From Candidatus Omnitrophota bacterium (GTDB taxonomy: Bacteria > Omnitrophota > Gorgyraeia > Ghiorseimicrobiales > Ghiorseimicrobiaceae): 64,000 bases of DNA. This document shows positions 1-64,000 of this stretch, piece by piece; position 1 is the first letter of the stretch, and every line of letters starts with the position of its first letter. Location: contig JAUXSB010000003.1 in NCBI GenBank assembly GCA_030681595.1, positions 31,207-95,206 on the forward strand, read 5' to 3'. The notes beneath the pieces are model-generated. The model saw only the letters and a program-made list of their open reading frames with translations, searched no databases and had not been told where the DNA came from. Made by a program: the position numbers and the translations under genes.

Positions 1-531
1 ACGGTAATTTTCAACGCTGGTGGCGGCGATATTCACGTTAATCCTGCGGATATTGCCCTTAGCGGTTTGCACTGCGTAAATCTCATTAATTGTTTGCCTG
101 ACATAATCGATATTGTTGTTTTCCGGGTCTTCTCCGAATTCAATTAACAGCCGCTTATGCCCCATATTGATTAAGGTTTCAACCTGTTCTTTTATTTCGA
201 ACGAAGAAAGTTTCTTGCGCGCCAGCCCTTTATTGCTGGTATGAAAGTTACAGTATCGGCAGTCATTGACGCAAAAATCAGAAATGTATAAGGGGGCAAA
301 AAATACGATCCTCTCGCCGTAAATTTGGTCTTTGACTAGGCTGGCAATCCCAAAAAGCTCCTCTTTAAAGCCGCTATGATTAAGATTTAAGAGGCATCCC
401 ACTTCCTCTAAACTTAACCCTTTTTTATTTTTGGCCTTATCAAGAATAGAGGTAATATCTTCTTGGCTGGTATTCTCTGTTTTTCTTAGAATACTAAAAA
501 TCTTATCTTCGTTGATTATATTTTGCGGCAT
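1..531 (-). CDS. Radical SAM enzyme of the ThiH/HydG (tyrosine-lyase) family, N-terminal part; gene runs off the window start
   Basis: I translated the minus strand from the ATG at 531-529. It reads MPQNIINEDKIFSILRKTENTSQEDITSILDKAKNKKGLSLEEVGCLLNL...RIVFFAPLYISDFCVNDCRYCNFHTSNK...MGHKRLLIEFGEDP...IRRINVNIAATSVENYR. The CxxxCxxC motif sits in the sequence context typical of ThiH/HydG. The ORF is missing from the supplied track because it is truncated. Confidence 0.6.
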   Translation of the reverse strand, partial: MPQNIINEDKIFSILRKTENTSQEDITSILDKAKNKKGLSLEEVGCLLNLNHSGFKEELFGIASLVKDQIYGERIVFFAPLYISDFCVNDCRYCNFHTSNKGLARKKLSSFEIKEQVETLINMGHKRLLIEFGEDPENNNIDYVRQTINEIYAVQTAKGNIRRINVNIAATSVENYR

Positions 532-539
532 ATTTTCCT

Positions 540-1292
540 TTATTTTCTATAATCAGAACAAACCGTACACTCGGGATCATTCTTTACTCTTAGCTTCTTA
601 AAATCCATGGACTTGCCGTCAAAGACAAGCAGCTGGTTATAAAGATTACCCTCCATACCAAGCAGGCATTTTAACACTTCGGTTGCCTGGATACATCCGA
701 TTATGCCGGGAGTTGCACCAACCACCGGGAATACCCCGACAGGCGGAGACTCAGGGAATATACAATGAAGACAGGCCGTGTAAGGAATACGTATAGTGGT
801 AACCCTGCCCTCAAAACCCCAGATGCTTGCGTGCACAAGAGCTATCTTTTTTTCGACACAAAACTTATTCAATACATAACGCGTAGGAAAATTATCCATA
901 CAGTCAACAATAACCGACGAATCGCCGGCCAATTCCGCGATACTCTCTTCGTCAATTTTTTTATCAAAAGCATCCACCTCTACATGAGGGTTTATTCTTC
1001 TTAGGGTCATTTTAGCGCTTAGCGCCTTATATTTACCTATGCGCGTATGAGTATGCAAAATCTGCCTGTTAAGGTTTGAGATTTCAAGCGTATCGTAATC
1101 ACAGATGCGTATCCTGCCGACTCCGGCAGCGGCTAAATATATCGCCGCGGGGCTGCCTAACCCGCCTGCCCCGGCAATAAAAACAGTAGATTTTTTTAAC
1201 CTCTCCTGCCCTTCTCTGCCCCAGCCGTCAAGAAGCATCTGGCGATGATAACGTTTTAATTCCGGGTTAGTCAGTATTTTTTTATCGGCCAT
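540..1292 (-). CDS. ThiF/MoeB/HesA-family E1-like adenylyltransferase
   Basis: 250 aa. It has RYHRQMLL, the Rossmann motif IAGAGGLGSPAAIYLAAAGVGRIRICDYD, NLNRQ, and two CxxC pairs (CLHC, CTVC), all typical of MoeB/ThiF. Confidence 0.8.
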   Translation of the reverse strand: MADKKILTNPELKRYHRQMLLDGWGREGQERLKKSTVFIAGAGGLGSPAAIYLAAAGVGRIRICDYDTLEISNLNRQILHTHTRIGKYKALSAKMTLRRINPHVEVDAFDKKIDEESIAELAGDSSVIVDCMDNFPTRYVLNKFCVEKKIALVHASIWGFEGRVTTIRIPYTACLHCIFPESPPVGVFPVVGATPGIIGCIQATEVLKCLLGMEGNLYNQLLVFDGKSMDFKKLRVKNDPECTVCSDYRK

Positions 1293-1300
1293 CGGCGGGG

Positions 1301-1786
1301 TTACTTTCTTAATTCATTATTAATAAATAAAGCTATCTTCCTTACAATTTCCTTTTTTTTCTTTTTAAGCTCGCGGCTTAAACCTTCACCAAAAGAAACA
1401 TCCTTTATTTGAATACCGGCAAGGTAAATTTTTGTTTTAACGCCTAATCTTTTAGAGAGCTCAAATAAATCTTTGAGGTTTAACTCATGAGAAGATACCG
1501 CCGGTAAATTTAAATCATATTCTATTTTTTCTAAATCAGAAATTATCAATTTACCGCAAGCTTGCCCCGCGTCTATGGCGTCAATTAAAAGGGCTTTATC
1601 GTAATCCATAAGGCGGGAAATAAGGTCGATGCTGGCACTACCGAAATTAAGGTAATCGATACCTTTTGTTTTTTGCAACGCTAAGAGGGAATCAAGGACA
1701 ACTATCCCGATTGCGTCGTCTCTGCGCGAAAGGCTGCCCAAACCAATTACGGCTTTTTTAGACACTTCGACTCTCTTCAGTGTCAA
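1301..1786 (-). CDS. [NiFe] hydrogenase maturation endopeptidase (HycI/FrhD/HoxW family)
   Basis: 161 aa. The N-terminus VIGLGSLSRRDDAIGIVV matches the GxGNxxxxDDGxG family pattern, with DAID further along. It overlaps the large-subunit stop by 4 nt. Confidence 0.75.
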   Translation of the reverse strand: MTLKRVEVSKKAVIGLGSLSRRDDAIGIVVLDSLLALQKTKGIDYLNFGSASIDLISRLMDYDKALLIDAIDAGQACGKLIISDLEKIEYDLNLPAVSSHELNLKDLFELSKRLGVKTKIYLAGIQIKDVSFGEGLSRELKKKKKEIVRKIALFINNELRK

Positions 1787-3156
1787 TGGTGAGCGTTAGG
1801 CAAACCATTGACAAATTTTACATCCAAAAGGTGTGTGGCGCATGATATGCAAGGGTCATATGAACGCGCGAGCATTTCCAAATCCAAAGTAATCTGCGCT
1901 TGGGTCCTTTTACCTAAAAGCTCGGGTACGAGTTTACGCATATCCGCCTCTAAATTACCCATGTTCTGGTTCGTAGGGATAACACAATTAGCGTAAGAAA
2001 TGTTGCCTTTATTATTTATTGTATAATCATGAAATAACGAACCGCGCGGTACCTCGACACAGCCTACGCCTGAATTAGGCTTGTATTTAATTTTGCGCAA
2101 CTCGCTCCTCTTTGGCCATGAAGAGACTACTGTTTTTTTACTTAAGCCGTCGCCGAGAATCTTCTCCATAATTACGATTGACTCTTCCAAGCAATGCACC
2201 CATTCTACCAGTTGTATCGCGGTATTTAGATAAGGGTTATAACACGGCGCCTTTAACCCTAATTCCTGTACCGCTTCTTTGGCCTTTTTATTTAATTTAG
2301 CGCCGTTATTATTAAAACGCGAAATTGCCCCCACGGCATACGGCTTATTATTAATAGTAGAGATCTTTGCCCGCGAGTGCTCCACCACAGTTTCGGTAAA
2401 TAATTTCTTGTAATCCTTTGCCTTTATTTTATTTCTGCCGTTTACGGCCAAATCCCCGTCATACATCGCATACTCCGTATCATTAGCAAGCGACATATAT
2501 TGGGTGGGGCGTTCAAACTTCGGAAATTTAAGTTTTTTAATTACCTTTAGTGTTTCCTCGCCATCTTTGCGCGCCTCCAGCATCATCTTATATAATTTTA
2601 CCAAGCCTTCCCGCGAAGGCAGCTGGGTTAAGCCGCCGATAACATAACTTATAGGATGGATATGGCGGCCGGCAAGGACTTCTCCGGCATAGTCGCTCAT
2701 CCGTTTCATGCGCAGGGCCGTCTCAATTACCGGCCGGTGCGTCTGAATCAGCGGTATTACGCTTTTTACGCCTAAAAGATCCGGTGCCACCAAAAAATAA
2801 ATATGCAGGATATGGCTATCCATCTGCTCGGTGTATAAAAGGAGCTTACGCAGCATCACTGCCTCGTCAGACGGCTCAACTCCTAAAGCGGCCTCTGCCG
2901 CCTTTATGCTGGCCAGGCTATGCCCGCAGGCGCAAATTCCGCAGATACGGCTGGTCAAATGCTGTGCCTCCCAGATAGAGCGGCCTACCAGCATTGACTC
3001 AAAAAAACGCGGCGACTCAATTACCTGAAATTCACATTTAGTGAGTTTTCCGTTTTTTACATCCACGACTATATTGCCGTGGCCTTCGACACGCGTAAGG
3101 TAATGTACGTCGACTTTAACATCCTTAGAATAAACTTTAGGCGAAACTTTGCTCAT
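1783..3156 (-). CDS. [NiFe] hydrogenase large (alpha) subunit, group 3b (sulfhydrogenase/NAD(P)-coupled) type
   Basis: 457 aa. It has the N-terminal RICGICACGHS motif and the C-terminal DPCISCATH motif, which are the two CxxC Ni-Fe ligand pairs. The surrounding order beta-gamma-delta-alpha matches the Pyrococcus hydBGDA arrangement. Confidence 0.9.
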   Translation of the reverse strand: MSKVSPKVYSKDVKVDVHYLTRVEGHGNIVVDVKNGKLTKCEFQVIESPRFFESMLVGRSIWEAQHLTSRICGICACGHSLASIKAAEAALGVEPSDEAVMLRKLLLYTEQMDSHILHIYFLVAPDLLGVKSVIPLIQTHRPVIETALRMKRMSDYAGEVLAGRHIHPISYVIGGLTQLPSREGLVKLYKMMLEARKDGEETLKVIKKLKFPKFERPTQYMSLANDTEYAMYDGDLAVNGRNKIKAKDYKKLFTETVVEHSRAKISTINNKPYAVGAISRFNNNGAKLNKKAKEAVQELGLKAPCYNPYLNTAIQLVEWVHCLEESIVIMEKILGDGLSKKTVVSSWPKRSELRKIKYKPNSGVGCVEVPRGSLFHDYTINNKGNISYANCVIPTNQNMGNLEADMRKLVPELLGKRTQAQITLDLEMLARSYDPCISCATHLLDVKFVNGLPNAHH

Positions 3157-3901
3157 ATTTATCTCCTGAGGAAGCGTTATATAAAGTAAAATGTTTTAAT
3201 ACATCTTCTAATTTTAATCCGTATTTTAATAATATATCTTTCTGGCCGTCGGAAGCCGGATTATCCACTAAGCCGCGGCAGCCATAGCAACGGTTGCCAT
3301 TATTTACACACCAGGAATTACAGCCTGCGCGCGTAACCGGGCCCATACACTCTTCATCTTTTTCATAGCGGCAGACATTTTCGTTCATCTTACATTCCAC
3401 GCAAACAGCGTAATTAGGCACTGTATAAGCTTTTCCTAAAAGCAGGCATTTTATCACCGAGACTATCTCAGGTATATACGGCGGACAGCCATTAATAACA
3501 TAATCAACTTTTACCACTTCTTGTATCGGCATAACCTTAATCGTATTCACTTTATCCGATTTTTCGCCGTAGACCCGCTTCTTAGCCAGCTCAAGCGAAT
3601 GGAGATTTTTGATCCCGTTTACCCCGCCGATTGAAGCACAAGCACCAAACGCTACCACAACCTTTGCCTTTTCCCTAATCTTTTTAATCCGTTTAACATC
3701 ATTATCCGTAGAGATGCTCCCCTCAACAAAGGCGATATCATAGTCATCACTCGCCTCCGACATCGCCTCGCGGAAATTTACAATATCCACCAATTTTACA
3801 AGCTCTAAAAGGCTGTTGCCCATATTAACAATCTGTAATTGACAGCCTTCGCAGTCAGTAAAATCAAAAAAAGCCAGCTTCGGCTTAGCTTGTTTTTTCA
3901 T
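3137..3901 (-). CDS. [NiFe] hydrogenase small (delta) subunit
   Basis: 254 aa. It contains FDFTDCEGCQ, GACASIGG and GCPP, plus a distal Cys cluster. Its ends overlap both neighbouring genes. Confidence 0.85.
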   Translation of the reverse strand: MKKQAKPKLAFFDFTDCEGCQLQIVNMGNSLLELVKLVDIVNFREAMSEASDDYDIAFVEGSISTDNDVKRIKKIREKAKVVVAFGACASIGGVNGIKNLHSLELAKKRVYGEKSDKVNTIKVMPIQEVVKVDYVINGCPPYIPEIVSVIKCLLLGKAYTVPNYAVCVECKMNENVCRYEKDEECMGPVTRAGCNSWCVNNGNRCYGCRGLVDNPASDGQKDILLKYGLKLEDVLKHFTLYNASSGDKYEQSFA

Positions 3902-4751
3902 GGCATTCTCCTTTAAAATCCCTTAGTTCATGATAGGTAAAAACCGGGCCTGACTGACAGACATATTTCCCTTCAATCTGGCAATGCCCGCATTTGCCCA
4001 ACCCGCAACGCATCCTGCGCTCAAGAGAAACTATAATTTGATGATCGGGGATAGTCTTCTTAAGCAGTTCCTTAATTACAAACTTATACATTATCGGCGG
4101 ACCCACTACCACGGCATAAGTCCTTGCCGGATTAATATCCACTCCCGGAATTAAAGTCGTAATTAAACCCACATTTCCCTTCCAGTCGGGATCTGCCATA
4201 TCTACCGTACAGTTAGATTTAATCTCAGCCCGCTTCATCCACTCGTTGGTCTCCTGCCAAAACAAGAAATCTTTCGGCGTCTTACATCCCAATAATATCT
4301 GCACATAGCCAAAATCATTCCTCTGGCTCATAACATACCTAATTAAAGAACGCAGCGGCACAATCCCCAAGCCTCCTGCGACGATAACCAAATCATACCC
4401 AAACATATTATCTATGGGAAACCCCCGGCCAAAAGGCCCCCTTATCCCGATGGTATCGCCCTTATCCAATTTATGCATTGCATTAGTCAAGGTGCCGACA
4501 TTTCTTACGGTTAAATCAAAAAATCCTTTATCCGTAGGAGATGAACAAATAGAAATCGGCGCCTCTGCGTAGCCAAAGATAGAAACCATTACAAACTGCC
4601 CCGGTTCATGGGCAAGGTTAATTTTTCCTTCAAGCTCTATCCGGAAAAACTTTTCCTTATCGGTAAGCATCTTTGTTTCGATAATCTTTCCCCGCATCGG
4701 CTTATAGGGGGATGTCTTCATTTTTTCTAAAAGTATTTCGCGGTCAATCAT
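3885..4751 (-). CDS. Hydrogenase gamma subunit, FAD/NAD(P)-binding ferredoxin-reductase-like with C-terminal 2Fe-2S Cys motif
   Basis: 288 aa. It has GQFVMV, RGPFG, VAGGLGIVPLRS, and the C-terminal motif RMRCGLGKCGHCQ, as in sulfhydrogenase gamma subunits and DsrB-like reductase subunits. Confidence 0.8.
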   Translation of the reverse strand: MIDREILLEKMKTSPYKPMRGKIIETKMLTDKEKFFRIELEGKINLAHEPGQFVMVSIFGYAEAPISICSSPTDKGFFDLTVRNVGTLTNAMHKLDKGDTIGIRGPFGRGFPIDNMFGYDLVIVAGGLGIVPLRSLIRYVMSQRNDFGYVQILLGCKTPKDFLFWQETNEWMKRAEIKSNCTVDMADPDWKGNVGLITTLIPGVDINPARTYAVVVGPPIMYKFVIKELLKKTIPDHQIIVSLERRMRCGLGKCGHCQIEGKYVCQSGPVFTYHELRDFKGECHEKTS

Positions 4752-4799
4752 CTTTTAACTCCTTTAATGAACCCCGCAGATGGCGGGGCAAATTCGGGT

Positions 4800-5858
4800 T
4801 TATAACTTATGCCGCTTCGTTCTATAAGTTATACCCTCATTTAAAAGCGCATTTACAGTATCAACAAGATTAATCTGCGCCATACAGGTACGCGTGCACC
4901 TTCCGCAACCGGTACAGAAATAACGGTTATATTTATCCACGGAATATTTAAACTTACGGTAATATCTGTGCTTTTGCCTGCCGTCGCGCCCATGCCTAAA
5001 ATCTTCGCCTCCGGCAACTTTAGCGAAATCGTCCATCTGGCAATAATTCCAGATACGGTACCTAATGCCTTCATTTAAAGATAGTTCCATTTCATCTACC
5101 ACGTCGAAACAATAACAGGTTGGGCACACCGCGGTGCAATTTCCGCAGGCAACACACCTCTTTCCCACATTCTGCCAAACTTTAGAGTTAAAGCCTCTGT
5201 CAAAGGCGTCATATACTACGGGAAGAGCATCCCCTAATTCCTCCTTGAACACCTTCTTTTTTTCTTCTCTTATTTGCTCAAGCAAAGAAACCTCTGATTC
5301 TTTTGCCTCCCGGATATAGCCTAAACCTGTAACCAAACCTTCGCCTTTTTCTGAATTGATATGAATAATAAAACTTTTGCCTAAGTCTGTCAGCATCAGG
5401 TCATATCCGCCGCGGGGATTATGATTCCCCATCGAAGCACAGTTGGCAAATTTGTCGCAATAGTTGAGGCATTCAATACCAATTATAGTCATCTTATCCT
5501 TACGATTTAAATAATTGGGGTCTTCCGGGCTATCCCTAAATACCACATCCATACACTGTATTCCGGCAATATCGCAAGTATGTACCCCAAAAAGTATATA
5601 TTCCTCAAAAACATCTATTGCCTTTGCGGTCTTAAAAGGCCGAACACTAAACTTCAGCAGTTTCTCTTTCTGGGGAAAATAATATTTCTTGGGAGGAAGT
5701 ATCGTAGGAATATATTCCAAACATACTTCACTGATATCCCTTACCGGCCTAAAAACAAAAGAATTTTCCTTCTTTCTGGGCGCATAAAGCCGGGCCCTAC
5801 TCTTTAAATGTTCGAGCCATTTGCTCAAGCCCTCTTTCTGAATAATTGCGTATTTCAC
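4800..5858 (-). CDS. Hydrogenase beta subunit, 4Fe-4S ferredoxin-domain protein
   Basis: It has two ferredoxin-type motifs, CVACGNCTAVCPTCYC and CTGCGRCTRTCM. I moved the start to the GTG at 5858 (VKYAIIQKEG...). The 13 extra codons in the track run through the conserved hairpin and the ATTGAGGAG ribosome-binding site of the leader element. Confidence 0.75.
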   Translation of the reverse strand: MKYAIIQKEGLSKWLEHLKSRARLYAPRKKENSFVFRPVRDISEVCLEYIPTILPPKKYYFPQKEKLLKFSVRPFKTAKAIDVFEEYILFGVHTCDIAGIQCMDVVFRDSPEDPNYLNRKDKMTIIGIECLNYCDKFANCASMGNHNPRGGYDLMLTDLGKSFIIHINSEKGEGLVTGLGYIREAKESEVSLLEQIREEKKKVFKEELGDALPVVYDAFDRGFNSKVWQNVGKRCVACGNCTAVCPTCYCFDVVDEMELSLNEGIRYRIWNYCQMDDFAKVAGGEDFRHGRDGRQKHRYYRKFKYSVDKYNRYFCTGCGRCTRTCMAQINLVDTVNALLNEGITYRTKRHKL

Positions 5859-5864
5859 AAAATT

Positions 5865-6040
5865 CTCCTCAATGAGCACATAAGTTACAGAACACAATGA
5901 TGTAACTTATAAGTGCGAATTGATCCCGTTGAGTGCCTAAAAATTATAGTATAGAATTTTTAGGCATATTACGAAACGGGATAGATCCGATTAATGAGCC
6001 CCGAAGCTTCGGGGCGAATTGATCCCAACGATATGTCGGG
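5865..6040 (-). promoter_or_regulatory. Conserved structured upstream element, copy A (with a tandem extra half-unit)
   Basis: Read on the minus strand, an outer stem CCCGTT/AACGGG encloses the palindrome TGCCTAAAAATT-CTATACTAT-AATTTTTAGGCA. This is followed by GGGATCAATTC, the hairpin GCACTTATAAGTTACA...TGTAACTTATGTGCTC, ATTGAGGAG and the GTG start. A second GGGATCAATTC plus the hairpin GCCCCGAAGCTTCGGGGC and TCATTAA lies at 5992-6026. Confidence 0.55.
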
Positions 6041-6046
6041 ATGGCT

Positions 6047-6289
6047 TCATTTAAAATTAATCTTGGTTATCTCAAACTCCGGGCCATATTTTACTTTCTT
6101 TATCACAATGGTTAAGCCTGACCATTTTGTGCCAGAAGTAACCTCTTTAAAATGTTCTAAAAAATGTTGTGCCGTAATAGCGCCGAATTCAGAAAGCGTT
6201 ACGTGTATCTTTTTAATCTTACGGCGTGTTTTGCTTTCCTCGTTTTTAAGGTATTTTAGGATATTATCAATAAGGTGCGTTTCATGCAT
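6047..6289 (-). CDS. HypA-like hydrogenase nickel-insertion factor lacking the zinc-finger module
   Basis: 80 aa. MHETHLIDNILKYLKNEE...KIKKIHVTLSEFGAI...FLEHFKEVTSGT follows the HypA N-terminal pattern (MHE..L...I......V.L.IGE...v....l.F.F). There are no Cys residues and no CxxC...CxxC motif. Confidence 0.5.
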   Translation of the reverse strand: MHETHLIDNILKYLKNEESKTRRKIKKIHVTLSEFGAITAQHFLEHFKEVTSGTKWSGLTIVIKKVKYGPEFEITKINFK

Positions 6290-6336
6290 ATAAGTTTTCT
6301 AGATTATGTTAAATTGTGAAATGTTTCACAAAGTAT

Positions 6337-6364
6337 ATATTACTGTAATATTTTTTATTGTCAA
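6337..6364 (-). promoter_or_regulatory. Putative sigma-70-type promoter for the HypA-like gene
   Basis: The minus strand reads TTGACA (6364-6359), a 16-nt spacer, then TAATAT (6342-6337), about 45 nt upstream of the ATG at 6289. Confidence 0.4.
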
Positions 6365-6372
6365 GAAAAATC

Positions 6373-6606
6373 TGCCAATGCCGCCGTTGGCGGCACCCCG
6401 CTATTCGGCGGTGGCTGGCGATTCCCGCCGTAGGCGAATCCGCCTACGGCGGAAGATTTTGCGCGATGCCGCACATACTTGTGCGGCGCAAGAAAATTTT
6501 ACAGACTTGCCGCGCCCGAACCCGCCCGACCAAACATTCGTCCAGTCCGACTTCGGCCTGCCCGAATTAAGTCTGGCGGGTCTGGCGGGTTCGGGCGCGG
6601 CGCAAG
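6373..6606. other. GC-rich island of four consecutive strong hairpins (candidate ncRNA or clustered REP-like hairpins)
   Basis: There is a perfect 18-bp stem, GCCGCGCCCGAACCCGCC (6509-6526) with GGCGGGTTCGGGCGCGGC (6584-6601). A 12-bp hairpin CCGCCGTAGGCG-aat-CGCCTACGGCGG lies at 6426-6453, and another hairpin at 6459-6491. Further GC stems lie at 6381-6420. Confidence 0.5.
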
Positions 6607-6643
6607 ATTTTTTTAAAAAGTTTTACCGGAAAATTAACCGTGC

Positions 6644-7900
6644 TTAATCTACCGAGATTGTTTTACTTGCCGAAGAAACATTCCCTTTGTTGTCGTAGGC
6701 AAATAAATAAACCCGGTAAAGGCCTTTCTTAGAAGGTAATTCTACTTTTGCCGCGCCATCTCTTATCGTCAAGGAAACATCTATGAAATCATTAACGTAA
6801 TATTGTAAGATGCCTTCGTGTGTGGTACTTAGTTTAATTTCATAGCGTAATCTATCCTTCTCCTCATCTTCAGCAAAAAACCTTACATCTATAATCTCGC
6901 CCGGTTTTACGCTGGCCCTATCCAGCGTAAAGAGTTTAATCTGTGGTGGCATATTCAATGGTTTTTTGCCGGTATAAAACTCATAGACAACCCAAAATGG
7001 CAGCCTTTTAAACATGGAATAATTTATATTCCACCATGTCATTGATTCCTGCGTTGTCTCGCCTAAATGAAAAACAAAGCCGCCTAAATTAAAACCCCTA
7101 AATTCCTCTATTTGACTGCAAAGCTCGCGATACCAGATTGCCTTTGCTTTATCATTAAGCTCAATTGCGGCGCCGTTTTCTTCCTTTCTGGATTGTGAAG
7201 CTATCGGCGGGCCAAATTCGCTTAAGGCATACGGCTTATTCATTTTTAAATAAAGATATGTACCGTGACAGGGGCGCAAAGTCGGGTACACATTCATTCC
7301 TATAATATCTACGGAGGGCATATATTCTTTTATATACTTTAGCTCCACATAGTTTGAGCCTGTATACATTACCGGATGTTTTGGGTCTATCTTATGGATT
7401 TTTTCTGCCAAATAATTTATAAATTTTGCCAAGGCAATTTTTTCATCCTCATCCTGCGTAAAAAATATGCACTCATTTCCTACGCCCCATATTAAGATAG
7501 CGTCGTGGCCTTTATATCGCTCGACATAATCCAGCACTTCCTTTTCTTTCTTCCGTTTATACCCGATGTCGAAATAGCTTACCCCCTTCTCCGGCAAGGC
7601 GCTGTTAATCCATATTCCTGCGCATACATAAATGCCGTATTTTCGCGCCTTCTCTAAATATTCTTCTGTCCCTTGATCTATGCCCCAGGTGCGTACAGTA
7701 TTTGCCCCTAATTCCTTAGCTAGCTTAAGATAATCTTCGCCGCCTTTACCCTTATGCAAGCCGCATCCAGCACCATTAATATAAAAAGGCGCTCCGTCAA
7801 CTAATAGCTGCCATGCGCCTTCCTCACCGTCAATTTTTACTTCTGTGCAATGCGCAATAGTGGAAAAAAATAAAAATAGCAAAGCAAAAAAACATCGCAT
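6644..7900 (-). CDS. Secreted glycoside hydrolase, clan GH-A TIM-barrel (GH5/GH2-like) with C-terminal beta-sandwich domain
   Basis: 418 aa. It has an N-terminal signal peptide (MRCFFALLFLFFSTIAHC). GANTVRTWG and WGVGNE (the Asn-Glu acid/base motif) are typical of GH-A enzymes. Confidence 0.55.
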   Translation of the reverse strand: MRCFFALLFLFFSTIAHCTEVKIDGEEGAWQLLVDGAPFYINGAGCGLHKGKGGEDYLKLAKELGANTVRTWGIDQGTEEYLEKARKYGIYVCAGIWINSALPEKGVSYFDIGYKRKKEKEVLDYVERYKGHDAILIWGVGNECIFFTQDEDEKIALAKFINYLAEKIHKIDPKHPVMYTGSNYVELKYIKEYMPSVDIIGMNVYPTLRPCHGTYLYLKMNKPYALSEFGPPIASQSRKEENGAAIELNDKAKAIWYRELCSQIEEFRGFNLGGFVFHLGETTQESMTWWNINYSMFKRLPFWVVYEFYTGKKPLNMPPQIKLFTLDRASVKPGEIIDVRFFAEDEEKDRLRYEIKLSTTHEGILQYYVNDFIDVSLTIRDGAAKVELPSKKGLYRVYLFAYDNKGNVSSASKTISVD

Positions 7901-7904
7901 AGCG

Positions 7905-8543
7905 CTAACCCTTCTTTTTTAACCTTTCCATATCCGAAGGTAATTCCGAATAGATATCTAAGCGTTTACCGGTTACGGGGTGATCAAAAGTAAGGCGGGA
8001 TGAATGAAGGGCAAGGCGCTTAAACTTTACCTCAAAATCCCTGCCGAAAGCAAATTTTCTTTCGCCTAATAGAGGATGGCCGATTTGCTTAAAATGAATG
8101 CGGATTTGGTTGGTCCTACCGGTGCGCGGGAAAACTTTAATCTCACTAAAACCATTAAAAAAATTCGCTACCTCAAAATCAGTAACGGCCAATTTTGGCT
8201 CTTCTCTCTCATCGTGCCTGATATAACTTTTTATGCGCCCCGAAGATTCTTTCAGTTTACCGCGCACAAAGGCGATATACTCCTTATATACTTTTTGCCG
8301 ATGGAAACTTTCCATCATTGCCTGCTGCGCTCTTTTAGTTTTAGCGTATATTATCAACCCGGAGGTCTGGCGGTCTAAGCGATGGCAGGGATAAAGCCGT
8401 AAATTTGGCTCTTTCTTTTCCGCCTCTTCATTAAGGATAGCAGTAAGGGTGCGGAATTCTTTTTTAGGAGTAGGGATTGTCAGAAGGCCGGAAGGCTTAT
8501 CCACGATAAGCAGATAGTCATCTTCATAGATAGTTTTGATCAT
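7905..8543 (-). CDS. RluA-family pseudouridine synthase
   Basis: 212 aa. It has the catalytic motif HRLDRQTSGLIIYAK, plus GRTNQIRIH. Confidence 0.85.
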   Translation of the reverse strand: MIKTIYEDDYLLIVDKPSGLLTIPTPKKEFRTLTAILNEEAEKKEPNLRLYPCHRLDRQTSGLIIYAKTKRAQQAMMESFHRQKVYKEYIAFVRGKLKESSGRIKSYIRHDEREEPKLAVTDFEVANFFNGFSEIKVFPRTGRTNQIRIHFKQIGHPLLGERKFAFGRDFEVKFKRLALHSSRLTFDHPVTGKRLDIYSELPSDMERLKKKG

Positions 8544-8547
8544 GTGT

Positions 8548-8582
8548 CAAGCTGCAAGCTGCAAGCTCCAAGCTGCAAGCTT
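8548..8582. repeat. Five tandem 7-bp units CAAGCTN
   Basis: The sequence reads caagctg caagctg caagctc caagctg caagctt, directly upstream (in the minus sense) of the rluA-like start. Confidence 0.8.
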
Positions 8583-8589
8583 TTAGCCT

Positions 8590-8650
8590 GAAGCCTGTGG
8601 CTTTGGCTATATTGAAAGCCAAACCACTGCCCTCTGGCTGGTGGCTTGTA
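8590..8650. repeat. Single copy of the 44-bp hairpin repeat family (GGCTTTGGCTATATTGAAAGCCAAACC core)
   Basis: gtggctttggctatattgaaagccaaaccactgcc at 8597-8632 has the same core as the tandem array at 35608-35794. Confidence 0.8.
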
Positions 8651-8679
8651 GCATGAAGCATATTTTCTCGCTACTTCTT

Positions 8680-10800
8680 TCATTTAAACAGACTATTCGA
8701 TACAATAAACGAGGCAAAAACGATAGAAATCATAGACATGAGCTTTATAAGAATATTTAAGCTCGGCCCTGAGGTATCTTTAAACGGATCCCCTACAGTA
8801 TCTCCGACAACACCTGCCTTATGCGCTAAAGAGCCCTTTCCGCCGAAATGCCCTTCTTCAATATATTTTTTGGCATTATCCCATGCGCCGCCAGAATTTG
8901 CCATCATTACCGCAAGGACAAAACCGCTGACAGTAGCGCCGGTTAAAAATCCGGCAACAGCGTTAACGCCTGCAATCATTCCTACTAAAATAGGGGCGAT
9001 TATGGCTAAGAGTGAAGGCAAAATCATTTCCTTTTGTGCTGCAGAGGTTGCGATATCTACGCAGCGCGCGTAATCCGGCTTTACCTCTCCAGACATAAGG
9101 CCGGCGATTTCTTTAAACTGACGACGCACCTCTACAACAATCTTGCCTGCGGCGCGGCCAACCGCGCGCATAGTCATAGAACAAAATAAAAACGGAAGCA
9201 TCCCGCCTAAAAATAAACCAACTAAGGTAGCCGGATTCATAATGCTCAGATCTAAAGAAATATTTAAGCCTTTCTCTTTTACGATTAGGCCTATCTGATC
9301 GCGGTAAGCGGCAATTAAGGCAAGAGCGGTAAGTGCTGCCGAACCGATAGCAAAGCCCTTACCGGTGGCAGCAGTAGTATTACCCAATGAATCCAAGGCA
9401 TCGGTCCTCTTTCTTACTTCCGGATCCAGATGCGACATCTCGGCATTGCCTCCGGCATTGTCAGCTACCGGCCCATAGGCATCGGTTGCCAAAGTAATCC
9501 CTAAAGTAGAAAGCATACCTACGGCAGAAATAGCAACGCCGTAAAGACCGATGGCAGGGTTTGCGGCTCCCCCGGATAAAAAATAACTTGCCAATATTGC
9601 TGCTGCAACGATAATTACCGGAAGCGCCGTAGACATCATTCCTACGGCAAGCCCGCCGATAATCACAGTTGCGGGGCCGGTTAAGGATTGCTCGGCAATA
9701 AAACGCGTAGGCTTAAACAAGCTTGAGGTATAATATTCAGTAGAGAGTCCGATTAACACGCCTGCCAATAAACCCGCCAATATCGACCAATAGACTCCGA
9801 TATGCTGCCAGCCTAAACAATTCCAAATAAGAAAAAACGAAATTACCGCCACTAAAAATGAACTGGTAAAAACTCCCTTACGTAAAGCCGCGAGTAATAC
9901 TCCTTGAGATGCCTCTTCGCGGCTTTGTACAAAAAACGTCCCAATTATGGAAGAAATTACCCCGACTGCCGCCATAACCATCGGCACCGTGACACCCGCA
10001 AGCCCCAAACCCGCAGCAACGCCTAAGGCGGAAGTCGCGACAATCGAGCCCACATAGGATTCATAAAGATCAGCGCCCATCCCGGCAACATCGCCTACGT
10101 TATCACCGACGTTATCGGCAATTACCGCCGGATTTCTCGGATCATCTTCAGGGATGCCCGCCTCAATTTTTCCTACTAAATCAGCTCCTACATCCGCGGC
10201 CTTGGTAAATATGCCTCCCCCGACTCTGGCAAAAAGCGCCTGGGAAGAAGCGCCCATGCCAAAACAAAGCATAGTTGAAGTAATCGCGGTAATCTTATCA
10301 ATTCCTATAGGTATCGGATGGCTAGAATAATACCAATTAAGAAAATAATACCAAATACTTAAATCCAAAAGGCCCAAACCGACCACGGTTAAACCCATTA
10401 CTGTCCCGCTGGAAAAAGCCACGCGCAGGCCGGAATTTAGGCTCTTCATTGCTGCGGCTGCCGTACGAGCCGAAGACTGTGTGGCAATAGCCATCCCGAT
10501 AAAACCGGAAAGCCCGGAAAATAAACCACCGGTTAAAAAAGCAAATGGCACAAAAATCACCAGATATTTATTCAGCGCCAAAACCAAAAGAATAAAAAAT
10601 ACTATTGCAAAAAATAAAAATACGCCTAAATATTGCCGCTTAAGGTAGGCCCACGCGCCGATTCTAACTGCCTGGGCGATTTCGCGCATTTGCGCGTTAC
10701 CTTCATCTTTTTTTAAAATTGACAACGCCAAATACAGCGCAAACAAAAGCGCTATGATCGAACTTATGGGCGCTAAATATAATATATCAAAACTAGACAT
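8680..10800 (-). CDS. hppA: Membrane-bound ion-translocating inorganic pyrophosphatase
   Basis: 706 aa and polytopic. It carries the signature motifs [31 protein letters not shown] and [17 protein letters not shown]. Confidence 0.93.
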
Positions 10801-10901
10801 TTATTCTTTTAACCCGAATCGTGCATTAAAAATGGATGAAGATTAGCCATATTCACCATGATCTAATGCACAATTTGGGTTTAACCCTCTTAAAATTTTT
10901 T

Positions 10902-10947
10902 GGGCCAGGCTTAATTCAGGTTCTTCTCTGATTTTAAAGCCTGGCCC
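10902..10947 (-). terminator. GC-rich hairpin downstream of the membrane-protein gene (possible terminator)
   Basis: The stem GGGCCAGGCTT/AAGCCTGGCCC has a 24-nt loop. On the minus strand it is followed by A6T4 rather than a clean U-tract, so the terminator call is weak. Confidence 0.3.
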
Positions 10948-10960
10948 CTTATTTATTATA

Positions 10961-11632
10961 TTATTTCTTTCTTAACTTTTCTACTGCCTCGGAAACCATT
11001 TTACCTACCAGATCCTTGCATCCTAAACCAAACGCCAAAGCAAATCCTATCCCTAAAGACGCCAAAACAATGGTTATTAAAATATTTATAACCGCGGCGC
11101 CTATACTAAGCTGCTCTAACGCAATCACTACCGCAAGGACAGCAATAGCCACTTCAACAACCTTGGCTAAAATCTTTGCTTGTTCAATTCCGGCGTTTAT
11201 TGCCGCGGTACGTACTGTTGCCGCTAAGAACGTTGAAAGGAATATACCTAGCGCCAAAACAATAATCGCGATAATAACATTGGGCACATACAGTACCATC
11301 CTGTTTAACAGGTCTGCGGCTACGGTCAAACCGACAGCATTAACCGCCACCATTATCACGATCAAGACAACCAGCCAATAACATATAGCCCCTATCAATT
11401 CCGCAAGAGTTAATTTTATACCGCCTTTACTCAAGAAAGAATTAGCCCCAATCTGATCTGCGATAGAATCAATCTTGATAAGCTTAAAAAGCCTGGTAAT
11501 TAAATTCTGTACAAGTTTGGCGATAAGCCAACCTATGACTAAAATTACAATTACCAAAAGCAAATTGCTCACTAAAGTACCAATACGGTTGAGCAGGTTA
11601 CTTACCGGCTCAAAAAGAATTGTTTTCCACAT
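10961..11632 (-). CDS. Multi-pass membrane protein of the 'conserved TM helix' / MscS-N-terminal-like type
   Basis: Repeated amphipathic and TM segments (LLLVIVILVIGWLIAKLVQNLITRLFK...). I moved the start to the ATG at 11632 (MWKTILF) because GAAAGGAGG lies 4 nt upstream. The track's extra 8 codons (MSSLKGGS) are a read-through of the conserved leader. Confidence 0.5.
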   Translation of the reverse strand: MWKTILFEPVSNLLNRIGTLVSNLLLVIVILVIGWLIAKLVQNLITRLFKLIKIDSIADQIGANSFLSKGGIKLTLAELIGAICYWLVVLIVIMVAVNAVGLTVAADLLNRMVLYVPNVIIAIIVLALGIFLSTFLAATVRTAAINAGIEQAKILAKVVEVAIAVLAVVIALEQLSIGAAVINILITIVLASLGIGFALAFGLGCKDLVGKMVSEAVEKLRKK

Positions 11633-11636
11633 ACTG

Positions 11637-11755
11637 CCTCCTTTCAATGACGACACAACTTATGGAGTCACGGACGGCATAAGTTGTATGTCGGAATTGA
11701 TGCCGAAAGCTACGAGAAAATTTGTAGCAAATTTTCGAGTGTTTTGCTTTCGGCG
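11637..11755 (-). promoter_or_regulatory. Conserved structured upstream element, copy B
   Basis: Read on the minus strand: CGCCGAAAGC-AAAACA-CTCGAAAATTTG-CTA-CAAATTTTCTCG-TA-GCTTTCGGC, then ATCAATTCC, the hairpin GACATACAACTTATG...CATAAGTTGTGTC, GTCATTGAAAGGAGG and the ATG. Confidence 0.55.
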
Positions 11756-11828
11756 CAATGCATAACTTACAAATTCCAAAACCTCCGGATGAACGAGTTA
11801 TTTACGCGTAGTAAAACCTACCTTTTCA

Positions 11829-13460
<1,632 letters not shown>

Positions 13461-13536
13461 TTATGGCTCTGTCAATATGCAAATTAAGCTATTTGCTTAA
13501 GGGCATCGGGAATACCTATCATTGTGGATCAAAAGA

Positions 13537-15117
13537 TTAGCCGGGCTTCTCGATATCCAAAAGCGCACTGACTATCTTTTTGTCAAAATGGGTCCCCGCC
13601 TCTTTCTTCAATATCGTAAGCGCTTCTTTCCGGGAATACGCCTTCCTATAAGGCCGGTCGGAAGTAAGCGCTTGATAGGCATCGGCTATGGCAACAATGC
13701 GGGCGCTTAAAGGGATTTCCCCGTCCTTTAAGCCCGAAGGATACCCCTGTCCGTCAACCCTCTCATGGTGATGCAGAATTATCGGCGCAACATCCCTTAA
13801 AAAATGCACCGCCCGGATAATCTCAGCGCCTATCTGTGGATGCGTTTTTATTATTTTATATTCTTCGAAACTAAGCTTACCTTTTTTCCGCAGTATTGCG
13901 TCGCTTATGCCTATCTTGCCGATATCATGCAAGACTGCCGCCCGCTCTAAGCTTTCCAGCATATTTTTAGTAAAACCCATTTTTTTGCCGATACTTAAAA
14001 CTATGGAAACCATCCGCTCGGCATGTTCGGCAGTATAATAATCCCTTGCTTCCAAAGATTTGGAAAAAGCATACATCGACTCAAGCACAGTCTGGTCTAC
14101 GCGCTGGCCCAGCTTAACTATCTTTCTTTTTAAAACTTCCACCTCTTTTCTGTGGTCAATCCTTGCTGCCTTCTTTCTTATATTTCTATACATAGAGCTA
14201 AAAAGCATCGCCCTGTTTCCACCGGACTCTTTGGCGCGCTGCAAAGCGTTATCAGCCGCATCAAGGATCTCCTTCGTAGTGGTTAAGCCGCTGTCCAGAG
14301 AAAAATTCGATACGCCCATACTTAGTTTAACCTTAATGGAAATCTTATCTATCTTAAAAATATGGTTATTTAAACGCTCAATTATTCTGCTTGCGATATA
14401 TAAAGCGTTTTTCTTTTCTGTCTGCGGCATTATTGCCACAAATTCTTCTCCGCCGTATCTGGTTAAAATATCGGTCCTGCGCAAGAGATTCCTGACGAAA
14501 TCAGTAAAATCCGACAACAACCTGTTACCTGTTTGATGGCCGTATACATCATTTATGGATTTAAAATAATCTATATCCATAAGCATAACCGAGAGGTTTA
14601 AAGAATGCCGCCTCGCCAACTCAATTTCCGAAGTAAGCCTCTCCATCATGTAGCGGTAATTATAAAGCCCCGTATGCGGGTCTCTCACCGCCAGCTCTCT
14701 GAGCTTTTCCATCTGCCTGCGGTTCTCTTCTTCTAACTTTTTGCGCTCGGTAATATCCCGGGAGATATGGGCAATTGCTTTTATACCACCCTTTTTGCCG
14801 AAGATCGGGTAAGTAATAATTTCTGAATAGTACATTTCCTTATTTTTGCCATGATGTAGATGTTCAGCCTTGGCTACCTTACCGGTCTTTATTGTCTCAA
14901 GCATAGGGCAGGCATCATTCGGCGGAAGGCACTGCGATGTCCTCCTGTGCGTAATCTCGTAACACTTCTTCCCTTTAATGTCTTTTAAGGAAAGGCCCTC
15001 TTTATCCAAATACTGTTTATTTACCGTAACAATTGTGTAATCTTTCGGATTAACAATTAACACTATATCCGAGATAGCGTCAATTATTTCTTTAAAAAGT
15101 TCTCTGGTGATTTTCAT
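13537..15117 (-). CDS. PAS - GGDEF - HD-GYP cyclic-di-GMP signalling protein
   Basis: 526 aa. An N-terminal PAS-like region is followed by the GGDEF active site RYGGEEF. The C-terminus has HDIGK and HHERVDGQGYP, the HD-GYP motifs. Confidence 0.85.
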   Translation of the reverse strand: MKITRELFKEIIDAISDIVLIVNPKDYTIVTVNKQYLDKEGLSLKDIKGKKCYEITHRRTSQCLPPNDACPMLETIKTGKVAKAEHLHHGKNKEMYYSEIITYPIFGKKGGIKAIAHISRDITERKKLEEENRRQMEKLRELAVRDPHTGLYNYRYMMERLTSEIELARRHSLNLSVMLMDIDYFKSINDVYGHQTGNRLLSDFTDFVRNLLRRTDILTRYGGEEFVAIMPQTEKKNALYIASRIIERLNNHIFKIDKISIKVKLSMGVSNFSLDSGLTTTKEILDAADNALQRAKESGGNRAMLFSSMYRNIRKKAARIDHRKEVEVLKRKIVKLGQRVDQTVLESMYAFSKSLEARDYYTAEHAERMVSIVLSIGKKMGFTKNMLESLERAAVLHDIGKIGISDAILRKKGKLSFEEYKIIKTHPQIGAEIIRAVHFLRDVAPIILHHHERVDGQGYPSGLKDGEIPLSARIVAIADAYQALTSDRPYRKAYSRKEALTILKKEAGTHFDKKIVSALLDIEKPG

Positions 15118-15131
15118 AGATTTAGCCCGAT

Positions 15132-15380
15132 TTAATGGTTTATATGCGGATGTTTTAGCTTATACCATTCGCAGAAAAAGCATTTCTCAATGCCGCGTTT
15201 ATCGCTGACTCTGCCGCAATATTGAGCCGCGACATGCCAACACTCTTTATCCGATTTATGGCTTTGGCGATATGGAAAGCCAAACCATTGCCTTGCCGGC
15301 TTATAGGCGGGGCAATTTTCTCTTGATTCTATTTTACATTCAAAATATTCCCAGCATGTTTTGGCATCTTTGTCAGGCAT
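15132..15380 (-). CDS. Small Cys-rich protein with two C-W motifs ('two-CW'-type)
   Basis: I take the start at the ATG at 15380 (MPDKDAKTCWEYFEC...CPAY...ECWHVAAQYCG...CFFCEWYK). The ATG overlaps the upstream kinase stop by 8 nt (ATGCCTGA). It is a paralog of 25662-25904. Confidence 0.55.
   Translation of the reverse strand: MPDKDAKTCWEYFECKIESRENCPAYKPARQWFGFPYRQSHKSDKECWHVAAQYCGRVSDKRGIEKCFFCEWYKLKHPHINH
15257..15304. repeat. Copy of the 44-bp hairpin repeat embedded in-frame in the two-CW gene
   Basis: ttatggctttggcgatatggaaagccaaaccattgccttgccggcttat is about 90% identical to the units at 35608-35794. It encodes KPARQWFGFPYRQSHK, a segment absent from the paralog. Confidence 0.75.
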
Positions 15381-16917
15381 GCTTTTTAGGTATAGTAAAG
15401 ATGAATTTGCTCCCCTCGCCCGGTTCCGACTCAACCCAAATTTTACCTTTATGCGCCTCAACAATTGCCTTTACTATGGATAAACCTAAGCCGGTTCCTC
15501 CCTGTTTACGTGATTCCCTATCGTATATTTGCTTAAATTTATCAAAAATTTTTTCCTGATCCTCTTTGGCTATGCCTTTTCCGGTATCAGAAACCGAACA
15601 CTCTATTGCTCCGGAAACATCTTTAACATCAATATGGATCCGGCCGTTTTCCGGAGTAAACTTAACCGCGTTAGAGATAAGATTAATAAAAACCTGCTCC
15701 AGCTTACTAAAATCTGCTAAAAACTCTACCCCTTCAGAAATAGAATAACCGGCGTTAAGATGCCGCTGCGCTATTAGAGGCTCAAAATCCGCCAGGCATT
15801 GTTGAATAAGCCGTTTTATATCTATCCGCTCTATATTTAGCTCATATTCTCCGGATTCTATTTTAGATAAATCCAACAGGTCTCCGGCCAAACCCAAGAG
15901 GCGGCTCGAAGTATTCCTGATTATTTCCAGGCATTGTTTCTGCTCTTCATTTATCGCGCCGGTTATCCCATCCAATACATTATTTACGCTTGCCTTGATT
16001 ATAGACAAAGGGGCCTTTAATTCATGGGTAACCATAGAAACAAAATCTGCCCGCATCTTCTCTATCGCCCTAATCTTACTGATATCTTTAAAAACCCAAA
16101 CGGCTCCGGTAACCCTGCTGTCGTTATCTTTTAATAATGAAAGACTGCTTAGGACAGGGATCTTCGCGTTGGGGCTGGGGCTTAATATAAATTCTGCCTC
16201 AAGAGTATTGCTGCCTGATGAAAGTAATTTTTCAAAATAGCAAACATTTTCGCATAGCGATCCAGAAAAAACCTGACAACACTCCCTGCCTAATACGTCC
16301 TTAGCCAAAAACCCGCTCATCAGTTCCATCGCGGGGTTAAAAGAGGTGATTTTTTTTTCGGAATCTAGGGTAATCAGGCCCTCGGTAAGGCTTAAAAGTA
16401 TAGCTTCAAGCTTTGTCTTTTCTAATGTCAGGCGATAGAGTTGCTTGTCTAAAAGGATGCTTACCTTAGAAAGGATCTCAACCGGATCCGAAGGAGAAAT
16501 AACCGCATCCGGTATGGCAATATCCCGCTTAGCCTTCCGGTAACCAGCAATAAATTTTTTAACTGTCTTTATGATTATTTCCGGAGTGTTAAAATCCTTA
16601 ACCATGAATTCATCTGCGCCGGTCTCAAGGCTCCAGAATTTTTCACTCTCTCCCTCCCGGCTGGTTAACATTAACACGGGTATACCAGAAATATCTTTAT
16701 CATCTTTAAGCAGGCGGCAAACCTGATAACCGTTCATCCGCGGCATAAATATATCCAAAAGTATTATATCCGGCCGCTCCCGATAAACGCTCCTGATGGC
16801 TTCGATTCCATCCGATGAAGTAACTGTCAAATACCCCTCATTTTTAAAAATGGAACTCAGCATATCCCTAACGGTAGGGCTGTCATCAGCGATTAAAATT
16901 TTCCCTTTATTATTCAT
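15373..16917 (-). CDS. Hybrid sensor: N-terminal receiver - PAS - histidine kinase
   Basis: 514 aa. The receiver region reads ILIADDSPTVRDML...LLDIFMPRMNG. It also has the H-box HELKAPL, the N-box NLISNAVKFT, and GTGLGLSIVK. Confidence 0.88.
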   Translation of the reverse strand: MNNKGKILIADDSPTVRDMLSSIFKNEGYLTVTSSDGIEAIRSVYRERPDIILLDIFMPRMNGYQVCRLLKDDKDISGIPVLMLTSREGESEKFWSLETGADEFMVKDFNTPEIIIKTVKKFIAGYRKAKRDIAIPDAVISPSDPVEILSKVSILLDKQLYRLTLEKTKLEAILLSLTEGLITLDSEKKITSFNPAMELMSGFLAKDVLGRECCQVFSGSLCENVCYFEKLLSSGSNTLEAEFILSPSPNAKIPVLSSLSLLKDNDSRVTGAVWVFKDISKIRAIEKMRADFVSMVTHELKAPLSIIKASVNNVLDGITGAINEEQKQCLEIIRNTSSRLLGLAGDLLDLSKIESGEYELNIERIDIKRLIQQCLADFEPLIAQRHLNAGYSISEGVEFLADFSKLEQVFINLISNAVKFTPENGRIHIDVKDVSGAIECSVSDTGKGIAKEDQEKIFDKFKQIYDRESRKQGGTGLGLSIVKAIVEAHKGKIWVESEPGEGSKFIFTIPKKHA

Positions 16918-18470
16918 TTTGGTTTTACTGTTTCTATGTTTTTTTTGCAGGCGGCAAGCAATACTCCCGTGGTGACATCTTCCGAAAAAACAACCACTTC
17001 GTCTTTAGGCCTCTTAGCTAATATCTCCGAAGCGTTTCTAAATTCCCGCTCTGCTTTTTTAAATCTTTTCTGGCAATAAAAAATATTCCCCAGGTTAAAA
17101 TAGGCTAAGGCCATCGCCGGGTTAATATAGATCACCTTCTGAAAACCCTCTATCGCCTTATCCAAATCGCCCAACCTATTGAAAAGTACCCCCATTAAAT
17201 AATAAGCCTCTATAAAAAGGTTATCCACCTTGATAATCCGCTTTAATTCAGCTACGGCTTTTGCGTATTCGGCTTGATTAGAAAGTATCGTGGCTTTGGC
17301 AAAATATGCCTGGGTAAACTCGCGGTCTTCGGAAATTATCTTGTCAAAAACCGTAAGGGCTCTGTCGTATTTTTTCTCCTTAAACAACCTTACCCCTTCT
17401 TCAAAATCCGCTAAGTGCGCATCAAGAGCGGGCTTCTTCTCCGGTTCTTCCTGCCTTAAGGCAGGTTCTGCTATTTCCGGCAGCTCTTCGGCAACATGTA
17501 ATACCGACTCCAGATCAAGCTCCGGAATATTTATAAAAGGTTTTTCTGTTTCAATGGCTGCGCCGATTTGTTTTCTGTGAATAAAAACGTGGGGGAATTC
17601 AACTGCGCGAAATTTATTGGAAATCTGCCACAGGCTTTCTGCCGGGCCGATAAAAAGATATCCTTCGTCATTTAAGCAATTATAAAAATTATCAATAATC
17701 TTTTTGGTATTGGCTAAATCAAAATAAATAAGCACATTACGGCAGAAAATTATATCCAGATCCTGCATGTCGCCTAAATCAAATTCATCTTTAGACAAAT
17801 TATGGCGGGCGAATTTAACCATCATTCTTAGCGAAGGGCTGACCTCATACTTATCTCCGGCCGGAATAAAATATTTCTCAAGGATTTCCGGGCCTAAATT
17901 TCTTACTGCCTTTTTACTATAAAGGCCGAGCCTTGCTTTTTCAAGGCGCTCTCTGTTCACATCGGTAGTAAATACCGAAACTGCCCCATAGGCTGCCTGC
18001 GGTATCGTTTCCAGGGCATTTATTGCTATGGTGTAAGGCTCCTCACCTGTTGAACATCCCGCAGACCATATCTTAATCACCGGCTCGATATGGCCCGCCT
18101 CATTCTGCTTTGAAAGTTTATTTAAACGAGCAAATTTCCTGCGCGCAATCTCCGGCAGGATAAACTCACGTAAAACATCAAAATGCGCGGGGGTCCTGAA
18201 AAAGTCTGTTTCTCCTACTGTAATCAAATCAAGAAGATTAAAAATCTCCCTTCTACCCTCTAATCCGGAAGTTAAAAAACTATAGTAATCAGCAAAAGAC
18301 CGCTTGCCTGCCTTTTCCATTCTTTCTACAAGGCTAAAAGAAAGCGAATCCTTCTGGTCGATATTAAAATATATGCCGCTTTCTTGTAAAATAATCGGTT
18401 GGAATAAAGCGAACTCTTCTTTGGTCAGGGCATTAGGGTTAACTTTAAGATCCGGCATAGTTAAGATCAA
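16914..18470 (-). CDS. cheR: CheR-type chemotaxis methyltransferase fused to C-terminal TPR repeats
   Basis: 518 aa. ETDFFR, IWSAGCSTGEEPYTIAI and IFCRNVLIYF are CheR motifs. The C-terminal ~170 aa are TPR-like (YFAKATIL...AYYLMGVLF...AYFNLGNIF). Confidence 0.85.
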   Translation of the reverse strand: MILTMPDLKVNPNALTKEEFALFQPIILQESGIYFNIDQKDSLSFSLVERMEKAGKRSFADYYSFLTSGLEGRREIFNLLDLITVGETDFFRTPAHFDVLREFILPEIARRKFARLNKLSKQNEAGHIEPVIKIWSAGCSTGEEPYTIAINALETIPQAAYGAVSVFTTDVNRERLEKARLGLYSKKAVRNLGPEILEKYFIPAGDKYEVSPSLRMMVKFARHNLSKDEFDLGDMQDLDIIFCRNVLIYFDLANTKKIIDNFYNCLNDEGYLFIGPAESLWQISNKFRAVEFPHVFIHRKQIGAAIETEKPFINIPELDLESVLHVAEELPEIAEPALRQEEPEKKPALDAHLADFEEGVRLFKEKKYDRALTVFDKIISEDREFTQAYFAKATILSNQAEYAKAVAELKRIIKVDNLFIEAYYLMGVLFNRLGDLDKAIEGFQKVIYINPAMALAYFNLGNIFYCQKRFKKAEREFRNASEILAKRPKDEVVVFSEDVTTGVLLAACKKNIETVKPK

Positions 18471-18472
18471 CT

Positions 18473-18841
18473 TTAATCAAGAACAAGCATGCTCTTGGCA
18501 GTATTAATTATCTCACGGGGGTCTGTTTCTTTAGTTACGTATTTATCCGCGCCACATTCTAAGCCTAAATTTTTGGAACTGTCGTCTTTTCTTCCGGTCA
18601 GCATCAATACTTTTATTTTTTTAAGTTTCACGTCTTTCTTAACCATCGCACAGACATGAAAACCGTCTAACTGGGGAAGCATTAAATCTAAAATTATCAA
18701 ATCCGGTATTTCCTTGCGAGCTACAGTTAAGGCGTCTACGCCGTTATTCGCGGTTAATATGGTATTTTCGCTATCCTCCAATCCTTTACTCAGCATCTGA
18801 ACTATTGTAGGGCTATCATCGACAATTAAGATCTTAGGCAT
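18473..18841 (-). CDS. cheY: CheY-like single-domain response regulator
   Basis: 122 aa. It has ILIVDDSPTIVQML, DLIILDLMLPQLDG and the conserved K in ADKYVTK. Confidence 0.85.
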   Translation of the reverse strand: MPKILIVDDSPTIVQMLSKGLEDSENTILTANNGVDALTVARKEIPDLIILDLMLPQLDGFHVCAMVKKDVKLKKIKVLMLTGRKDDSSKNLGLECGADKYVTKETDPREIINTAKSMLVLD

Positions 18842-19331
18842 TGCCTTCCCTCCTTCGAATACCCACGAGATGTCTTAATTCTTCCTCATCCAAGACTAAA
18901 TCTAAACTAAGAATAAAAACCATTTTGTCATCTTTTTTAGCTACTGCCTTAATGAAGCTATTTTTTACTTCTAGGTTTACCAGCGGCGGCGCCGCTTCAA
19001 CAGCCTCTTCAGGAATACTCGTTACCTCAAGTACGCTGTCTACAATAAGGCCGACTAAAGCATTTTTTATGCGTACGATCATAATTCGTGTTTCTTTATC
19101 AAATACCTGTTTCTTTAATTCAAAAAGTTTCCTTAAGTCAATAACTCCTATTATGTGGCCCCTTAAATTTATTACCCCTTCAATAAAAGGCGGCATCTTG
19201 GGTAAAGGAGAAATCTCCTGAATTTTTAAAACTTCTCTTATATTTTTAACATCTACCCCGAATCGTTCTTTGCCTAAAGTAAAAATCACCACGTTTAAAT
19301 TTTGCCTTTTTTCCTTAATGAAGTCTCCCAT
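18834..19331 (-). CDS. cheW: CheW coupling protein
   Basis: It has FTLGKERFGVDVKNIREV...INLRGHIIGVIDLRK. I placed the start at the ATG at 19331 (MGDFIKE), which is preceded by GGGGAAAG. The track uses an upstream TTG. Confidence 0.85.
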   Translation of the reverse strand: MGDFIKEKRQNLNVVIFTLGKERFGVDVKNIREVLKIQEISPLPKMPPFIEGVINLRGHIIGVIDLRKLFELKKQVFDKETRIMIVRIKNALVGLIVDSVLEVTSIPEEAVEAAPPLVNLEVKNSFIKAVAKKDDKMVFILSLDLVLDEEELRHLVGIRRREGNA

Positions 19332-19351
19332 AATCTTTCCCCGCAAACAAC

Positions 19352-20395
19352 CTACGAATTATTTATGAGTTCGTTGGCTATTTTATCAATGGGCAGCACC
19401 TTGTCTACCGCGCCCAGATCAATTGCCTCCTTGGGCATACCGAAAACTATGCAAGTTTTTTCATCTTGAGCGATAGTCTTACCGCCTGCTTCTTTAATTG
19501 CCTTAATGCCGCCTGCGCCGTCTCGGCCCATGCCGGTTAATATTACTCCCACGCTTTCATTCTTATAAACATCCGCCACTGACTTAAAAAGGATATCTGC
19601 GGATGGCTTAAAATTACCATAAGGCGCTTCGTCACTAAGTTCAATCGCCCCCGATTTTACTACCTTCATTTGAAAATCATTAGGCGCCACATAAGCTGTA
19701 CCCGCCTCGATACCTTCGTTATTCTCGGCTAATTTTATCTTAAGCGCACAGCAATTCGCCAGCCATTCCACCAATCCCTGGTCAAAACCTTTAGCAATAT
19801 GCTGGACTATCAGTATGCCCCAGGGAAAATTTTTAGGAATTCCGGTCAGAATAGAAGACAGGGCCTGAGGGCCTCCGGTAGAGGCGGCGATAGCCACAAT
19901 CTTTTTAAGCAATGCTTCTTTCGGAGGTGCCTGCCCTGATTTAACAGAGACTATAGGCACTGCTGATTTTTCTAACTTTGCCAAAGGGTGCTTGATTACT
20001 TTTACTTTAGACAAAAGCTTAATTTTATCAATAAGGGCGTCCTTTACTTTCTCTTCGATAAAGTCATTTTCAAAATTAATTTTCTCTACTACATCCAGCG
20101 CACCGAAAGAAATAGCCTTAAAAACCTCATCCATTTTACGCGGATAAGACGAAGTCAAAAGTAAAATAGGGGTAGGTTGGTAAGCCATGATCTGCTTAGT
20201 CGCTTCAACGCCGTTAATATCCGGCATCATAATATCCATCGTAATAATGTCCGGCTTAAGCGAAAAAGCAAGCTTTATCCCTTCTCTGCCGCTTGCGGCA
20301 ATACCAACAACTCTTAATTCCCGGTCAGAATCAAAAAGTTTTGTTAAGACCTTACTCACTAAAGGTGAATCCTCAACGATGAGAATGTTAATCAA
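19352..20395 (-). CDS. cheB: CheB protein-glutamate methylesterase (receiver + esterase)
   Basis: 347 aa. An N-terminal receiver domain is followed by the esterase motifs AIAASTGGPQAL, VQHI and LTGMGRDG. Confidence 0.9.
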   Translation of the reverse strand: MINILIVEDSPLVSKVLTKLFDSDRELRVVGIAASGREGIKLAFSLKPDIITMDIMMPDINGVEATKQIMAYQPTPILLLTSSYPRKMDEVFKAISFGALDVVEKINFENDFIEEKVKDALIDKIKLLSKVKVIKHPLAKLEKSAVPIVSVKSGQAPPKEALLKKIVAIAASTGGPQALSSILTGIPKNFPWGILIVQHIAKGFDQGLVEWLANCCALKIKLAENNEGIEAGTAYVAPNDFQMKVVKSGAIELSDEAPYGNFKPSADILFKSVADVYKNESVGVILTGMGRDGAGGIKAIKEAGGKTIAQDEKTCIVFGMPKEAIDLGAVDKVLPIDKIANELINNS

Positions 20396-20463
20396 ATTAT
20401 AAACCTCCTTTAAAATAAATGGCGCTAAAAAATTTAGCCAAAAACCTGCGCTTTTTTTATTTA

Positions 20464-21738
20464 TTACTCCAATTTAAATTTACTAATAGACGACTTAAAT
20501 GCCTCGGATAATTTATTCAACTGCATAGCGCTATTGGCTATCTGCTTGGCCGCCACAGCAAACTGCTTGGTAACCGTATCAATGTTTTTCATTGCCTCGG
20601 CGACTTGCGAGGAGGCGGTCTTCTGCTGCTGGGTAGCCAGCGAGATTTCCTTGGAAATCTTGGCACTGTCTTCTACCATCTTTAAACCTTCGGAAACTCC
20701 CTGCGTTGAGTCTTCTATGCCCATTACTACATTATTAGTCTCGGATTGTATTTCACCAATCAGCTGCCTAATCTCACCGGTAGACTCTATGGAACGCTCG
20801 GCTAATTTCCTTACCTCGGAAGCGACTACGGCAAAGCCGCGCCCTGCCTCTCCTGCGCGCGCCGCCTCAATAGCGGCATTTAAAGCCAAAAGGTTGGTCT
20901 GGCTTGAGAGGTCGTCAATCATGGAAGTAATCTTGCCGATGGCCTGCGATTTTTCGCCTAGGCATAAGATTTTCTTGGCGGCATCGGAAACTTTGGCGTT
21001 TATCTCTTTCATTTCAAGCAGGGTGCGCTCTGCGGCACGGGTGACGTTAAAGGCATTTTCGGCAATCGCTGTGGCTGTGCGGGAAAGCTCTTCCATCGTA
21101 GAAGTGGTTTCAGTAACAGCGGAAGCCTGCTCAGTTAAAGCTACGCTCTGCTCTTCGGCGGCAGAACGAATCTGCGTAGTTTCAGCGCTCACTTCCAAGC
21201 CAGCCTCACGAATTTGTTTAATCAACTCTTTCAGGCTTTTAATCATATGGTTGAAAGATTCTACCAGAGGCTTAAGCACAGGCAAGATATCTAAGGCCAT
21301 CTCCTGCGCCAGATTGTTTTCTTTCGAAGCATTTATTGTAAATACAGTTAACCTGCTTATGTCTTCCTCTAATTCCCTTCTTGCCCTAACCGCAGACCCC
21401 TCTTCCATCCTTTTATCTATAAGCATCTGATGCAAGATTTCAACGGTCTTATTAAAAGTCTCGGAGAATTTCCCAAACTCATCATTTGTTTTTACATCTA
21501 ATACTAAATCGTAATTACCCATAGCCAGGCCTTTAGAGGTAATCAATATTATGTCTATGGCGGCTACTATCCCGCGGATCTTCCGCCAGCTAAAAAAAAC
21601 ACATACCCCTACTAATACCAATTGTATCAACACCTTTAAAATTATGGGTATATTCAATAATCCCACCGCTAAAATTCCAAGCGAACCGGCAACAGTACAG
21701 CTGCCGCTTACCAAAATCAATTTATGCCTGACTAGCAT
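20464..21738 (-). CDS. Methyl-accepting chemotaxis protein (two TM, HAMP, no large sensor domain)
   Basis: 424 aa. It has the highly conserved signalling-domain core [40 protein letters not shown]. Confidence 0.9.
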
Positions 21739-21891
21739 TTAACACCCCCGTTTAAAAACTTAAAAATAAAAAGTAAAAAATAAAATATTATGACTGTTTG
21801 ATTCTCGCGATTTTTAAGCTTCAGTTGTCATTTTTTATTATTGGCTTTTAGTTTTTTATATTTAATATTTAATTTTTATTTTAGTTTTTAA

Positions 21892-24216
21892 CTATCCTGC
21901 CAGCCTCTCGATAGTCTCCAATAAATTAGTCTGGTCAAAGGCACTTTTAACAATATAAGCCTGGGCTCCTACTTCAATGCCGCGCCTCTTGTCTTCTTCT
22001 TTGGCAAGAGCCGTAACAAATATTAAAGGAATATCTTTATACTGCTCCTTTTGTTTAAAAGTCTTGCAAAATTCAAATCCGTCCATTCTCGGCATCTGCA
22101 CATCACAGACAATCAAATCATATTTTACCTGCGCTAATTTATCCAAAGCATCCAAACCGTCTATAGCGGTATTCACATGGTACCCTTGAGATTCCAAAAT
22201 ACTGCGTTCTAGTTCGCGCGTGGTAAGCGAATCCTCTACCACCAATATCTTCTTCTTTGCTTTCTCTTCTATTGAGAAAGTTTTCTGCTGAGCGAGTGCC
22301 GAATGGTCCATCCGGCTTGAAGCAATTAAATCCGCTACGTCTAAAATTACAATCACCTTGCCTGTCCCTAAAACCGTTGCCCCCGCGATGTTCTTGATTT
22401 TACCTAAATGCGGGCCTAAACTTTTAATGAATACCTCCTGCTCCGCCACAATGGTATCTACGATAAAACCAACCCGTTTTTCTAAAGAGGTAACGATAAT
22501 TACATTCAACTCTTCTTTATTTCTTCGTTCTTCATCTTCCTTAATTATGGCCGGTAAACCCAAAACATCGCTTAAACGCACCAATGCAACAGTACGCTCC
22601 CTTACCCGAATAGCCATTTTGTTCTCGACCGTAGAGATATCGGAGGGCTTAATTTTTAAAATCTCCTCTATTGAAAGCATAGGAAAAGCGTAGCTCTGAG
22701 CGTTAACATTAGCCAAAAGCACATCAATTATGGCGATAGTTAACGGCAATTCTAAAATTATCTTTGTACCCTTACCTTTTTCAAAAGTAATATGAACCTT
22801 ACCTTTTAACTTGTCGATCTGGGTCTTGACAATGTCTAACCCTACCCCTCTTCCGGAAATATCGGTGATAATAGGCGAGGTGGAAAACCCGCTCCTGAAA
22901 ATAAATAACGATACCTCTTCTTCGTTCATTTTATGTAATTCTATTTCTGAAGCCAGCCTCTTTTTAAGGATAATTTCTTTAATTTTATCAATATTTAAGC
23001 CCCGGCCGTCATCGGAAACCTCAATAACAACTTGGCCGCCTTCCTGGGCGGCATAAATGCGTATGGTTCCCTCCTCATTCTTACCGGCGGCCTTCCTTTC
23101 CTCGGGTAATTCTATCCCATGGTCAACGCAATTCCTCAAGATATGTATCAGCGGATCCTTTATTGCCTCCAGTACTTTTTTATCCAATTCCGTTTCATCC
23201 CCTTTTACTATCAGATTAATTTTTTTTGCCTGTTCAAATGCGATATCGCGCACCAGGCGCGGAAAATCGTCAAATATCGTTGAACACGAAAGCATCCTTA
23301 TCTCTTTCATCCGCTGTTGCAGCTCATCAATAATCGGATCCATGTGTATGGCTTCATTGGAAATTTCTTCAAATATAGCCGCCATTTCTTCCTTTATTTT
23401 TTCCGCGTCAACATTACACTGGTGCAAAACATCAAGGGAGCGCTTAAAATCAGCGCTGTTTTTAAAATCATCATTATTTTTAAAATCATCAAAAAAAACG
23501 GATAATCTCTTTTGGTGTTCTTTGGTAGACTTAGTTATTTTTTTAAGGGCGATTATTTTCTGCGATGCCTTAATTTTGTTTATCACCATCTCGCCTAACA
23601 GGTTAAGCAGCTTATTTATGCGGCTTAAAGAAACGCGCACATATTCGTCTATCGGCGCAGGCGAGGCTTGCGGCAGGGTGGAATTATTGACAGTTTCAAG
23701 AAAGCTCTCCTCTTTCTTTTTAATAACCTCCTCCTCGGCGGCAGGAGACTCTTTTTTCCTTTCCTCTTTTTTATCTTTTGCGCGGGATTGGGCCTTTAAT
23801 TCCTTATGCAGAGATTTACTATCCCTGCTTACTAAACATAATTCCAGCTCGCTGCATACCACGCTAACATCTATATCAACATGCTGGCCGCGTATAATCT
23901 TATCTAAAATGATTTTTATGGAATCTAAAGCTTTAAAAGTCTTATTTGCTATTTCCGATGAAAACTTCAAATTCTTTTCGGTTAGGGCGCCAAAAATATC
24001 CTCTATGCGGTGGGCGATCTCTTGTATCTCAAAAAAACCCATCATCCGGGCTACGCCTTTTAAAGTGTGCGCTACCCTAAAGAGCTCCTTTAGAAGCTCG
24101 GCATCATCAGGGTTTTTTTCCAAAACCACTAAACCCTTGCTTAATTTGCCTAAATGCTCCTCGGCTTCTGTCTTAAAAGTGGCGATAAACTCTGCCCTGT
24201 TAAATGCCCCTGACAT
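21892..24216 (-). CDS. cheA: CheA histidine kinase with C-terminal receiver domain (CheA-REC fusion)
   Basis: 774 aa. The domains run Hpt (FRVAHTLKGVARMMG), then HATPase (HILRNCVDHGIE, DDGRGL, GRGVGLD), then a CheW-like domain. The C-terminal REC domain reads ILVVEDSLTTRE...CDVQMPRMDG. Confidence 0.92.
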   Translation of the reverse strand: MSGAFNRAEFIATFKTEAEEHLGKLSKGLVVLEKNPDDAELLKELFRVAHTLKGVARMMGFFEIQEIAHRIEDIFGALTEKNLKFSSEIANKTFKALDSIKIILDKIIRGQHVDIDVSVVCSELELCLVSRDSKSLHKELKAQSRAKDKKEERKKESPAAEEEVIKKKEESFLETVNNSTLPQASPAPIDEYVRVSLSRINKLLNLLGEMVINKIKASQKIIALKKITKSTKEHQKRLSVFFDDFKNNDDFKNSADFKRSLDVLHQCNVDAEKIKEEMAAIFEEISNEAIHMDPIIDELQQRMKEIRMLSCSTIFDDFPRLVRDIAFEQAKKINLIVKGDETELDKKVLEAIKDPLIHILRNCVDHGIELPEERKAAGKNEEGTIRIYAAQEGGQVVIEVSDDGRGLNIDKIKEIILKKRLASEIELHKMNEEEVSLFIFRSGFSTSPIITDISGRGVGLDIVKTQIDKLKGKVHITFEKGKGTKIILELPLTIAIIDVLLANVNAQSYAFPMLSIEEILKIKPSDISTVENKMAIRVRERTVALVRLSDVLGLPAIIKEDEERRNKEELNVIIVTSLEKRVGFIVDTIVAEQEVFIKSLGPHLGKIKNIAGATVLGTGKVIVILDVADLIASSRMDHSALAQQKTFSIEEKAKKKILVVEDSLTTRELERSILESQGYHVNTAIDGLDALDKLAQVKYDLIVCDVQMPRMDGFEFCKTFKQKEQYKDIPLIFVTALAKEEDKRRGIEVGAQAYIVKSAFDQTNLLETIERLAG

Positions 24217-24219
24217 AGC

Positions 24220-25374
24220 TTAAGTTTCCCTATCTGCTATTTCTTCCCTGAATTTGACTACATGTTTTTTAAGATTATCCGCGAGATCATTCAGCTTGGT
24301 GGAACTAGCAACTGACTGCTTGGCCGCCACGGCAAACTGCTTGGTAACCGTATCGATGTTTTTCATTGCCTCGGCGACTTGCGAGGAGGCGGTCTTCTGC
24401 TGCTGGGTAGCCAGCGAGATTTCTTTGGAAATCTTAGCACTGTCTTCTACCATCTTTAAACCTTCGGAAACACCGCGTGTTGAATCTTCTATGCCCATTA
24501 CTACGCTGTTAGTTTCCGCCTGTATTTCATTAATCAGCTGCCTAATCTCCTCGGTGGACTCGACTGAACGCTCGGCTAATTTCCTTACCTCGGAAGCGAC
24601 TACGGCAAAGCCGCGCCCTGCCTCTCCTGCGCGCGCCGCCTCAATAGCGGCATTTAAAGCCAGGAGGTTGGTCTGGCTTGAGAGGTCGTCAATCATGGAA
24701 GTAATCTTGCCGATGGTCTGCGATTTTTCGCCAAGTGCCAATATTTTCTTGGCGGCATCGGAAACTTTGACGCTTATCTCTTTCATTTCAAGCAGGGTGC
24801 GCTCTGCGGCACGGGTGACGTTATACGCGTTTTCAGCGATAGATGAAGCGGTACGGGAGAGCTCTTCCATTGTGCTGGTAGTTTCAGTGACGGCGGAAGA
24901 CTGTTCAGAGGCACCCGAGGCCTGTTCTTCGGTCGAGGCCATTATTTGGGCAGCGCAGGAAGTTACTTCCAGGCTTGCCTGCTGGATCTGATACATTAAA
25001 TTTCTTATACTTGCTATCCTCTTTACTGCCGCTCCTTCTTCCATCCGTTTATCAATAAGCATCTCATGAAGGATATCTATGGTGCGGTTAAAACTTTCGG
25101 CGAATTTACCAAATTCATCCTTGGTTTTTATATCCAACACTAAATCATAGTTGCCATAATTAAGCCCTTTGGATACATCCACAATCAACTCTAAAGGCGC
25201 AAGAAGCCTAAAAATGCCATATATGATAAGAATTACGCTAACCGCTATTAAGATAAACTTTGAACCGAGGTTTAAAGAAGGGGTTAATTGCAGGGTGTCT
25301 ATCCAGAATAAGCCGATAAAAAGCAAAATAATAGCTGCGCCGGTGATTAATAATAATTTATACTTTACACGCAT
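24220..25374 (-). CDS. Methyl-accepting chemotaxis protein, paralog of 20464-21738
   Basis: 384 aa. It has the same signalling core. The 3' ~600 nt are nearly identical at DNA level to the other MCP. Confidence 0.9.
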
Positions 25375-25550
25375 AACTACCTCCTATCCCGCGTAAAAAA
25401 TTTTACTAAAAAATAAGTAAACTTTCATCGTCACGGCAGCCACAAAAATACCTGCTAAATAAATCAACTTTTCTGCCGGCCTGAAAGATTCTTTAAATAA
25501 ATGGGATCCGGTAGCCTTATTTAGCCTCTAAAAAACCTAGCGCGGGATTT

Positions 25551-25661
25551 ACCCCGTTAGAGAAACCGTCTTATTTTAGTCAGCGGTCATTACTAAATCC
25601 AACGATGGTCAAAACTCAGCGTCAGCGCAAACCATTAGAGAATTTCGTTCTCTAACGGGGT
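25551..25661. repeat. 111-bp element bounded by 14-bp terminal inverted repeats ACCCCGTTAGAGAA / TTCTCTAACGGGGT (copy 1)
   Basis: The left repeat is at 25551-25564 and the right repeat at 25648-25661. The element abuts the TAA stop (25664-25662) of the two-CW gene. A third TTAGAGAA at 25634 can pair locally with the right arm. Confidence 0.75.
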
Positions 25662-25904
25662 TTACTGACTAACCTTAATTTCATCCCCTTTACCGTGATC
25701 CTTATAGACCTTACAAATCTTACAAACGCTGACATCTATGCCGGATTCGCCTTTACAGATAGTACCTTTTATTATCCAGCAAGGATATTCCTGTTTTTTG
25801 TATGCCGCGCAACTTGGCGCCCCACCGGGCTTAATCTCACAACCTCTTACTTCCCAACAAGCTGTTTTTCCGGACCAGAATCCTGTTCCTTTTGGTAAAG
25901 CCAT
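25662..25904 (-). CDS. Small Cys-rich protein with two C-W motifs ('two-CW'-type)
   Basis: 80 aa: ...TACWEVRGC...SCAAYKKQEYPCWIIKGTICKG...VCKICKVYK. A strong RBS (GGGGAGG) lies 5 nt upstream of the ATG. Confidence 0.6.
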   Translation of the reverse strand: MALPKGTGFWSGKTACWEVRGCEIKPGGAPSCAAYKKQEYPCWIIKGTICKGESGIDVSVCKICKVYKDHGKGDEIKVSQ

Positions 25905-25908
25905 CTTT

Positions 25909-26028
25909 TCCTCCCCTCAATGACGGCATAACTTATGGAGCCAGAGACGACATAAGTTATCAGCCGGAATTGATCCCGATAGTTACAAGAAAATTTAGTA
26001 TAAATTTTCGCAGTGTTTTACTATCGGG
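25909..26028 (-). promoter_or_regulatory. Conserved structured upstream element, copy C
   Basis: Read on the minus strand: CCCGATAGT-AAAACA-CTGCGAAAATTT-ATA-CTAAATTTTCTTG-TA-ACTATCGGG, then ATCAATTCC, the hairpin GGCTGATAACTTATG...CATAAGTTATGCC, GTCATTGAGGGGAGG and the ATG. Confidence 0.55.
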
Positions 26029-26147
26029 ACAATGATCCCCGTCGGTTATCTTATCCTCTGCAATTCGAAGAATTACGAGGACTTAGTCCCTGAAATTGCT
26101 TCGCAATTTCTAGGGGCGAGACGGGACAAACCGACCTTTCTATTTTC

Positions 26148-26669
26148 TTACCTCTTTAAAGCAAAAATCTTTTCTACGTTTAAAATCGCGAAAAAAACAT
26201 CGCCGGATTTGCATTCTCCGACAATATATTCCGCCCGCTCCGGATCCAGCGTCTCCAGCGGCGGGTCGATATTATTTAATTCCACGTCTGCAACTTTAGA
26301 TATCTCATCTACGACTATGCCGGTTTCAAACTCGTTTGCGCGGATAACCAAGATCCGGCTTTCCCTGCCAATAGGCAGAGGTGTAAGACCGAATATCTTT
26401 TTTAAATCAGTAATAGATAAAATATTGCCTCTTAGGTTAACTATACCGGCAATATGTGCCGGCGCGCAAGGAAGATAGGTAAGTTCAAATATTTTTGCCA
26501 CATCTTTTACCTTAGAAATTTCAACCCCGTACCACTCCTTACCGAGCCTAAAATTAATAAAGCGGAGTTTCCGCGCTTCCGGCCGCCTCTCTTCATCATA
26601 AAAATCCTTATCAAGGCCAACCCCTGCTTCCAATGCAGCATCCTTATTTTGCGCTAATTGATTATCCAT
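26148..26669 (-). CDS. cheW: CheW coupling protein (second copy)
   Basis: 173 aa. It has FRLGKEWYGVEISKVKDV...VNLRGNILSITDLKK. Confidence 0.85.
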   Translation of the reverse strand: MDNQLAQNKDAALEAGVGLDKDFYDEERRPEARKLRFINFRLGKEWYGVEISKVKDVAKIFELTYLPCAPAHIAGIVNLRGNILSITDLKKIFGLTPLPIGRESRILVIRANEFETGIVVDEISKVADVELNNIDPPLETLDPERAEYIVGECKSGDVFFAILNVEKIFALKR

Positions 26670-26726
26670 AATTATGTTACAATAACATAAATAACGCTTT
26701 AAGGCAATTATTTTTACAGAGATATT

Positions 26727-27617
26727 TTAGTTCTTATACCTTCCTGAGACATTCGGCTTCGGCTCCATATGTATAATAACATCCGAAACACCTGAGATTT
26801 TATCTTTTATTTCTGTTTCTATTCTGTAACTTAATTTATGGGCGATATCCATACGCATATCATTCATTACTAAAACATGTAGGTCAACATGTATGTCATC
26901 ACATCTGCCGCGCGTACGGATCTTATGGACGCTCAAAACTCCTTCTATGGACATGGCTATTTCCTCTATCTTTTTTGTATCTACCACCGCTGAATCGCAA
27001 AGCACTAACGCGCTGTCCCTTAAAATCTCTACAGCGGCATGGGCGATAAATACCGAAATAAAGATAGCGATAAGCGGGTCCAGGAAATACCACCCTGACT
27101 TTACCGCGAATAATGCCGCAATTACAGAAAACGAAGTAAGTATATCCGCCTTAGTATGCGCGGAATCTGCTATTAATATATCGCTCTTTAGGCGCCTGCC
27201 TGCATTATATTCATAGAACACAACCATAAAATTAATAATTAAAGTGGCAAACATCACCGCAAAACTTAAAAAGTTCGCATCGGGGACAACCGGTTTGCGA
27301 AAACGCTCTATGCTTTCATGGATTATCCCGATACAGACAAAGAACAATAAAAATGCAATCCCTATAGAGGCGAACGTTTCGTACTTTTTGTGGCCGTATG
27401 GATGAGATTCGTCTTTCGGGCGCGAGGCAAGCCAGATACCCAGAAAGCCGATGATGTTTGATGCTCCATCAGACAAAGAATGATAACCGTCGGCGACCAT
27501 AGAACTGCTTTTAATAATATAGCCCATGATAAGTTTGGCCAAAGCGACCACCCAGTTTAAGGCTAATACATAAATAAGCAGCCTCTTTATTTCTAACGCC
27601 CTATTTTTGGCACCCAT
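26727..27617 (-). CDS. Cation diffusion facilitator (CDF) family metal efflux transporter
   Basis: 296 aa with six TM segments. It has the HSLSDGASN and HTKADILTS motifs and the C-terminal cytoplasmic domain (VHKIRTRG...HVDLHV). Confidence 0.85.
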   Translation of the reverse strand: MGAKNRALEIKRLLIYVLALNWVVALAKLIMGYIIKSSSMVADGYHSLSDGASNIIGFLGIWLASRPKDESHPYGHKKYETFASIGIAFLLFFVCIGIIHESIERFRKPVVPDANFLSFAVMFATLIINFMVVFYEYNAGRRLKSDILIADSAHTKADILTSFSVIAALFAVKSGWYFLDPLIAIFISVFIAHAAVEILRDSALVLCDSAVVDTKKIEEIAMSIEGVLSVHKIRTRGRCDDIHVDLHVLVMNDMRMDIAHKLSYRIETEIKDKISGVSDVIIHMEPKPNVSGRYKN

Positions 27618-27963
27618 ATTTATCCAATATCCCGTCTAACTGTTTGAGCATAAAAGGTTTTCTTAGAAATTCATCCACGCCGGCGACTTTCGCGAAAACT
27701 TCGCCTATATCCTTATACCCGGAAATCATAACCAACTTTGCCTGAGGATTTTCTTTTTTTATCGTCTTGATCAAATCTACGCCTGATAAATACGGCATAT
27801 CGCAATCAATAAATACAATATCATAGGTATCGCTTTCCACGCAACGCTTGGCTTCCCGTCCGTCAAAGGCAAGGCTTATTTCGTAATCATTATTTTTCTT
27901 CTTGAGGTATCTCTTCAGCGATAAACAATACTCTCTATCGTCGTCAGCAATAAGAATTTTCAT
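27601..27963 (-). CDS. Single-domain response regulator
   Basis: 120 aa. It has ILIADDDRE, DIVFIDCDMPYLSG and DEFLRKP. Confidence 0.8.
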   Translation of the reverse strand: MKILIADDDREYCLSLKRYLKKKNNDYEISLAFDGREAKRCVESDTYDIVFIDCDMPYLSGVDLIKTIKKENPQAKLVMISGYKDIGEVFAKVAGVDEFLRKPFMLKQLDGILDKYGCQK

Positions 27964-27975
27964 TTTTTATTTTTT

Positions 27976-28095
27976 ACCCCGTTAGAGATACCCTATCTAC
28001 TGCTTAAGACCAACTACTTATTTATAGAAGCTCTATTCTGTTTTTGCCTATCCCGTAATAGACGGCCATCTATGATGGCCTATCTCTAACGGGGT
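27976..28095. repeat. 120-bp element bounded by terminal inverted repeats ACCCCGTTAGAGATA / TATCTCTAACGGGGT (copy 2)
   Basis: The left repeat is at 27976-27990 and the right repeat at 28081-28095. The aldolase TAG stop (28088-28086) lies inside the right arm. The interior is unrelated to that of copy 1. Confidence 0.75.
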
Positions 28096-28877
28096 TTATG
28101 CTTTATCTCTTCATACAGCTCAAATGCCTGTTTTACCTTCGCCTTCTTATGTACGATTTCCCTCACTGCCATAATCATTCCAACAGGACAGTCAGATTGA
28201 AAAATATTCCTGCCCATATCCACCCCTATCGCTCCGTCGGACACTGCATTAAACGCCAGCTCCAGGGCAGCTTTTTCCTCAATTTTTTTTCCTCCGGCAA
28301 TAACCACCGGAACCGGGCATTCCTTAACTACCTGCGTAAAATTCTCGCAATAATAAGTTTTTACAAAATGCGCACCCAATTCCGCGGCAATCCTGCAACA
28401 CAGGCTCAAATAACGCGCGTCGCGGTTCATTTCTTTGCCTACGGCAGTAACTGCTAATACCGGAATGCCGTACTTTTGGCCTTCATCTACAAGATGAGCA
28501 AGGCTCAACAGCGTCTCTTTCTCGTATTCGCTACCCACAAATATCGAAAGAGCAACCGCGGAAACATTTAACCGTAAAGCATCCTCCATTGAAACAGTGA
28601 GCCCTTCGTTAGCTAAGGATTTTCCGATAACGCTTGTGCCTCCGGAAACGCGCAAAACAACCGGGACGTCATCTTGGGCATTAACGGACGCACGCAAGAT
28701 ACCCCGAGTAAGCATAAGAGAATCCGCGTACGGCAGAAGCGGCTTAATAGTTTCTTTCGGCTCTTCTAAACCTGAAGTAGGCCCTAAAAAATAACCATGG
28801 TCTATAGCCAGCATTACAGTACGTCCTGTCTCCGGTTTTATTATACGAGATAACCTGTTTTTTAATCCCCAATCCAT
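28086..28877 (-). CDS. Class I aldolase of the DhnA/FbaB/LsrF family
   Basis: It has MLAIDHG, VLRVSGG, the Schiff-base Lys context FVKTYY, and AGG. I placed the start at the ATG at 28877 (MDWGLKN), which is preceded by GAGGAGGAGG. The track's MSSLRRKS extension reads through the leader. Confidence 0.7.
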   Translation of the reverse strand: MDWGLKNRLSRIIKPETGRTVMLAIDHGYFLGPTSGLEEPKETIKPLLPYADSLMLTRGILRASVNAQDDVPVVLRVSGGTSVIGKSLANEGLTVSMEDALRLNVSAVALSIFVGSEYEKETLLSLAHLVDEGQKYGIPVLAVTAVGKEMNRDARYLSLCCRIAAELGAHFVKTYYCENFTQVVKECPVPVVIAGGKKIEEKAALELAFNAVSDGAIGVDMGRNIFQSDCPVGMIMAVREIVHKKAKVKQAFELYEEIKHKPR

Positions 28878-28883
28878 GGATTT

Positions 28884-29002
28884 CCTCCTCAATGACGACA
28901 TAATTTACGGAAACGAAGTTGACGTAAATTATATGTCGGAATTGATCCCGCCGAATGTACCAAAATTATAGAATATAATTTTGGTACATTTTATGAGGCG
29001 GG
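28884..29002 (-). promoter_or_regulatory. Conserved structured upstream element, copy D
   Basis: Read on the minus strand: CCGCC-TCATAA-AATGTACCAAAATTATA-TTC-TATAATTTTGGTACATT-CGGCGG, then GATCAATTCC, the hairpin GACATATAATTTACG...CGTAAATTATGTC, GTCATTGAGGAGGAGG and the ATG. Confidence 0.55.
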
Positions 29003-29013
29003 ATAAACATTAA

Positions 29014-30042
29014 TCATTTCTGCGGATAAATAATTACTTTCACCGATTCTTTTGCCTCACTGACTAATTTAAAACCCAAAGCCGTATCTTTAAGCGGAAG
29101 CCGGTGCGTAATCATTTTCTCTAAACTAAGGCGCCCGGATTTTATCCAATCTAGCGCCTCGATGTGGTCGCAAGGGCTGCCTGCGTATGAAGAAATAATT
29201 TTACGCTCTGTACGCCAAAAGAGCTTATTTACCGGTAAATTTACGGCCGCGTCTTTATCGGTAGGCGCAAAAAATATTATTGTCCCTGCCAAATCCACTG
29301 ATTCAAACGCCTGATTTATAGCACTTGTTGCTCCCGTGCATAAGATAACTACATCAGCAAACCTTCCTTTATTGAGCTGGTAAAACCCTTGAGGCGTAAA
29401 TTCTTTTGCGTTTACGGCAAAGTCTGCGCCTAACTCTTTAGCTTTACTAAGCCGATGCTCATTGATATCTACCGCTACAATTAAACCAGCACCGCTTGCC
29501 CGCGCAAGATGGATATGTAAAAGCCCGGCTATTCCGCTTCCAATAACTAAAATTGATTGGTTCTTAGATAGATCGGCAATTCTTTGAGCTCGCAAGACAC
29601 AGGCAAGCGGCTCAATAAATGTAGCCAAATCAAAAGAAATATTTTCCGGCAGGCGATATACGCCGTCACGCACATTTATCGCCGGCAGGCGCACATATTC
29701 TGAAAATCCCCCGGGATAAAAATTAGTTTTACGCAGCGTCTCGCAGACCGTCTGGTAGCCATTTTTACAATAATAACACTCGTTGCAAGGGACATGGTGC
29801 GAAGCAGAAACCCTATCGCCCGTATCATATCCTTTAACGCCTTCTCCAACCTCAGCAACAGTCGCGGCTATTTCATGGCCCAATACTAAAGGAACCTTAT
29901 CTTTCCTGTACCACTCCATCACATCAGAACCGCATATCCCTGATGCCTCAACGCGTAACAAAAGCTCGCCCCTGCCTATTTTAGGCTTATCCGTTTCTTC
30001 GATACGCACATCAGAATTGCTGTAATATTTTGCTATACGCAT
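29014..30042 (-). CDS. Zinc-dependent alcohol/polyol dehydrogenase (MDR family, threonine/sorbitol dehydrogenase-like)
   Basis: It has GICGSDV, GHE and the structural-Zn motif CNECYYCKNGYQTVC, plus the Rossmann motif VIGSGIAG. The start is probably the third in-frame ATG (MRIAKYY); the track begins at 30063. Confidence 0.8.
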   Translation of the reverse strand: MRIAKYYSNSDVRIEETDKPKIGRGELLLRVEASGICGSDVMEWYRKDKVPLVLGHEIAATVAEVGEGVKGYDTGDRVSASHHVPCNECYYCKNGYQTVCETLRKTNFYPGGFSEYVRLPAINVRDGVYRLPENISFDLATFIEPLACVLRAQRIADLSKNQSILVIGSGIAGLLHIHLARASGAGLIVAVDINEHRLSKAKELGADFAVNAKEFTPQGFYQLNKGRFADVVILCTGATSAINQAFESVDLAGTIIFFAPTDKDAAVNLPVNKLFWRTERKIISSYAGSPCDHIEALDWIKSGRLSLEKMITHRLPLKDTALGFKLVSEAKESVKVIIYPQK

Positions 30043-30202
30043 ATTCGTCATTCTTCCGAGCATGTTTAAATCTACTCGTCATTAAAATAAAAATGCTTCT
30101 GAAACTTTATAAAAAAGCGATAGATGTTTCTTTTGTCGCCCGATGTTTTTCACTTCGCTGGGCACATTTTAGGCGCAGGGATTTGCTTAAAAAACCACTC
30201 CT

Positions 30203-30778
30203 TCATCTTAAACAAAAGGTTTTGCCATCCATCATTTTTTCCAGCCAAAAAACCTTCGTTATTTCATGCACTTCAGTGCTTCCGACAAACAAAAAATCTA
30301 ATTTCGGCCCCATTTGTTTTAAATATTCCTCTAACAAAATAAACTCATCTTTTTGATCATCATAACGTGTTAAAATTAAACGGCCGCCGGATTCGAGCAT
30401 GTCGAGATATCTCTTTAAGTATTTTTCTTGGCCTCTTTTCCCCCTCAAATCAAAAGATGTACAGATAAAAGTAAATTTTCTCTTTGGTTTAAATTTATAT
30501 TTGTCAGCGACCATGAAATTCATTTTAAATCCGGGAATCTTTTCTTTGCACTCTCCTACAAGCTCTTTACTAATATCAATTCCGAAAGGTATGAGGGTAA
30601 TGCCTTTCTCCTGCGCCCAAATACATAAATCTCTGAGTAAAATACCATTTGCACACCCAACGTCAAGAAAAGTTCCGTCTTTATGAACGCCTTCTAAAAT
30701 TACTTCTCTTGCTTTTCGCCACATTTCTTTCGAATTCAGCCAGGAAGATCGCGTTAGTTCAACATCGCAATTATCCAT
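30203..30778 (-). CDS. Class I SAM-dependent methyltransferase
   Basis: 191 aa. FLDVGCANG is motif I, and there is an acidic loop at FGIDIS. Confidence 0.6.
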   Translation of the reverse strand: MDNCDVELTRSSWLNSKEMWRKAREVILEGVHKDGTFLDVGCANGILLRDLCIWAQEKGITLIPFGIDISKELVGECKEKIPGFKMNFMVADKYKFKPKRKFTFICTSFDLRGKRGQEKYLKRYLDMLESGGRLILTRYDDQKDEFILLEEYLKQMGPKLDFLFVGSTEVHEITKVFWLEKMMDGKTFCLR

Positions 30779-30838
30779 AAATTTTTTCCAGCGGCGCTTC
30801 GCTCACCGCAATCTTTCTCTATTCCAAGTCTAAATTTA

Positions 30839-30926
30839 CGGAGGCGGAAGGATTCGAACCTTCGATCCACTTGCGCAGACTCCGGTTTTCGAAACCGGTG
30901 CACTCAACCAACTATGCGACGCCTCC
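30839..30926 (-). tRNA. tRNA-Ser (anticodon CGA), class II with long variable arm, no encoded CCA
   Basis: The minus strand reads GGAGGCG-TC-GCA-TAGTTGGTTGAG-TGC-A-CCGGT-TTCGAAA-ACCGG-AGTCTGCGCAAGTGGATC-GAAGG-TTCGAAT-CCTTC-CGCCTCC-G. This folds into a full cloverleaf with a 3-bp D stem. Confidence 0.92.
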
Positions 30927-30935
30927 AAAATATTT

Positions 30936-31013
30936 CCGCCGAAGGCGAAACCTCGCCAAACTAAAAGTTTGGCGGGCGAGAACGGCCCGTTATGACCACT
31001 TCGGTACCTCTCC
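30936..31013 (-). other. tRNA-like 5' fragment followed by hairpins (not a complete tRNA)
   Basis: The minus strand starts GGAGAGGTACCGAAGTGGTCATAACGG, which looks like a class II acceptor plus D arm. It continues with CGGGC-CGTTCTC-GCCCG, CCAAAC-TTTTA-GTTTGG and GGCGA-GGTT-TCGCC. There is no T-arm and no CCTCTCC 3' acceptor strand. Confidence 0.35.
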
Positions 31014-31057
31014 AAAGTAAAAACAATAAATACAAAAACTAAAAATTAAGGAATCTT

Positions 31058-33265
31058 CTAGTAACTCTGCGAGCCCTCCTTGGGAGCATGGTAACCATTG
31101 CTAAACTCTACGCCATTTTCCGGAAACGCCTTTATCCTAAAAACCAAAAATATCTCTTCTCCGTATCCACGCCTTACATTATAATTAATCTCAACCTGCC
31201 AACAATGTAAATTTTTATATATTATATAGTTTTGCTCGCGGACACCGCCTGTCTCTCTTTCCCATCTTTCATAAACCCTAAACTTCCAATCCTCGTTTAA
31301 CCTATAAACAAGCTGGCCGGTAAATTGATTACGGTTATTTCTCTGATAGCGATAACCTGCGCCAAAAAAGTATTTGTAATCATCGCCTTCTGTTTTATGA
31401 TTTTCCTTATCGCCCATTAGCACCAAATCAAAGTTCGCGGCCTTAAAGGCACGGTCATCTTTGTCGTATTCTGAATCTGCCTCAAAACGCATCCATTCGT
31501 AAGGCGTAGCCTCAAAGTCAAAATTAATATTGCCAAATCTTGAACCTTGCGGCTTTAAGTGAAAATCATATCTGGTGTCCATGATAAACCTGACTAAATC
31601 TACGCTTTTTCCGCTGCGCTTGGTCTGCAATTTATTCTCTAGCCCCAAAGAGGCAGAATTAGACTTGGCTATGGAATCAATTCCATCAAAAGCAAAAAAT
31701 TTGGAAGAAGGCACTGTCGGCTCATGGATATACCCATAGCTTACCGAAGGCGTAATAACGTGGCGTAATTTATTAATGTCCAGTTTTAAAAAATCAGTCT
31801 TTGCGTCAAAAATACGGTAAAACTTAGTACTCATATCTATACCGGTATAAAAAGTACTGCGTAAAGCATCATCGCTTTCAGAATCCCTGTCCCTATCATA
31901 ATAGGTCTCTCTTAAAGCGACATAAGGGCTAGTCTCCACAAAACCGATTTTTTTAGGGTAGGAAAGCTGACTGTAGCTATCAATCCTGCTTACGTGATTG
32001 GTAGTATCGGACGGAGCGGCGGCCTTACTGTTTAAATTAACGACAGAGGCGACTCCGCTATAATAGAGCTTCGTTTCCCCTATTTCAGTGCTTGAAATAT
32101 CCCACTTTACTTCAGGCAGCTTTTCAGTTTCCGCCATAAATCTGTTTGTCCTCTTTTGGGCAAGAATGCTAAAAGTAGAAAAAGGCATGAGGCGTGTAAA
32201 TAAAAGATAAGAAGTATTGGTTACATCTTTTTCTTGTTCACGCAAAAAATAGTCATTCATAAAATTCGCATCGCTTAAACGGCTATACTCCAGTTTAAGG
32301 CTAGTGTCTTCATCCATATCCCACTTATGCCGCAGGCTGATCCTATACCTCTCCCGTTCAACTGTATTGCGGTTTTTTTCATCTACGTCTTCTTTCTTAA
32401 GTATTTCTTCGTTGATATTTTCCGAGAGGGAATTTATCCAAGGCTTCTTTAATTCCACATTTCTTTCATTCATATAATAAGTACGCAAGAACCCTTCGCC
32501 GAATAAATGCGTTTCGTATTTAGTGTCAAAACCGGAGGCGAAGTCCTTTCTTTCGCGGTAATCCAAATGGATCCTTCCGCGTAAATCCTCATTAAGATAA
32601 TACCTCCACGCGCTCAAAACATAATAACCCCAATCCTTAGACATCCCCGGAGTAACCGTAACCCTCGGGCGGTTGTCGTTTAAAGGGTGGACATAATTAG
32701 GCAGATAGGCAAGGGAAGAATTATAAAGCATGAAGTCGATACCGCGGGCGGTAACTTTTTCTCCTAAAGCAAAATCTATTTCTTTTGCCTTAAGCCTGTA
32801 ATGTGGCTTATCCCGGTCGCAGGTAGTAAAATACCCTTTATACATCCTTACCTCTTTATCTGATATTTTTTCCATGAGGTCCGCGGAAGCATAAAAAGGC
32901 AAAGATGTTAAGCGGGCGTTATCCATCGTCCCTTTTTGGGTATCTAAATTATAATTTGCTTCATCCGCTAATATTACGCTTCCTTCGCTCTCTATCCTGA
33001 CATTGCCAAAAGCGTGCGCGTCTTTAGTCTGTGTATTTACTGTCACTTTATCGCAGGTCAGCTTCGAGCCCTTATGGACAATAACGATATTTCCTTCAGC
33101 CAGAATTTTATTTTCTCCGCTGATAACTTCTACCTTATCACCGTCTACAATTATCGGCTCTATCTCTTCTGCGCAAAAACCAGAGGCGCTACCATAAGAT
33201 ATCAAAAACACCTGGATTAACGCAGCTATAACCCTGTTGTTTAAAAAATTTGAATTTAACCTCAA
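31058..33265 (-). CDS. lptD: LPS-assembly outer-membrane protein LptD (OstA family)
   Basis: 735 aa with a signal peptide. The N-terminal OstA-like beta-jellyroll reads AEGNIVIVHKGSKLTCDKVTVNTQTKDAHAFGNVRIE. A long aromatic-rich beta-barrel region follows, ending in an aromatic residue. Confidence 0.8.
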   Translation of the reverse strand: MRLNSNFLNNRVIAALIQVFLISYGSASGFCAEEIEPIIVDGDKVEVISGENKILAEGNIVIVHKGSKLTCDKVTVNTQTKDAHAFGNVRIESEGSVILADEANYNLDTQKGTMDNARLTSLPFYASADLMEKISDKEVRMYKGYFTTCDRDKPHYRLKAKEIDFALGEKVTARGIDFMLYNSSLAYLPNYVHPLNDNRPRVTVTPGMSKDWGYYVLSAWRYYLNEDLRGRIHLDYRERKDFASGFDTKYETHLFGEGFLRTYYMNERNVELKKPWINSLSENINEEILKKEDVDEKNRNTVERERYRISLRHKWDMDEDTSLKLEYSRLSDANFMNDYFLREQEKDVTNTSYLLFTRLMPFSTFSILAQKRTNRFMAETEKLPEVKWDISSTEIGETKLYYSGVASVVNLNSKAAAPSDTTNHVSRIDSYSQLSYPKKIGFVETSPYVALRETYYDRDRDSESDDALRSTFYTGIDMSTKFYRIFDAKTDFLKLDINKLRHVITPSVSYGYIHEPTVPSSKFFAFDGIDSIAKSNSASLGLENKLQTKRSGKSVDLVRFIMDTRYDFHLKPQGSRFGNINFDFEATPYEWMRFEADSEYDKDDRAFKAANFDLVLMGDKENHKTEGDDYKYFFGAGYRYQRNNRNQFTGQLVYRLNEDWKFRVYERWERETGGVREQNYIIYKNLHCWQVEINYNVRRGYGEEIFLVFRIKAFPENGVEFSNGYHAPKEGSQSY

Positions 33266-33289
33266 AGCTATTACGCCCTTTCTTTAATC

Positions 33290-34201
33290 TTACTCAATGA
33301 ATAATAATGCCGCGCCAATTATCCCCGCGTCCTGGCCTAATTTTGCCCTAACAATTTTTACGATATTTTTTGCCGGAGCCATCGCCCGCCCTATGACAAC
33401 TTTTTCTACGGCGTCAAAAAGAATACTCCCTGCGCCGGCAACCCCTCCGCCAATCACAATACAATCCGGATTAAAAAAGTTAACTATGCCGGATAAGCAT
33501 AAGCCTAAATAGCTGCCCACCTCCTGCCATAGTTTTCTCGCTTCTCTATTGCCATGCCTTGCTTTTTGAGTTAATTCTTCCAGCTTGATAGCGCCGAATA
33601 AAGCCTTTGCCTTCTTTAAAATGCGGCTGTTACCGATATAGCTTTCCAGGCATCCTTTTGCGCCGCAGCCGCACTTAGGCCCATCCGCGGCAACAGGAAT
33701 ATGCCCTATCTCTCCCGCAGAAAGGCTTGAACCGCGATAAAGCTTGCCCTCTACTATTATCCCTCCTCCTACGCCTGTACCTAAAGTCAAACAAACCATG
33801 TTACGGGATTTTTTCCCCGCCCCAAGTTTAAATTCAGCAAGCGTGATAAGATTTACGTCGTTATCAATTAATACAGGAAGGTGGATTTTCTGCCGGATAA
33901 TTCTGGCAAGAGAAACCTCCTTCCATCCGGCGATATTAGGGAAATAATGCACGATGCCTTTTTGGCTGTCTATCGGCCCGGGCAAACCTATACCTACACC
34001 CCGGACTTTTTCTTTACGTATCTTATGCTTATTTAATAAGTTTTGAATATAAAAAAGGAGTGCGTTAATGAGGCACTCTTTTCCGCGGAATTTCTGGGTA
34101 GAAAAAATAATCTTATCTTTAATTTTAAGCCTATTGTCTAGAAGCCCGATTTTAGTATTAGTCCCGCCTAAGTCTATACCAATGATAAAATCCTGGCTCA
34201 T
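33290..34201 (-). CDS. ROK-family sugar kinase (glucokinase-like)
   Basis: 303 aa. It has IGIDLGGTNTK, DNDVN, GTGVGGG and the Zn motif GHIPV...CGCGAKGCLE. Confidence 0.85.
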   Translation of the reverse strand: MSQDFIIGIDLGGTNTKIGLLDNRLKIKDKIIFSTQKFRGKECLINALLFYIQNLLNKHKIRKEKVRGVGIGLPGPIDSQKGIVHYFPNIAGWKEVSLARIIRQKIHLPVLIDNDVNLITLAEFKLGAGKKSRNMVCLTLGTGVGGGIIVEGKLYRGSSLSAGEIGHIPVAADGPKCGCGAKGCLESYIGNSRILKKAKALFGAIKLEELTQKARHGNREARKLWQEVGSYLGLCLSGIVNFFNPDCIVIGGGVAGAGSILFDAVEKVVIGRAMAPAKNIVKIVRAKLGQDAGIIGAALLFIE

Positions 34202-34314
34202 ATATAAGAGTATTTAAATTTATTAAGGTATAAAAATAAAAAACTTATTAAAAAATTATACCATTGAAAAATTTGAGAGGCAAGTTTTATTATTAAACAG
34301 TTAAACAAGTATTT

Positions 34315-35364
34315 TTAGGCAGGATTCACAAAGAAAAGCGAAGGGAATACATTCATCAGGATTATAAATATGGCAACTACTATTATCCAACCCGCCAACG
34401 CAGATAATATACTTAAAGCCGCTTCTTTCTTCAAAACTCTCCTGATATCGCAGGTAAGGCCGATGGCCGCCAGGGCCGCGCCGAAAATAATCTTATACCA
34501 TGGCTTAATCAGGGGCGAATATTGCTCTAGGGGCGTATAAGTAAAAAGCAGGGCCGCGCCAAAGAACAAATAAGCGATAGTTAAGCTGTATTTAATTACC
34601 GAAAGGCGTATCTCTGCGGTAGCTTTTTTTGACTTTAACTGATTCAAGAAAAGCACGATAAAACTAAACGGAAGGATGAGCGTGGTGCGGATATATTTAA
34701 CATTCAAGGCGAGCTTATCCAGGCCCTTTTCCATAAAAGTTCCTGCCGTCTGGACTAAGCCATCCTGATTAAAGGTCAACCCGCAGAATATGGCAAACTT
34801 TTCGCCATAAACATCGGCCGCGAAAAACAATTTATTCAGGAAAAATACACTGGCAAAAAATGACACCACGCCTACGAGAAGTATGCTGATAAGCGCTTTA
34901 GTCACATCTTCTTCCTCGGCATCAACCATGGGAGAACTTACCGCGATGGCGGCCACCCCGCATATAGCCGAGCCCACAGATGTAAGAAGGTTAGTCTTGT
35001 ACGTTACCTTGAGTAACTTATTAAGAAAATAAACTATTAAAAAAGTAAGCGCTGAATAAATTACGCATTGGAAGAGGATATCGCTGCCGATAACGCAGCA
35101 TAAAGCGATCTTTTTAAAATTAATCTCGGTGCCGTACAAAAACAAACCTACGGGCAAAAGAATATCTTTGCATAATGCCGTACCTATCCAAAGCGAATTT
35201 TTACGCGGAAAACAAGAACCGATAATAACGCCGATAATTACCGCGACAGCGAACGCGTTAATAAACTTATACAAACCGGATAACCAATAACTAAAAATAG
35301 ATATGCCCAAGGCAAGCAAAAAACCGGGTAACGCTAAAGCAAACAATCCCTTTTCTTTACCCAT
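34315..35364 (-). CDS. Polytopic membrane protein, possibly YeiH/UPF0324-type transporter
   Basis: 349 aa with about 10 predicted TM segments. The family assignment rests only on general resemblance. Confidence 0.35.
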   Translation of the reverse strand: MGKEKGLFALALPGFLLALGISIFSYWLSGLYKFINAFAVAVIIGVIIGSCFPRKNSLWIGTALCKDILLPVGLFLYGTEINFKKIALCCVIGSDILFQCVIYSALTFLIVYFLNKLLKVTYKTNLLTSVGSAICGVAAIAVSSPMVDAEEEDVTKALISILLVGVVSFFASVFFLNKLFFAADVYGEKFAIFCGLTFNQDGLVQTAGTFMEKGLDKLALNVKYIRTTLILPFSFIVLFLNQLKSKKATAEIRLSVIKYSLTIAYLFFGAALLFTYTPLEQYSPLIKPWYKIIFGAALAAIGLTCDIRRVLKKEAALSILSALAGWIIVVAIFIILMNVFPSLFFVNPA

Positions 35365-35593
35365 GGCTCTTTTCCCCTTCTTGGCTTAAACCAGATATAG
35401 TCAAACTATCGGTTTTAAGTATTTTTTTTGCTTCTTCGACAAGCTTTGTTTCCAGCTGCACGTCATCAGGCGTATCTTCGGAAAAACTCTCCACATCCTG
35501 GCCAAGCTTGAAACTCAACATCGCCACAGCCAGATTCTTAAAAACAGACCTCGCCTTTACTACATCAACTATCGCCTTAAGTTTTCCCGCCAT
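35357..35593 (-). CDS. Hypothetical small acidic protein
   Basis: 78-aa ORF that overlaps the downstream gene by 8 nt. I recognise no motif. Confidence 0.35.
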   Translation of the reverse strand: MAGKLKAIVDVVKARSVFKNLAVAMLSFKLGQDVESFSEDTPDDVQLETKLVEEAKKILKTDSLTISGLSQEGEKSHG

Positions 35594-35607
35594 AAATTAC
35601 CTTTGCA

Positions 35608-35794
35608 CTTATGGCTTTGGCTAAATTGAAAGCCAAACCATTGCCTTGTGGCTTATGGCTTTGGCTATATTGAAAGCCAAACCATTGCCTTGTGGCTTAT
35701 GCCTTTGGCTATATTGAAAGCCAAACCATTGCCTTGTGGCTTATGCCTTTGGCTATATTGAAAGCCAAACCATTGCCTTACCGGCTTATGCCTT
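35608..35794. repeat. Tandem array, 4.2 copies of a 44-bp hairpin unit
   Basis: The unit is CTTATGSCTTTGGCTATATTGAAAGCCAAACCATTGCCTTGTGG. Copies lie at 35608, 35652, 35696 and 35740, with a partial copy at 35785. Each unit contains the hairpin TGGCTTTGGCT-atattgaa-AGCCAAACCA. Confidence 0.9.
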
Positions 35795-36032
35795 ATTCAA
35801 ATTTACTATTTTAATTATATCAACTTTCTTCAAATATTGCAACCCAATAAATTACCGCGAGCCTTATTATAGTTATAGCACATAAATTAACTACTGGCGC
35901 AGAAAATAACGCCTTATACATAAGCGCATTAAGGTTACAAGACATTCTGCTATGCAGGCAACACTTCAACTTATCTTTCCGCATTAATGCTCATTTAAAT
36001 ATAATGCTGCTTATGAAAATATTAATGCAGTA

Positions 36033-36956
36033 TCACAAAAACCAGGTTATAAGCGCTCCGGAAAACATCCAAAAGGCAAAGGGCGTAGTTTTCTGAATAG
36101 TTCTTTCGGAATAAAAATCAATTATTTTCTTAAGCATAGGGAACAGCAGCATAATCAATACGGTCGATATGAATGTATTTTTTATTTCAAAAATAAATCT
36201 TTTATCCGTATACACAAAGTATAGTATCAAAAAAACAAAAGTAATCATTATAAATTTGGTATTTTTTTTAAACATTTTGGAAAGCTTTTTAAAAAGCAAT
36301 AGGGCGATCAACATCAAAATATTCTGATCGGGTAAAATCCTACCGATTAAATTTTGTAATGCTTGTCGTAAAACCTTAAAAGCTAGAAAAAGAGTAAGAA
36401 AGCCAAAAAAGACTTTGCTTAATTCAATTTTATTAAATTTACTCTTCTCTTTAATTAATTCTGCGGTTTGCTTCTTTAATTTCCCAAAATTAAATTTTTT
36501 AATAAAGTAGGCGCATGACCGCAAAAAAAGATAAGCTGTCGCCGGTATAAAAATACTTAACAACAATGAAAAGGAAGCAAAGTAATAATTAAAATAAACC
36601 CGAGAATACTGCCCCATTGGAATAAGGGCAGAATAGCAGATAAAAAGCTTCGCATCCCCTGCTCCCCACATCTTAAAATACCATAGCGAATATGCCACAA
36701 TTATACTCGTTATTAAATTAACGCACCATTTGTCAAAATTATGGACTAAACCAGAAGATATTTCTGCTAAAACATTATTCGTAATTCCGCTTAAGGACAG
36801 ATAATAAATAATCCAGGAGGATAAATATAAAACACATGCGTAGATTAATCCTATTAAAATCCACTTATTTCTGATTTTAGAATACCTTAAGTCTTCGTAA
36901 GACGTAACAAGCCCGATAAAGAAAATTATCGGCAAAAAAATAATATTATTAATCAT
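36033..36956 (-). CDS. A24-family (prepilin-peptidase/CpaA-TadV-like) aspartic membrane peptidase with an extended C-terminal TM region
   Basis: 307 aa and polytopic. The first Asp motif is YEDLRYSKIRNKW (D-x5-I-x-N) and the second is MWGAGDAKLF (GxGDxKL). Confidence 0.6.
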   Translation of the reverse strand: MINNIIFLPIIFFIGLVTSYEDLRYSKIRNKWILIGLIYACVLYLSSWIIYYLSLSGITNNVLAEISSGLVHNFDKWCVNLITSIIVAYSLWYFKMWGAGDAKLFICYSALIPMGQYSRVYFNYYFASFSLLLSIFIPATAYLFLRSCAYFIKKFNFGKLKKQTAELIKEKSKFNKIELSKVFFGFLTLFLAFKVLRQALQNLIGRILPDQNILMLIALLLFKKLSKMFKKNTKFIMITFVFLILYFVYTDKRFIFEIKNTFISTVLIMLLFPMLKKIIDFYSERTIQKTTPFAFWMFSGALITWFL

Positions 36957-37214
36957 ATAACTAATAAGCTTTGTTAAAATTTATTTTATTTATTCTTGTT
37001 TCTAAATTATTACTATTACAACACATTGGCAACAAACAAGTTATGTATTTTTTAAAGCATCGTTAATAAATAAGGTTATATCTTTGCAACGCATAACCAT
37101 AACGTAACGCATTGCATTACAATAAGTTGTGAAAGAAGATTTCGCAAGATGCCCCTATTTTTAATAAAGCCCTGTAATAAATATTCCTCACGTAATTTTT
37201 TCTGTATTAAAGAT

Positions 37215-37700
37215 TCAAATATTATTGGATAATATCTTTTCCGAAATTTCTAACACCAAGCTTTTCAACTTAGAAAAATTGTTAGCATTTAATTTTAGAT
37301 ATTTATAGTAATATATAACGTAATCATGGTTAAAAAGTATGCCGTTACTCAGTTTATATTCGCCAAGATGCCGTAAAGCGAAAGCTAAATCTATCCAGTT
37401 ATCAAGATTGTCGGGGTTACGAGAAATGGATTTTAAAAAATATTTCTTCGCCTGAGAAAAGTCTTCGGCGATATAATAAATATATCCTGCAAGCGAAAAG
37501 ATTGTTTCTATCTGTTCTTCTTTTAACCAATTTTTAATTTTCCCTTGCAACATTCTTAATTTCTCGGGAGAAGAAAAATAAAGAATGGATAACCGGTAGA
37601 AAAGCGAATCTATCCGTTCAATATAGCCAGAAATATAATTTGTCTGACGAGGCGAGAGATCAAAACCAGCAATATTTTTAAATTCGTTACATATATCCAT
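37215..37700 (-). CDS. TPR-repeat protein
   Basis: 161 aa. AGYIYYIAEDFSQAKKYFLKSISRNPDNLDNWIDLAFALRHLGEY fits the TPR consensus. Confidence 0.55.
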   Translation of the reverse strand: MDICNEFKNIAGFDLSPRQTNYISGYIERIDSLFYRLSILYFSSPEKLRMLQGKIKNWLKEEQIETIFSLAGYIYYIAEDFSQAKKYFLKSISRNPDNLDNWIDLAFALRHLGEYKLSNGILFNHDYVIYYYKYLKLNANNFSKLKSLVLEISEKILSNNI

Positions 37701-38770
37701 TAATTAAACTGAACAATAAAAGGTATCTCCGGGGCAAAATTTCTCCTCTGCCATCTGATCCTTCTTATCAACTTGCCATTATTCAAAATCACAACATCTC
37801 TATCCTCTAAAAATACACAGTTTCCTCTTTTTAAGTCACTTTCATAAAGGTTATTTTCAGACATTTGACCAATGAAGTAGACATCTTTATAATGTAACTT
37901 ACCATTTTTAATCTCGCCATCAAAGGCATAAAATTTTATTTCATAAAAGATTAATAGGGGTAGTTTTAAATGCCTATCAATCTTTTCTACAAATTCCGGC
38001 TCTTCCGCATAAATCGCTTTTTTTATTTTTCTGGCCAATTCTATCGTAGCCTTACAATTATAAGCACAAGGCATATGATAGATATAGGAATAGGTAATAT
38101 CCCTAGTACAAGGATTAGATAAATAATGGTATCTATTTTTCTTGGTATTCTTAAATGCTTCATAAAGATAACTATACTTATACCAGTTATTAAACTGTCG
38201 AAAAAAACCGACACAACATTTTGGATATCCAAGGTTATATCCAAATTTAAAAATATCTATACCAGGCCTATCAATTACTCTATGTTTGATTATTAAAGGA
38301 TACCATCCATCTCTAAAACAATTTTCTAAGTTACCTTTTGATTTAGCAATAAATACATGAACAAGGCCATCTTTGCTTGACCCATTAAACGGTAAGCCAA
38401 ATGCATAAGTCGTAGTTAGGCGTTTACCACCTATAACATTTTTTAAAATATTTTTCTTTTTTGACATCCTAAAAACAGTATCGGTCCTTACAATAAGACC
38501 ATAGCGTTTGCATATTCTACGGTATTCATCATATCTATCCACCCTTACCCAGTCGTCCATCGCTGGCTTTATCTCTTTCACTGTAGCCATTATATTCACT
38601 AACTGCCCACTGCCCTTAATCTGGACAAATTCTCTACAGAATTTTTTTGGATAATAGGATTCAAACATTATAGATATAATGAAACTCCATGGCTTTACAG
38701 ACGCAGCACCCAAGAACCGCCTGCGCTTCGTTTTAGCTATGCCTGAAAGCAGGCATAGCTGCGACATCAC
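37700..38770 (-). CDS. Hypothetical protein (unknown family) in radical SAM cluster
   Basis: 356-aa ORF tightly packed with its neighbours (shared ATGA-type junction at 37700). It contains GYPKCCVGFF and MPCAYNCKAT. The start is uncertain, with alternative Met codons downstream. Confidence 0.5.
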   Translation of the reverse strand: MMSQLCLLSGIAKTKRRRFLGAASVKPWSFIISIMFESYYPKKFCREFVQIKGSGQLVNIMATVKEIKPAMDDWVRVDRYDEYRRICKRYGLIVRTDTVFRMSKKKNILKNVIGGKRLTTTYAFGLPFNGSSKDGLVHVFIAKSKGNLENCFRDGWYPLIIKHRVIDRPGIDIFKFGYNLGYPKCCVGFFRQFNNWYKYSYLYEAFKNTKKNRYHYLSNPCTRDITYSYIYHMPCAYNCKATIELARKIKKAIYAEEPEFVEKIDRHLKLPLLIFYEIKFYAFDGEIKNGKLHYKDVYFIGQMSENNLYESDLKRGNCVFLEDRDVVILNNGKLIRRIRWQRRNFAPEIPFIVQFN

Positions 38771-38794
38771 GCCACAACGCTTTTTGCGGATAAC

Positions 38795-39766
38795 TTAAGC
38801 GCCTTTTATCGGCCTGAATTCTTCAGAGCCATATGCCTTTAAATAATGGACATATGGCCCAAGACAAAGGCTATTGAATACGCACCCACTACAAGAAACC
38901 ACCTTCCTTCTAGAGGTATATTTAAATGAATCATCTTTATTCTTTACACTCACCAAATAACCTCTGGAAATTTTTAATATTACGCATCTGAACATCTCCT
39001 TGTCAATCTTATTAATTATGCAAAATGGCATAGAGAGAAAATATCTTGCAAAATATATAAATAAATCAGAATGATAACGATATCTTTTTGTATACAACTC
39101 TACGGCTTTTTTAAAATACCTTATGACCTTTGTATATCTGGGCATTAGAAAATGGTAAAAAATAAGGGAAGCGGCATGCGGCCTATAATGATCTATCATA
39201 AAACGCATTCCAGGAAACTGTTCAATTTTAAGCCTTACCAAAGATGGAATATCCGCATAATTTTGCGTTAAAAAAATACCGTTTAATGTTACGGGTAAAT
39301 CAAACCGAGATAAATTGTTCAATGCCTCCATCAAATCAACAAATGAACCTGGAGAATTAGTTATCGCATCGTTTATCTTTGCAGTAGATCCGTAAATAGG
39401 AACATGAAATCCATTAGCTCCTGCCGTTACGACTTTCTTTAGAAAAACAAAATTCTTTAATTTTCTTCCCGTGGTTTGAACGGTGATATTTGTAAAAGAT
39501 AATTTACGCGCAAAAACTAATAAATCAATAATGGATGAACGGTTCAGTATTTCGTTACCCGTAAAGCATATCTTGCGAAAACCAAGCGACTTCGCAAGGC
39601 GTATCCTACATTTAATTGTATTTATATCATCCGGCTCATCATGGGTAAGTTGTTGCGTATTTTTTCCATGTACTAATCGGCTGTTCTGACAAAACACGCA
39701 AGAGTTATCGCATTGCGAATCTAATACTAAAATTATTTCATCGTTGTTTTGGAGAATAGGCATCAC
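38795..39766 (-). CDS. Small radical SAM protein, paralog S13 (divergent)
   Basis: It has CDNSCVFC (CxxxCxxC), with FTGNEIL in place of GGEP. The C-terminal signature is CSGCVFNSLCLGPYVHYLKAYGSEEFRPIK. Confidence 0.7.
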   Translation of the reverse strand: MMPILQNNDEIILVLDSQCDNSCVFCQNSRLVHGKNTQQLTHDEPDDINTIKCRIRLAKSLGFRKICFTGNEILNRSSIIDLLVFARKLSFTNITVQTTGRKLKNFVFLKKVVTAGANGFHVPIYGSTAKINDAITNSPGSFVDLMEALNNLSRFDLPVTLNGIFLTQNYADIPSLVRLKIEQFPGMRFMIDHYRPHAASLIFYHFLMPRYTKVIRYFKKAVELYTKRYRYHSDLFIYFARYFLSMPFCIINKIDKEMFRCVILKISRGYLVSVKNKDDSFKYTSRRKVVSCSGCVFNSLCLGPYVHYLKAYGSEEFRPIKGA

Positions 39767-40650
39767 TTAACAGGTTTAAACTCTTGCCACCCAAAAAACT
39801 CAGGATATTCACGCCAGGGTCCCTCGCAAATTTTGAAATATTTGCATTCTTCACACTTCGGCCCTTTAAGTTTTCCATGTTCTCTGCGCCACTGGTTAAA
39901 ATTGGTTATCGGTTTAATATCAAATACCTTGGTTTCAGGAATAATCGCTTCACTAGCACAATTGGCATATTCGCTTAAAAAACAATACGGTATGGCTTCA
40001 GTTTTTGGCATTTTTTTCTTCCTAATGCCAATTTCCAGGCCGCGTTTTAAATAAAGAATAATATCTTTTTTCTGCGGTATTAGCCAACTATGATTCGCTA
40101 ATGCGTTTCCTAAAATATGAGGAAAGGAAAAACGATATTCAACCACCCCTAAGCCAACTAACATCAAAGCAATCTTAGGTAAAAAGCGGTAATTCAATGC
40201 AGTAATAACTGTATTAGTAAATACTACGCGACCAGAAGAAAGGAGATGCTTAATACCACAAATCGTCTGAGCGAAACTTCCCCTCGCTCCCGTATGGCTA
40301 TCATGCAACTCAGCATTATGTCCATGTACCGATATAGTAAAAAGACTTGCACCTGCCTCTATCATTTTTTTACAAAAATCTTTATACCTAAACATTCTTC
40401 CGTTGCTTTGAATATGAACAATATATCCTAACTTTTTAGAATATCTTACCAAGTCTATGATATCAAAACGTATTGTAGGTTCTCCACCTGTAAAAATTAC
40501 CTCTTTATAACTATCTTTCGAATCAGCTAAAATAGTTTCTATCTGTGAGCGCGCCATATCGTTGTAGATTTTGCGCTTGTTACCTTGGACACAAAAACTA
40601 CAGTGGTTATTACATCTAAAACTAATTTTTATATCCAGCCTCTTATGCAT
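39763..40650 (-). CDS. Small radical SAM protein, paralog S12
   Basis: It has RCNNHCSFCVQG, FTGGEPT, SVHGHNAELHD and IPYCFL. The C-terminus is CEECKYFKICEGPWREYPEFFGWQEFKPVK. Its closest paralog is 55967-56872. Confidence 0.85.
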   Translation of the reverse strand: MHKRLDIKISFRCNNHCSFCVQGNKRKIYNDMARSQIETILADSKDSYKEVIFTGGEPTIRFDIIDLVRYSKKLGYIVHIQSNGRMFRYKDFCKKMIEAGASLFTISVHGHNAELHDSHTGARGSFAQTICGIKHLLSSGRVVFTNTVITALNYRFLPKIALMLVGLGVVEYRFSFPHILGNALANHSWLIPQKKDIILYLKRGLEIGIRKKKMPKTEAIPYCFLSEYANCASEAIIPETKVFDIKPITNFNQWRREHGKLKGPKCEECKYFKICEGPWREYPEFFGWQEFKPVK

Positions 40651-40681
40651 ACATCTATCCTAACCTTAATTATCCGTTGTC

Positions 40682-41614
40682 TTACGGCTCGCTTTTAACA
40701 TGTTTTATTGTCTCTTCTTTGGAAACAAAAACAGCGTATAGTTCTTGCGAAGAAAAATATTTATCCATCGCATAAAGGCCGGGACATATTTCATTCAAAA
40801 AACAAACACTACAACACTCAACCTTGCCATATGACCATCCTCTTTGGACTTTAAGGCCCTTTTCATCTAAGAAATAAATCGCGCGCTTCTCTCTCTTTAT
40901 TATTTTTCTGGCTTCCGTAGAACAATGTGCAAAATCAGCCATGTAACATAAGGGTACGCGTTCCGCCCTAAAAGTTCTCTTTTGCTCGGCTAAAAAATGC
41001 ATTGCCCTATTGAGCTCTAATTCAAAATCTATCAGTCGGGGAATCGTATCGGGATTTTCTGATGCGCGGTTCATCGAAGGGTCAATATTATTCCAGATAA
41101 AATGGCGAATAAACGGATATCTATTCACAAGCCACGCCGTAATTCTGCTTAAATGATCGGCATTATATTTATTAATCACGGTAATAACATCAACCTGCAA
41201 ATTTAACTTTTTGGCATTGTTAAGCGTTTTTTTAATGTTACATAAAGAATCCTTGTTCTCAGTAAGAAAACCCTGAATATCAGCACTATCAGAGTAGATG
41301 GATAAATTGATATGGTTTAATCCTGCCTCTGCCAATGAGTTAATATATTTAAAGTCGGCTGTTTTTTGGCCATTCGTTATTATTCTGACTGGAAAATTTT
41401 TGTTTGTTGCATACGCGATCAATTCAATGAGATCTGGATATAGGGTCGGCTCTCCTCCGCTTAAAATAACCCCATCGCAACCTATCTTGACATAATAATC
41501 AATTAACTCCTTAGCTTTCTTAAGAGATATGGTTTTATCAAACGACGGATTAGAACAAAATCTGCATTTTTGATTACAAATACGCGTAACCTGTATATAA
41601 GCTAATTCGGCCAT
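40682..41614 (-). CDS. Small radical SAM protein, paralog S11
   Basis: It has ICNQKCRFCSNP, LSGGEPTLYP and VPLCYM. The C-terminus is CCSVCFLNEICPGLYAMDKYF. Confidence 0.85.
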   Translation of the reverse strand: MAELAYIQVTRICNQKCRFCSNPSFDKTISLKKAKELIDYYVKIGCDGVILSGGEPTLYPDLIELIAYATNKNFPVRIITNGQKTADFKYINSLAEAGLNHINLSIYSDSADIQGFLTENKDSLCNIKKTLNNAKKLNLQVDVITVINKYNADHLSRITAWLVNRYPFIRHFIWNNIDPSMNRASENPDTIPRLIDFELELNRAMHFLAEQKRTFRAERVPLCYMADFAHCSTEARKIIKREKRAIYFLDEKGLKVQRGWSYGKVECCSVCFLNEICPGLYAMDKYFSSQELYAVFVSKEETIKHVKSEP

Positions 41615-41618
41615 GTTT

Positions 41619-42644
41619 TCAGTAATTGCATTTATGTTTATGCTTGTTTTTTATTTCTGAATCAAATATGCTAATCCGCTCTAAAGTATGCAATATTTCT
41701 TTCGGATTTTTATCTGAAAGCGTTAGATTAAAATTAGGATAAACTTTTAGATAATCTCTTCTTACCCCCGGGCATATTTCACACAAAGAACAGCCTCTGC
41801 ATTCTCTGTATTTATAAAAATCTTCTTTGGCGATATCATTTTGAGTCCTGAGATTATTTATCCCGCGCGAATCAAGATATAAGTTATTATGATATAAATT
41901 TTCTTTTAATTCAACACTGGACCATTCATAAGAAGAGAGGATACATAACGGAAAACCGCAAGCAGAAATTTTATCCGTAGGGTTATCCCCTCCTAACGCC
42001 TTTAACGCTTTTAAAAGATAAGGCTGAATCTTATTTAGCGGAGGAAGTATCTTTTTGTAAAAAGTACTGTCATTGCCGCCTAAATCCATAAATTTAAATT
42101 TTACCCTGAATGGCGTATGCCTTAATATTTTTTTAAGATGAGTCGCCATGCCCTCTAATTCTTTATAATTCAAGCTATTAATTACCGTGTTGAAATTAAT
42201 CGCTAGCCTTTCTCTTATCTTTTTATTATCCTTATTAAATGATTCGATATTTAGTAAAGCCTTTTCCTGTAAAGAATGGCAAAACTTATTTCTTGATATG
42301 GCATTTGCAACCTTTGGGATATGCGAGTGAAAAGAAAAATTTATCTGCACGACTCCGCCTTTAATAACCTTAACTAAAAAATCATAGTAACTAAGCATTG
42401 AACCGTTAGTTGTAACCTTAAGTTTTAAATTACATTTTTTGGCTTCTTCCAATATTTTTAAAAAATCTGGCCTAATGAATGATTCCCCGGTCATTAACAT
42501 AACTGTATCTTCCTTGTAACTCTTAACTTTTTGAAACAATTGCCTAATTTCTCCAAAAGAAAGATCTTTTTTATGCTTATGCTGCCTATCCAGACAAAAT
42601 AAACAGTTGAAATTACATTTTTGGGTAATGCCTGTAATAATCAT
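41619..42644 (-). CDS. Small radical SAM protein, paralog S10
   Basis: It has KCNFNCLFCLD, LMTGESF and FPLCIL. The C-terminus is CRGCSLCEICPGVRRDYLKVY. Confidence 0.8.
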   Translation of the reverse strand: MIITGITQKCNFNCLFCLDRQHKHKKDLSFGEIRQLFQKVKSYKEDTVMLMTGESFIRPDFLKILEEAKKCNLKLKVTTNGSMLSYYDFLVKVIKGGVVQINFSFHSHIPKVANAISRNKFCHSLQEKALLNIESFNKDNKKIRERLAINFNTVINSLNYKELEGMATHLKKILRHTPFRVKFKFMDLGGNDSTFYKKILPPLNKIQPYLLKALKALGGDNPTDKISACGFPLCILSSYEWSSVELKENLYHNNLYLDSRGINNLRTQNDIAKEDFYKYRECRGCSLCEICPGVRRDYLKVYPNFNLTLSDKNPKEILHTLERISIFDSEIKNKHKHKCNY

Positions 42645-44734
42645 TAATTTTCTATCGGCTTTAAATCAGAAAACGAATAAATTAATGCGTATTCTCGCCA
42701 TACGCCATTACAAAAATTATATAAATTACATTTAACACAATTTGGCCCCTTAATTTTGCCTAAATTTAAATTATTTTCCCGCGAATTAAATCTTAAAGTA
42801 TTTTCGGTATATTCCACACATTGGCTAAGGTACTTATGCCATCCTCCTATACATAACGGGACACCGCAATATGGATTAAATATCATTAAATCACATTTTT
42901 TAGCCAGCTCGACTGCCTTTTTGATATAGGGAGAGATTATTCCATATGACGGTATAAGATACTTATTTATTAATGCCCGCTCCCGCGGCTGGATAACCGA
43001 AAGCGAGATATTTTTAATTTGGGGAAATTTATTATGAACAAATTTTATGTATTCGGGTAACTCTTTGTAATTTTGGGTAGTTATAACCGGATTTAAGGTA
43101 ACATCAATATTTAATTCTAATGAATTCCTAATCCCTGCGATAGCCATATCGAAGGCACCCTCCAACCCTACCAGCTTATCATGAATTCCAGGTACTGAAG
43201 AATGCAGGCTAATAAATAGCTTATTCAGCCCGGCATATTTCAATTTTTTTAAATAATCGTTATCGGATAGCCTTATCGCGTTAGTTTGAACCTGAACTAT
43301 TTTTACTCCTTTTCTATGGGCATATTTTATCAACTCCGAAAGGTCTTTTCTCAGGGTAGGCTCACCGCCGGTAATATCCAACTCCAACCTTAATTCCTTA
43401 TCAAGTGCGGTCAAGCGGCCTATTTCAAGTTTAGCCTGTTTAGTCGAAAGCTCTTTTAGAGCATACGATTCCGGAGGAACATTACAAAATAAACATCCGG
43501 CATTACACGCTGAGCCTAATCGTAAAAGCTTATATGGGGAGTTTTTCTTGACATCACCAATACTAATTTTCTTTAACCCGGCTTTAATCGGTGATAAAAC
43601 CTCAAATCCGTGCTTACGGATATAATTACACTGCATTCCAGCACAGCCTGCCATATGTTTGCACTCCTTGCATCTTTTACTTTTCAAAAAATATCTGTGT
43701 TGAATATAAAAATCAAGAAACTTTAAAATATCTTTATTTTTTTGGTCATTTTGCACATATACTGCCGGCCTGCCCGAATATCCCGGTTCATTTATTTCCC
43801 CTAAACAAAAAGGGGAGGCATGCGAAAGTATTTTATTTTTTTTCTTTAATTCTATTAAATCCTTACAAAAATTTTCTAAAAAACAAAACCGGCACCTCAA
43901 GCCTTTACAATCCATCACTTTGCCTTTAAAAAGAAAATTATTAAACATATCCTTGCGGCCGCCTACTTCATCGTATAATTTAGCCGGGTGCTGGATTAAA
44001 TATTCAAATCCTTCAAGATACTGCGGGGGGAAACGATTTGTCCATATATGTAGCCGCGGATCTTTGGATAGCATAAAAGCTTTGCGCAAAAATTTAATTG
44101 ATTTTTGAATATCATAAAAGAGAATATCCCTCTTAGCCCATGCTTGCCCAAATGGGATAACTTGCAAAAGATCAAACTCATATACGCCCAAATTAATAAA
44201 GAATTCTAAAATACTTGCTAAATACATTACATTAATTTTGTTTATCACAATATCAACACTAACAATCAAATCTTTTTCTTTTAAAGCATTAACTAAGGCT
44301 ACTAACGACTGCTGAAATGATCCCGGTACTTTAGTTTGTTGATCATGAAGCCTGCTATTATGCCCATGCAGCGAAAAGGTTATTTCTGATACACCGCTTT
44401 CTATTGCCTGCTTTAAGAAGCTCTGGTAGGCAAACATCCGGCCATTGGTAATAACTTGAATATGGCTGTATCCTAATGTCCTCGCCATATTAACAATATT
44501 AAAAAAATCCGGATGGATTGTTGGTTCTCCCCCGCTTAAAACAACTCGTCTTATCCCTAAACCTCTGCCTTTTTGTAAATCGGCTTTGATCTTCTCTAAA
44601 GGGATTACGCTCCCATCATGGGCTTCTTTATCTAAACAAAAGAGGCAGCGGTTATTACAACCCCGGGTTAGCCGTACCCAGTGTCTTTTTACCTGTGGTA
44701 TAATTTCTCGTTGCATAGAATAGCCTTTTATCAT
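42644..44734 (-). CDS. Fused di-domain radical SAM protein (paralogs S8 + S9 in one 696-aa polypeptide)
   Basis: There are two complete units. Unit 1 has GCNNRCLFCLDK...LSGGEPT...CKECKHMAGCAGMQCNYIRKHGFEVLSPIK. Unit 2 has ACNAGCLFCNVP...ITGGEPT...VPLCIGG...CVKCNLYNFCNGVWREYALIYSFSDLKPIEN. Confidence 0.85.
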   Translation of the reverse strand: MIKGYSMQREIIPQVKRHWVRLTRGCNNRCLFCLDKEAHDGSVIPLEKIKADLQKGRGLGIRRVVLSGGEPTIHPDFFNIVNMARTLGYSHIQVITNGRMFAYQSFLKQAIESGVSEITFSLHGHNSRLHDQQTKVPGSFQQSLVALVNALKEKDLIVSVDIVINKINVMYLASILEFFINLGVYEFDLLQVIPFGQAWAKRDILFYDIQKSIKFLRKAFMLSKDPRLHIWTNRFPPQYLEGFEYLIQHPAKLYDEVGGRKDMFNNFLFKGKVMDCKGLRCRFCFLENFCKDLIELKKKNKILSHASPFCLGEINEPGYSGRPAVYVQNDQKNKDILKFLDFYIQHRYFLKSKRCKECKHMAGCAGMQCNYIRKHGFEVLSPIKAGLKKISIGDVKKNSPYKLLRLGSACNAGCLFCNVPPESYALKELSTKQAKLEIGRLTALDKELRLELDITGGEPTLRKDLSELIKYAHRKGVKIVQVQTNAIRLSDNDYLKKLKYAGLNKLFISLHSSVPGIHDKLVGLEGAFDMAIAGIRNSLELNIDVTLNPVITTQNYKELPEYIKFVHNKFPQIKNISLSVIQPRERALINKYLIPSYGIISPYIKKAVELAKKCDLMIFNPYCGVPLCIGGWHKYLSQCVEYTENTLRFNSRENNLNLGKIKGPNCVKCNLYNFCNGVWREYALIYSFSDLKPIEN

Positions 44735-45693
44735 TTAATTGCCCTGAATTCGCCCCAGCCAACCTTTTCGGCATAAAGATTATCTATACCGCTGCATTTA
44801 TAATAATATTTGCATGGTTTACAGCTTTTATTTTTTATATTCCTTGATTCACGAGGTAATATTTCTACTCTTTTATTTTTAACCTGAAGTGGGATTTCGG
44901 ATTCCCCGACGTAATTTTCATAACCTACCATCAAACAAAGCGGCACAGGAGATATCTGTATAACGCCGGATAATCTAAACAGCTTATCTACTTTTAACCT
45001 ATCAATTACATTCCTAACTTCTTTAGCTACATCCAAATAAGTAACAAATAACTGACTGAAGAATCTTTCTGCGTTGCCGGAATACATTGGCATATTTAAC
45101 ACAATGCTATCTACTTTATTAAACGGTAAGATTTTTCTTAAGAAATTTTCAATATCTCTGTAGTTAATTTTTGTCATGGTAAAATTAACATTAAGCCGAA
45201 ATCTATATTTTTCCTTTAAAGAGACCATGTTGCATAACCCTTGCCATGTTTGTTCAAATGCACCGCTGCTACGAGTTAAGGCATCATGGATTTTTTTATT
45301 ACTCCCGTGAAGAGAAATATTAATCTCATTTAGCCCGCTATCTAATAATTCAATGCAAAAGTTTTTATATCTTAATAAACGCCCGTTTGTCTGTAGGCAA
45401 ATATCTTTATATCCCCACTTCTTAGATAATCTTATGAAATAAAGTAAGCCCTTATTCAGCGTTGACTCTCCCCCCGTAAATGATATGGAATCGACTTCTT
45501 TTGTTTTTCTTCCATCTCTTTTAAACATATCCAGATTTAAAAATGGTTCTCCGTTGACACTGCAATAATATTTTGACAACATATTCTGGCCATTAATACA
45601 ATCGCGATCACAGCAAAAAATACAATTATTGTTACAACACCCGCTGGTTTTAATATGAATTCTACTATCAGGGCTTATAATTACGTTATCCAT
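44731..45693 (-). CDS. Small radical SAM protein, paralog S7
   Basis: It has CCNNNCIFCCD, FTGGEST, SLHGSNKKIHD and VPLCLM. The C-terminus is CKPCKYYYKCSGIDNLYAEKVGWGEFRAIK. Confidence 0.85.
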   Translation of the reverse strand: MDNVIISPDSRIHIKTSGCCNNNCIFCCDRDCINGQNMLSKYYCSVNGEPFLNLDMFKRDGRKTKEVDSISFTGGESTLNKGLLYFIRLSKKWGYKDICLQTNGRLLRYKNFCIELLDSGLNEINISLHGSNKKIHDALTRSSGAFEQTWQGLCNMVSLKEKYRFRLNVNFTMTKINYRDIENFLRKILPFNKVDSIVLNMPMYSGNAERFFSQLFVTYLDVAKEVRNVIDRLKVDKLFRLSGVIQISPVPLCLMVGYENYVGESEIPLQVKNKRVEILPRESRNIKNKSCKPCKYYYKCSGIDNLYAEKVGWGEFRAIK

Positions 45694-45696
45694 TCT

Positions 45697-47055
45697 CTAA
45701 CGGTAAAAAAATAATGCGTAGATATATTTTTCTTCCGGCTTATCAAAATAAAAACAAATGTAATCATCAAAAATCTTTATTTTTCCAAGCCGCTTTAAAG
45801 CGTAAATAGCATAAGGAAAGGCAACAAAAATACTTGTACCAAACACAGCCTCAAATATTTTTTGAGGAACCTTGGATTCTAAGGCTAAATGATTTATTAT
45901 AAATTTTATCATCGCCTCTTTTTTCCTTAATATTCTACCCTCATATATTTTACTATCAAACTCAAAATGCCTCGGTTGCTTAACTTGACGATACTCCAGC
46001 ATACCATGTATATACGACCTGGAAAATGTTCCCAGGCCAAAGGTACACCCTGCGTATTCACCGGAATAATCTTGGGAAAAACTAGAGTCAAGATGTTCCT
46101 TATGGCGAAAGCCCCAATGGAACCTGGCAGGGTCAAAAGAGTCCGCTACATAGCCGAATTTCCGGCTTAATACACGCATAATTTTTAATGCCCGTGAAAT
46201 CATGGATGGATAATGCTTTTGAAAATAATCTGCGCGGCTCATCTTGAAATATTTACGCAGATATCCGTCATTAGGCGGCATTAAACCATAGACAACGATA
46301 TTATAAGGCCTTAATTTAGCAATTTCAGAAAAACTTTTTGTAAAGCCATTTGGGCTATCCCCTGCGAGACCGGCTATTAAATCGACACTAATATCCCTAA
46401 AACCATTTTCTTTTACCAGCCCAATTGCTTTTTTAATGCTCGCGTAATCCTGATAGTCCCTTTTATGAATTTTTAAAACCTTAGCATTTAAAGTTTGCAC
46501 GCCAAAACTAACTCTATTAAATCCAAAATGCTTAAGTAAGCTCAATCTTGAATTTCTTGTACTGCCTGGATTACATTCGGCTGTTTTTTGGCTATCGCCA
46601 CAAAATGAAAAATACCGGAAAAGATTTGTGAGAACCTTATCAAGTTGTTTGCTGTTTAAAATACTTGGTGTACCGCCTCCGACATAAAGATTACGGAATT
46701 TAATTTGGCTGAATGTATCGGAAAAAAAACACATATTCTCAATCAAATAATCCACATACCGGTCTATCTCTCTCCTGTCTCTTGCTGTCTGCGAAGGATA
46801 CGAACAATAAACACATTTTGACTGACAAAATGGGATATGGATGTAGAAATCGATATCGCACGGGTTGTTTTTATTTTTAGCATACTGGATAAATTTAGCC
46901 CAATAATCTTTAATTAGGCGGGGGCTAATCTGCCGGTTATAATCGGAATATGTATGCAGTTGATTAATATCATAAAAATAATCCCTCCGCCTAAGAATAT
47001 TTTCAAAATACGACACCTCATTCCTTAATATTTTTAAAATGTTGTTATCGCTCAT
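45697..47055 (-). CDS. HemN-like (oxygen-independent coproporphyrinogen oxidase family) radical SAM enzyme, copy 2
   Basis: 452 aa. It has YIHIPFCQSKCVYCSY, LYVGGGTPS and NRVSFGVQT, the classic HemN/HemZ-family motifs. Confidence 0.8.
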   Translation of the reverse strand: MSDNNILKILRNEVSYFENILRRRDYFYDINQLHTYSDYNRQISPRLIKDYWAKFIQYAKNKNNPCDIDFYIHIPFCQSKCVYCSYPSQTARDRREIDRYVDYLIENMCFFSDTFSQIKFRNLYVGGGTPSILNSKQLDKVLTNLFRYFSFCGDSQKTAECNPGSTRNSRLSLLKHFGFNRVSFGVQTLNAKVLKIHKRDYQDYASIKKAIGLVKENGFRDISVDLIAGLAGDSPNGFTKSFSEIAKLRPYNIVVYGLMPPNDGYLRKYFKMSRADYFQKHYPSMISRALKIMRVLSRKFGYVADSFDPARFHWGFRHKEHLDSSFSQDYSGEYAGCTFGLGTFSRSYIHGMLEYRQVKQPRHFEFDSKIYEGRILRKKEAMIKFIINHLALESKVPQKIFEAVFGTSIFVAFPYAIYALKRLGKIKIFDDYICFYFDKPEEKYIYALFFYR

Positions 47056-47063
47056 ATGAATAA

Positions 47064-47990
47064 CTAAATAGGGCTTAATTCTTTATCGCCAAATTCTTTA
47101 TAATAACGCTTAAATATTCCCCCGCAGATATTCTTCTTTGCGCAACGCTGGCATACAACTGTATAGATCCTCCCCCTAACCGGCCTGTACGAATGCGTAA
47201 CCTTAAGAAATCTTTGGCTACTTCTATGCATCTTTTCGATTGTCGTCCGGGGAGACCACCAAAGATCATTAGAACAGCCCTGATAATTATTCAATATACA
47301 AAGCGGTATCCCAAAAAATCTAACAACCAAAGAATTCCTATCGGCTTCGGATATAATTGTTCTAATGTTTTCTTTAATTAACTTAAGGGGCACGGATAGC
47401 TCGCAAAAATTATCCAAAGCATTGCCTTCAGGAGCAATATTAGAAATGAGTATCTGCTTTATTTTTTTGAAATTAGAGATAAATTTGATTATGCGATCTA
47501 GCGATCCAAAATTATACCGCGTCAATACGATATTAACAATGCCGAATATGTCTTTCGGATGCCTATCTATATTTTTTAACGCACGAAGCAAATTATCAAA
47601 ACTATGTTCGTTATTTGTATGAAAATTATGGAGTTTAGCGCTGTGGCCATGCAAAGAGAAGCAGAACTCATCAACATAATTTAAGGCCTCCCGAGTGAAA
47701 TCTTTTAAATAAAATAATCCTCCGTTACTCGTAGTATAAGTTTTATAGCCTTTAGTTTTTGCTAATTTAACTATTTCCACAAAATCGGGATGAAAAGTCG
47801 GTTCTCCTCCGGTAAAAGTAACATGATTAATTCTTCCCTTGTGATATTTTTCCAAAACGTTATTTACAACCGATTTCGGCAAAAAATACCCTTTAAACTT
47901 TATTAGCTGCTTATGCTCACTGCAAAAAATACAGTTATTTACGCAATCATAGGATATATGCAATTCTAATCGTTGTATATTATTTTCCAT
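47064..47990 (-). CDS. Small radical SAM protein, paralog S6
   Basis: It has DCVNNCIFCSEH, FTGGEPTFHP, SLHGHSAKLHN and IPLCIL. The C-terminus is CQRCAKKNICGGIFKRYYKEFGDKELSPI. Confidence 0.85.
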   Translation of the reverse strand: MENNIQRLELHISYDCVNNCIFCSEHKQLIKFKGYFLPKSVVNNVLEKYHKGRINHVTFTGGEPTFHPDFVEIVKLAKTKGYKTYTTSNGGLFYLKDFTREALNYVDEFCFSLHGHSAKLHNFHTNNEHSFDNLLRALKNIDRHPKDIFGIVNIVLTRYNFGSLDRIIKFISNFKKIKQILISNIAPEGNALDNFCELSVPLKLIKENIRTIISEADRNSLVVRFFGIPLCILNNYQGCSNDLWWSPRTTIEKMHRSSQRFLKVTHSYRPVRGRIYTVVCQRCAKKNICGGIFKRYYKEFGDKELSPI

Positions 47991-47994
47991 ATCA

Positions 47995-48912
47995 TTATTT
48001 AATCGGCTTTATTTCGCGATCACCATAATATTTTAGGTATATATCCCAAACACCTTTACACTTATCAGCAATCTTACAAAATAAACATTTTCTAATTTTT
48101 ATTCGATTAATTATTTTTTTTGACTCGATATTTTCGTACTGTTCAATTTTATTTTTAGATATCAACCGAGGCGTACTTTCAAACGAATATTCATTTTCCT
48201 CGATAGTACCGGATATCTGCTTAAGATAGTCCCCAAAATAGCATAAGCAGGGAACATTTAAAGCCGCATAGCTAACCTCATCATCTAACCGCCCAATATC
48301 TAAAAATTTGCGAATATAATACGCGGCTGTAGAAATACGCGGCGTATATTTATAAAAATCACGCGGGGAACTAACATAAATGAGGCATGCCGTTTTTATC
48401 CCAACACGATAGATTAACTTACCTATATCATATAAATATTTATAATTCTGCTTAACAATTACCGTGTTTGTACCTATATTATCAAACCCGAATTTCCTAA
48501 GGTTGGCAATCCCTTCCTTAAGATGTTTAAAGCTCCCCTCTACCTGCGATAGATAATCGTGTAATTTTGCATTATGCCCGTTGATCGTAAAGATTATACG
48601 AGAAATTCCTGCCTCAATAGCCCTACGAGTAAAATCTTCATAAGAGAAAAACCTGCCATTTGTAGTCAAAGTGATATTTTGAAAACCTATATTTTTGGCA
48701 AATTTTAGCAAATAAAAAAAGTCCGGCCTAATCGTAACCTCCCCCCCGGCAAAAAAAGCATCAACAGCCCCAGCTTTTTTCGCTTCTTTAATCTCCCGCA
48801 TTATTTCCTGTGTCGTTTTAACAGGAATACCCCTATATGCCCTATCGCCGCAAAAACGGCAATAATTATTACAGGAATAACCGGTAAGAAATTTTGCTGT
48901 TTTATCTTGCAT
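47995..48912 (-). CDS. Small radical SAM protein, paralog S5
   Basis: It has SCNNYCRFCGD, FAGGEVT, TINGHNAKLHD and VPCLCY. The C-terminus is CLFCKIADKCKGVWDIYLKYYGDREIKPIK. Confidence 0.85.
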   Translation of the reverse strand: MQDKTAKFLTGYSCNNYCRFCGDRAYRGIPVKTTQEIMREIKEAKKAGAVDAFFAGGEVTIRPDFFYLLKFAKNIGFQNITLTTNGRFFSYEDFTRRAIEAGISRIIFTINGHNAKLHDYLSQVEGSFKHLKEGIANLRKFGFDNIGTNTVIVKQNYKYLYDIGKLIYRVGIKTACLIYVSSPRDFYKYTPRISTAAYYIRKFLDIGRLDDEVSYAALNVPCLCYFGDYLKQISGTIEENEYSFESTPRLISKNKIEQYENIESKKIINRIKIRKCLFCKIADKCKGVWDIYLKYYGDREIKPIK

Positions 48913-48922
48913 TGATAATAGT

Positions 48923-50455
48923 TTATTGCTTGGAGTTAGAGTTGAAGCACCGATTGTACTGCCCGCATTCTCGGCAAAATCCCCGCCATAAGTTTAAATT
49001 GAGATTATCCACCATAAGGCGACTTTGTGTTAACGCCGCAAGATATTTCGATTTCTTATAAATACAATAGATCTCGGAATGATACAACTTCAAAATTTCG
49101 CTGATATCGGCTTCGGAAAAAAATTCTGTGCAATATGGGATGACGGATAAATTAGATTTGGAGAAATTATAAAAATCCTTTAAGGAATTTACTTTACTTA
49201 ATACTCCGTATTTTTCTGGATAAAGGAATAGTGGAGAAGCAGGGTCAATCGCAGTTGAGTCCTGGCGTATTTCAACATTCGCTAATCTATTCCGTATGGA
49301 ATTAATGAATTTTAATGTTTCATATATATTTTTTTTTGTTTCAAAAGGCAAACCCGCGGAAAACGATAAGCATAATTTAAGATTTTTTTTATTGGCATAC
49401 AATAAAATCTCTAATATTTCATTATTTGAATAGCCCGCCTCTTTATTCATTTTCCTGATTTTTCGCGATCCGCTTTCTAAAAAAATTGAAATAATTGACC
49501 CCCTTTGAAATGTTTTCGCGAATTCGTCAATAAATACCTTTGTTGATAATCTGCAATCACCAAAATTTATAGTTAGGTCGATTTTATTTTTCCGTATTTC
49601 TTTAAACAAATCCATAAAATATGCATCATTCTGGCTCACCGCATACATATGCAGTTTATTGATATTATATTTTTTCAGTCTTTTTAAATCCTTAATCACA
49701 TATTTCACATCGGCAAAAACAATTTTACTTCTCTTGTTAATATTTTTTTGGGCCGAACACCCTCCCCCACAAAAAGAACAGCTCCTGACGCATCCCCGGC
49801 TAGCAGTATAATAAAATATTGGTTCGCTATCCTTATTGTTTAAATCCATAGAGAAGAATCTTATATATTTATCGTGGTTACGAATAAGTTTAAAGTTCGC
49901 ATATGATAATCTGTTAATTATGGCTTTGCCGGCAACATAAGTATGGGGGTTTTCAACTATGCCTTCACCGTCTCTCCATACCAAGTTCGGGATAAGGCGC
50001 AACCCCTCCGGAGATTTACTTCGGATACTATTTAAAAGCGCTAATAAAGGGATTTCCGCATCACCCTTGATGACAAAATCTATTTCTTTATATGTACGCA
50101 TAATTTCAGTGGCGAAAAGTGAAGCCGTCATCCCGCCTACTATCACCGTAATCTTTTTAATCCCGCGTTTTAAATATTTAATCGCCTCCAATACTTCGTA
50201 TGTATGCTGATACCAATGAAGATCAAATAATACTGCCCAATAACCTCTACTTATAACAAAATTTTTCAAGTCAAAACTGGGATTTAAGCTTTTTTCCAGG
50301 CCCAGATGAATAATAGACGGTTTAAAGCTATTTTTTGATAAATAGTCTGCGATGCCTATCATGCCGCGAGGCATCAATTTTATGCTAGGATTTTTCCCCT
50401 CTCTGGATACATGGACAAAACAAACTTTATTATTAAGCTTAAGGTTAGCAGCCAT
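48923..50455 (-). CDS. B12-binding-domain radical SAM enzyme (class B)
   Basis: 510 aa. The N-terminal Rossmann-like cobalamin-binding region reads VIVGGMTASLFATEIM...DFVIKGDAEIPLLALL. This is followed by ASRGCVRSCSFCGG and a C-terminal CRECGQYNRC. Confidence 0.75.
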   Translation of the reverse strand: MAANLKLNNKVCFVHVSREGKNPSIKLMPRGMIGIADYLSKNSFKPSIIHLGLEKSLNPSFDLKNFVISRGYWAVLFDLHWYQHTYEVLEAIKYLKRGIKKITVIVGGMTASLFATEIMRTYKEIDFVIKGDAEIPLLALLNSIRSKSPEGLRLIPNLVWRDGEGIVENPHTYVAGKAIINRLSYANFKLIRNHDKYIRFFSMDLNNKDSEPIFYYTASRGCVRSCSFCGGGCSAQKNINKRSKIVFADVKYVIKDLKRLKKYNINKLHMYAVSQNDAYFMDLFKEIRKNKIDLTINFGDCRLSTKVFIDEFAKTFQRGSIISIFLESGSRKIRKMNKEAGYSNNEILEILLYANKKNLKLCLSFSAGLPFETKKNIYETLKFINSIRNRLANVEIRQDSTAIDPASPLFLYPEKYGVLSKVNSLKDFYNFSKSNLSVIPYCTEFFSEADISEILKLYHSEIYCIYKKSKYLAALTQSRLMVDNLNLNLWRGFCRECGQYNRCFNSNSKQ

Positions 50456-50536
50456 TTAAAAGCGTGAAAATGTGTTTTCTTTCGAATAAATACGCAAATT
50501 ACTGTGAATCATTTTTTTAAATTTACGGTTATCCCC

Positions 50537-50775
50537 CTAGGTGTTTAAAAGTATATCCCGTATAGACGAAGAGGTTTTTCCGATATCATCCAAACTTTTT
50601 ATATCATTCACTGTGCCAAAATAAAATTCTCTTTTTAGCTTTTTAAATTTAGTCTCAAGCAATGGCCCCCCACAAAATATATCCCCCCGTCGCAATCAAC
50701 AGCCGGTTCAGAAGATATGATCCGCTCACCTTCCCGAATTTTGAAATTCGCTATAAAATTAATAATCTATTGATA
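50537..50775 (-). pseudogene. Possible decayed or frameshifted small ORF in the only large intergenic gap of the cluster
   Basis: Two overlapping minus-strand frames read ...EGERIISSEPAVDCDGGIYFVGG and GGPLLETKFKKLKREFYFGTVNDIKSLDDIGKTSSSIRDILLNT*. Adding one G in the G6 tract (50666-50671 on plus) would fuse them. No canonical start codon is present. Confidence 0.25.
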
Positions 50776-50800
50776 CTGGGTAAAACTTGCGTATCCATAA

Positions 50801-51742
50801 TCATTTTATCGGCTTTAATTCTGAATCGCCGTATAGCTTATAATAAGGCCGAAAAATTCCTTTGCAAAAATTATTTTTTTTACATACCCTGCATAATCTG
50901 GTTTTAGCGGCCATTGGGGTAGAGCGATTAATTTTTCGCAGGCGCAAAGAACCTTTCTTGTACTCCATTCTATCGTATTGCTCGTTAGCCTCTGCACTAC
51001 AATCATCTATATTGCCTGAAAAATCAGGCAGTACACAAGAAGGAACCCCAAAAATCCTGATATTCATCTTCAGGATTTGAGCTAAATTAAAAATGAGATG
51101 CGCTTTTTTTTCCCATTTACTTAACCTTACCGTATATTCCATGATAAATTTTTTATTTGCCGTTACGGGGACCATATTTGAAAATAACACCCTCTTTACT
51201 CCCAAATTATGCAACCCTATAATTATATCTTTTAAATATGGAAAATTATATTTTGTGACTACGGAGTTAGTTAATAAGTTAATTCGCGGATTTATGTCCA
51301 GGATATTCCGTAAGGCGCCGATTACTTTTTTGAAACTTCCGGGATTATTGGTATGACTATCATGAAGCCCAGCATTATGGCCATGCATAGAAATAACTAT
51401 CTCATCAATAAATGGGACTACCTTAGCCGCGAAAGAATACGAACTAAGCATAACGCCATTAGTGTTAAGATGCACCTCAAAACCATGGCTTTTTGCGGCA
51501 TAAAGAACATCGAAAAAATACGGATACAGCGTCGGTTCTCCCCCGGTAATAAATAGTGAACTATATTTCCCGGAATTTTTTTTAAAGAATGCGGTAATCC
51601 TATTCAAAGCAAAAGGTTGTAGGCTAAGATTCTCCTGTGCTCTGTTATCGGCTTCCAAACAAAAATCGCAATTGTTGGTACAGGCATAAGAAAGCATTAT
51701 TTCTAAGCGCTTTATTTGCTTACTCTTCTTCAATGTATGCAT
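50801..51742 (-). CDS. Small radical SAM protein, paralog S4
   Basis: It has ACTNNCDFCLE, ITGGEPTLYP, SMHGHNAGLHD and VPSCVL. The C-terminus is CRVCKKNNFCKGIFRPYYKLYGDSELKPIK. Confidence 0.85.
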   Translation of the reverse strand: MHTLKKSKQIKRLEIMLSYACTNNCDFCLEADNRAQENLSLQPFALNRITAFFKKNSGKYSSLFITGGEPTLYPYFFDVLYAAKSHGFEVHLNTNGVMLSSYSFAAKVVPFIDEIVISMHGHNAGLHDSHTNNPGSFKKVIGALRNILDINPRINLLTNSVVTKYNFPYLKDIIIGLHNLGVKRVLFSNMVPVTANKKFIMEYTVRLSKWEKKAHLIFNLAQILKMNIRIFGVPSCVLPDFSGNIDDCSAEANEQYDRMEYKKGSLRLRKINRSTPMAAKTRLCRVCKKNNFCKGIFRPYYKLYGDSELKPIK

Positions 51743-53114
51743 CTAAGTCTTGATGTTCTATATCATTAATTCTACTTTTAGCAACAGAATACTTACTTTT
51801 AAAAATATTCATAACTTTTTTGCTGTAAAAAATTTTGGATAAGATAAAATACTGTTTTTTATCCTTAAAATTTGGCCGAAAAATTAAACTGCTGTCTAAA
51901 CAATTTAAATTTCGCTTTAAAAAACTAATTTCTTTTTTAAAGGCCGGATTAAAATCAACGCCAAACAGCTTAAAAAACTTTCTTTTGTTTATCCCTTGAT
52001 AAAGAAACTTAATAATATAATATCTGCTTTCTTCATCCCTGTTCATTTTATAGCCATTATATAACTGGGCTGATTTAAAATAATTATTAATACCGGTTGA
52101 TAAACGGTAACATCTGTTTGCAAACGCATAAGATATCGCGCCGTATCCTAAGCCCAAAATAGATACCTTAAAATCTGGGGACTCAAATAAATTAATCTGC
52201 GGGTTTATTGCTTCCTTTGATAAAGCCGACCCTGCGCGGCCGATGCTTTTATAGCCAGAAAATTTCTCTAAAATATTTCTCTTGATATCAACCATCATCT
52301 TCCTTCTTCTTATGTCGCGTTGCGTAAATTTAAAATTTTTCCTTGAAAATAAGGTATTTTTATCTGGCAAAAAAGGATTAACATGAATAATATCGGGGTG
52401 CAATTTAACAACCATCAATAATGATTTAACGAATGACTGTATTGTCTGCCCCGGTAAGCCAGCCATTAAATCAATATTCAAATACGGAATGCCTATTTCT
52501 CTTGCCTGAGTAAACGCTCGGTAAACTGAATCTCGGGTTTGTTTTCTCGCCATCTTTACCAATACTTTTTTATCCAGTGTTTCTACGCCGATAGTCAGGC
52601 GCTTTAATCCTAGATCCTTAAGTAATCTTAACTTACCGCTATCAAGAGAATTCGGATGCGCATCAATGGCGAATAAAAAATAATCCTCAAAGCAGAACTT
52701 TCCTTTTATGTATTGAATCAAATCTGCAATCTGCTGGTTTCTCAATACAGTCGGCGTGCCTCCTCCTATATATAAAGAACTAAATTTAATGCCCCTGAAT
52801 AGGCTATGAAAAGAATCGATTTCTTTCTTTAAAGCTCCCAGGTAAGTATCAAGCTGAGAGAAACTCGATAGCGGGAAAGAAACACAATTACAATAAACGC
52901 ATTTTGTCTGGCAAAAAGGAATATGTATATAAAGGCATATTTTATTAAGACGGGGGTCTCGCTTTAAATTACGGGCAACGTTTTTCCATGATTTAATAAT
53001 CTCATCCTTGCTAACATTAGACCAAATCAAAGGCGGAGGATATAATACGGGATAACCATCTTCCAAAGAATGCAATGTGATATTTGTAAAAAGCGCATTA
53101 TCCATAATATCCAT
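51720..53114 (-). CDS. HemN-like radical SAM enzyme, copy 1
   Basis: 464 aa. It has LYIHIPFCQTKCVYCNC, LYIGGGTPT and KRLTIGVET. It is a paralog of 45697-47055. Confidence 0.8.
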   Translation of the reverse strand: MDIMDNALFTNITLHSLEDGYPVLYPPPLIWSNVSKDEIIKSWKNVARNLKRDPRLNKICLYIHIPFCQTKCVYCNCVSFPLSSFSQLDTYLGALKKEIDSFHSLFRGIKFSSLYIGGGTPTVLRNQQIADLIQYIKGKFCFEDYFLFAIDAHPNSLDSGKLRLLKDLGLKRLTIGVETLDKKVLVKMARKQTRDSVYRAFTQAREIGIPYLNIDLMAGLPGQTIQSFVKSLLMVVKLHPDIIHVNPFLPDKNTLFSRKNFKFTQRDIRRRKMMVDIKRNILEKFSGYKSIGRAGSALSKEAINPQINLFESPDFKVSILGLGYGAISYAFANRCYRLSTGINNYFKSAQLYNGYKMNRDEESRYYIIKFLYQGINKRKFFKLFGVDFNPAFKKEISFLKRNLNCLDSSLIFRPNFKDKKQYFILSKIFYSKKVMNIFKSKYSVAKSRINDIEHQDLDAYIEEE

Positions 53115-54082
53115 TAATTAATAGACGTGAAATCGTCAACGCCAAAATTATCGATATAATCTTTATATGGCCCGATACAGCTGTTCCTTCTCTTGCAATC
53201 CAGGCATTTATCAATCGGGGGATTTTGAATAATTACCTCCTTAGCATATAAATTGGGGTAAGAATCTAAATTTAAAACTTTTTTATCAAACGCAATACAA
53301 AATGGAAGTTCGGAAGAAGCGTCGTTTAGTTTACCGAATCTCTCCAAAACACAAACCGGAAAACCACGGAGAAATTCTTTTGACTTTTTTAGCTTGAAGA
53401 ATAAATTACGATACGGAACCATTAAATCCTTATAGTTAATGTCCTTGGGAAATGGATGAAATTTAACATGGATGAACCCATCAAAAAAAAATCTTGGGAA
53501 GGCATAATTACAAAACCCGAGAATATCATCTAAAAAACAATAATTTTGCTTTAATACAATGGAATGAAGATTGATATTCAACTCCCTAATCTTATTTAAT
53601 GCGCGTAAAACGCTGACAAGCGCTTCAAATGAACCTTTTTTCCGGACAACTCTGTCATGCACTCTAGCATCGGCGCCATAAATCGGTATATAGAAATTAA
53701 ATTTTAAAGGCAGACGCAAGATATTATCTAATGTATCTTTTTGTCCTAATTTTAACCCGGAAGTATGCAGATTGACTTCTTCATAGCCAAGCTTATGGCT
53801 AAAATTTAAAATTTGCGCTATAAATGGATGTGCCAGAGGCTCATCACCGCTTAAAAATATCTTTTTTAACTTTAGCCGCCTTCCAATGGCTAAAAGCCCT
53901 TTTATCCTAAACAATTCGCTATTAAGGCTATTATTTTTAATTTTACCCGGCTTACCGGGATAATTGGAAGTGCAAAAAATACAGTCATAGTCGCATTTAC
54001 TTGAAATTGGCAGAAGCGCATATTCAATTTTATTTAAAAGGGGCAAATTCTTTGTCACCATAGATTTTAAGGTATTCTTCAA
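53114..54082 (-). CDS. Small radical SAM protein, paralog S3
   Basis: It has KCDYDCIFCTS, LSGDEPLAHP, IYGADARVHD and FPVCVL. The C-terminus is CLDCKRRNSCIGPYKDYIDNFGVDDFTSIN. It overlaps the upstream gene by 32-53 nt, depending on which start is used. Confidence 0.8.
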   Translation of the reverse strand: MKNTLKSMVTKNLPLLNKIEYALLPISSKCDYDCIFCTSNYPGKPGKIKNNSLNSELFRIKGLLAIGRRLKLKKIFLSGDEPLAHPFIAQILNFSHKLGYEEVNLHTSGLKLGQKDTLDNILRLPLKFNFYIPIYGADARVHDRVVRKKGSFEALVSVLRALNKIRELNINLHSIVLKQNYCFLDDILGFCNYAFPRFFFDGFIHVKFHPFPKDINYKDLMVPYRNLFFKLKKSKEFLRGFPVCVLERFGKLNDASSELPFCIAFDKKVLNLDSYPNLYAKEVIIQNPPIDKCLDCKRRNSCIGPYKDYIDNFGVDDFTSIN

Positions 54083-54977
54083 AGATTCCTCCGCATACAG
54101 AAAATAGCCGGCATTTTATACATTTAGCGATTTTTATTCTCGACATATCAATTATATTGCTGGAAAAATTTGATATTGATTTTCGCGTGCTTATTTCCCT
54201 ATTCCAAAGGCACATTTCTGAGTCATTCTTAAACCTTTTACCTATCCTCATCTCTGGCTCATAAACTTCAAAAGCATACATAAAATTATCCTTGCCTAAA
54301 ATACATAACGGCACGCCCCCGAATCTTAACGGTATCCCGGATTCTTTTGAATATTCTGCCAATTTAAGGATATATTGCTTAAGCTTACTAAAATTTACTA
54401 CTAAATTTTTATAATCGTTTTTCGCATTTCCGCTAGGGACCAAATTTAAGTACCTTACGCAGCGGGGGCTATATTTAGACACGACTTTAAATATATCCAG
54501 CAATGACGCGGCATTATGTTTTGTTATGGTTACATTTACAAGAAATGCTTTTTTATAATATTTCCTAACATTTTTAAAAGCTTTTATCAATATCTTAAAA
54601 CTATTCTTATTGCCGGTATGTAAATTATGCACATATTCATCCGGGCCTTGTATTGAAAGGCACAAATCGTCGATATATTCAAAAGCCCTATTGCAAAAAA
54701 CTTTATCGGTAAACATAACACCATTCGATATAACATAAATTTGATAATTTAGATTTTTTGCGGCATGTAAAATTTCAAGAAACTTAGAATGCAAAGTTGG
54801 TTCTCCTCCCATAAAATGGACTAAACGCGCTCCCCGCTTTTTCTCTTTTTTCAGAACTTTTATTATAAATCCAAACGGGAGTTCACTATTATCAAACCTT
54901 GAATTCTCGCTGCAAAAAATACAGTTATTTGAACATTTATTCGCGATAAATAATTCTATCCTGTTTATTTTAAACAT
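54030..54977 (-). CDS. Small radical SAM protein, paralog S2
   Basis: It has KCSNNCIFCSEN, FMGGEPTLHS, SIQGPDEYVHN and VPLCIL. The C-terminus is CIKCRLFSVCGGIFEEYLKIYGDKEFAPFK. Confidence 0.85.
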   Translation of the reverse strand: MFKINRIELFIANKCSNNCIFCSENSRFDNSELPFGFIIKVLKKEKKRGARLVHFMGGEPTLHSKFLEILHAAKNLNYQIYVISNGVMFTDKVFCNRAFEYIDDLCLSIQGPDEYVHNLHTGNKNSFKILIKAFKNVRKYYKKAFLVNVTITKHNAASLLDIFKVVSKYSPRCVRYLNLVPSGNAKNDYKNLVVNFSKLKQYILKLAEYSKESGIPLRFGGVPLCILGKDNFMYAFEVYEPEMRIGKRFKNDSEMCLWNREISTRKSISNFSSNIIDMSRIKIAKCIKCRLFSVCGGIFEEYLKIYGDKEFAPFK

Positions 54978-55977
54978 ATGATTTATGTTTTATGGAAAAA
55001 TGCAGGTCTGCCTTATAATTCATGCCCTGATTTCGTTTCCTGTCCGTACTGATAATGCATGGATACATAACAAAATCATTTTTATCGCAAATTTTAATAA
55101 GATCTTCAATCGCGTTAAGATGAGATCTTAAATTCCAGCATTTCAAAAAATTAAAAATCTCTTTGTACGAGCTACTGAAATCGGAAATATTGTTTTCGTA
55201 AATTTTTAATATTTTTAACGGAATAAGGTGGCCGCCCTTATCAAAACGGTATGCGATTTGGTAAAAAGCGGACTTTTCTTTTGTGAATTTTTCAAAGAAA
55301 TTTTCAAAATAAGCATACTGCCGCCAAGTAAGCAGGTCTCTATACCTGCCTAAACTCAAATGCTTTGAATAATTGTATATTTTAATGCTGTATGTTGAAT
55401 CGCAAAAAAAATCTATCCCAATAACACTTATTAAATAATCTTTTAAGGCAGTAATAATATCTTCGCCATTAAAATTTATAATTTTACTAATAGTTGAAAT
55501 TTTGTTAAGCCTGCTCTTTTGAGAATCAGAAATGAGTAATTCTTCTAAGTATATTTTTAATCTTGGGTATGAGCCTATAGGCCAATCCATGCCGAATGTG
55601 GTCTGATGTTTATCCCTAACTTTTATCGCATTGAAAATCTCTTTAAGCTTGAGTGTGTTGTAGCGTGTTTTATAATTATAATTCAATACGTTAAAAGCAT
55701 TAATTATTTTTTTATCAAATGATTGTTTTTCATTATAATTGTTGTAGGTAAACCTAAAATTTGAAATATGGTCATACCCTTTGATTAAAGAAAAGGAAAA
55801 GTCAAATTTAAAATGCGCCGGGACATCTCTATGGTTGGAATGTTTTATTATCGAATCTTTTACTGCGCTTACAACTTTTTTATTAATGCTACCGCCTATC
55901 TCGCCTAACAGATAGCCTATAATATTCGAGATGGATAAAAAAAATAAACGATTTCTATTTATTGCGCTATCGCCCAT
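54970..55977 (-). CDS. Hypothetical protein (unknown family) embedded between radical SAM genes
   Basis: 335-aa ORF that overlaps both neighbours (8 and 11 nt). It has no Cys motif and no feature I recognise. Confidence 0.5.
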   Translation of the reverse strand: MGDSAINRNRLFFLSISNIIGYLLGEIGGSINKKVVSAVKDSIIKHSNHRDVPAHFKFDFSFSLIKGYDHISNFRFTYNNYNEKQSFDKKIINAFNVLNYNYKTRYNTLKLKEIFNAIKVRDKHQTTFGMDWPIGSYPRLKIYLEELLISDSQKSRLNKISTISKIINFNGEDIITALKDYLISVIGIDFFCDSTYSIKIYNYSKHLSLGRYRDLLTWRQYAYFENFFEKFTKEKSAFYQIAYRFDKGGHLIPLKILKIYENNISDFSSSYKEIFNFLKCWNLRSHLNAIEDLIKICDKNDFVMYPCIISTDRKRNQGMNYKADLHFSIKHKSYV

Positions 55978-56872
55978 ATTTTTTTAGGACAGGGACAAAT
56001 TCTGACCAGCCAAATTTTTCAGGATACTCTTTCCACGGCCCTTCACAAATTTTATAATGATAGCAATGCCTGCAAGACAAATTCTTCGCTTTTCCTTCTT
56101 TTTTACGTACTTTCGTAAAATCATCGATAACCTTTCCAAGGTCATAAATTATTGTTTCGGGTATAATCTTTTCAGCGATATAATCTTCATAGCCTTGCAT
56201 GAAACAATAAGGTATTGCTTCTGTCATGACTTTTTTATTAGCCTTGATACCTATACCCAAACCTTCCTTAACATAGGGCATAACCATTGAAATTCTCGGC
56301 ACAACAGAATAAAAATTATCGCCTGCCGAACCGGCAGCATGGACAAATGCAAATTGAAATTGGTCAACGCCAAGTTTTACCAAAAGCTCAGCGATTTGCG
56401 CTAGATGCCTATAATTAGGTTTAGTAATAACCGTGTTAGTGATTACAGTTTGATTTCGTTGTTTTAAATTTATTATTCCCGCGACAGTCTCGTTAAAGCT
56501 GCCGGCAGAAGAAGTCAAATAATCATGGACTTGGGCGATATGCCCATGGAGTGCCGGAGAAAATTCATTCGCCCCTGCGGCAATAATTTCATCGCAAAAC
56601 TTTTTATAATAGAATATCCTGCCGTTAGTTTGTATTTGGATAATTTTAAATTTCAATCTTTTGGCATGGCCAACCAAATCTAAAATATCGCTTCGTATTG
56701 TAGGCTCGCCTCCGGTAAAAACAACCCCATCGCAGTCTCGCCTGGCATCCTCTAAAATCTTCTTTATAGCAAGAGTATCTTTATCGCTTTGCAGGTGTCT
56801 CTTCTTGCCCTGGACGCAAAACCGGCAATGGTTATTGCAAGCAAATCCGATTTTAATATCAACTCTTTTCAT
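55967..56872 (-). CDS. Small radical SAM protein, paralog S1
   Basis: It has ACNNHCRFCVQG, FTGGEPT, ALHGHIAQVHD and IPYCFM. The C-terminus is CRHCYHYKICEGPWKEYPEKFGWSEFVPV. Confidence 0.85.
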   Translation of the reverse strand: MKRVDIKIGFACNNHCRFCVQGKKRHLQSDKDTLAIKKILEDARRDCDGVVFTGGEPTIRSDILDLVGHAKRLKFKIIQIQTNGRIFYYKKFCDEIIAAGANEFSPALHGHIAQVHDYLTSSAGSFNETVAGIINLKQRNQTVITNTVITKPNYRHLAQIAELLVKLGVDQFQFAFVHAAGSAGDNFYSVVPRISMVMPYVKEGLGIGIKANKKVMTEAIPYCFMQGYEDYIAEKIIPETIIYDLGKVIDDFTKVRKKEGKAKNLSCRHCYHYKICEGPWKEYPEKFGWSEFVPVLKKYGR

Positions 56873-57842
56873 TTTTAAGGTAGCGCACGAAAGATGTTAA
56901 AACTTTATCTACTGCCATTGTAGAATCAAAAATCGGCTTAGAGACGCCCTCTTTAATTATTTGCCTAATATTTGCCAAACCGGGAAAATGAGTTTTTATA
57001 AAAGGAAGGCTTCTAACGGACCCGATCTTAAGTTGTTTTCTAAAAGGGGCGAAATATTTAGCCAAAAATAAATTATTTGTGAAAATGTCGCCATTACAGT
57101 CAACGACTAAACCGGCGTTAAATAAAGGAACGGTATTCGTAAAGTCTAAATTCCTAATATAGATATCCATTTTATTTCTGTTCCCTAGTATAAATCTTGC
57201 GATTTTATAAAAATTATTTTTCAACAATTTTATTTTATTTTTATCCCAATAAATAAAATAAGCCGGCAAAAAGTTAAAACGATTAAAACCCAGCTTCAGG
57301 ACATAGATAAAATTATTATAAAATACCTCTGCGGTATTGGGCGCAATAACCATATTTATAGTTACGCGGCCCGGATAAGAAGAAAAGAGTTTGTGTCTAT
57401 TTAAAATTATTGTATCAAACGATTCTTTTTTATTCTTTGTAATCCTATTGCGTAATTGGGTATCTCGATCGCCATCTAAACTTATAATTAATTCTATATC
57501 CCTGTTTGTCTTTAAAAAATCTATGATTTTATTGTTTAATAACGACCCGTTGGTCGTCAGTTGAAATTGAATTTTTTTATGCAAAATTTCCGCTTTTTTT
57601 CTTGCGAATATTATAATATCCCTTAGCAAAGCAAAATTCATTAATGGCTCGCCGCCGGAAAATTTGATTAAACAATTATCGGGCGCGATTTTCAAAAAAA
57701 AATCTACGGATATTATGGCGATATCATAATTTATCTTTGAAAAATCACGTATGGTTGGACAATACCGGCACTGGAAATTACAGCGATGGTTTATTATAAT
57801 TATTAGTTGCGGGGGGAGCGAATTAATATTACCATTGGCCAT
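56859..57842 (-). CDS. Radical SAM enzyme, HxsC-like (no full SPASM Cys set)
   Basis: It has HRCNFQCRYCPT, FSGGEPLMNF and VDCNGDIF. I placed the start at the ATG at 57842 (MANGNINS). This overlaps the precursor stop by 14 nt. The track's longer N-terminus (MAPMAPMAP...) is the HGS-repeat DNA read in another frame. Confidence 0.65.
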   Translation of the reverse strand: MANGNINSLPPQLIIIINHRCNFQCRYCPTIRDFSKINYDIAIISVDFFLKIAPDNCLIKFSGGEPLMNFALLRDIIIFARKKAEILHKKIQFQLTTNGSLLNNKIIDFLKTNRDIELIISLDGDRDTQLRNRITKNKKESFDTIILNRHKLFSSYPGRVTINMVIAPNTAEVFYNNFIYVLKLGFNRFNFLPAYFIYWDKNKIKLLKNNFYKIARFILGNRNKMDIYIRNLDFTNTVPLFNAGLVVDCNGDIFTNNLFLAKYFAPFRKQLKIGSVRSLPFIKTHFPGLANIRQIIKEGVSKPIFDSTMAVDKVLTSFVRYLKNEKS

Positions 57843-58125
57843 GAGAACCATGGGAACTATGGGAGCCATGGGAGCCATGGGAGCCATGCGGAGTGCCCGA
57901 ATTATGCCCTCCTCTGCCGGCTGTAACAAGAGCATTAGCATGGTTATTATGCGAAGCATGGCTGGCAGCCTGGGCAGAATCAGGCTTAAACATCGCGGAT
58001 AAAACAGCTAAAGATATCCCTATCTTAGCGATATCCTTTTTGCTAATTTTACCTTCTTCTCTTAAAAGGAAATCTTTTATTTGCTTCTTGATCCGCGGTA
58101 ACCTACTTTCGTTTTTTTCTTTCAT
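57829..58125 (-). CDS. His-Xaa-Ser repeat peptide (HxsA-like), candidate RiPP precursor
   Basis: 98 aa. The N-terminus is charged (MKEKNESRLPRIKKQIKDFLLREEGKISKKD) and is followed by the hydrophobic segment IAKIGISLAVLSAMF. The C-terminus is ASHASHNNHAN...HNSGTPHGSHGSHGSHSSHGSHGQW. The DNA has 9-bp tandem CATGGCTCC repeats. A G8 tract lies 4 nt upstream of the ATG. Confidence 0.65.
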   Translation of the reverse strand: MKEKNESRLPRIKKQIKDFLLREEGKISKKDIAKIGISLAVLSAMFKPDSAQAASHASHNNHANALVTAGRGGHNSGTPHGSHGSHGSHSSHGSHGQW

Positions 58126-58154
58126 CGTACCCCCCCCTTGCTTATAGCTAGAAA

Positions 58155-58895
58155 CTACTCTACCGGCTGTCTATCGGCTTCTTTAGAAAAACTATCTTTT
58201 GAAGCTGGATAATACTGTTCAAAGAAATTTCTAAAACTTTTGCATTTCTTGCAAACACTCTCATCCCGTGATACGCTGCCTTTACATAACATGCTAAGGT
58301 ATTCATCGCTTATCTCATTACACTTATTAACATCATTAGTTTCCAACGCCTGTATATAATAAACCCTACCGGTGCACTTCTTATCCCCTTTACTGCAATA
58401 CTTAGGGTCTCTAAGCCTAAGCGCCATACAGTCATTTTTCTGGTCCTTACTTATTGAATTATCACACGCAGCAACATCTTGAGCAAAAAAACTGTCCGCT
58501 ACTTTACGGCAATCTACGGCAGTTGGTTTACCTTCCTGTTTCTGGCAGGCCTCCATAAACTTCTGGGTAACAGAACCCATCACAACCAGTTCGCTAAAAA
58601 ATCTGTGGAAACCATAGAAATTACGCCTACATAAATTAGCTTCATCTTTCGATAAATTATTGCATACACTTACGTTATCTCTAGCGGCTGCTAAACACGT
58701 CAGATATGTATCTAAAAAACCCTGCCTTTTCGAATAACCTTCAAATATAACTTTACTTAAATTGTCTATATTAAAATCATTGATTGCTTGTTCCTTGGCA
58801 TTATCTTCGGCCAAAGCATTACAATTATTAAACCCAACTAAAAAGCATCCACCCAACAAAGCTATTACTAAAAACCTGAATATGAAAGTTTTCAT
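58155..58895 (-). CDS. Secreted or lipoprotein-like Cys-rich protein (about 15 Cys)
   Basis: I placed the start at the ATG at 58895 (MKTFIFRFLVIALLGGCF), which forms an ATGA overlap with the upstream stop. It has a signal peptide with a lipobox-like LLGGC. Cys residues are spread throughout, including CKKC. Confidence 0.55.
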   Translation of the reverse strand: MKTFIFRFLVIALLGGCFLVGFNNCNALAEDNAKEQAINDFNIDNLSKVIFEGYSKRQGFLDTYLTCLAAARDNVSVCNNLSKDEANLCRRNFYGFHRFFSELVVMGSVTQKFMEACQKQEGKPTAVDCRKVADSFFAQDVAACDNSISKDQKNDCMALRLRDPKYCSKGDKKCTGRVYYIQALETNDVNKCNEISDEYLSMLCKGSVSRDESVCKKCKSFRNFFEQYYPASKDSFSKEADRQPVE

Positions 58896-60361
58896 AGCGC
58901 CGCCTTTCCTTTCGTGCAATCTTTTACCCAGCGTTCAAATATATTCTTATATTGACTATTCTGTAATTTTTCAAAGAGATAGTCCAAAATCGCGCCGTTA
59001 ATCTTACATCTTCCATTAAAAGGCTGAAATATATTTTTGCTTTCCGTATAATTTAATAAAGGGCACACACCGCAATATGGTTTATAGACACATTGGCTGC
59101 ACTCAGGGATATTATCTAAACAGGAGCTTATACACATCGCCTTAACAGTTGGATGCTCAATTATATTTTTATATGTGTCGGTTTTTACGTTTCCGACCTT
59201 AAATGATTCATCTCCTAGCCTGCTAAGCATCCTGCCTTCGTCGCATGTGTAGATATCACCGTTATAATTATAAGCTACTTGGCCGATACCGGCGCCGCAA
59301 GGAGAGCGCATATCCATATAGCCGGGGTCATAATCAGTAAGTATTTTATATAGGAATATGAACGCCGTCCTCTCGTAAAAATTGCTTCCTTTTAAATTTA
59401 ACTCTAAGATATAATCCAGGGATTCTTTATAAAACTCAATAAATTCTCCCCACGAATACGCGAGGCTATCCGCCTTGGGCGCCAATGCAAATGTGGACAA
59501 GGGACGTAAATGGATACAATCTAATCCACCCTTTATATACTCATCAATAATCTCTTTGGAATGGCCGAAACAACGATTGGTCACCGTCAATAATGCATTT
59601 GGGCGGTGCTTAAAACCCGTTTTTTCAAATTCTATTTTTATCTTCCTAAGCCACTTTACGGTATTGCGGTAGCTATTGATATTCTTATTAAGGCTTACGC
59701 GATTTCTATTATGTATATGTTCCGGGCCATCAAGCGATGTACAAATACTTACGTCATTTTTTATTAAAAATTTTAATATCTCATCTGTTAAACAACTCAA
59801 ATTAGAAACAAGAGAAAGCGTTAATTTTTTTTCTTTATTCTTATTTTTTTTCTTGGCATATTCAATTATAAATTTTACTGTATTAAAATTAAGTAACGGC
59901 TCTCCTCCTTGAAATTCGATAGTAATTTCGGGGGCCGGAAATTCAAAAATTTTATCAACAACAGACTTGGCTGTCGGGATATCCATATCTAAACCGGCCG
60001 TCTTAATGCCTCCGGAGTTAGCTTGACAATAGGCGCATTTGTGGTCGCATCTTAATGTTACCACTATTATATGCAAGCTAGTCCCTCGAGATAAAAAATC
60101 GTGCTTGTTTGCATATTTGGCAATTAACTTATCAAAATCTAATTTATTACGCACAAAACTTTTGTTTATAAGCTCATCGTATTTAACCTCATCCTGCTTC
60201 ATAATCTCGTTAATCTCTCCCTTTATGAAGCTATTAAACCAGCCCGGTTTTAAAAAACAGTATTCTCCTACATCATTAGTGACAAGATAGCTGCCGTTAA
60301 ACCTCTTGAAACGAAAGTATGAAACCGCTTTCTTGTCAATCAAATTTACATCTATAGCCAT
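58892..60361 (-). CDS. Radical SAM/SPASM-domain peptide maturase, HxsB-like
   Basis: 489 aa. An N-terminal ~95-aa extension precedes RCDHKCAYCQA and FQGGEPLLNF. The C-terminal SPASM-type motifs are CGAGIGQ...YTCDEG...CSQCVYKPYCGVCP. Confidence 0.7.
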   Translation of the reverse strand: MAIDVNLIDKKAVSYFRFKRFNGSYLVTNDVGEYCFLKPGWFNSFIKGEINEIMKQDEVKYDELINKSFVRNKLDFDKLIAKYANKHDFLSRGTSLHIIVVTLRCDHKCAYCQANSGGIKTAGLDMDIPTAKSVVDKIFEFPAPEITIEFQGGEPLLNFNTVKFIIEYAKKKNKNKEKKLTLSLVSNLSCLTDEILKFLIKNDVSICTSLDGPEHIHNRNRVSLNKNINSYRNTVKWLRKIKIEFEKTGFKHRPNALLTVTNRCFGHSKEIIDEYIKGGLDCIHLRPLSTFALAPKADSLAYSWGEFIEFYKESLDYILELNLKGSNFYERTAFIFLYKILTDYDPGYMDMRSPCGAGIGQVAYNYNGDIYTCDEGRMLSRLGDESFKVGNVKTDTYKNIIEHPTVKAMCISSCLDNIPECSQCVYKPYCGVCPLLNYTESKNIFQPFNGRCKINGAILDYLFEKLQNSQYKNIFERWVKDCTKGKAAL

Positions 60362-60561
60362 TCTTTATTACTCCATAAGGCATAATTGGCAAACTCGTCA
60401 ACAAATACTTTTTTAAAATCTTGATCAATATCATTTATTTCTACCTGCGTATAGTTTTTAGTATTTTTAATTATAAATTTCGCCAAATGGGCATAAGCCG
60501 AAACTGCCGCTTTAACCGCCCTCCTATTATATAATTTATTATTAAACTTTAGATTCCACAT
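60352..60561 (-). CDS. Small HxsD-like protein (short paralog)
   Basis: 69 aa. ...AVKAAVSAYAHLAKFII...VEINDI...FVDEFANYALW resembles the HxsD pattern, in which a strand-rich N-terminus is followed by an F-x-N-E/D-x-x-D/N-Y-x-L-R-like motif. Confidence 0.4.
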   Translation of the reverse strand: MWNLKFNNKLYNRRAVKAAVSAYAHLAKFIIKNTKNYTQVEINDIDQDFKKVFVDEFANYALWSNKEWL

Positions 60562-60967
60562 TATCTTTTTTTACTTTTTTATTTTTACCGTATTTATCTT
60601 CCCAGGGCACAGCTATCCCAAGCGGATCATCGCGATAATCCAGCTTTTCATCAGAAGAAAACAAATCAAAATTTGAATCCGGCGGAGTAGAGTATAGGGC
60701 ACGGGCAACAACATATTCGCGTATCTTCTTATTATTTTTACTTACTATACACCTTAAAGCAGAATATAATAGTTCATTCATAAAGCTATCTTTCAGTAAC
60801 TCTATTTGCCTATCGGAAAGTTTCTTTTTGGGCTTAAGCGAAACTACCACCTTCTCGTCTTTACCGGCATCTAAATCCAGAAAAAAATAAATAGAATCAA
60901 TAAAAAGATAACACGTGCTTAAAATGGCTTCTAACGGATATATTTTGGTTCTTAGTTCTATTTTCAT
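60542..60967 (-). CDS. HxsD-like protein
   Basis: 141 aa. IYPLEAILSTCYLFIDSIYFFLD...VVVSLKPK...LKDSFMNELLYSALRCIVSKNNKKIREYVVARAL matches my recollection of the HxsD family (LLNDYxLRE-type motif). Confidence 0.55.
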   Translation of the reverse strand: MKIELRTKIYPLEAILSTCYLFIDSIYFFLDLDAGKDEKVVVSLKPKKKLSDRQIELLKDSFMNELLYSALRCIVSKNNKKIREYVVARALYSTPPDSNFDLFSSDEKLDYRDDPLGIAVPWEDKYGKNKKVKKDNVESKV

Positions 60968-61010
60968 GCCTCACCTTTTTTAAAAAGCTAATCTGGATAT
61001 CACTACAATA

Positions 61011-61601
61011 CTATGTTTCACAACACATCATCGATCCGGCTTTAGGCAAAACCATATCCGTACAGCTTGTGCTAGCTGCTGAAGTAGTGCAAGTCCCGCC
61101 TTGCGTAAAAGGTATATAAGACAAGCGTGAAGTGCAACTCTCCCCCGCATCAGTACAGACACCATTATTATTCCAATCGCCGCATTGCATCAACGAAGGA
61201 ACATCATTAGCAGTAAAAGTCATCAGACGACAACCGAGTCCTGCGGCTTGAATTCGCGCAAGCTGAGCAGTCCGAATATTCCAGAAAGTTACAGTATTTG
61301 AGAATGTCGCTCCATCACTAATTCTTATCTCTAAATCATTAGCTCCGGCATCACCGCCGATACCGATTACATCTCCATAACCTGTCCTAACTATGGCGAA
61401 ATTCGGCCACCAAGTAACATCACCAACAGGAAAACCAACCCTAGCTCGTTGCGCTTCAAGGTCTCCGTAAACCCCAAAAGGCGAAGGGTAATAATTAGTG
61501 ATGGTGATATCTTCAGCTTGAGATAAAACAGGGGATGCGGAAAATAAAAGGCAGGAAAAAGAAAAAAGAAAAACAGCAACAATTAATTTTACCTTTTGCA
61601 T
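61011..61601 (-). CDS. Secreted hypothetical protein with Cys-rich C-terminus
   Basis: 196 aa. It has a Sec signal peptide with an LSQA|ED cleavage site and a Thr/Ser/Cys-rich tail ending MMCCET. GC content looks higher than in the neighbouring cluster. Confidence 0.5.
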   Translation of the reverse strand: MQKVKLIVAVFLFSFSCLLFSASPVLSQAEDITITNYYPSPFGVYGDLEAQRARVGFPVGDVTWWPNFAIVRTGYGDVIGIGGDAGANDLEIRISDGATFSNTVTFWNIRTAQLARIQAAGLGCRLMTFTANDVPSLMQCGDWNNNGVCTDAGESCTSRLSYIPFTQGGTCTTSAASTSCTDMVLPKAGSMMCCET

Positions 61602-61674
61602 AAAAGATAATTAGTGATACTTTATGATATAATTTTAATTTACAACTTAAATATACCTCAATTACCCACGGCTG

Positions 61675-62997
61675 TCAACTTATTTTTGCCTTGCTTTTAA
61701 GCTTTCCAATCATTACGCCTGAAGCACATTCCACTAAGAGCGCTTTTATTAACCTGTTTTTTAAATCAGCGCGGCTTTTAATCAAAACTTTAATATAGTT
61801 ATCTGTATGGCCCTGCCAAAAATACGGCTCTTCTTTAGAACGGTTTTCAATAAGCACAAAAGGTTCCTTACCTAGAAACCTCTTTCGATAAACCAAAGAA
61901 CAATCGTTGGCGACACCTTTAAGATATGCCGCTCTGCGTTTAACTGTTTGCGGCGCGATATTACTTTTAAATTTTTTTGCCGCGGCCGTAGGCTCTCTTC
62001 TGGAATAACAAAAGATATGTGTCCTTAGGGGGTTAATCTCCCTGATTAAATTAACGGTGTTTTGAAAATTTTCTTCGCTCTCACAAGGAAAACCTACTAA
62101 GACATCAGTAGTAATAGCAATACCTTCAATCAACCCTTTTATCTCATTAATCAGCCGTAAGTACGTGGCGCTATCATAATTACGATTCATCATTTTTAAA
62201 ATACTGTCGTCGCCTGACTGCAGCGGAATATGCAAATGCCGGCATAATTTTTTCGAACTGCGTAATTTTCTAATTAAGGCGGCATTAACATCCATTGGCT
62301 CAATAGAGCTTAAGCGGATGCGTAAAAGGCCGCCGATATTTTCCAGGCTTTCTATTACTTCAACTAAATTTGCCTCCTGAAGGCCATCCTTACCGTAGGA
62401 ACCTAAGCATATGCCGCATAAGACGATCTCTTTAACCCCGGTTTTTACCAAACGCTCTGCCTCAAGCGTAACCTCTGAAAGCGTACGGCTGCGGGACCGC
62501 CCACGCACATAAGGGACTTTACAGAAACTGCAAAAGTTGTTGCAGCCATCTTGTATTTTTAAAAAAGCGCGGGTATTACCTTTAAAAACGCCTATACCAT
62601 CAGGAAAAAAGCTTTTAGAGATGATGAAATCTACATCGGGCACACCGGAAAGAGACGGGGCATCTTTTTGCGCTAAACACCCTGTTACAATAATTTTAGC
62701 ATCGGGATTTTCTCTTTTTATGCGCCGGATAAGCTCACGGCTCTTTGCATCGGCAACAGCAGTAACTGTACAGGTATTAATCAGGCAGAAACGCGAAGGA
62801 CAACCGTTATCAAGCTCTTCAAAACCGGCGCGCATAAAGCGTGCCCTGATGCTCTGTGTATCGTATTGATTGACTTTACAACCAAGAGTATAAAATTTAA
62901 TGGTTCGACTACGTGCTTCGACAGGCTCAGCATCCTGAGCGGAGTCGAAGGACTCACCATTAATCCTGAGCGAAGTCGAATGGTTAATTGTTTTCAT
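61675..62997 (-). CDS. mtaB: MiaB-family methylthiotransferase, MtaB-like
   Basis: It has FYTLGCKVNQYD (UPF0004 domain), the radical SAM motif DGCNNFCSFCKVP, and a TRAM-like C-terminus. An unusual ~32-aa N-terminal extension is encoded by repeat-like DNA. Confidence 0.8.
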   Translation of the reverse strand: MKTINHSTSLRINGESFDSAQDAEPVEARSRTIKFYTLGCKVNQYDTQSIRARFMRAGFEELDNGCPSRFCLINTCTVTAVADAKSRELIRRIKRENPDAKIIVTGCLAQKDAPSLSGVPDVDFIISKSFFPDGIGVFKGNTRAFLKIQDGCNNFCSFCKVPYVRGRSRSRTLSEVTLEAERLVKTGVKEIVLCGICLGSYGKDGLQEANLVEVIESLENIGGLLRIRLSSIEPMDVNAALIRKLRSSKKLCRHLHIPLQSGDDSILKMMNRNYDSATYLRLINEIKGLIEGIAITTDVLVGFPCESEENFQNTVNLIREINPLRTHIFCYSRREPTAAAKKFKSNIAPQTVKRRAAYLKGVANDCSLVYRKRFLGKEPFVLIENRSKEEPYFWQGHTDNYIKVLIKSRADLKNRLIKALLVECASGVMIGKLKSKAKIS

Positions 62998-63032
62998 CCC
63001 TTAGAAATTATATCCCGCAGAAATATCAATTT

Positions 63033-63770
63033 CTAACGGGACAGGTACAACTTTATAAAACTCACAACTGCTATCGCGGCAGTTTCCACACGCATTACCA
63101 AATCCCCTAATGAAACCGGGATAAATCCTTTTTGCACCGCTAGCTCAACTTCCTGAACGCTGAAATCGCCTTCTGGCCCAATAAGGATCAGTATTTCTTT
63201 ATAATCAGAACGTATAAAAACATCTTTTAGGGGCTTGTGGCTTCCGCCTAAAGTAGGTATCAATTTCAAATCAAAATCACCTGCCTTGGAGAAAACTTCC
63301 CCTATTCCTCTAACCGGCTCAACAATGGGCAAGCCGCTTCTCTGGCTCTGTTTGCTTGCGCTTAAAGCAATTTTTTGCCAACGCTGATGATGTTTTTCTT
63401 TCTGCTCATTGTTCCACCTGACAACAGTATGTTCTGTCAGAAGAGGGATTATTCTATTTGCTCCCAATTGGGTAAGCTTATCTATAATATCATCCATCTT
63501 GCTACTCTTAGGCACAGCGCAGGCGATGGCGATATTTATCTTGTTATCTCTTGTAGCAGCTGTCTTAATTTTTTGTATCTTTACAGCGACAAAATCCGGA
63601 TTTATTTTATGAATCGCACCTTCATATTCATAACCTTTATCATTAAACACAACAACCTTATCATTTACCTTCATACGTAAGACATTTTTGATATGATGCA
63701 GCTCTTTTGTATCTTTAATATAGATATAGCTGCCTGTTATATCAGCATTTCCACAATAAAATCTCTTCAT
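63033..63770 (-). CDS. rsmE: 16S rRNA (uracil1498-N3)-methyltransferase RsmE
   Basis: 245 aa. It has the PUA-like N-terminus (HHIKNVLRMK) and the C-terminal SPOUT motifs IGPEGDFS and RVETAAI. Confidence 0.85.
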   Translation of the reverse strand: MKRFYCGNADITGSYIYIKDTKELHHIKNVLRMKVNDKVVVFNDKGYEYEGAIHKINPDFVAVKIQKIKTAATRDNKINIAIACAVPKSSKMDDIIDKLTQLGANRIIPLLTEHTVVRWNNEQKEKHHQRWQKIALSASKQSQRSGLPIVEPVRGIGEVFSKAGDFDLKLIPTLGGSHKPLKDVFIRSDYKEILILIGPEGDFSVQEVELAVQKGFIPVSLGDLVMRVETAAIAVVSFIKLYLSR

Positions 63771-64000
63771 TATTCGGAGAATACTTCTGCGGTGAAGGTA
63801 TAGAGCTCAGTATCCTTATCTTTCCAGGCATCTGGGGGCAATCCGGCCTTATGGGAGCAAAGATTAGAAAGGAATTCTTCGCGGCTCCAGCCGGTTTCAG
63901 CAGCAACTTGCGGAAGGAATACCCCGGAATAAAAACCTTTTTTTACGATTACGCCGTGTTTACCCATAATAATATTAGCGGGGTTAAATTCACGCGCAGG
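63770..64000 (-). CDS. AMMECR1-domain protein, C-terminal part; gene runs off the window end
   Basis: GVFLPQVAAETGWSREEFLSNLCSHKAGLPPDAW is the conserved AMMECR1 C-terminal region. The frame stays open to position 64000. Confidence 0.75.
   Translation of the reverse strand, partial: PAREFNPANIIMGKHGVIVKKGFYSGVFLPQVAAETGWSREEFLSNLCSHKAGLPPDAWKDKDTELYTFTAEVFSE

Follow-up and report, generated by a model that had tools for sequence, protein, structure and literature searches.

The hxsD-hxsB-hxsC-hxsA (Hxs) system is said to go back to Haft and Basu in 2011. Recent work showed it to be an anti-phage system of four proteins, with the four genes present in 99.8% of canonical systems (PMC13128918). 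Maturation of HxsA in Escherichia coli is carried out in the cytoplasm by HxsB, HxsC and HxsD, and the processed effector acts in the periplasm, where it is held by the peptidoglycan-binding domain of HxsA (PMC13128918). A first-pass annotation of the DNA studied here had stated that canonical loci contain HxsA to HxsD only, and this is the case both in the published systems (PMC13128918) and in the Aeromonas and Leptospira loci that were used as controls. NCBIfam also has models for HxsA4, HxsC4 and HxsD-like proteins (NF038313, NF038332 and NF038315). Because the HxsA4 and HxsD-like proteins of the present locus match NF038313 and NF038315 above cut-off, the HxsA4 subtype can be regarded as already recognized by curators. 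The same set has no model for either of two secreted proteins encoded with them, a Cys-rich protein and a protein referred to below as the Sec196 type. The Hxs system and its HxsA4 subtype are thus known to curators, and the newly described part is the Cys-rich family; no description of this family, of its constant pairing with HxsA4 or of its fold was found in the libraries and papers that could be searched.

The locus lies in a window of 64,000 nucleotides (the whole stretch of DNA that was analyzed) from a Candidatus Omnitrophota bacterium. It is a cluster of genes on the minus strand that extends from position 61601 to about 36033 and includes 17 radical SAM genes (Table 1). Like canonical HXS, the cluster encodes HxsB, HxsD and an HxsA-type His-Xaa-Ser repeat precursor, all of which pass the curated cut-offs that identify an Hxs system, and the precursor has an N-terminal export signal, with its action expected outside the cytoplasm. 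The differences are as follows. The gene order is Sec196, D, D-like, B, Cys-rich, A4 and radical SAM genes rather than the canonical D-B-C-A. Whereas canonical HxsA has basic HRSHxS repeats and a peptidoglycan-binding domain, as seen in the Aeromonas control, HxsA4 has neither. Two HxsD paralogues, two conserved secreted proteins and up to 17 radical SAM genes are found here, and the position is a fixed chromosomal one, in contrast to the plasmid or mobile contexts of the canonical systems.

Table 1. Coordinates of the features discussed (positions in the window).
Feature	Position	Strand	Details
Cys-rich protein CDS	58155..58895	-	246 aa + stop, ATG start; MDP1852670.1
Predicted Sec signal peptide, residues 1-28	58812..58895	-	read from sequence; cleavage between ALA and ED inferred
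Mature all-alpha domain, residues 29-246 (predicted)	58158..58811	-	AF2 pLDDT 94.2, pTM 0.88; Cys pair covariation
Two tandem ~50-residue Cys-stapled helical modules, residues 125-176 and 172-232 (predicted)	58200..58523	-	hhalign
HxsB radical SAM/SPASM maturase	58892..60361	-	TIGR03978 490.4 bits, cut-off 370
HxsA4 precursor, 98 aa	57829..58125	-	NF038313 60.7 bits, cut-off 55; NCBI name HxsA4
HxsD, 141 aa	60542..60967	-	TIGR03976 55.4 bits, cut-off 50
HxsD-like small protein, 69 aa	60352..60561	-	NF038315 64.8 bits, cut-off 41
Second secreted protein (Sec196 type), 196 aa, first cluster gene	61011..61601	-	signal peptide, ITITNYYPSPFGVY motif, C-terminus MMCCET
Strongest match to a sigma-70-like promoter in this region (TTGACA-17-TATATT, 11/12)	61650..61678	-	consensus match only; total counts at shuffle level
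Radical SAM gene directly after HxsA4	56859..57842	-	likely ATG 57842; ORF could reach 57959
HxsC4-like radical SAM protein	55967..56872	-	NF038332 166 bits (cut-off 500); TIGR03977 104 bits (cut-off 268)
Rest of co-directional cluster	36033..55977	-	Pfam scans: 14 further radical SAM genes, 335-aa unknown, 356-aa unknown, TPR protein, terminal Peptidase_A24-like membrane protein

HxsD and the HxsD-like protein precede HxsB, and the junctions overlap. Directly upstream of HxsD is the Sec196-type gene ("hypothetical" in GenBank), whose product has eight of its nine Cys residues within the last 73 residues. The first-pass annotation had drawn attention to this gene as a second secreted protein with a Cys-rich tail ending in MMCCET, and this description was borne out. 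Homologs occupy the place immediately before HxsD in at least 8 related loci, among them those from Schekmanbacteria and Azambacteria. The best promoter match sits between MtaB and the first cluster gene. A promoter and terminator scan returned no internal signals near the Cys-rich gene, and since the scan overall was at shuffle level this is evidence neither way. On the other side of HxsA4, the likely start of the first radical SAM gene overlaps HxsA4 by 14 nt, and the homolog in locus L003 (53% identical) has an equivalent start. The HxsC4-like gene is the best conserved of the downstream radical SAM genes, with 53-70% identity across loci, and scores below the cut-offs of both models listed.

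The cluster is embedded among housekeeping genes, with Memo/AMMECR1, RsmE and MtaB on its upstream side and LptD, a ROK kinase and a chemotaxis operon on its downstream side. Because the same upstream flank is found in four loci (the window, L011, L017 and L018), the cluster appears to be inherited vertically rather than as a mobile defence island, and for this reason it is uncertain whether the anti-phage mechanism of E. coli can be transferred to the HxsA4 type. PADLOC 2023 contains no model for HXS, and among its models HxsB matches only viperin-like radical SAM proteins.

The product of the Cys-rich gene is named "hypothetical protein" at NCBI. It had been described in the first-pass annotation as a Cys-rich protein of 246 residues with a signal-like N-terminus, joined to HxsB by an ATGA overlap, and each of these points was confirmed. 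Translation gives 15 Cys residues, at positions 17, 25, 67, 78, 89, 117, 129, 144, 156, 167, 174, 192, 204, 215 and 218. The ATGA is at 58892-58895, where the TGA stop of HxsB (58894-58892) shares bases with the ATG of the Cys-rich gene (58895-58893), and a Shine-Dalgarno-like GGAAAGG lies 5' of this ATG. The HxsA4 start follows the stop of the Cys-rich gene by 29 nt and is preceded by a ribosome-binding-like run of eight G residues. Translational coupling of the Cys-rich gene to HxsB is strongly indicated, and membership in the Hxs operon, as put forward in that annotation, is supported by junctions that are close or overlapping here and in all related loci; the Cys-rich and HxsA4 genes are either 2-29 nt apart or overlap by 17-32 nt.

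The N-terminus of the protein reads as a signal peptide with the n-region MKTFIFR, the h-region FLVIALLGGCFLVGF and the c-region NNCNALA, followed by ED at the predicted cleavage site. Given this cleavable signal, the protein is probably exported via Sec. Cys17 and Cys25 are inside the predicted signal peptide, so the mature protein would have 13 Cys residues. A hydrophobic N-terminal segment is present in all 98 full-length family members and is usually followed by a site in which FA precedes Q or E. The N-terminus had also been called lipobox-like, and a lipoprotein reading was considered and rejected: LGGC in the Cys-rich protein is followed by further hydrophobic residues and the ALA-E site, and a family of lipoproteins would be expected to close its signal peptides with [LVI][ASTVI][GAS]C, a pattern found in only 1 of the 98 full-length members.

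A word-index homology search with the Cys-rich protein found a single homolog, of 89% identity, and a profile search via the same kind of index found 6 proteins only. The impression of an orphan that the first of these searches gave was overturned by an exhaustive phmmer search of 1.84 billion representatives, which identified 119 related clusters, 76 of them at an E-value of at most 1e-10. Nearly all members of this family are about 210-260 aa long. A 41-sequence alignment was too divergent for a pattern search. No matches to the Cys-rich protein were found among the Pfam, NCBIfam, PADLOC and PHROGs models, nor by tblastn against plasmid and phage collections. Comparison of the gene with the 89%-identical homolog gave a dN/dS of 0.20. 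This value, the 119 related clusters and the confident AlphaFold2 model described below (pLDDT 94) strongly indicate a real gene whose product is under selection. Apart from Cys, the family conserves mainly hydrophobic residues (F41, L61, Y64, A69, A158, A183, I195 and F224) together with D140, and no catalytic-looking set was seen among them.

Related loci were collected via the Cys-rich side (nine loci: L002; L003/L004; L005; L006; L007-L009; L010; L011; L012; L013/L014) and via HxsB homologs of 51-56% identity (five loci: L017, L018 and L019 of the Omnitrophota type, L015 from Schekmanbacteria and L016 from Azambacteria, CPR), which together with the window itself make 15 distinct loci from a family of at least 119 clusters. 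Taxa are named as in the source records, where the MAG of L003/L004 is labelled Planctomycetia. A locus search in genomes with HxsB as the sole query returned no related loci. The first-pass annotation had proposed checking whether homologs co-occur with Hxs genes, and they do: a member of the Cys-rich family adjoins HxsA4 in 15 of the 15 distinct loci, a synteny that is partly shared descent, as most of the sampled loci come from one phylum. All 13 Omnitrophota-type loci have the order HxsD, HxsD-like, HxsB, Cys-rich, HxsA4 as far as their contigs reach, and this order is kept even though identity between the Cys-rich proteins is no more than 23-40% and the set of radical SAM genes further downstream differs. 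In the Schekmanbacteria and Azambacteria loci, HxsB is followed by HxsA4 and then by the Cys-rich homolog, so adjacency to HxsA4 holds in three phyla even where the two genes have changed places. The homologs in these two loci (291 aa or 316 aa, 14 Cys; E-values of 8e-10 and 1e-13 with the family HMM) have an N-terminal transmembrane anchor in place of the cleavable signal. In the canonical hxsD-B-C-A control loci, which lie on plasmids of Aeromonas and Leptospira, the family HMM had no matches, even at E-values up to 10. The gene neighborhoods strongly indicate that HxsA4-type clusters have, in the Cys-rich protein, a conserved fifth component of their own.

To describe the pairing of the Cys residues, presence/absence correlations (phi) were calculated between all Cys columns of a 109-sequence alignment. 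The pairs 78-89 and 144-156 both gave a phi of 1.0, and the pairs 167-174, 117-129 and 37-229 gave 0.98, 0.94 and 0.89, respectively, with both Cys residues of the last pair being absent from the window protein. The pair 67-215 (phi 0.70) is almost invariant, and Cys is present at 192 and 204 in 99-100% of sequences. Losses of the variable pairs 37-229, 117-129 and 167-174 are mutually independent, with all loss combinations seen, and the residues found in place of the lost pairs are mostly hydrophobic or small. Gain and loss of Cys columns in pairs, together with replacements of this type, indicate structural disulfides. The window protein probably has six: 67-215, 78-89, 117-129, 144-156, 167-174 and 192-204. 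This leaves Cys218 unpaired and an odd number of Cys residues in the mature protein; 19 of the 28 sequences that have Cys218 do not have the 37-229 pair. With an export signal and Cys columns that covary pairwise at phi values of 0.89-1.0, the protein would belong to the class of disulfide-bonded exported proteins. We are highly confident that it is a conserved, exported and disulfide-stapled component of the system.

AlphaFold2 prediction for residues 29-246 with the 109-sequence alignment gave a mean pLDDT of 94.2 and a pTM of 0.88, with 14 helices and no strands, compared to a pLDDT of 47 with the single sequence. According to the secondary structure of this model, the Cys pairs spaced by 10-11 residues map to consecutive helices. 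Alignment of sub-alignments with hhalign matched residues 125-176 to residues 172-232 (probability 90.7%, E 1.5e-7), and the modules have the pattern aromatic, x2, A, x3-4, D, x3, C, x10-11, C, x, A, x4, D, x3, C. A third internal repeat at residues 58-112 was not significant against the other two (E 0.013-0.043). The predictions thus strongly indicate a compact all-alpha extracytoplasmic domain built of repeated helix-hairpin modules. Foldseek searches with the model found no relative in the PDB (best E 1.4, TM of at most 0.28) or in BFVD (best E 0.37), and a PDB sequence profile search with the family found none either (best E 0.02). Within the PDB and the viral models searched, the predicted fold is without a structural relative. 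Saposin-like bundles are likewise small helical domains with several disulfides; membership was rejected because the family profile matched saposin B at an insignificant E-value of 0.17 and there was no structural match. The Helicobacter Hcp and Sel1-like proteins are secreted helical-hairpin repeats with one disulfide per repeat between neighboring helices, and typically bind ligands or peptides. The predicted Cys-rich protein resembles them in being a secreted array of disulfide-stapled helical hairpins. Membership in the Sel1/TPR families was rejected, as neither a Sel1/TPR profile match nor a clear structural superposition was obtained.

The constant neighbor of the Cys-rich gene, HxsA4, is 85-125 aa long across loci and is without a peptidoglycan-binding domain. 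In an alignment of 11 HxsA4 sequences, the basic leader (LPxIKKxIKDFLLSEEGKISKKxIAKxG) is strongly conserved; the other common features are a short hydrophobic segment (11-12 residues), an AQA-like site (AQA before A in the window) and a His/Gly/Ser-rich core ending in G[QG]W, sometimes with a further Cys. In the window, the tail is a His-Gly-Ser repeat core that ends in GSHGSHGSHSSHGSHGQW, with GQW last. No pattern across loci was seen between the unpaired Cys of the Cys-rich protein and the C-terminal Cys of HxsA4 (GGWC variants), and the mature Cys-rich protein, which varies widely between loci in net charge and pI (4.7-8.7), showed no feature complementary to HxsA4.

Of the two roles put forward in the first-pass annotation, a binding or carrier partner for the His-rich product is the best fit to the adjacency with HxsA4 in all 15 loci, the predicted export and the paired Cys residues. 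We tentatively propose, at a little short of an even chance, that the Cys-rich protein is an extracytoplasmic binding or anchoring partner of the exported HxsA4 peptide. By analogy with E. coli HXS, HxsA4 would be made beside the Cys-rich protein and, still in the cytoplasm, be modified by HxsB, HxsC-like enzymes and HxsD. It would then be exported and cut after its signal-like segment, giving a His/Gly/Ser-rich peptide of about 45 residues in the periplasm, and the Cys-rich protein may bind, retain or present this peptide at the cell envelope. Because HxsA4, unlike canonical HxsA, has no peptidoglycan-binding domain, we suggest that the Cys-rich protein could take over, in trans, the anchoring role that this domain plays in cis in canonical HxsA. 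A binder rather than an enzyme is suggested by the mostly hydrophobic nature of the conserved non-Cys positions. The membrane tethering of the CPR and Schekmanbacteria homologs is in keeping with a partner that has to stay at the cell surface.

Some RiPP clusters are known to rely on extracytoplasmic binding proteins for immunity, and the Cys-rich protein might instead bind the exported HxsA4 product to shield the envelope of the producer, as LanI-type lantibiotic immunity proteins do. Adjacency, export and, in some lineages, membrane tethering speak as much for such a role as for a binding or anchoring partner, and we nevertheless consider it distinctly unlikely: the cluster occupies the same place among housekeeping genes in the four loci named above, the family has no matches in the plasmid and phage collections searched, and the cluster showed none of the export ABC transporters or proteases that usually accompany bacteriocins. 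These observations are more in line with a cell function passed on vertically than with a bacteriocin.

Also unlikely, to about the same degree, is that the protein partners the Sec196-type protein, for example as a chaperone or as the cap or base of a fibre at the surface, with its position next to HxsA4 being accidental. The Sec196-type ("TTYYPSP...LCC") protein equals the Cys-rich protein in its conservation within the cluster, Schekmanbacteria and Azambacteria included, and has a conserved Cys motif of its own as well as fibre-like GIGT repeats in some loci. Against this, the Cys-rich gene stays beside HxsA4 even where the order is swapped, and HxsD, HxsD-like and HxsB always lie between it and the Sec196-type gene.

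The other role put forward in the first-pass annotation, that of a second substrate with Cys-derived thioethers, did not hold up well. On this reading, some of the many radical SAM/SPASM enzymes encoded here would modify the Cys-rich protein while it is in the cytoplasm, for example with thioethers, and export would follow. The 17 radical SAM genes, set against one obvious peptide substrate, speak for this, as does the resemblance of HxsB and the next radical SAM protein to the PapB, SCIFF and QhpD maturases (1e-26 to 1e-39, below cut-offs; 1.6e-26 for the QhpD model against HxsB). There is also a precedent in QhpC, a Cys-containing exported subunit encoded beside the radical SAM/SPASM enzyme QhpD, which cross-links the Cys residues of QhpC to Asp/Glu. 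In the present family, by contrast, the Cys residues appear to pair with each other, and no sequence or fold similarity to QhpC was found. Thioethers, which join Cys to non-Cys residues, would be expected to conserve Cys toward non-Cys acceptors and would not give columns that covary at phi values of 0.89-1.0 and are lost and replaced as Cys-Cys pairs. A RiPP precursor would have a leader or recognition sequence before a short core, whereas across this family only a variable signal peptide, with no conserved leader, precedes a domain of 218 residues that is confidently predicted to be folded and globular, and in two phyla this domain is a membrane-anchored ectodomain. Modification as a second substrate is therefore quite improbable. 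It is very improbable that the protein is an extracytoplasmic processing or redox factor acting on exported cluster products through Cys215-x-x-Cys218 (CKKC in the window protein, CK[KQ]C with its closest relatives included), as Cys218 is present in just 26% of the family, Cys215 covaries with Cys67 rather than with Cys218, and no thioredoxin-like or other enzyme fold was found in the structure searches.

The binding or anchoring partner reading can be extended, in a form that we regard as unlikely to hold in full. The Cys-rich protein might be an apoprotein or receptor that captures the radical-SAM-modified, His-rich HxsA4 as a prosthetic group or metal-binding cofactor, and that forms, with the "TTYYPSP...LCC" protein, a new envelope or surface structure that is vertically inherited in Omnitrophota and common to Schekmanbacteria and CPR. 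If this were true, Hxs of the HxsA4 type would be a housekeeping envelope machine and not an anti-phage system. In any case, the locus represents a distinct, chromosomally fixed type of Hxs in uncultivated phyla, in which the repeat peptide is reduced to a mini-precursor that is accompanied, in every locus examined, by an exported protein predicted to be helical and Cys-stapled. The analysis defines a new protein family whose members are now labelled "hypothetical" by annotation pipelines, and cautions against assuming that every Hxs system works by the defence mechanism of E. coli. It also makes the Cys-rich protein a testable candidate for the factor that may hold or use the matured His-rich peptide outside the cytoplasm.

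The gene for the second secreted protein, the first of the cluster, encodes a member of a conserved family that has no model. Its members share a signal peptide, a 'ITITTYYPSPYGSY' motif, which is degenerate in the Schekmanbacteria and Azambacteria loci, and a C-terminal motif, 'PGC...CP.G[YF]...LCC'. The middle region varies in length and carries fibre-like GIGT repeats in two loci (L017 and L018). In the window and all of the listed loci, those from Schekmanbacteria and Azambacteria included, hxsD lies directly downstream of this gene. In the window it is one of two tandem HxsD paralogues with overlapping junctions, a pair that is kept in most of the loci with an HxsA4 mini-precursor (type-4 loci) examined.

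Pfam scans identified 17 consecutive co-directional radical SAM genes in the window, HxsB and 16 others, with the Cys-rich gene, HxsA4 and a gene for a 335-aa protein of unknown function as the sole interruptions. This density of radical SAM genes is unusual, and only one obvious peptide substrate is apparent. Memo/AMMECR1, RsmE and MtaB genes are found directly upstream of the cluster in the window, L017 and L018, as are RsmE and MtaB in L011, where the contig ends just beyond. The position of the cluster on the chromosome is therefore fixed, whereas canonical HXS is plasmid-borne. On its downstream side the cluster is followed in the window by all the genes of a chemotaxis system, next to which is a cation-efflux gene.

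The mature Cys-rich protein has an odd number of cysteines. Only 26% of family members carry Cys218, which together with Cys215 makes up the CKKC motif of the window protein; the covarying Cys37-Cys229 pair is lost in 19 of these 28 sequences. Because three proteins from the exhaustive family search (P0226, P0235 and P0236) gave weak matches in multiple stretches, the Cys-stapled helical module of about 50 residues may also be found, in repeated form, in longer proteins that are unrelated and encoded elsewhere than in Hxs clusters.

Coordinates of cluster features and their surroundings in the window and in related loci (L015, Schekmanbacteria; L016, Azambacteria).
Feature	Locus	Position	Strand	Remarks
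Chemotaxis set	window	15373-26669		CheA-like, CheW, CheB, CheR-TPR, two MCPs, hybrid histidine kinase
Peptidase_A24-like membrane protein	window	36033-36956	-	
Peptidase_A24-like membrane protein	L010	12535-13213		
Peptidase_A24-like membrane protein	L013	19644-20600		
Radical SAM array	window	38795-60361	-	
Radical SAM gene	window	42644-44734	-	two radical SAM domains
Radical SAM gene	window	48923-50455	-	B12-binding domain
335-aa unknown	window	54970-55977	-	inside array
HxsA4	window	57829-58125		
HxsA4	L007	10735-11034		
HxsA4	L010	3197-3454		
HxsA4	L011	7116-7376		
HxsA4	L018	8198-8458		
Cys218 codon	window	58242-58244		
HxsD pair	window	60352-60967	-	
HxsD	window			141 aa, TIGR03976
HxsD-like	window			69 aa, NF038315
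Second secreted protein	window	61011-61601	-	
Second secreted protein homolog	L003	7384-7884		
Second secreted protein homolog	L007	6959-7531		
Second secreted protein homolog	L010	2-433		
Second secreted protein homolog	L011	3323-4330		
Second secreted protein homolog	L013	7013-7918		
Second secreted protein homolog	L015	1162-2295		
Second secreted protein homolog	L016	6315-7271		
Second secreted protein homolog	L017	7940-9373		
Second secreted protein homolog	L018	4261-5352		
Second secreted protein homolog	L019	4995-5387		
Memo/AMMECR1, RsmE, MtaB	window	61675-63770		

In several loci the last gene of the cluster encodes a membrane protein resembling Peptidase_A24, the prepilin-peptidase family (a weak Pfam match of 24 bits). 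This protein is a candidate for processing HxsA4, whose conserved leader (…SEEGK…) might be its target. The HxsA4 cores have two kinds of ending, GQW or GGWC. Because they lack the Arg residues found in the canonical HRSHxS repeats, HxsA4 may not follow the model of electrostatic DNA binding that has been put forward for HxsA of E. coli.
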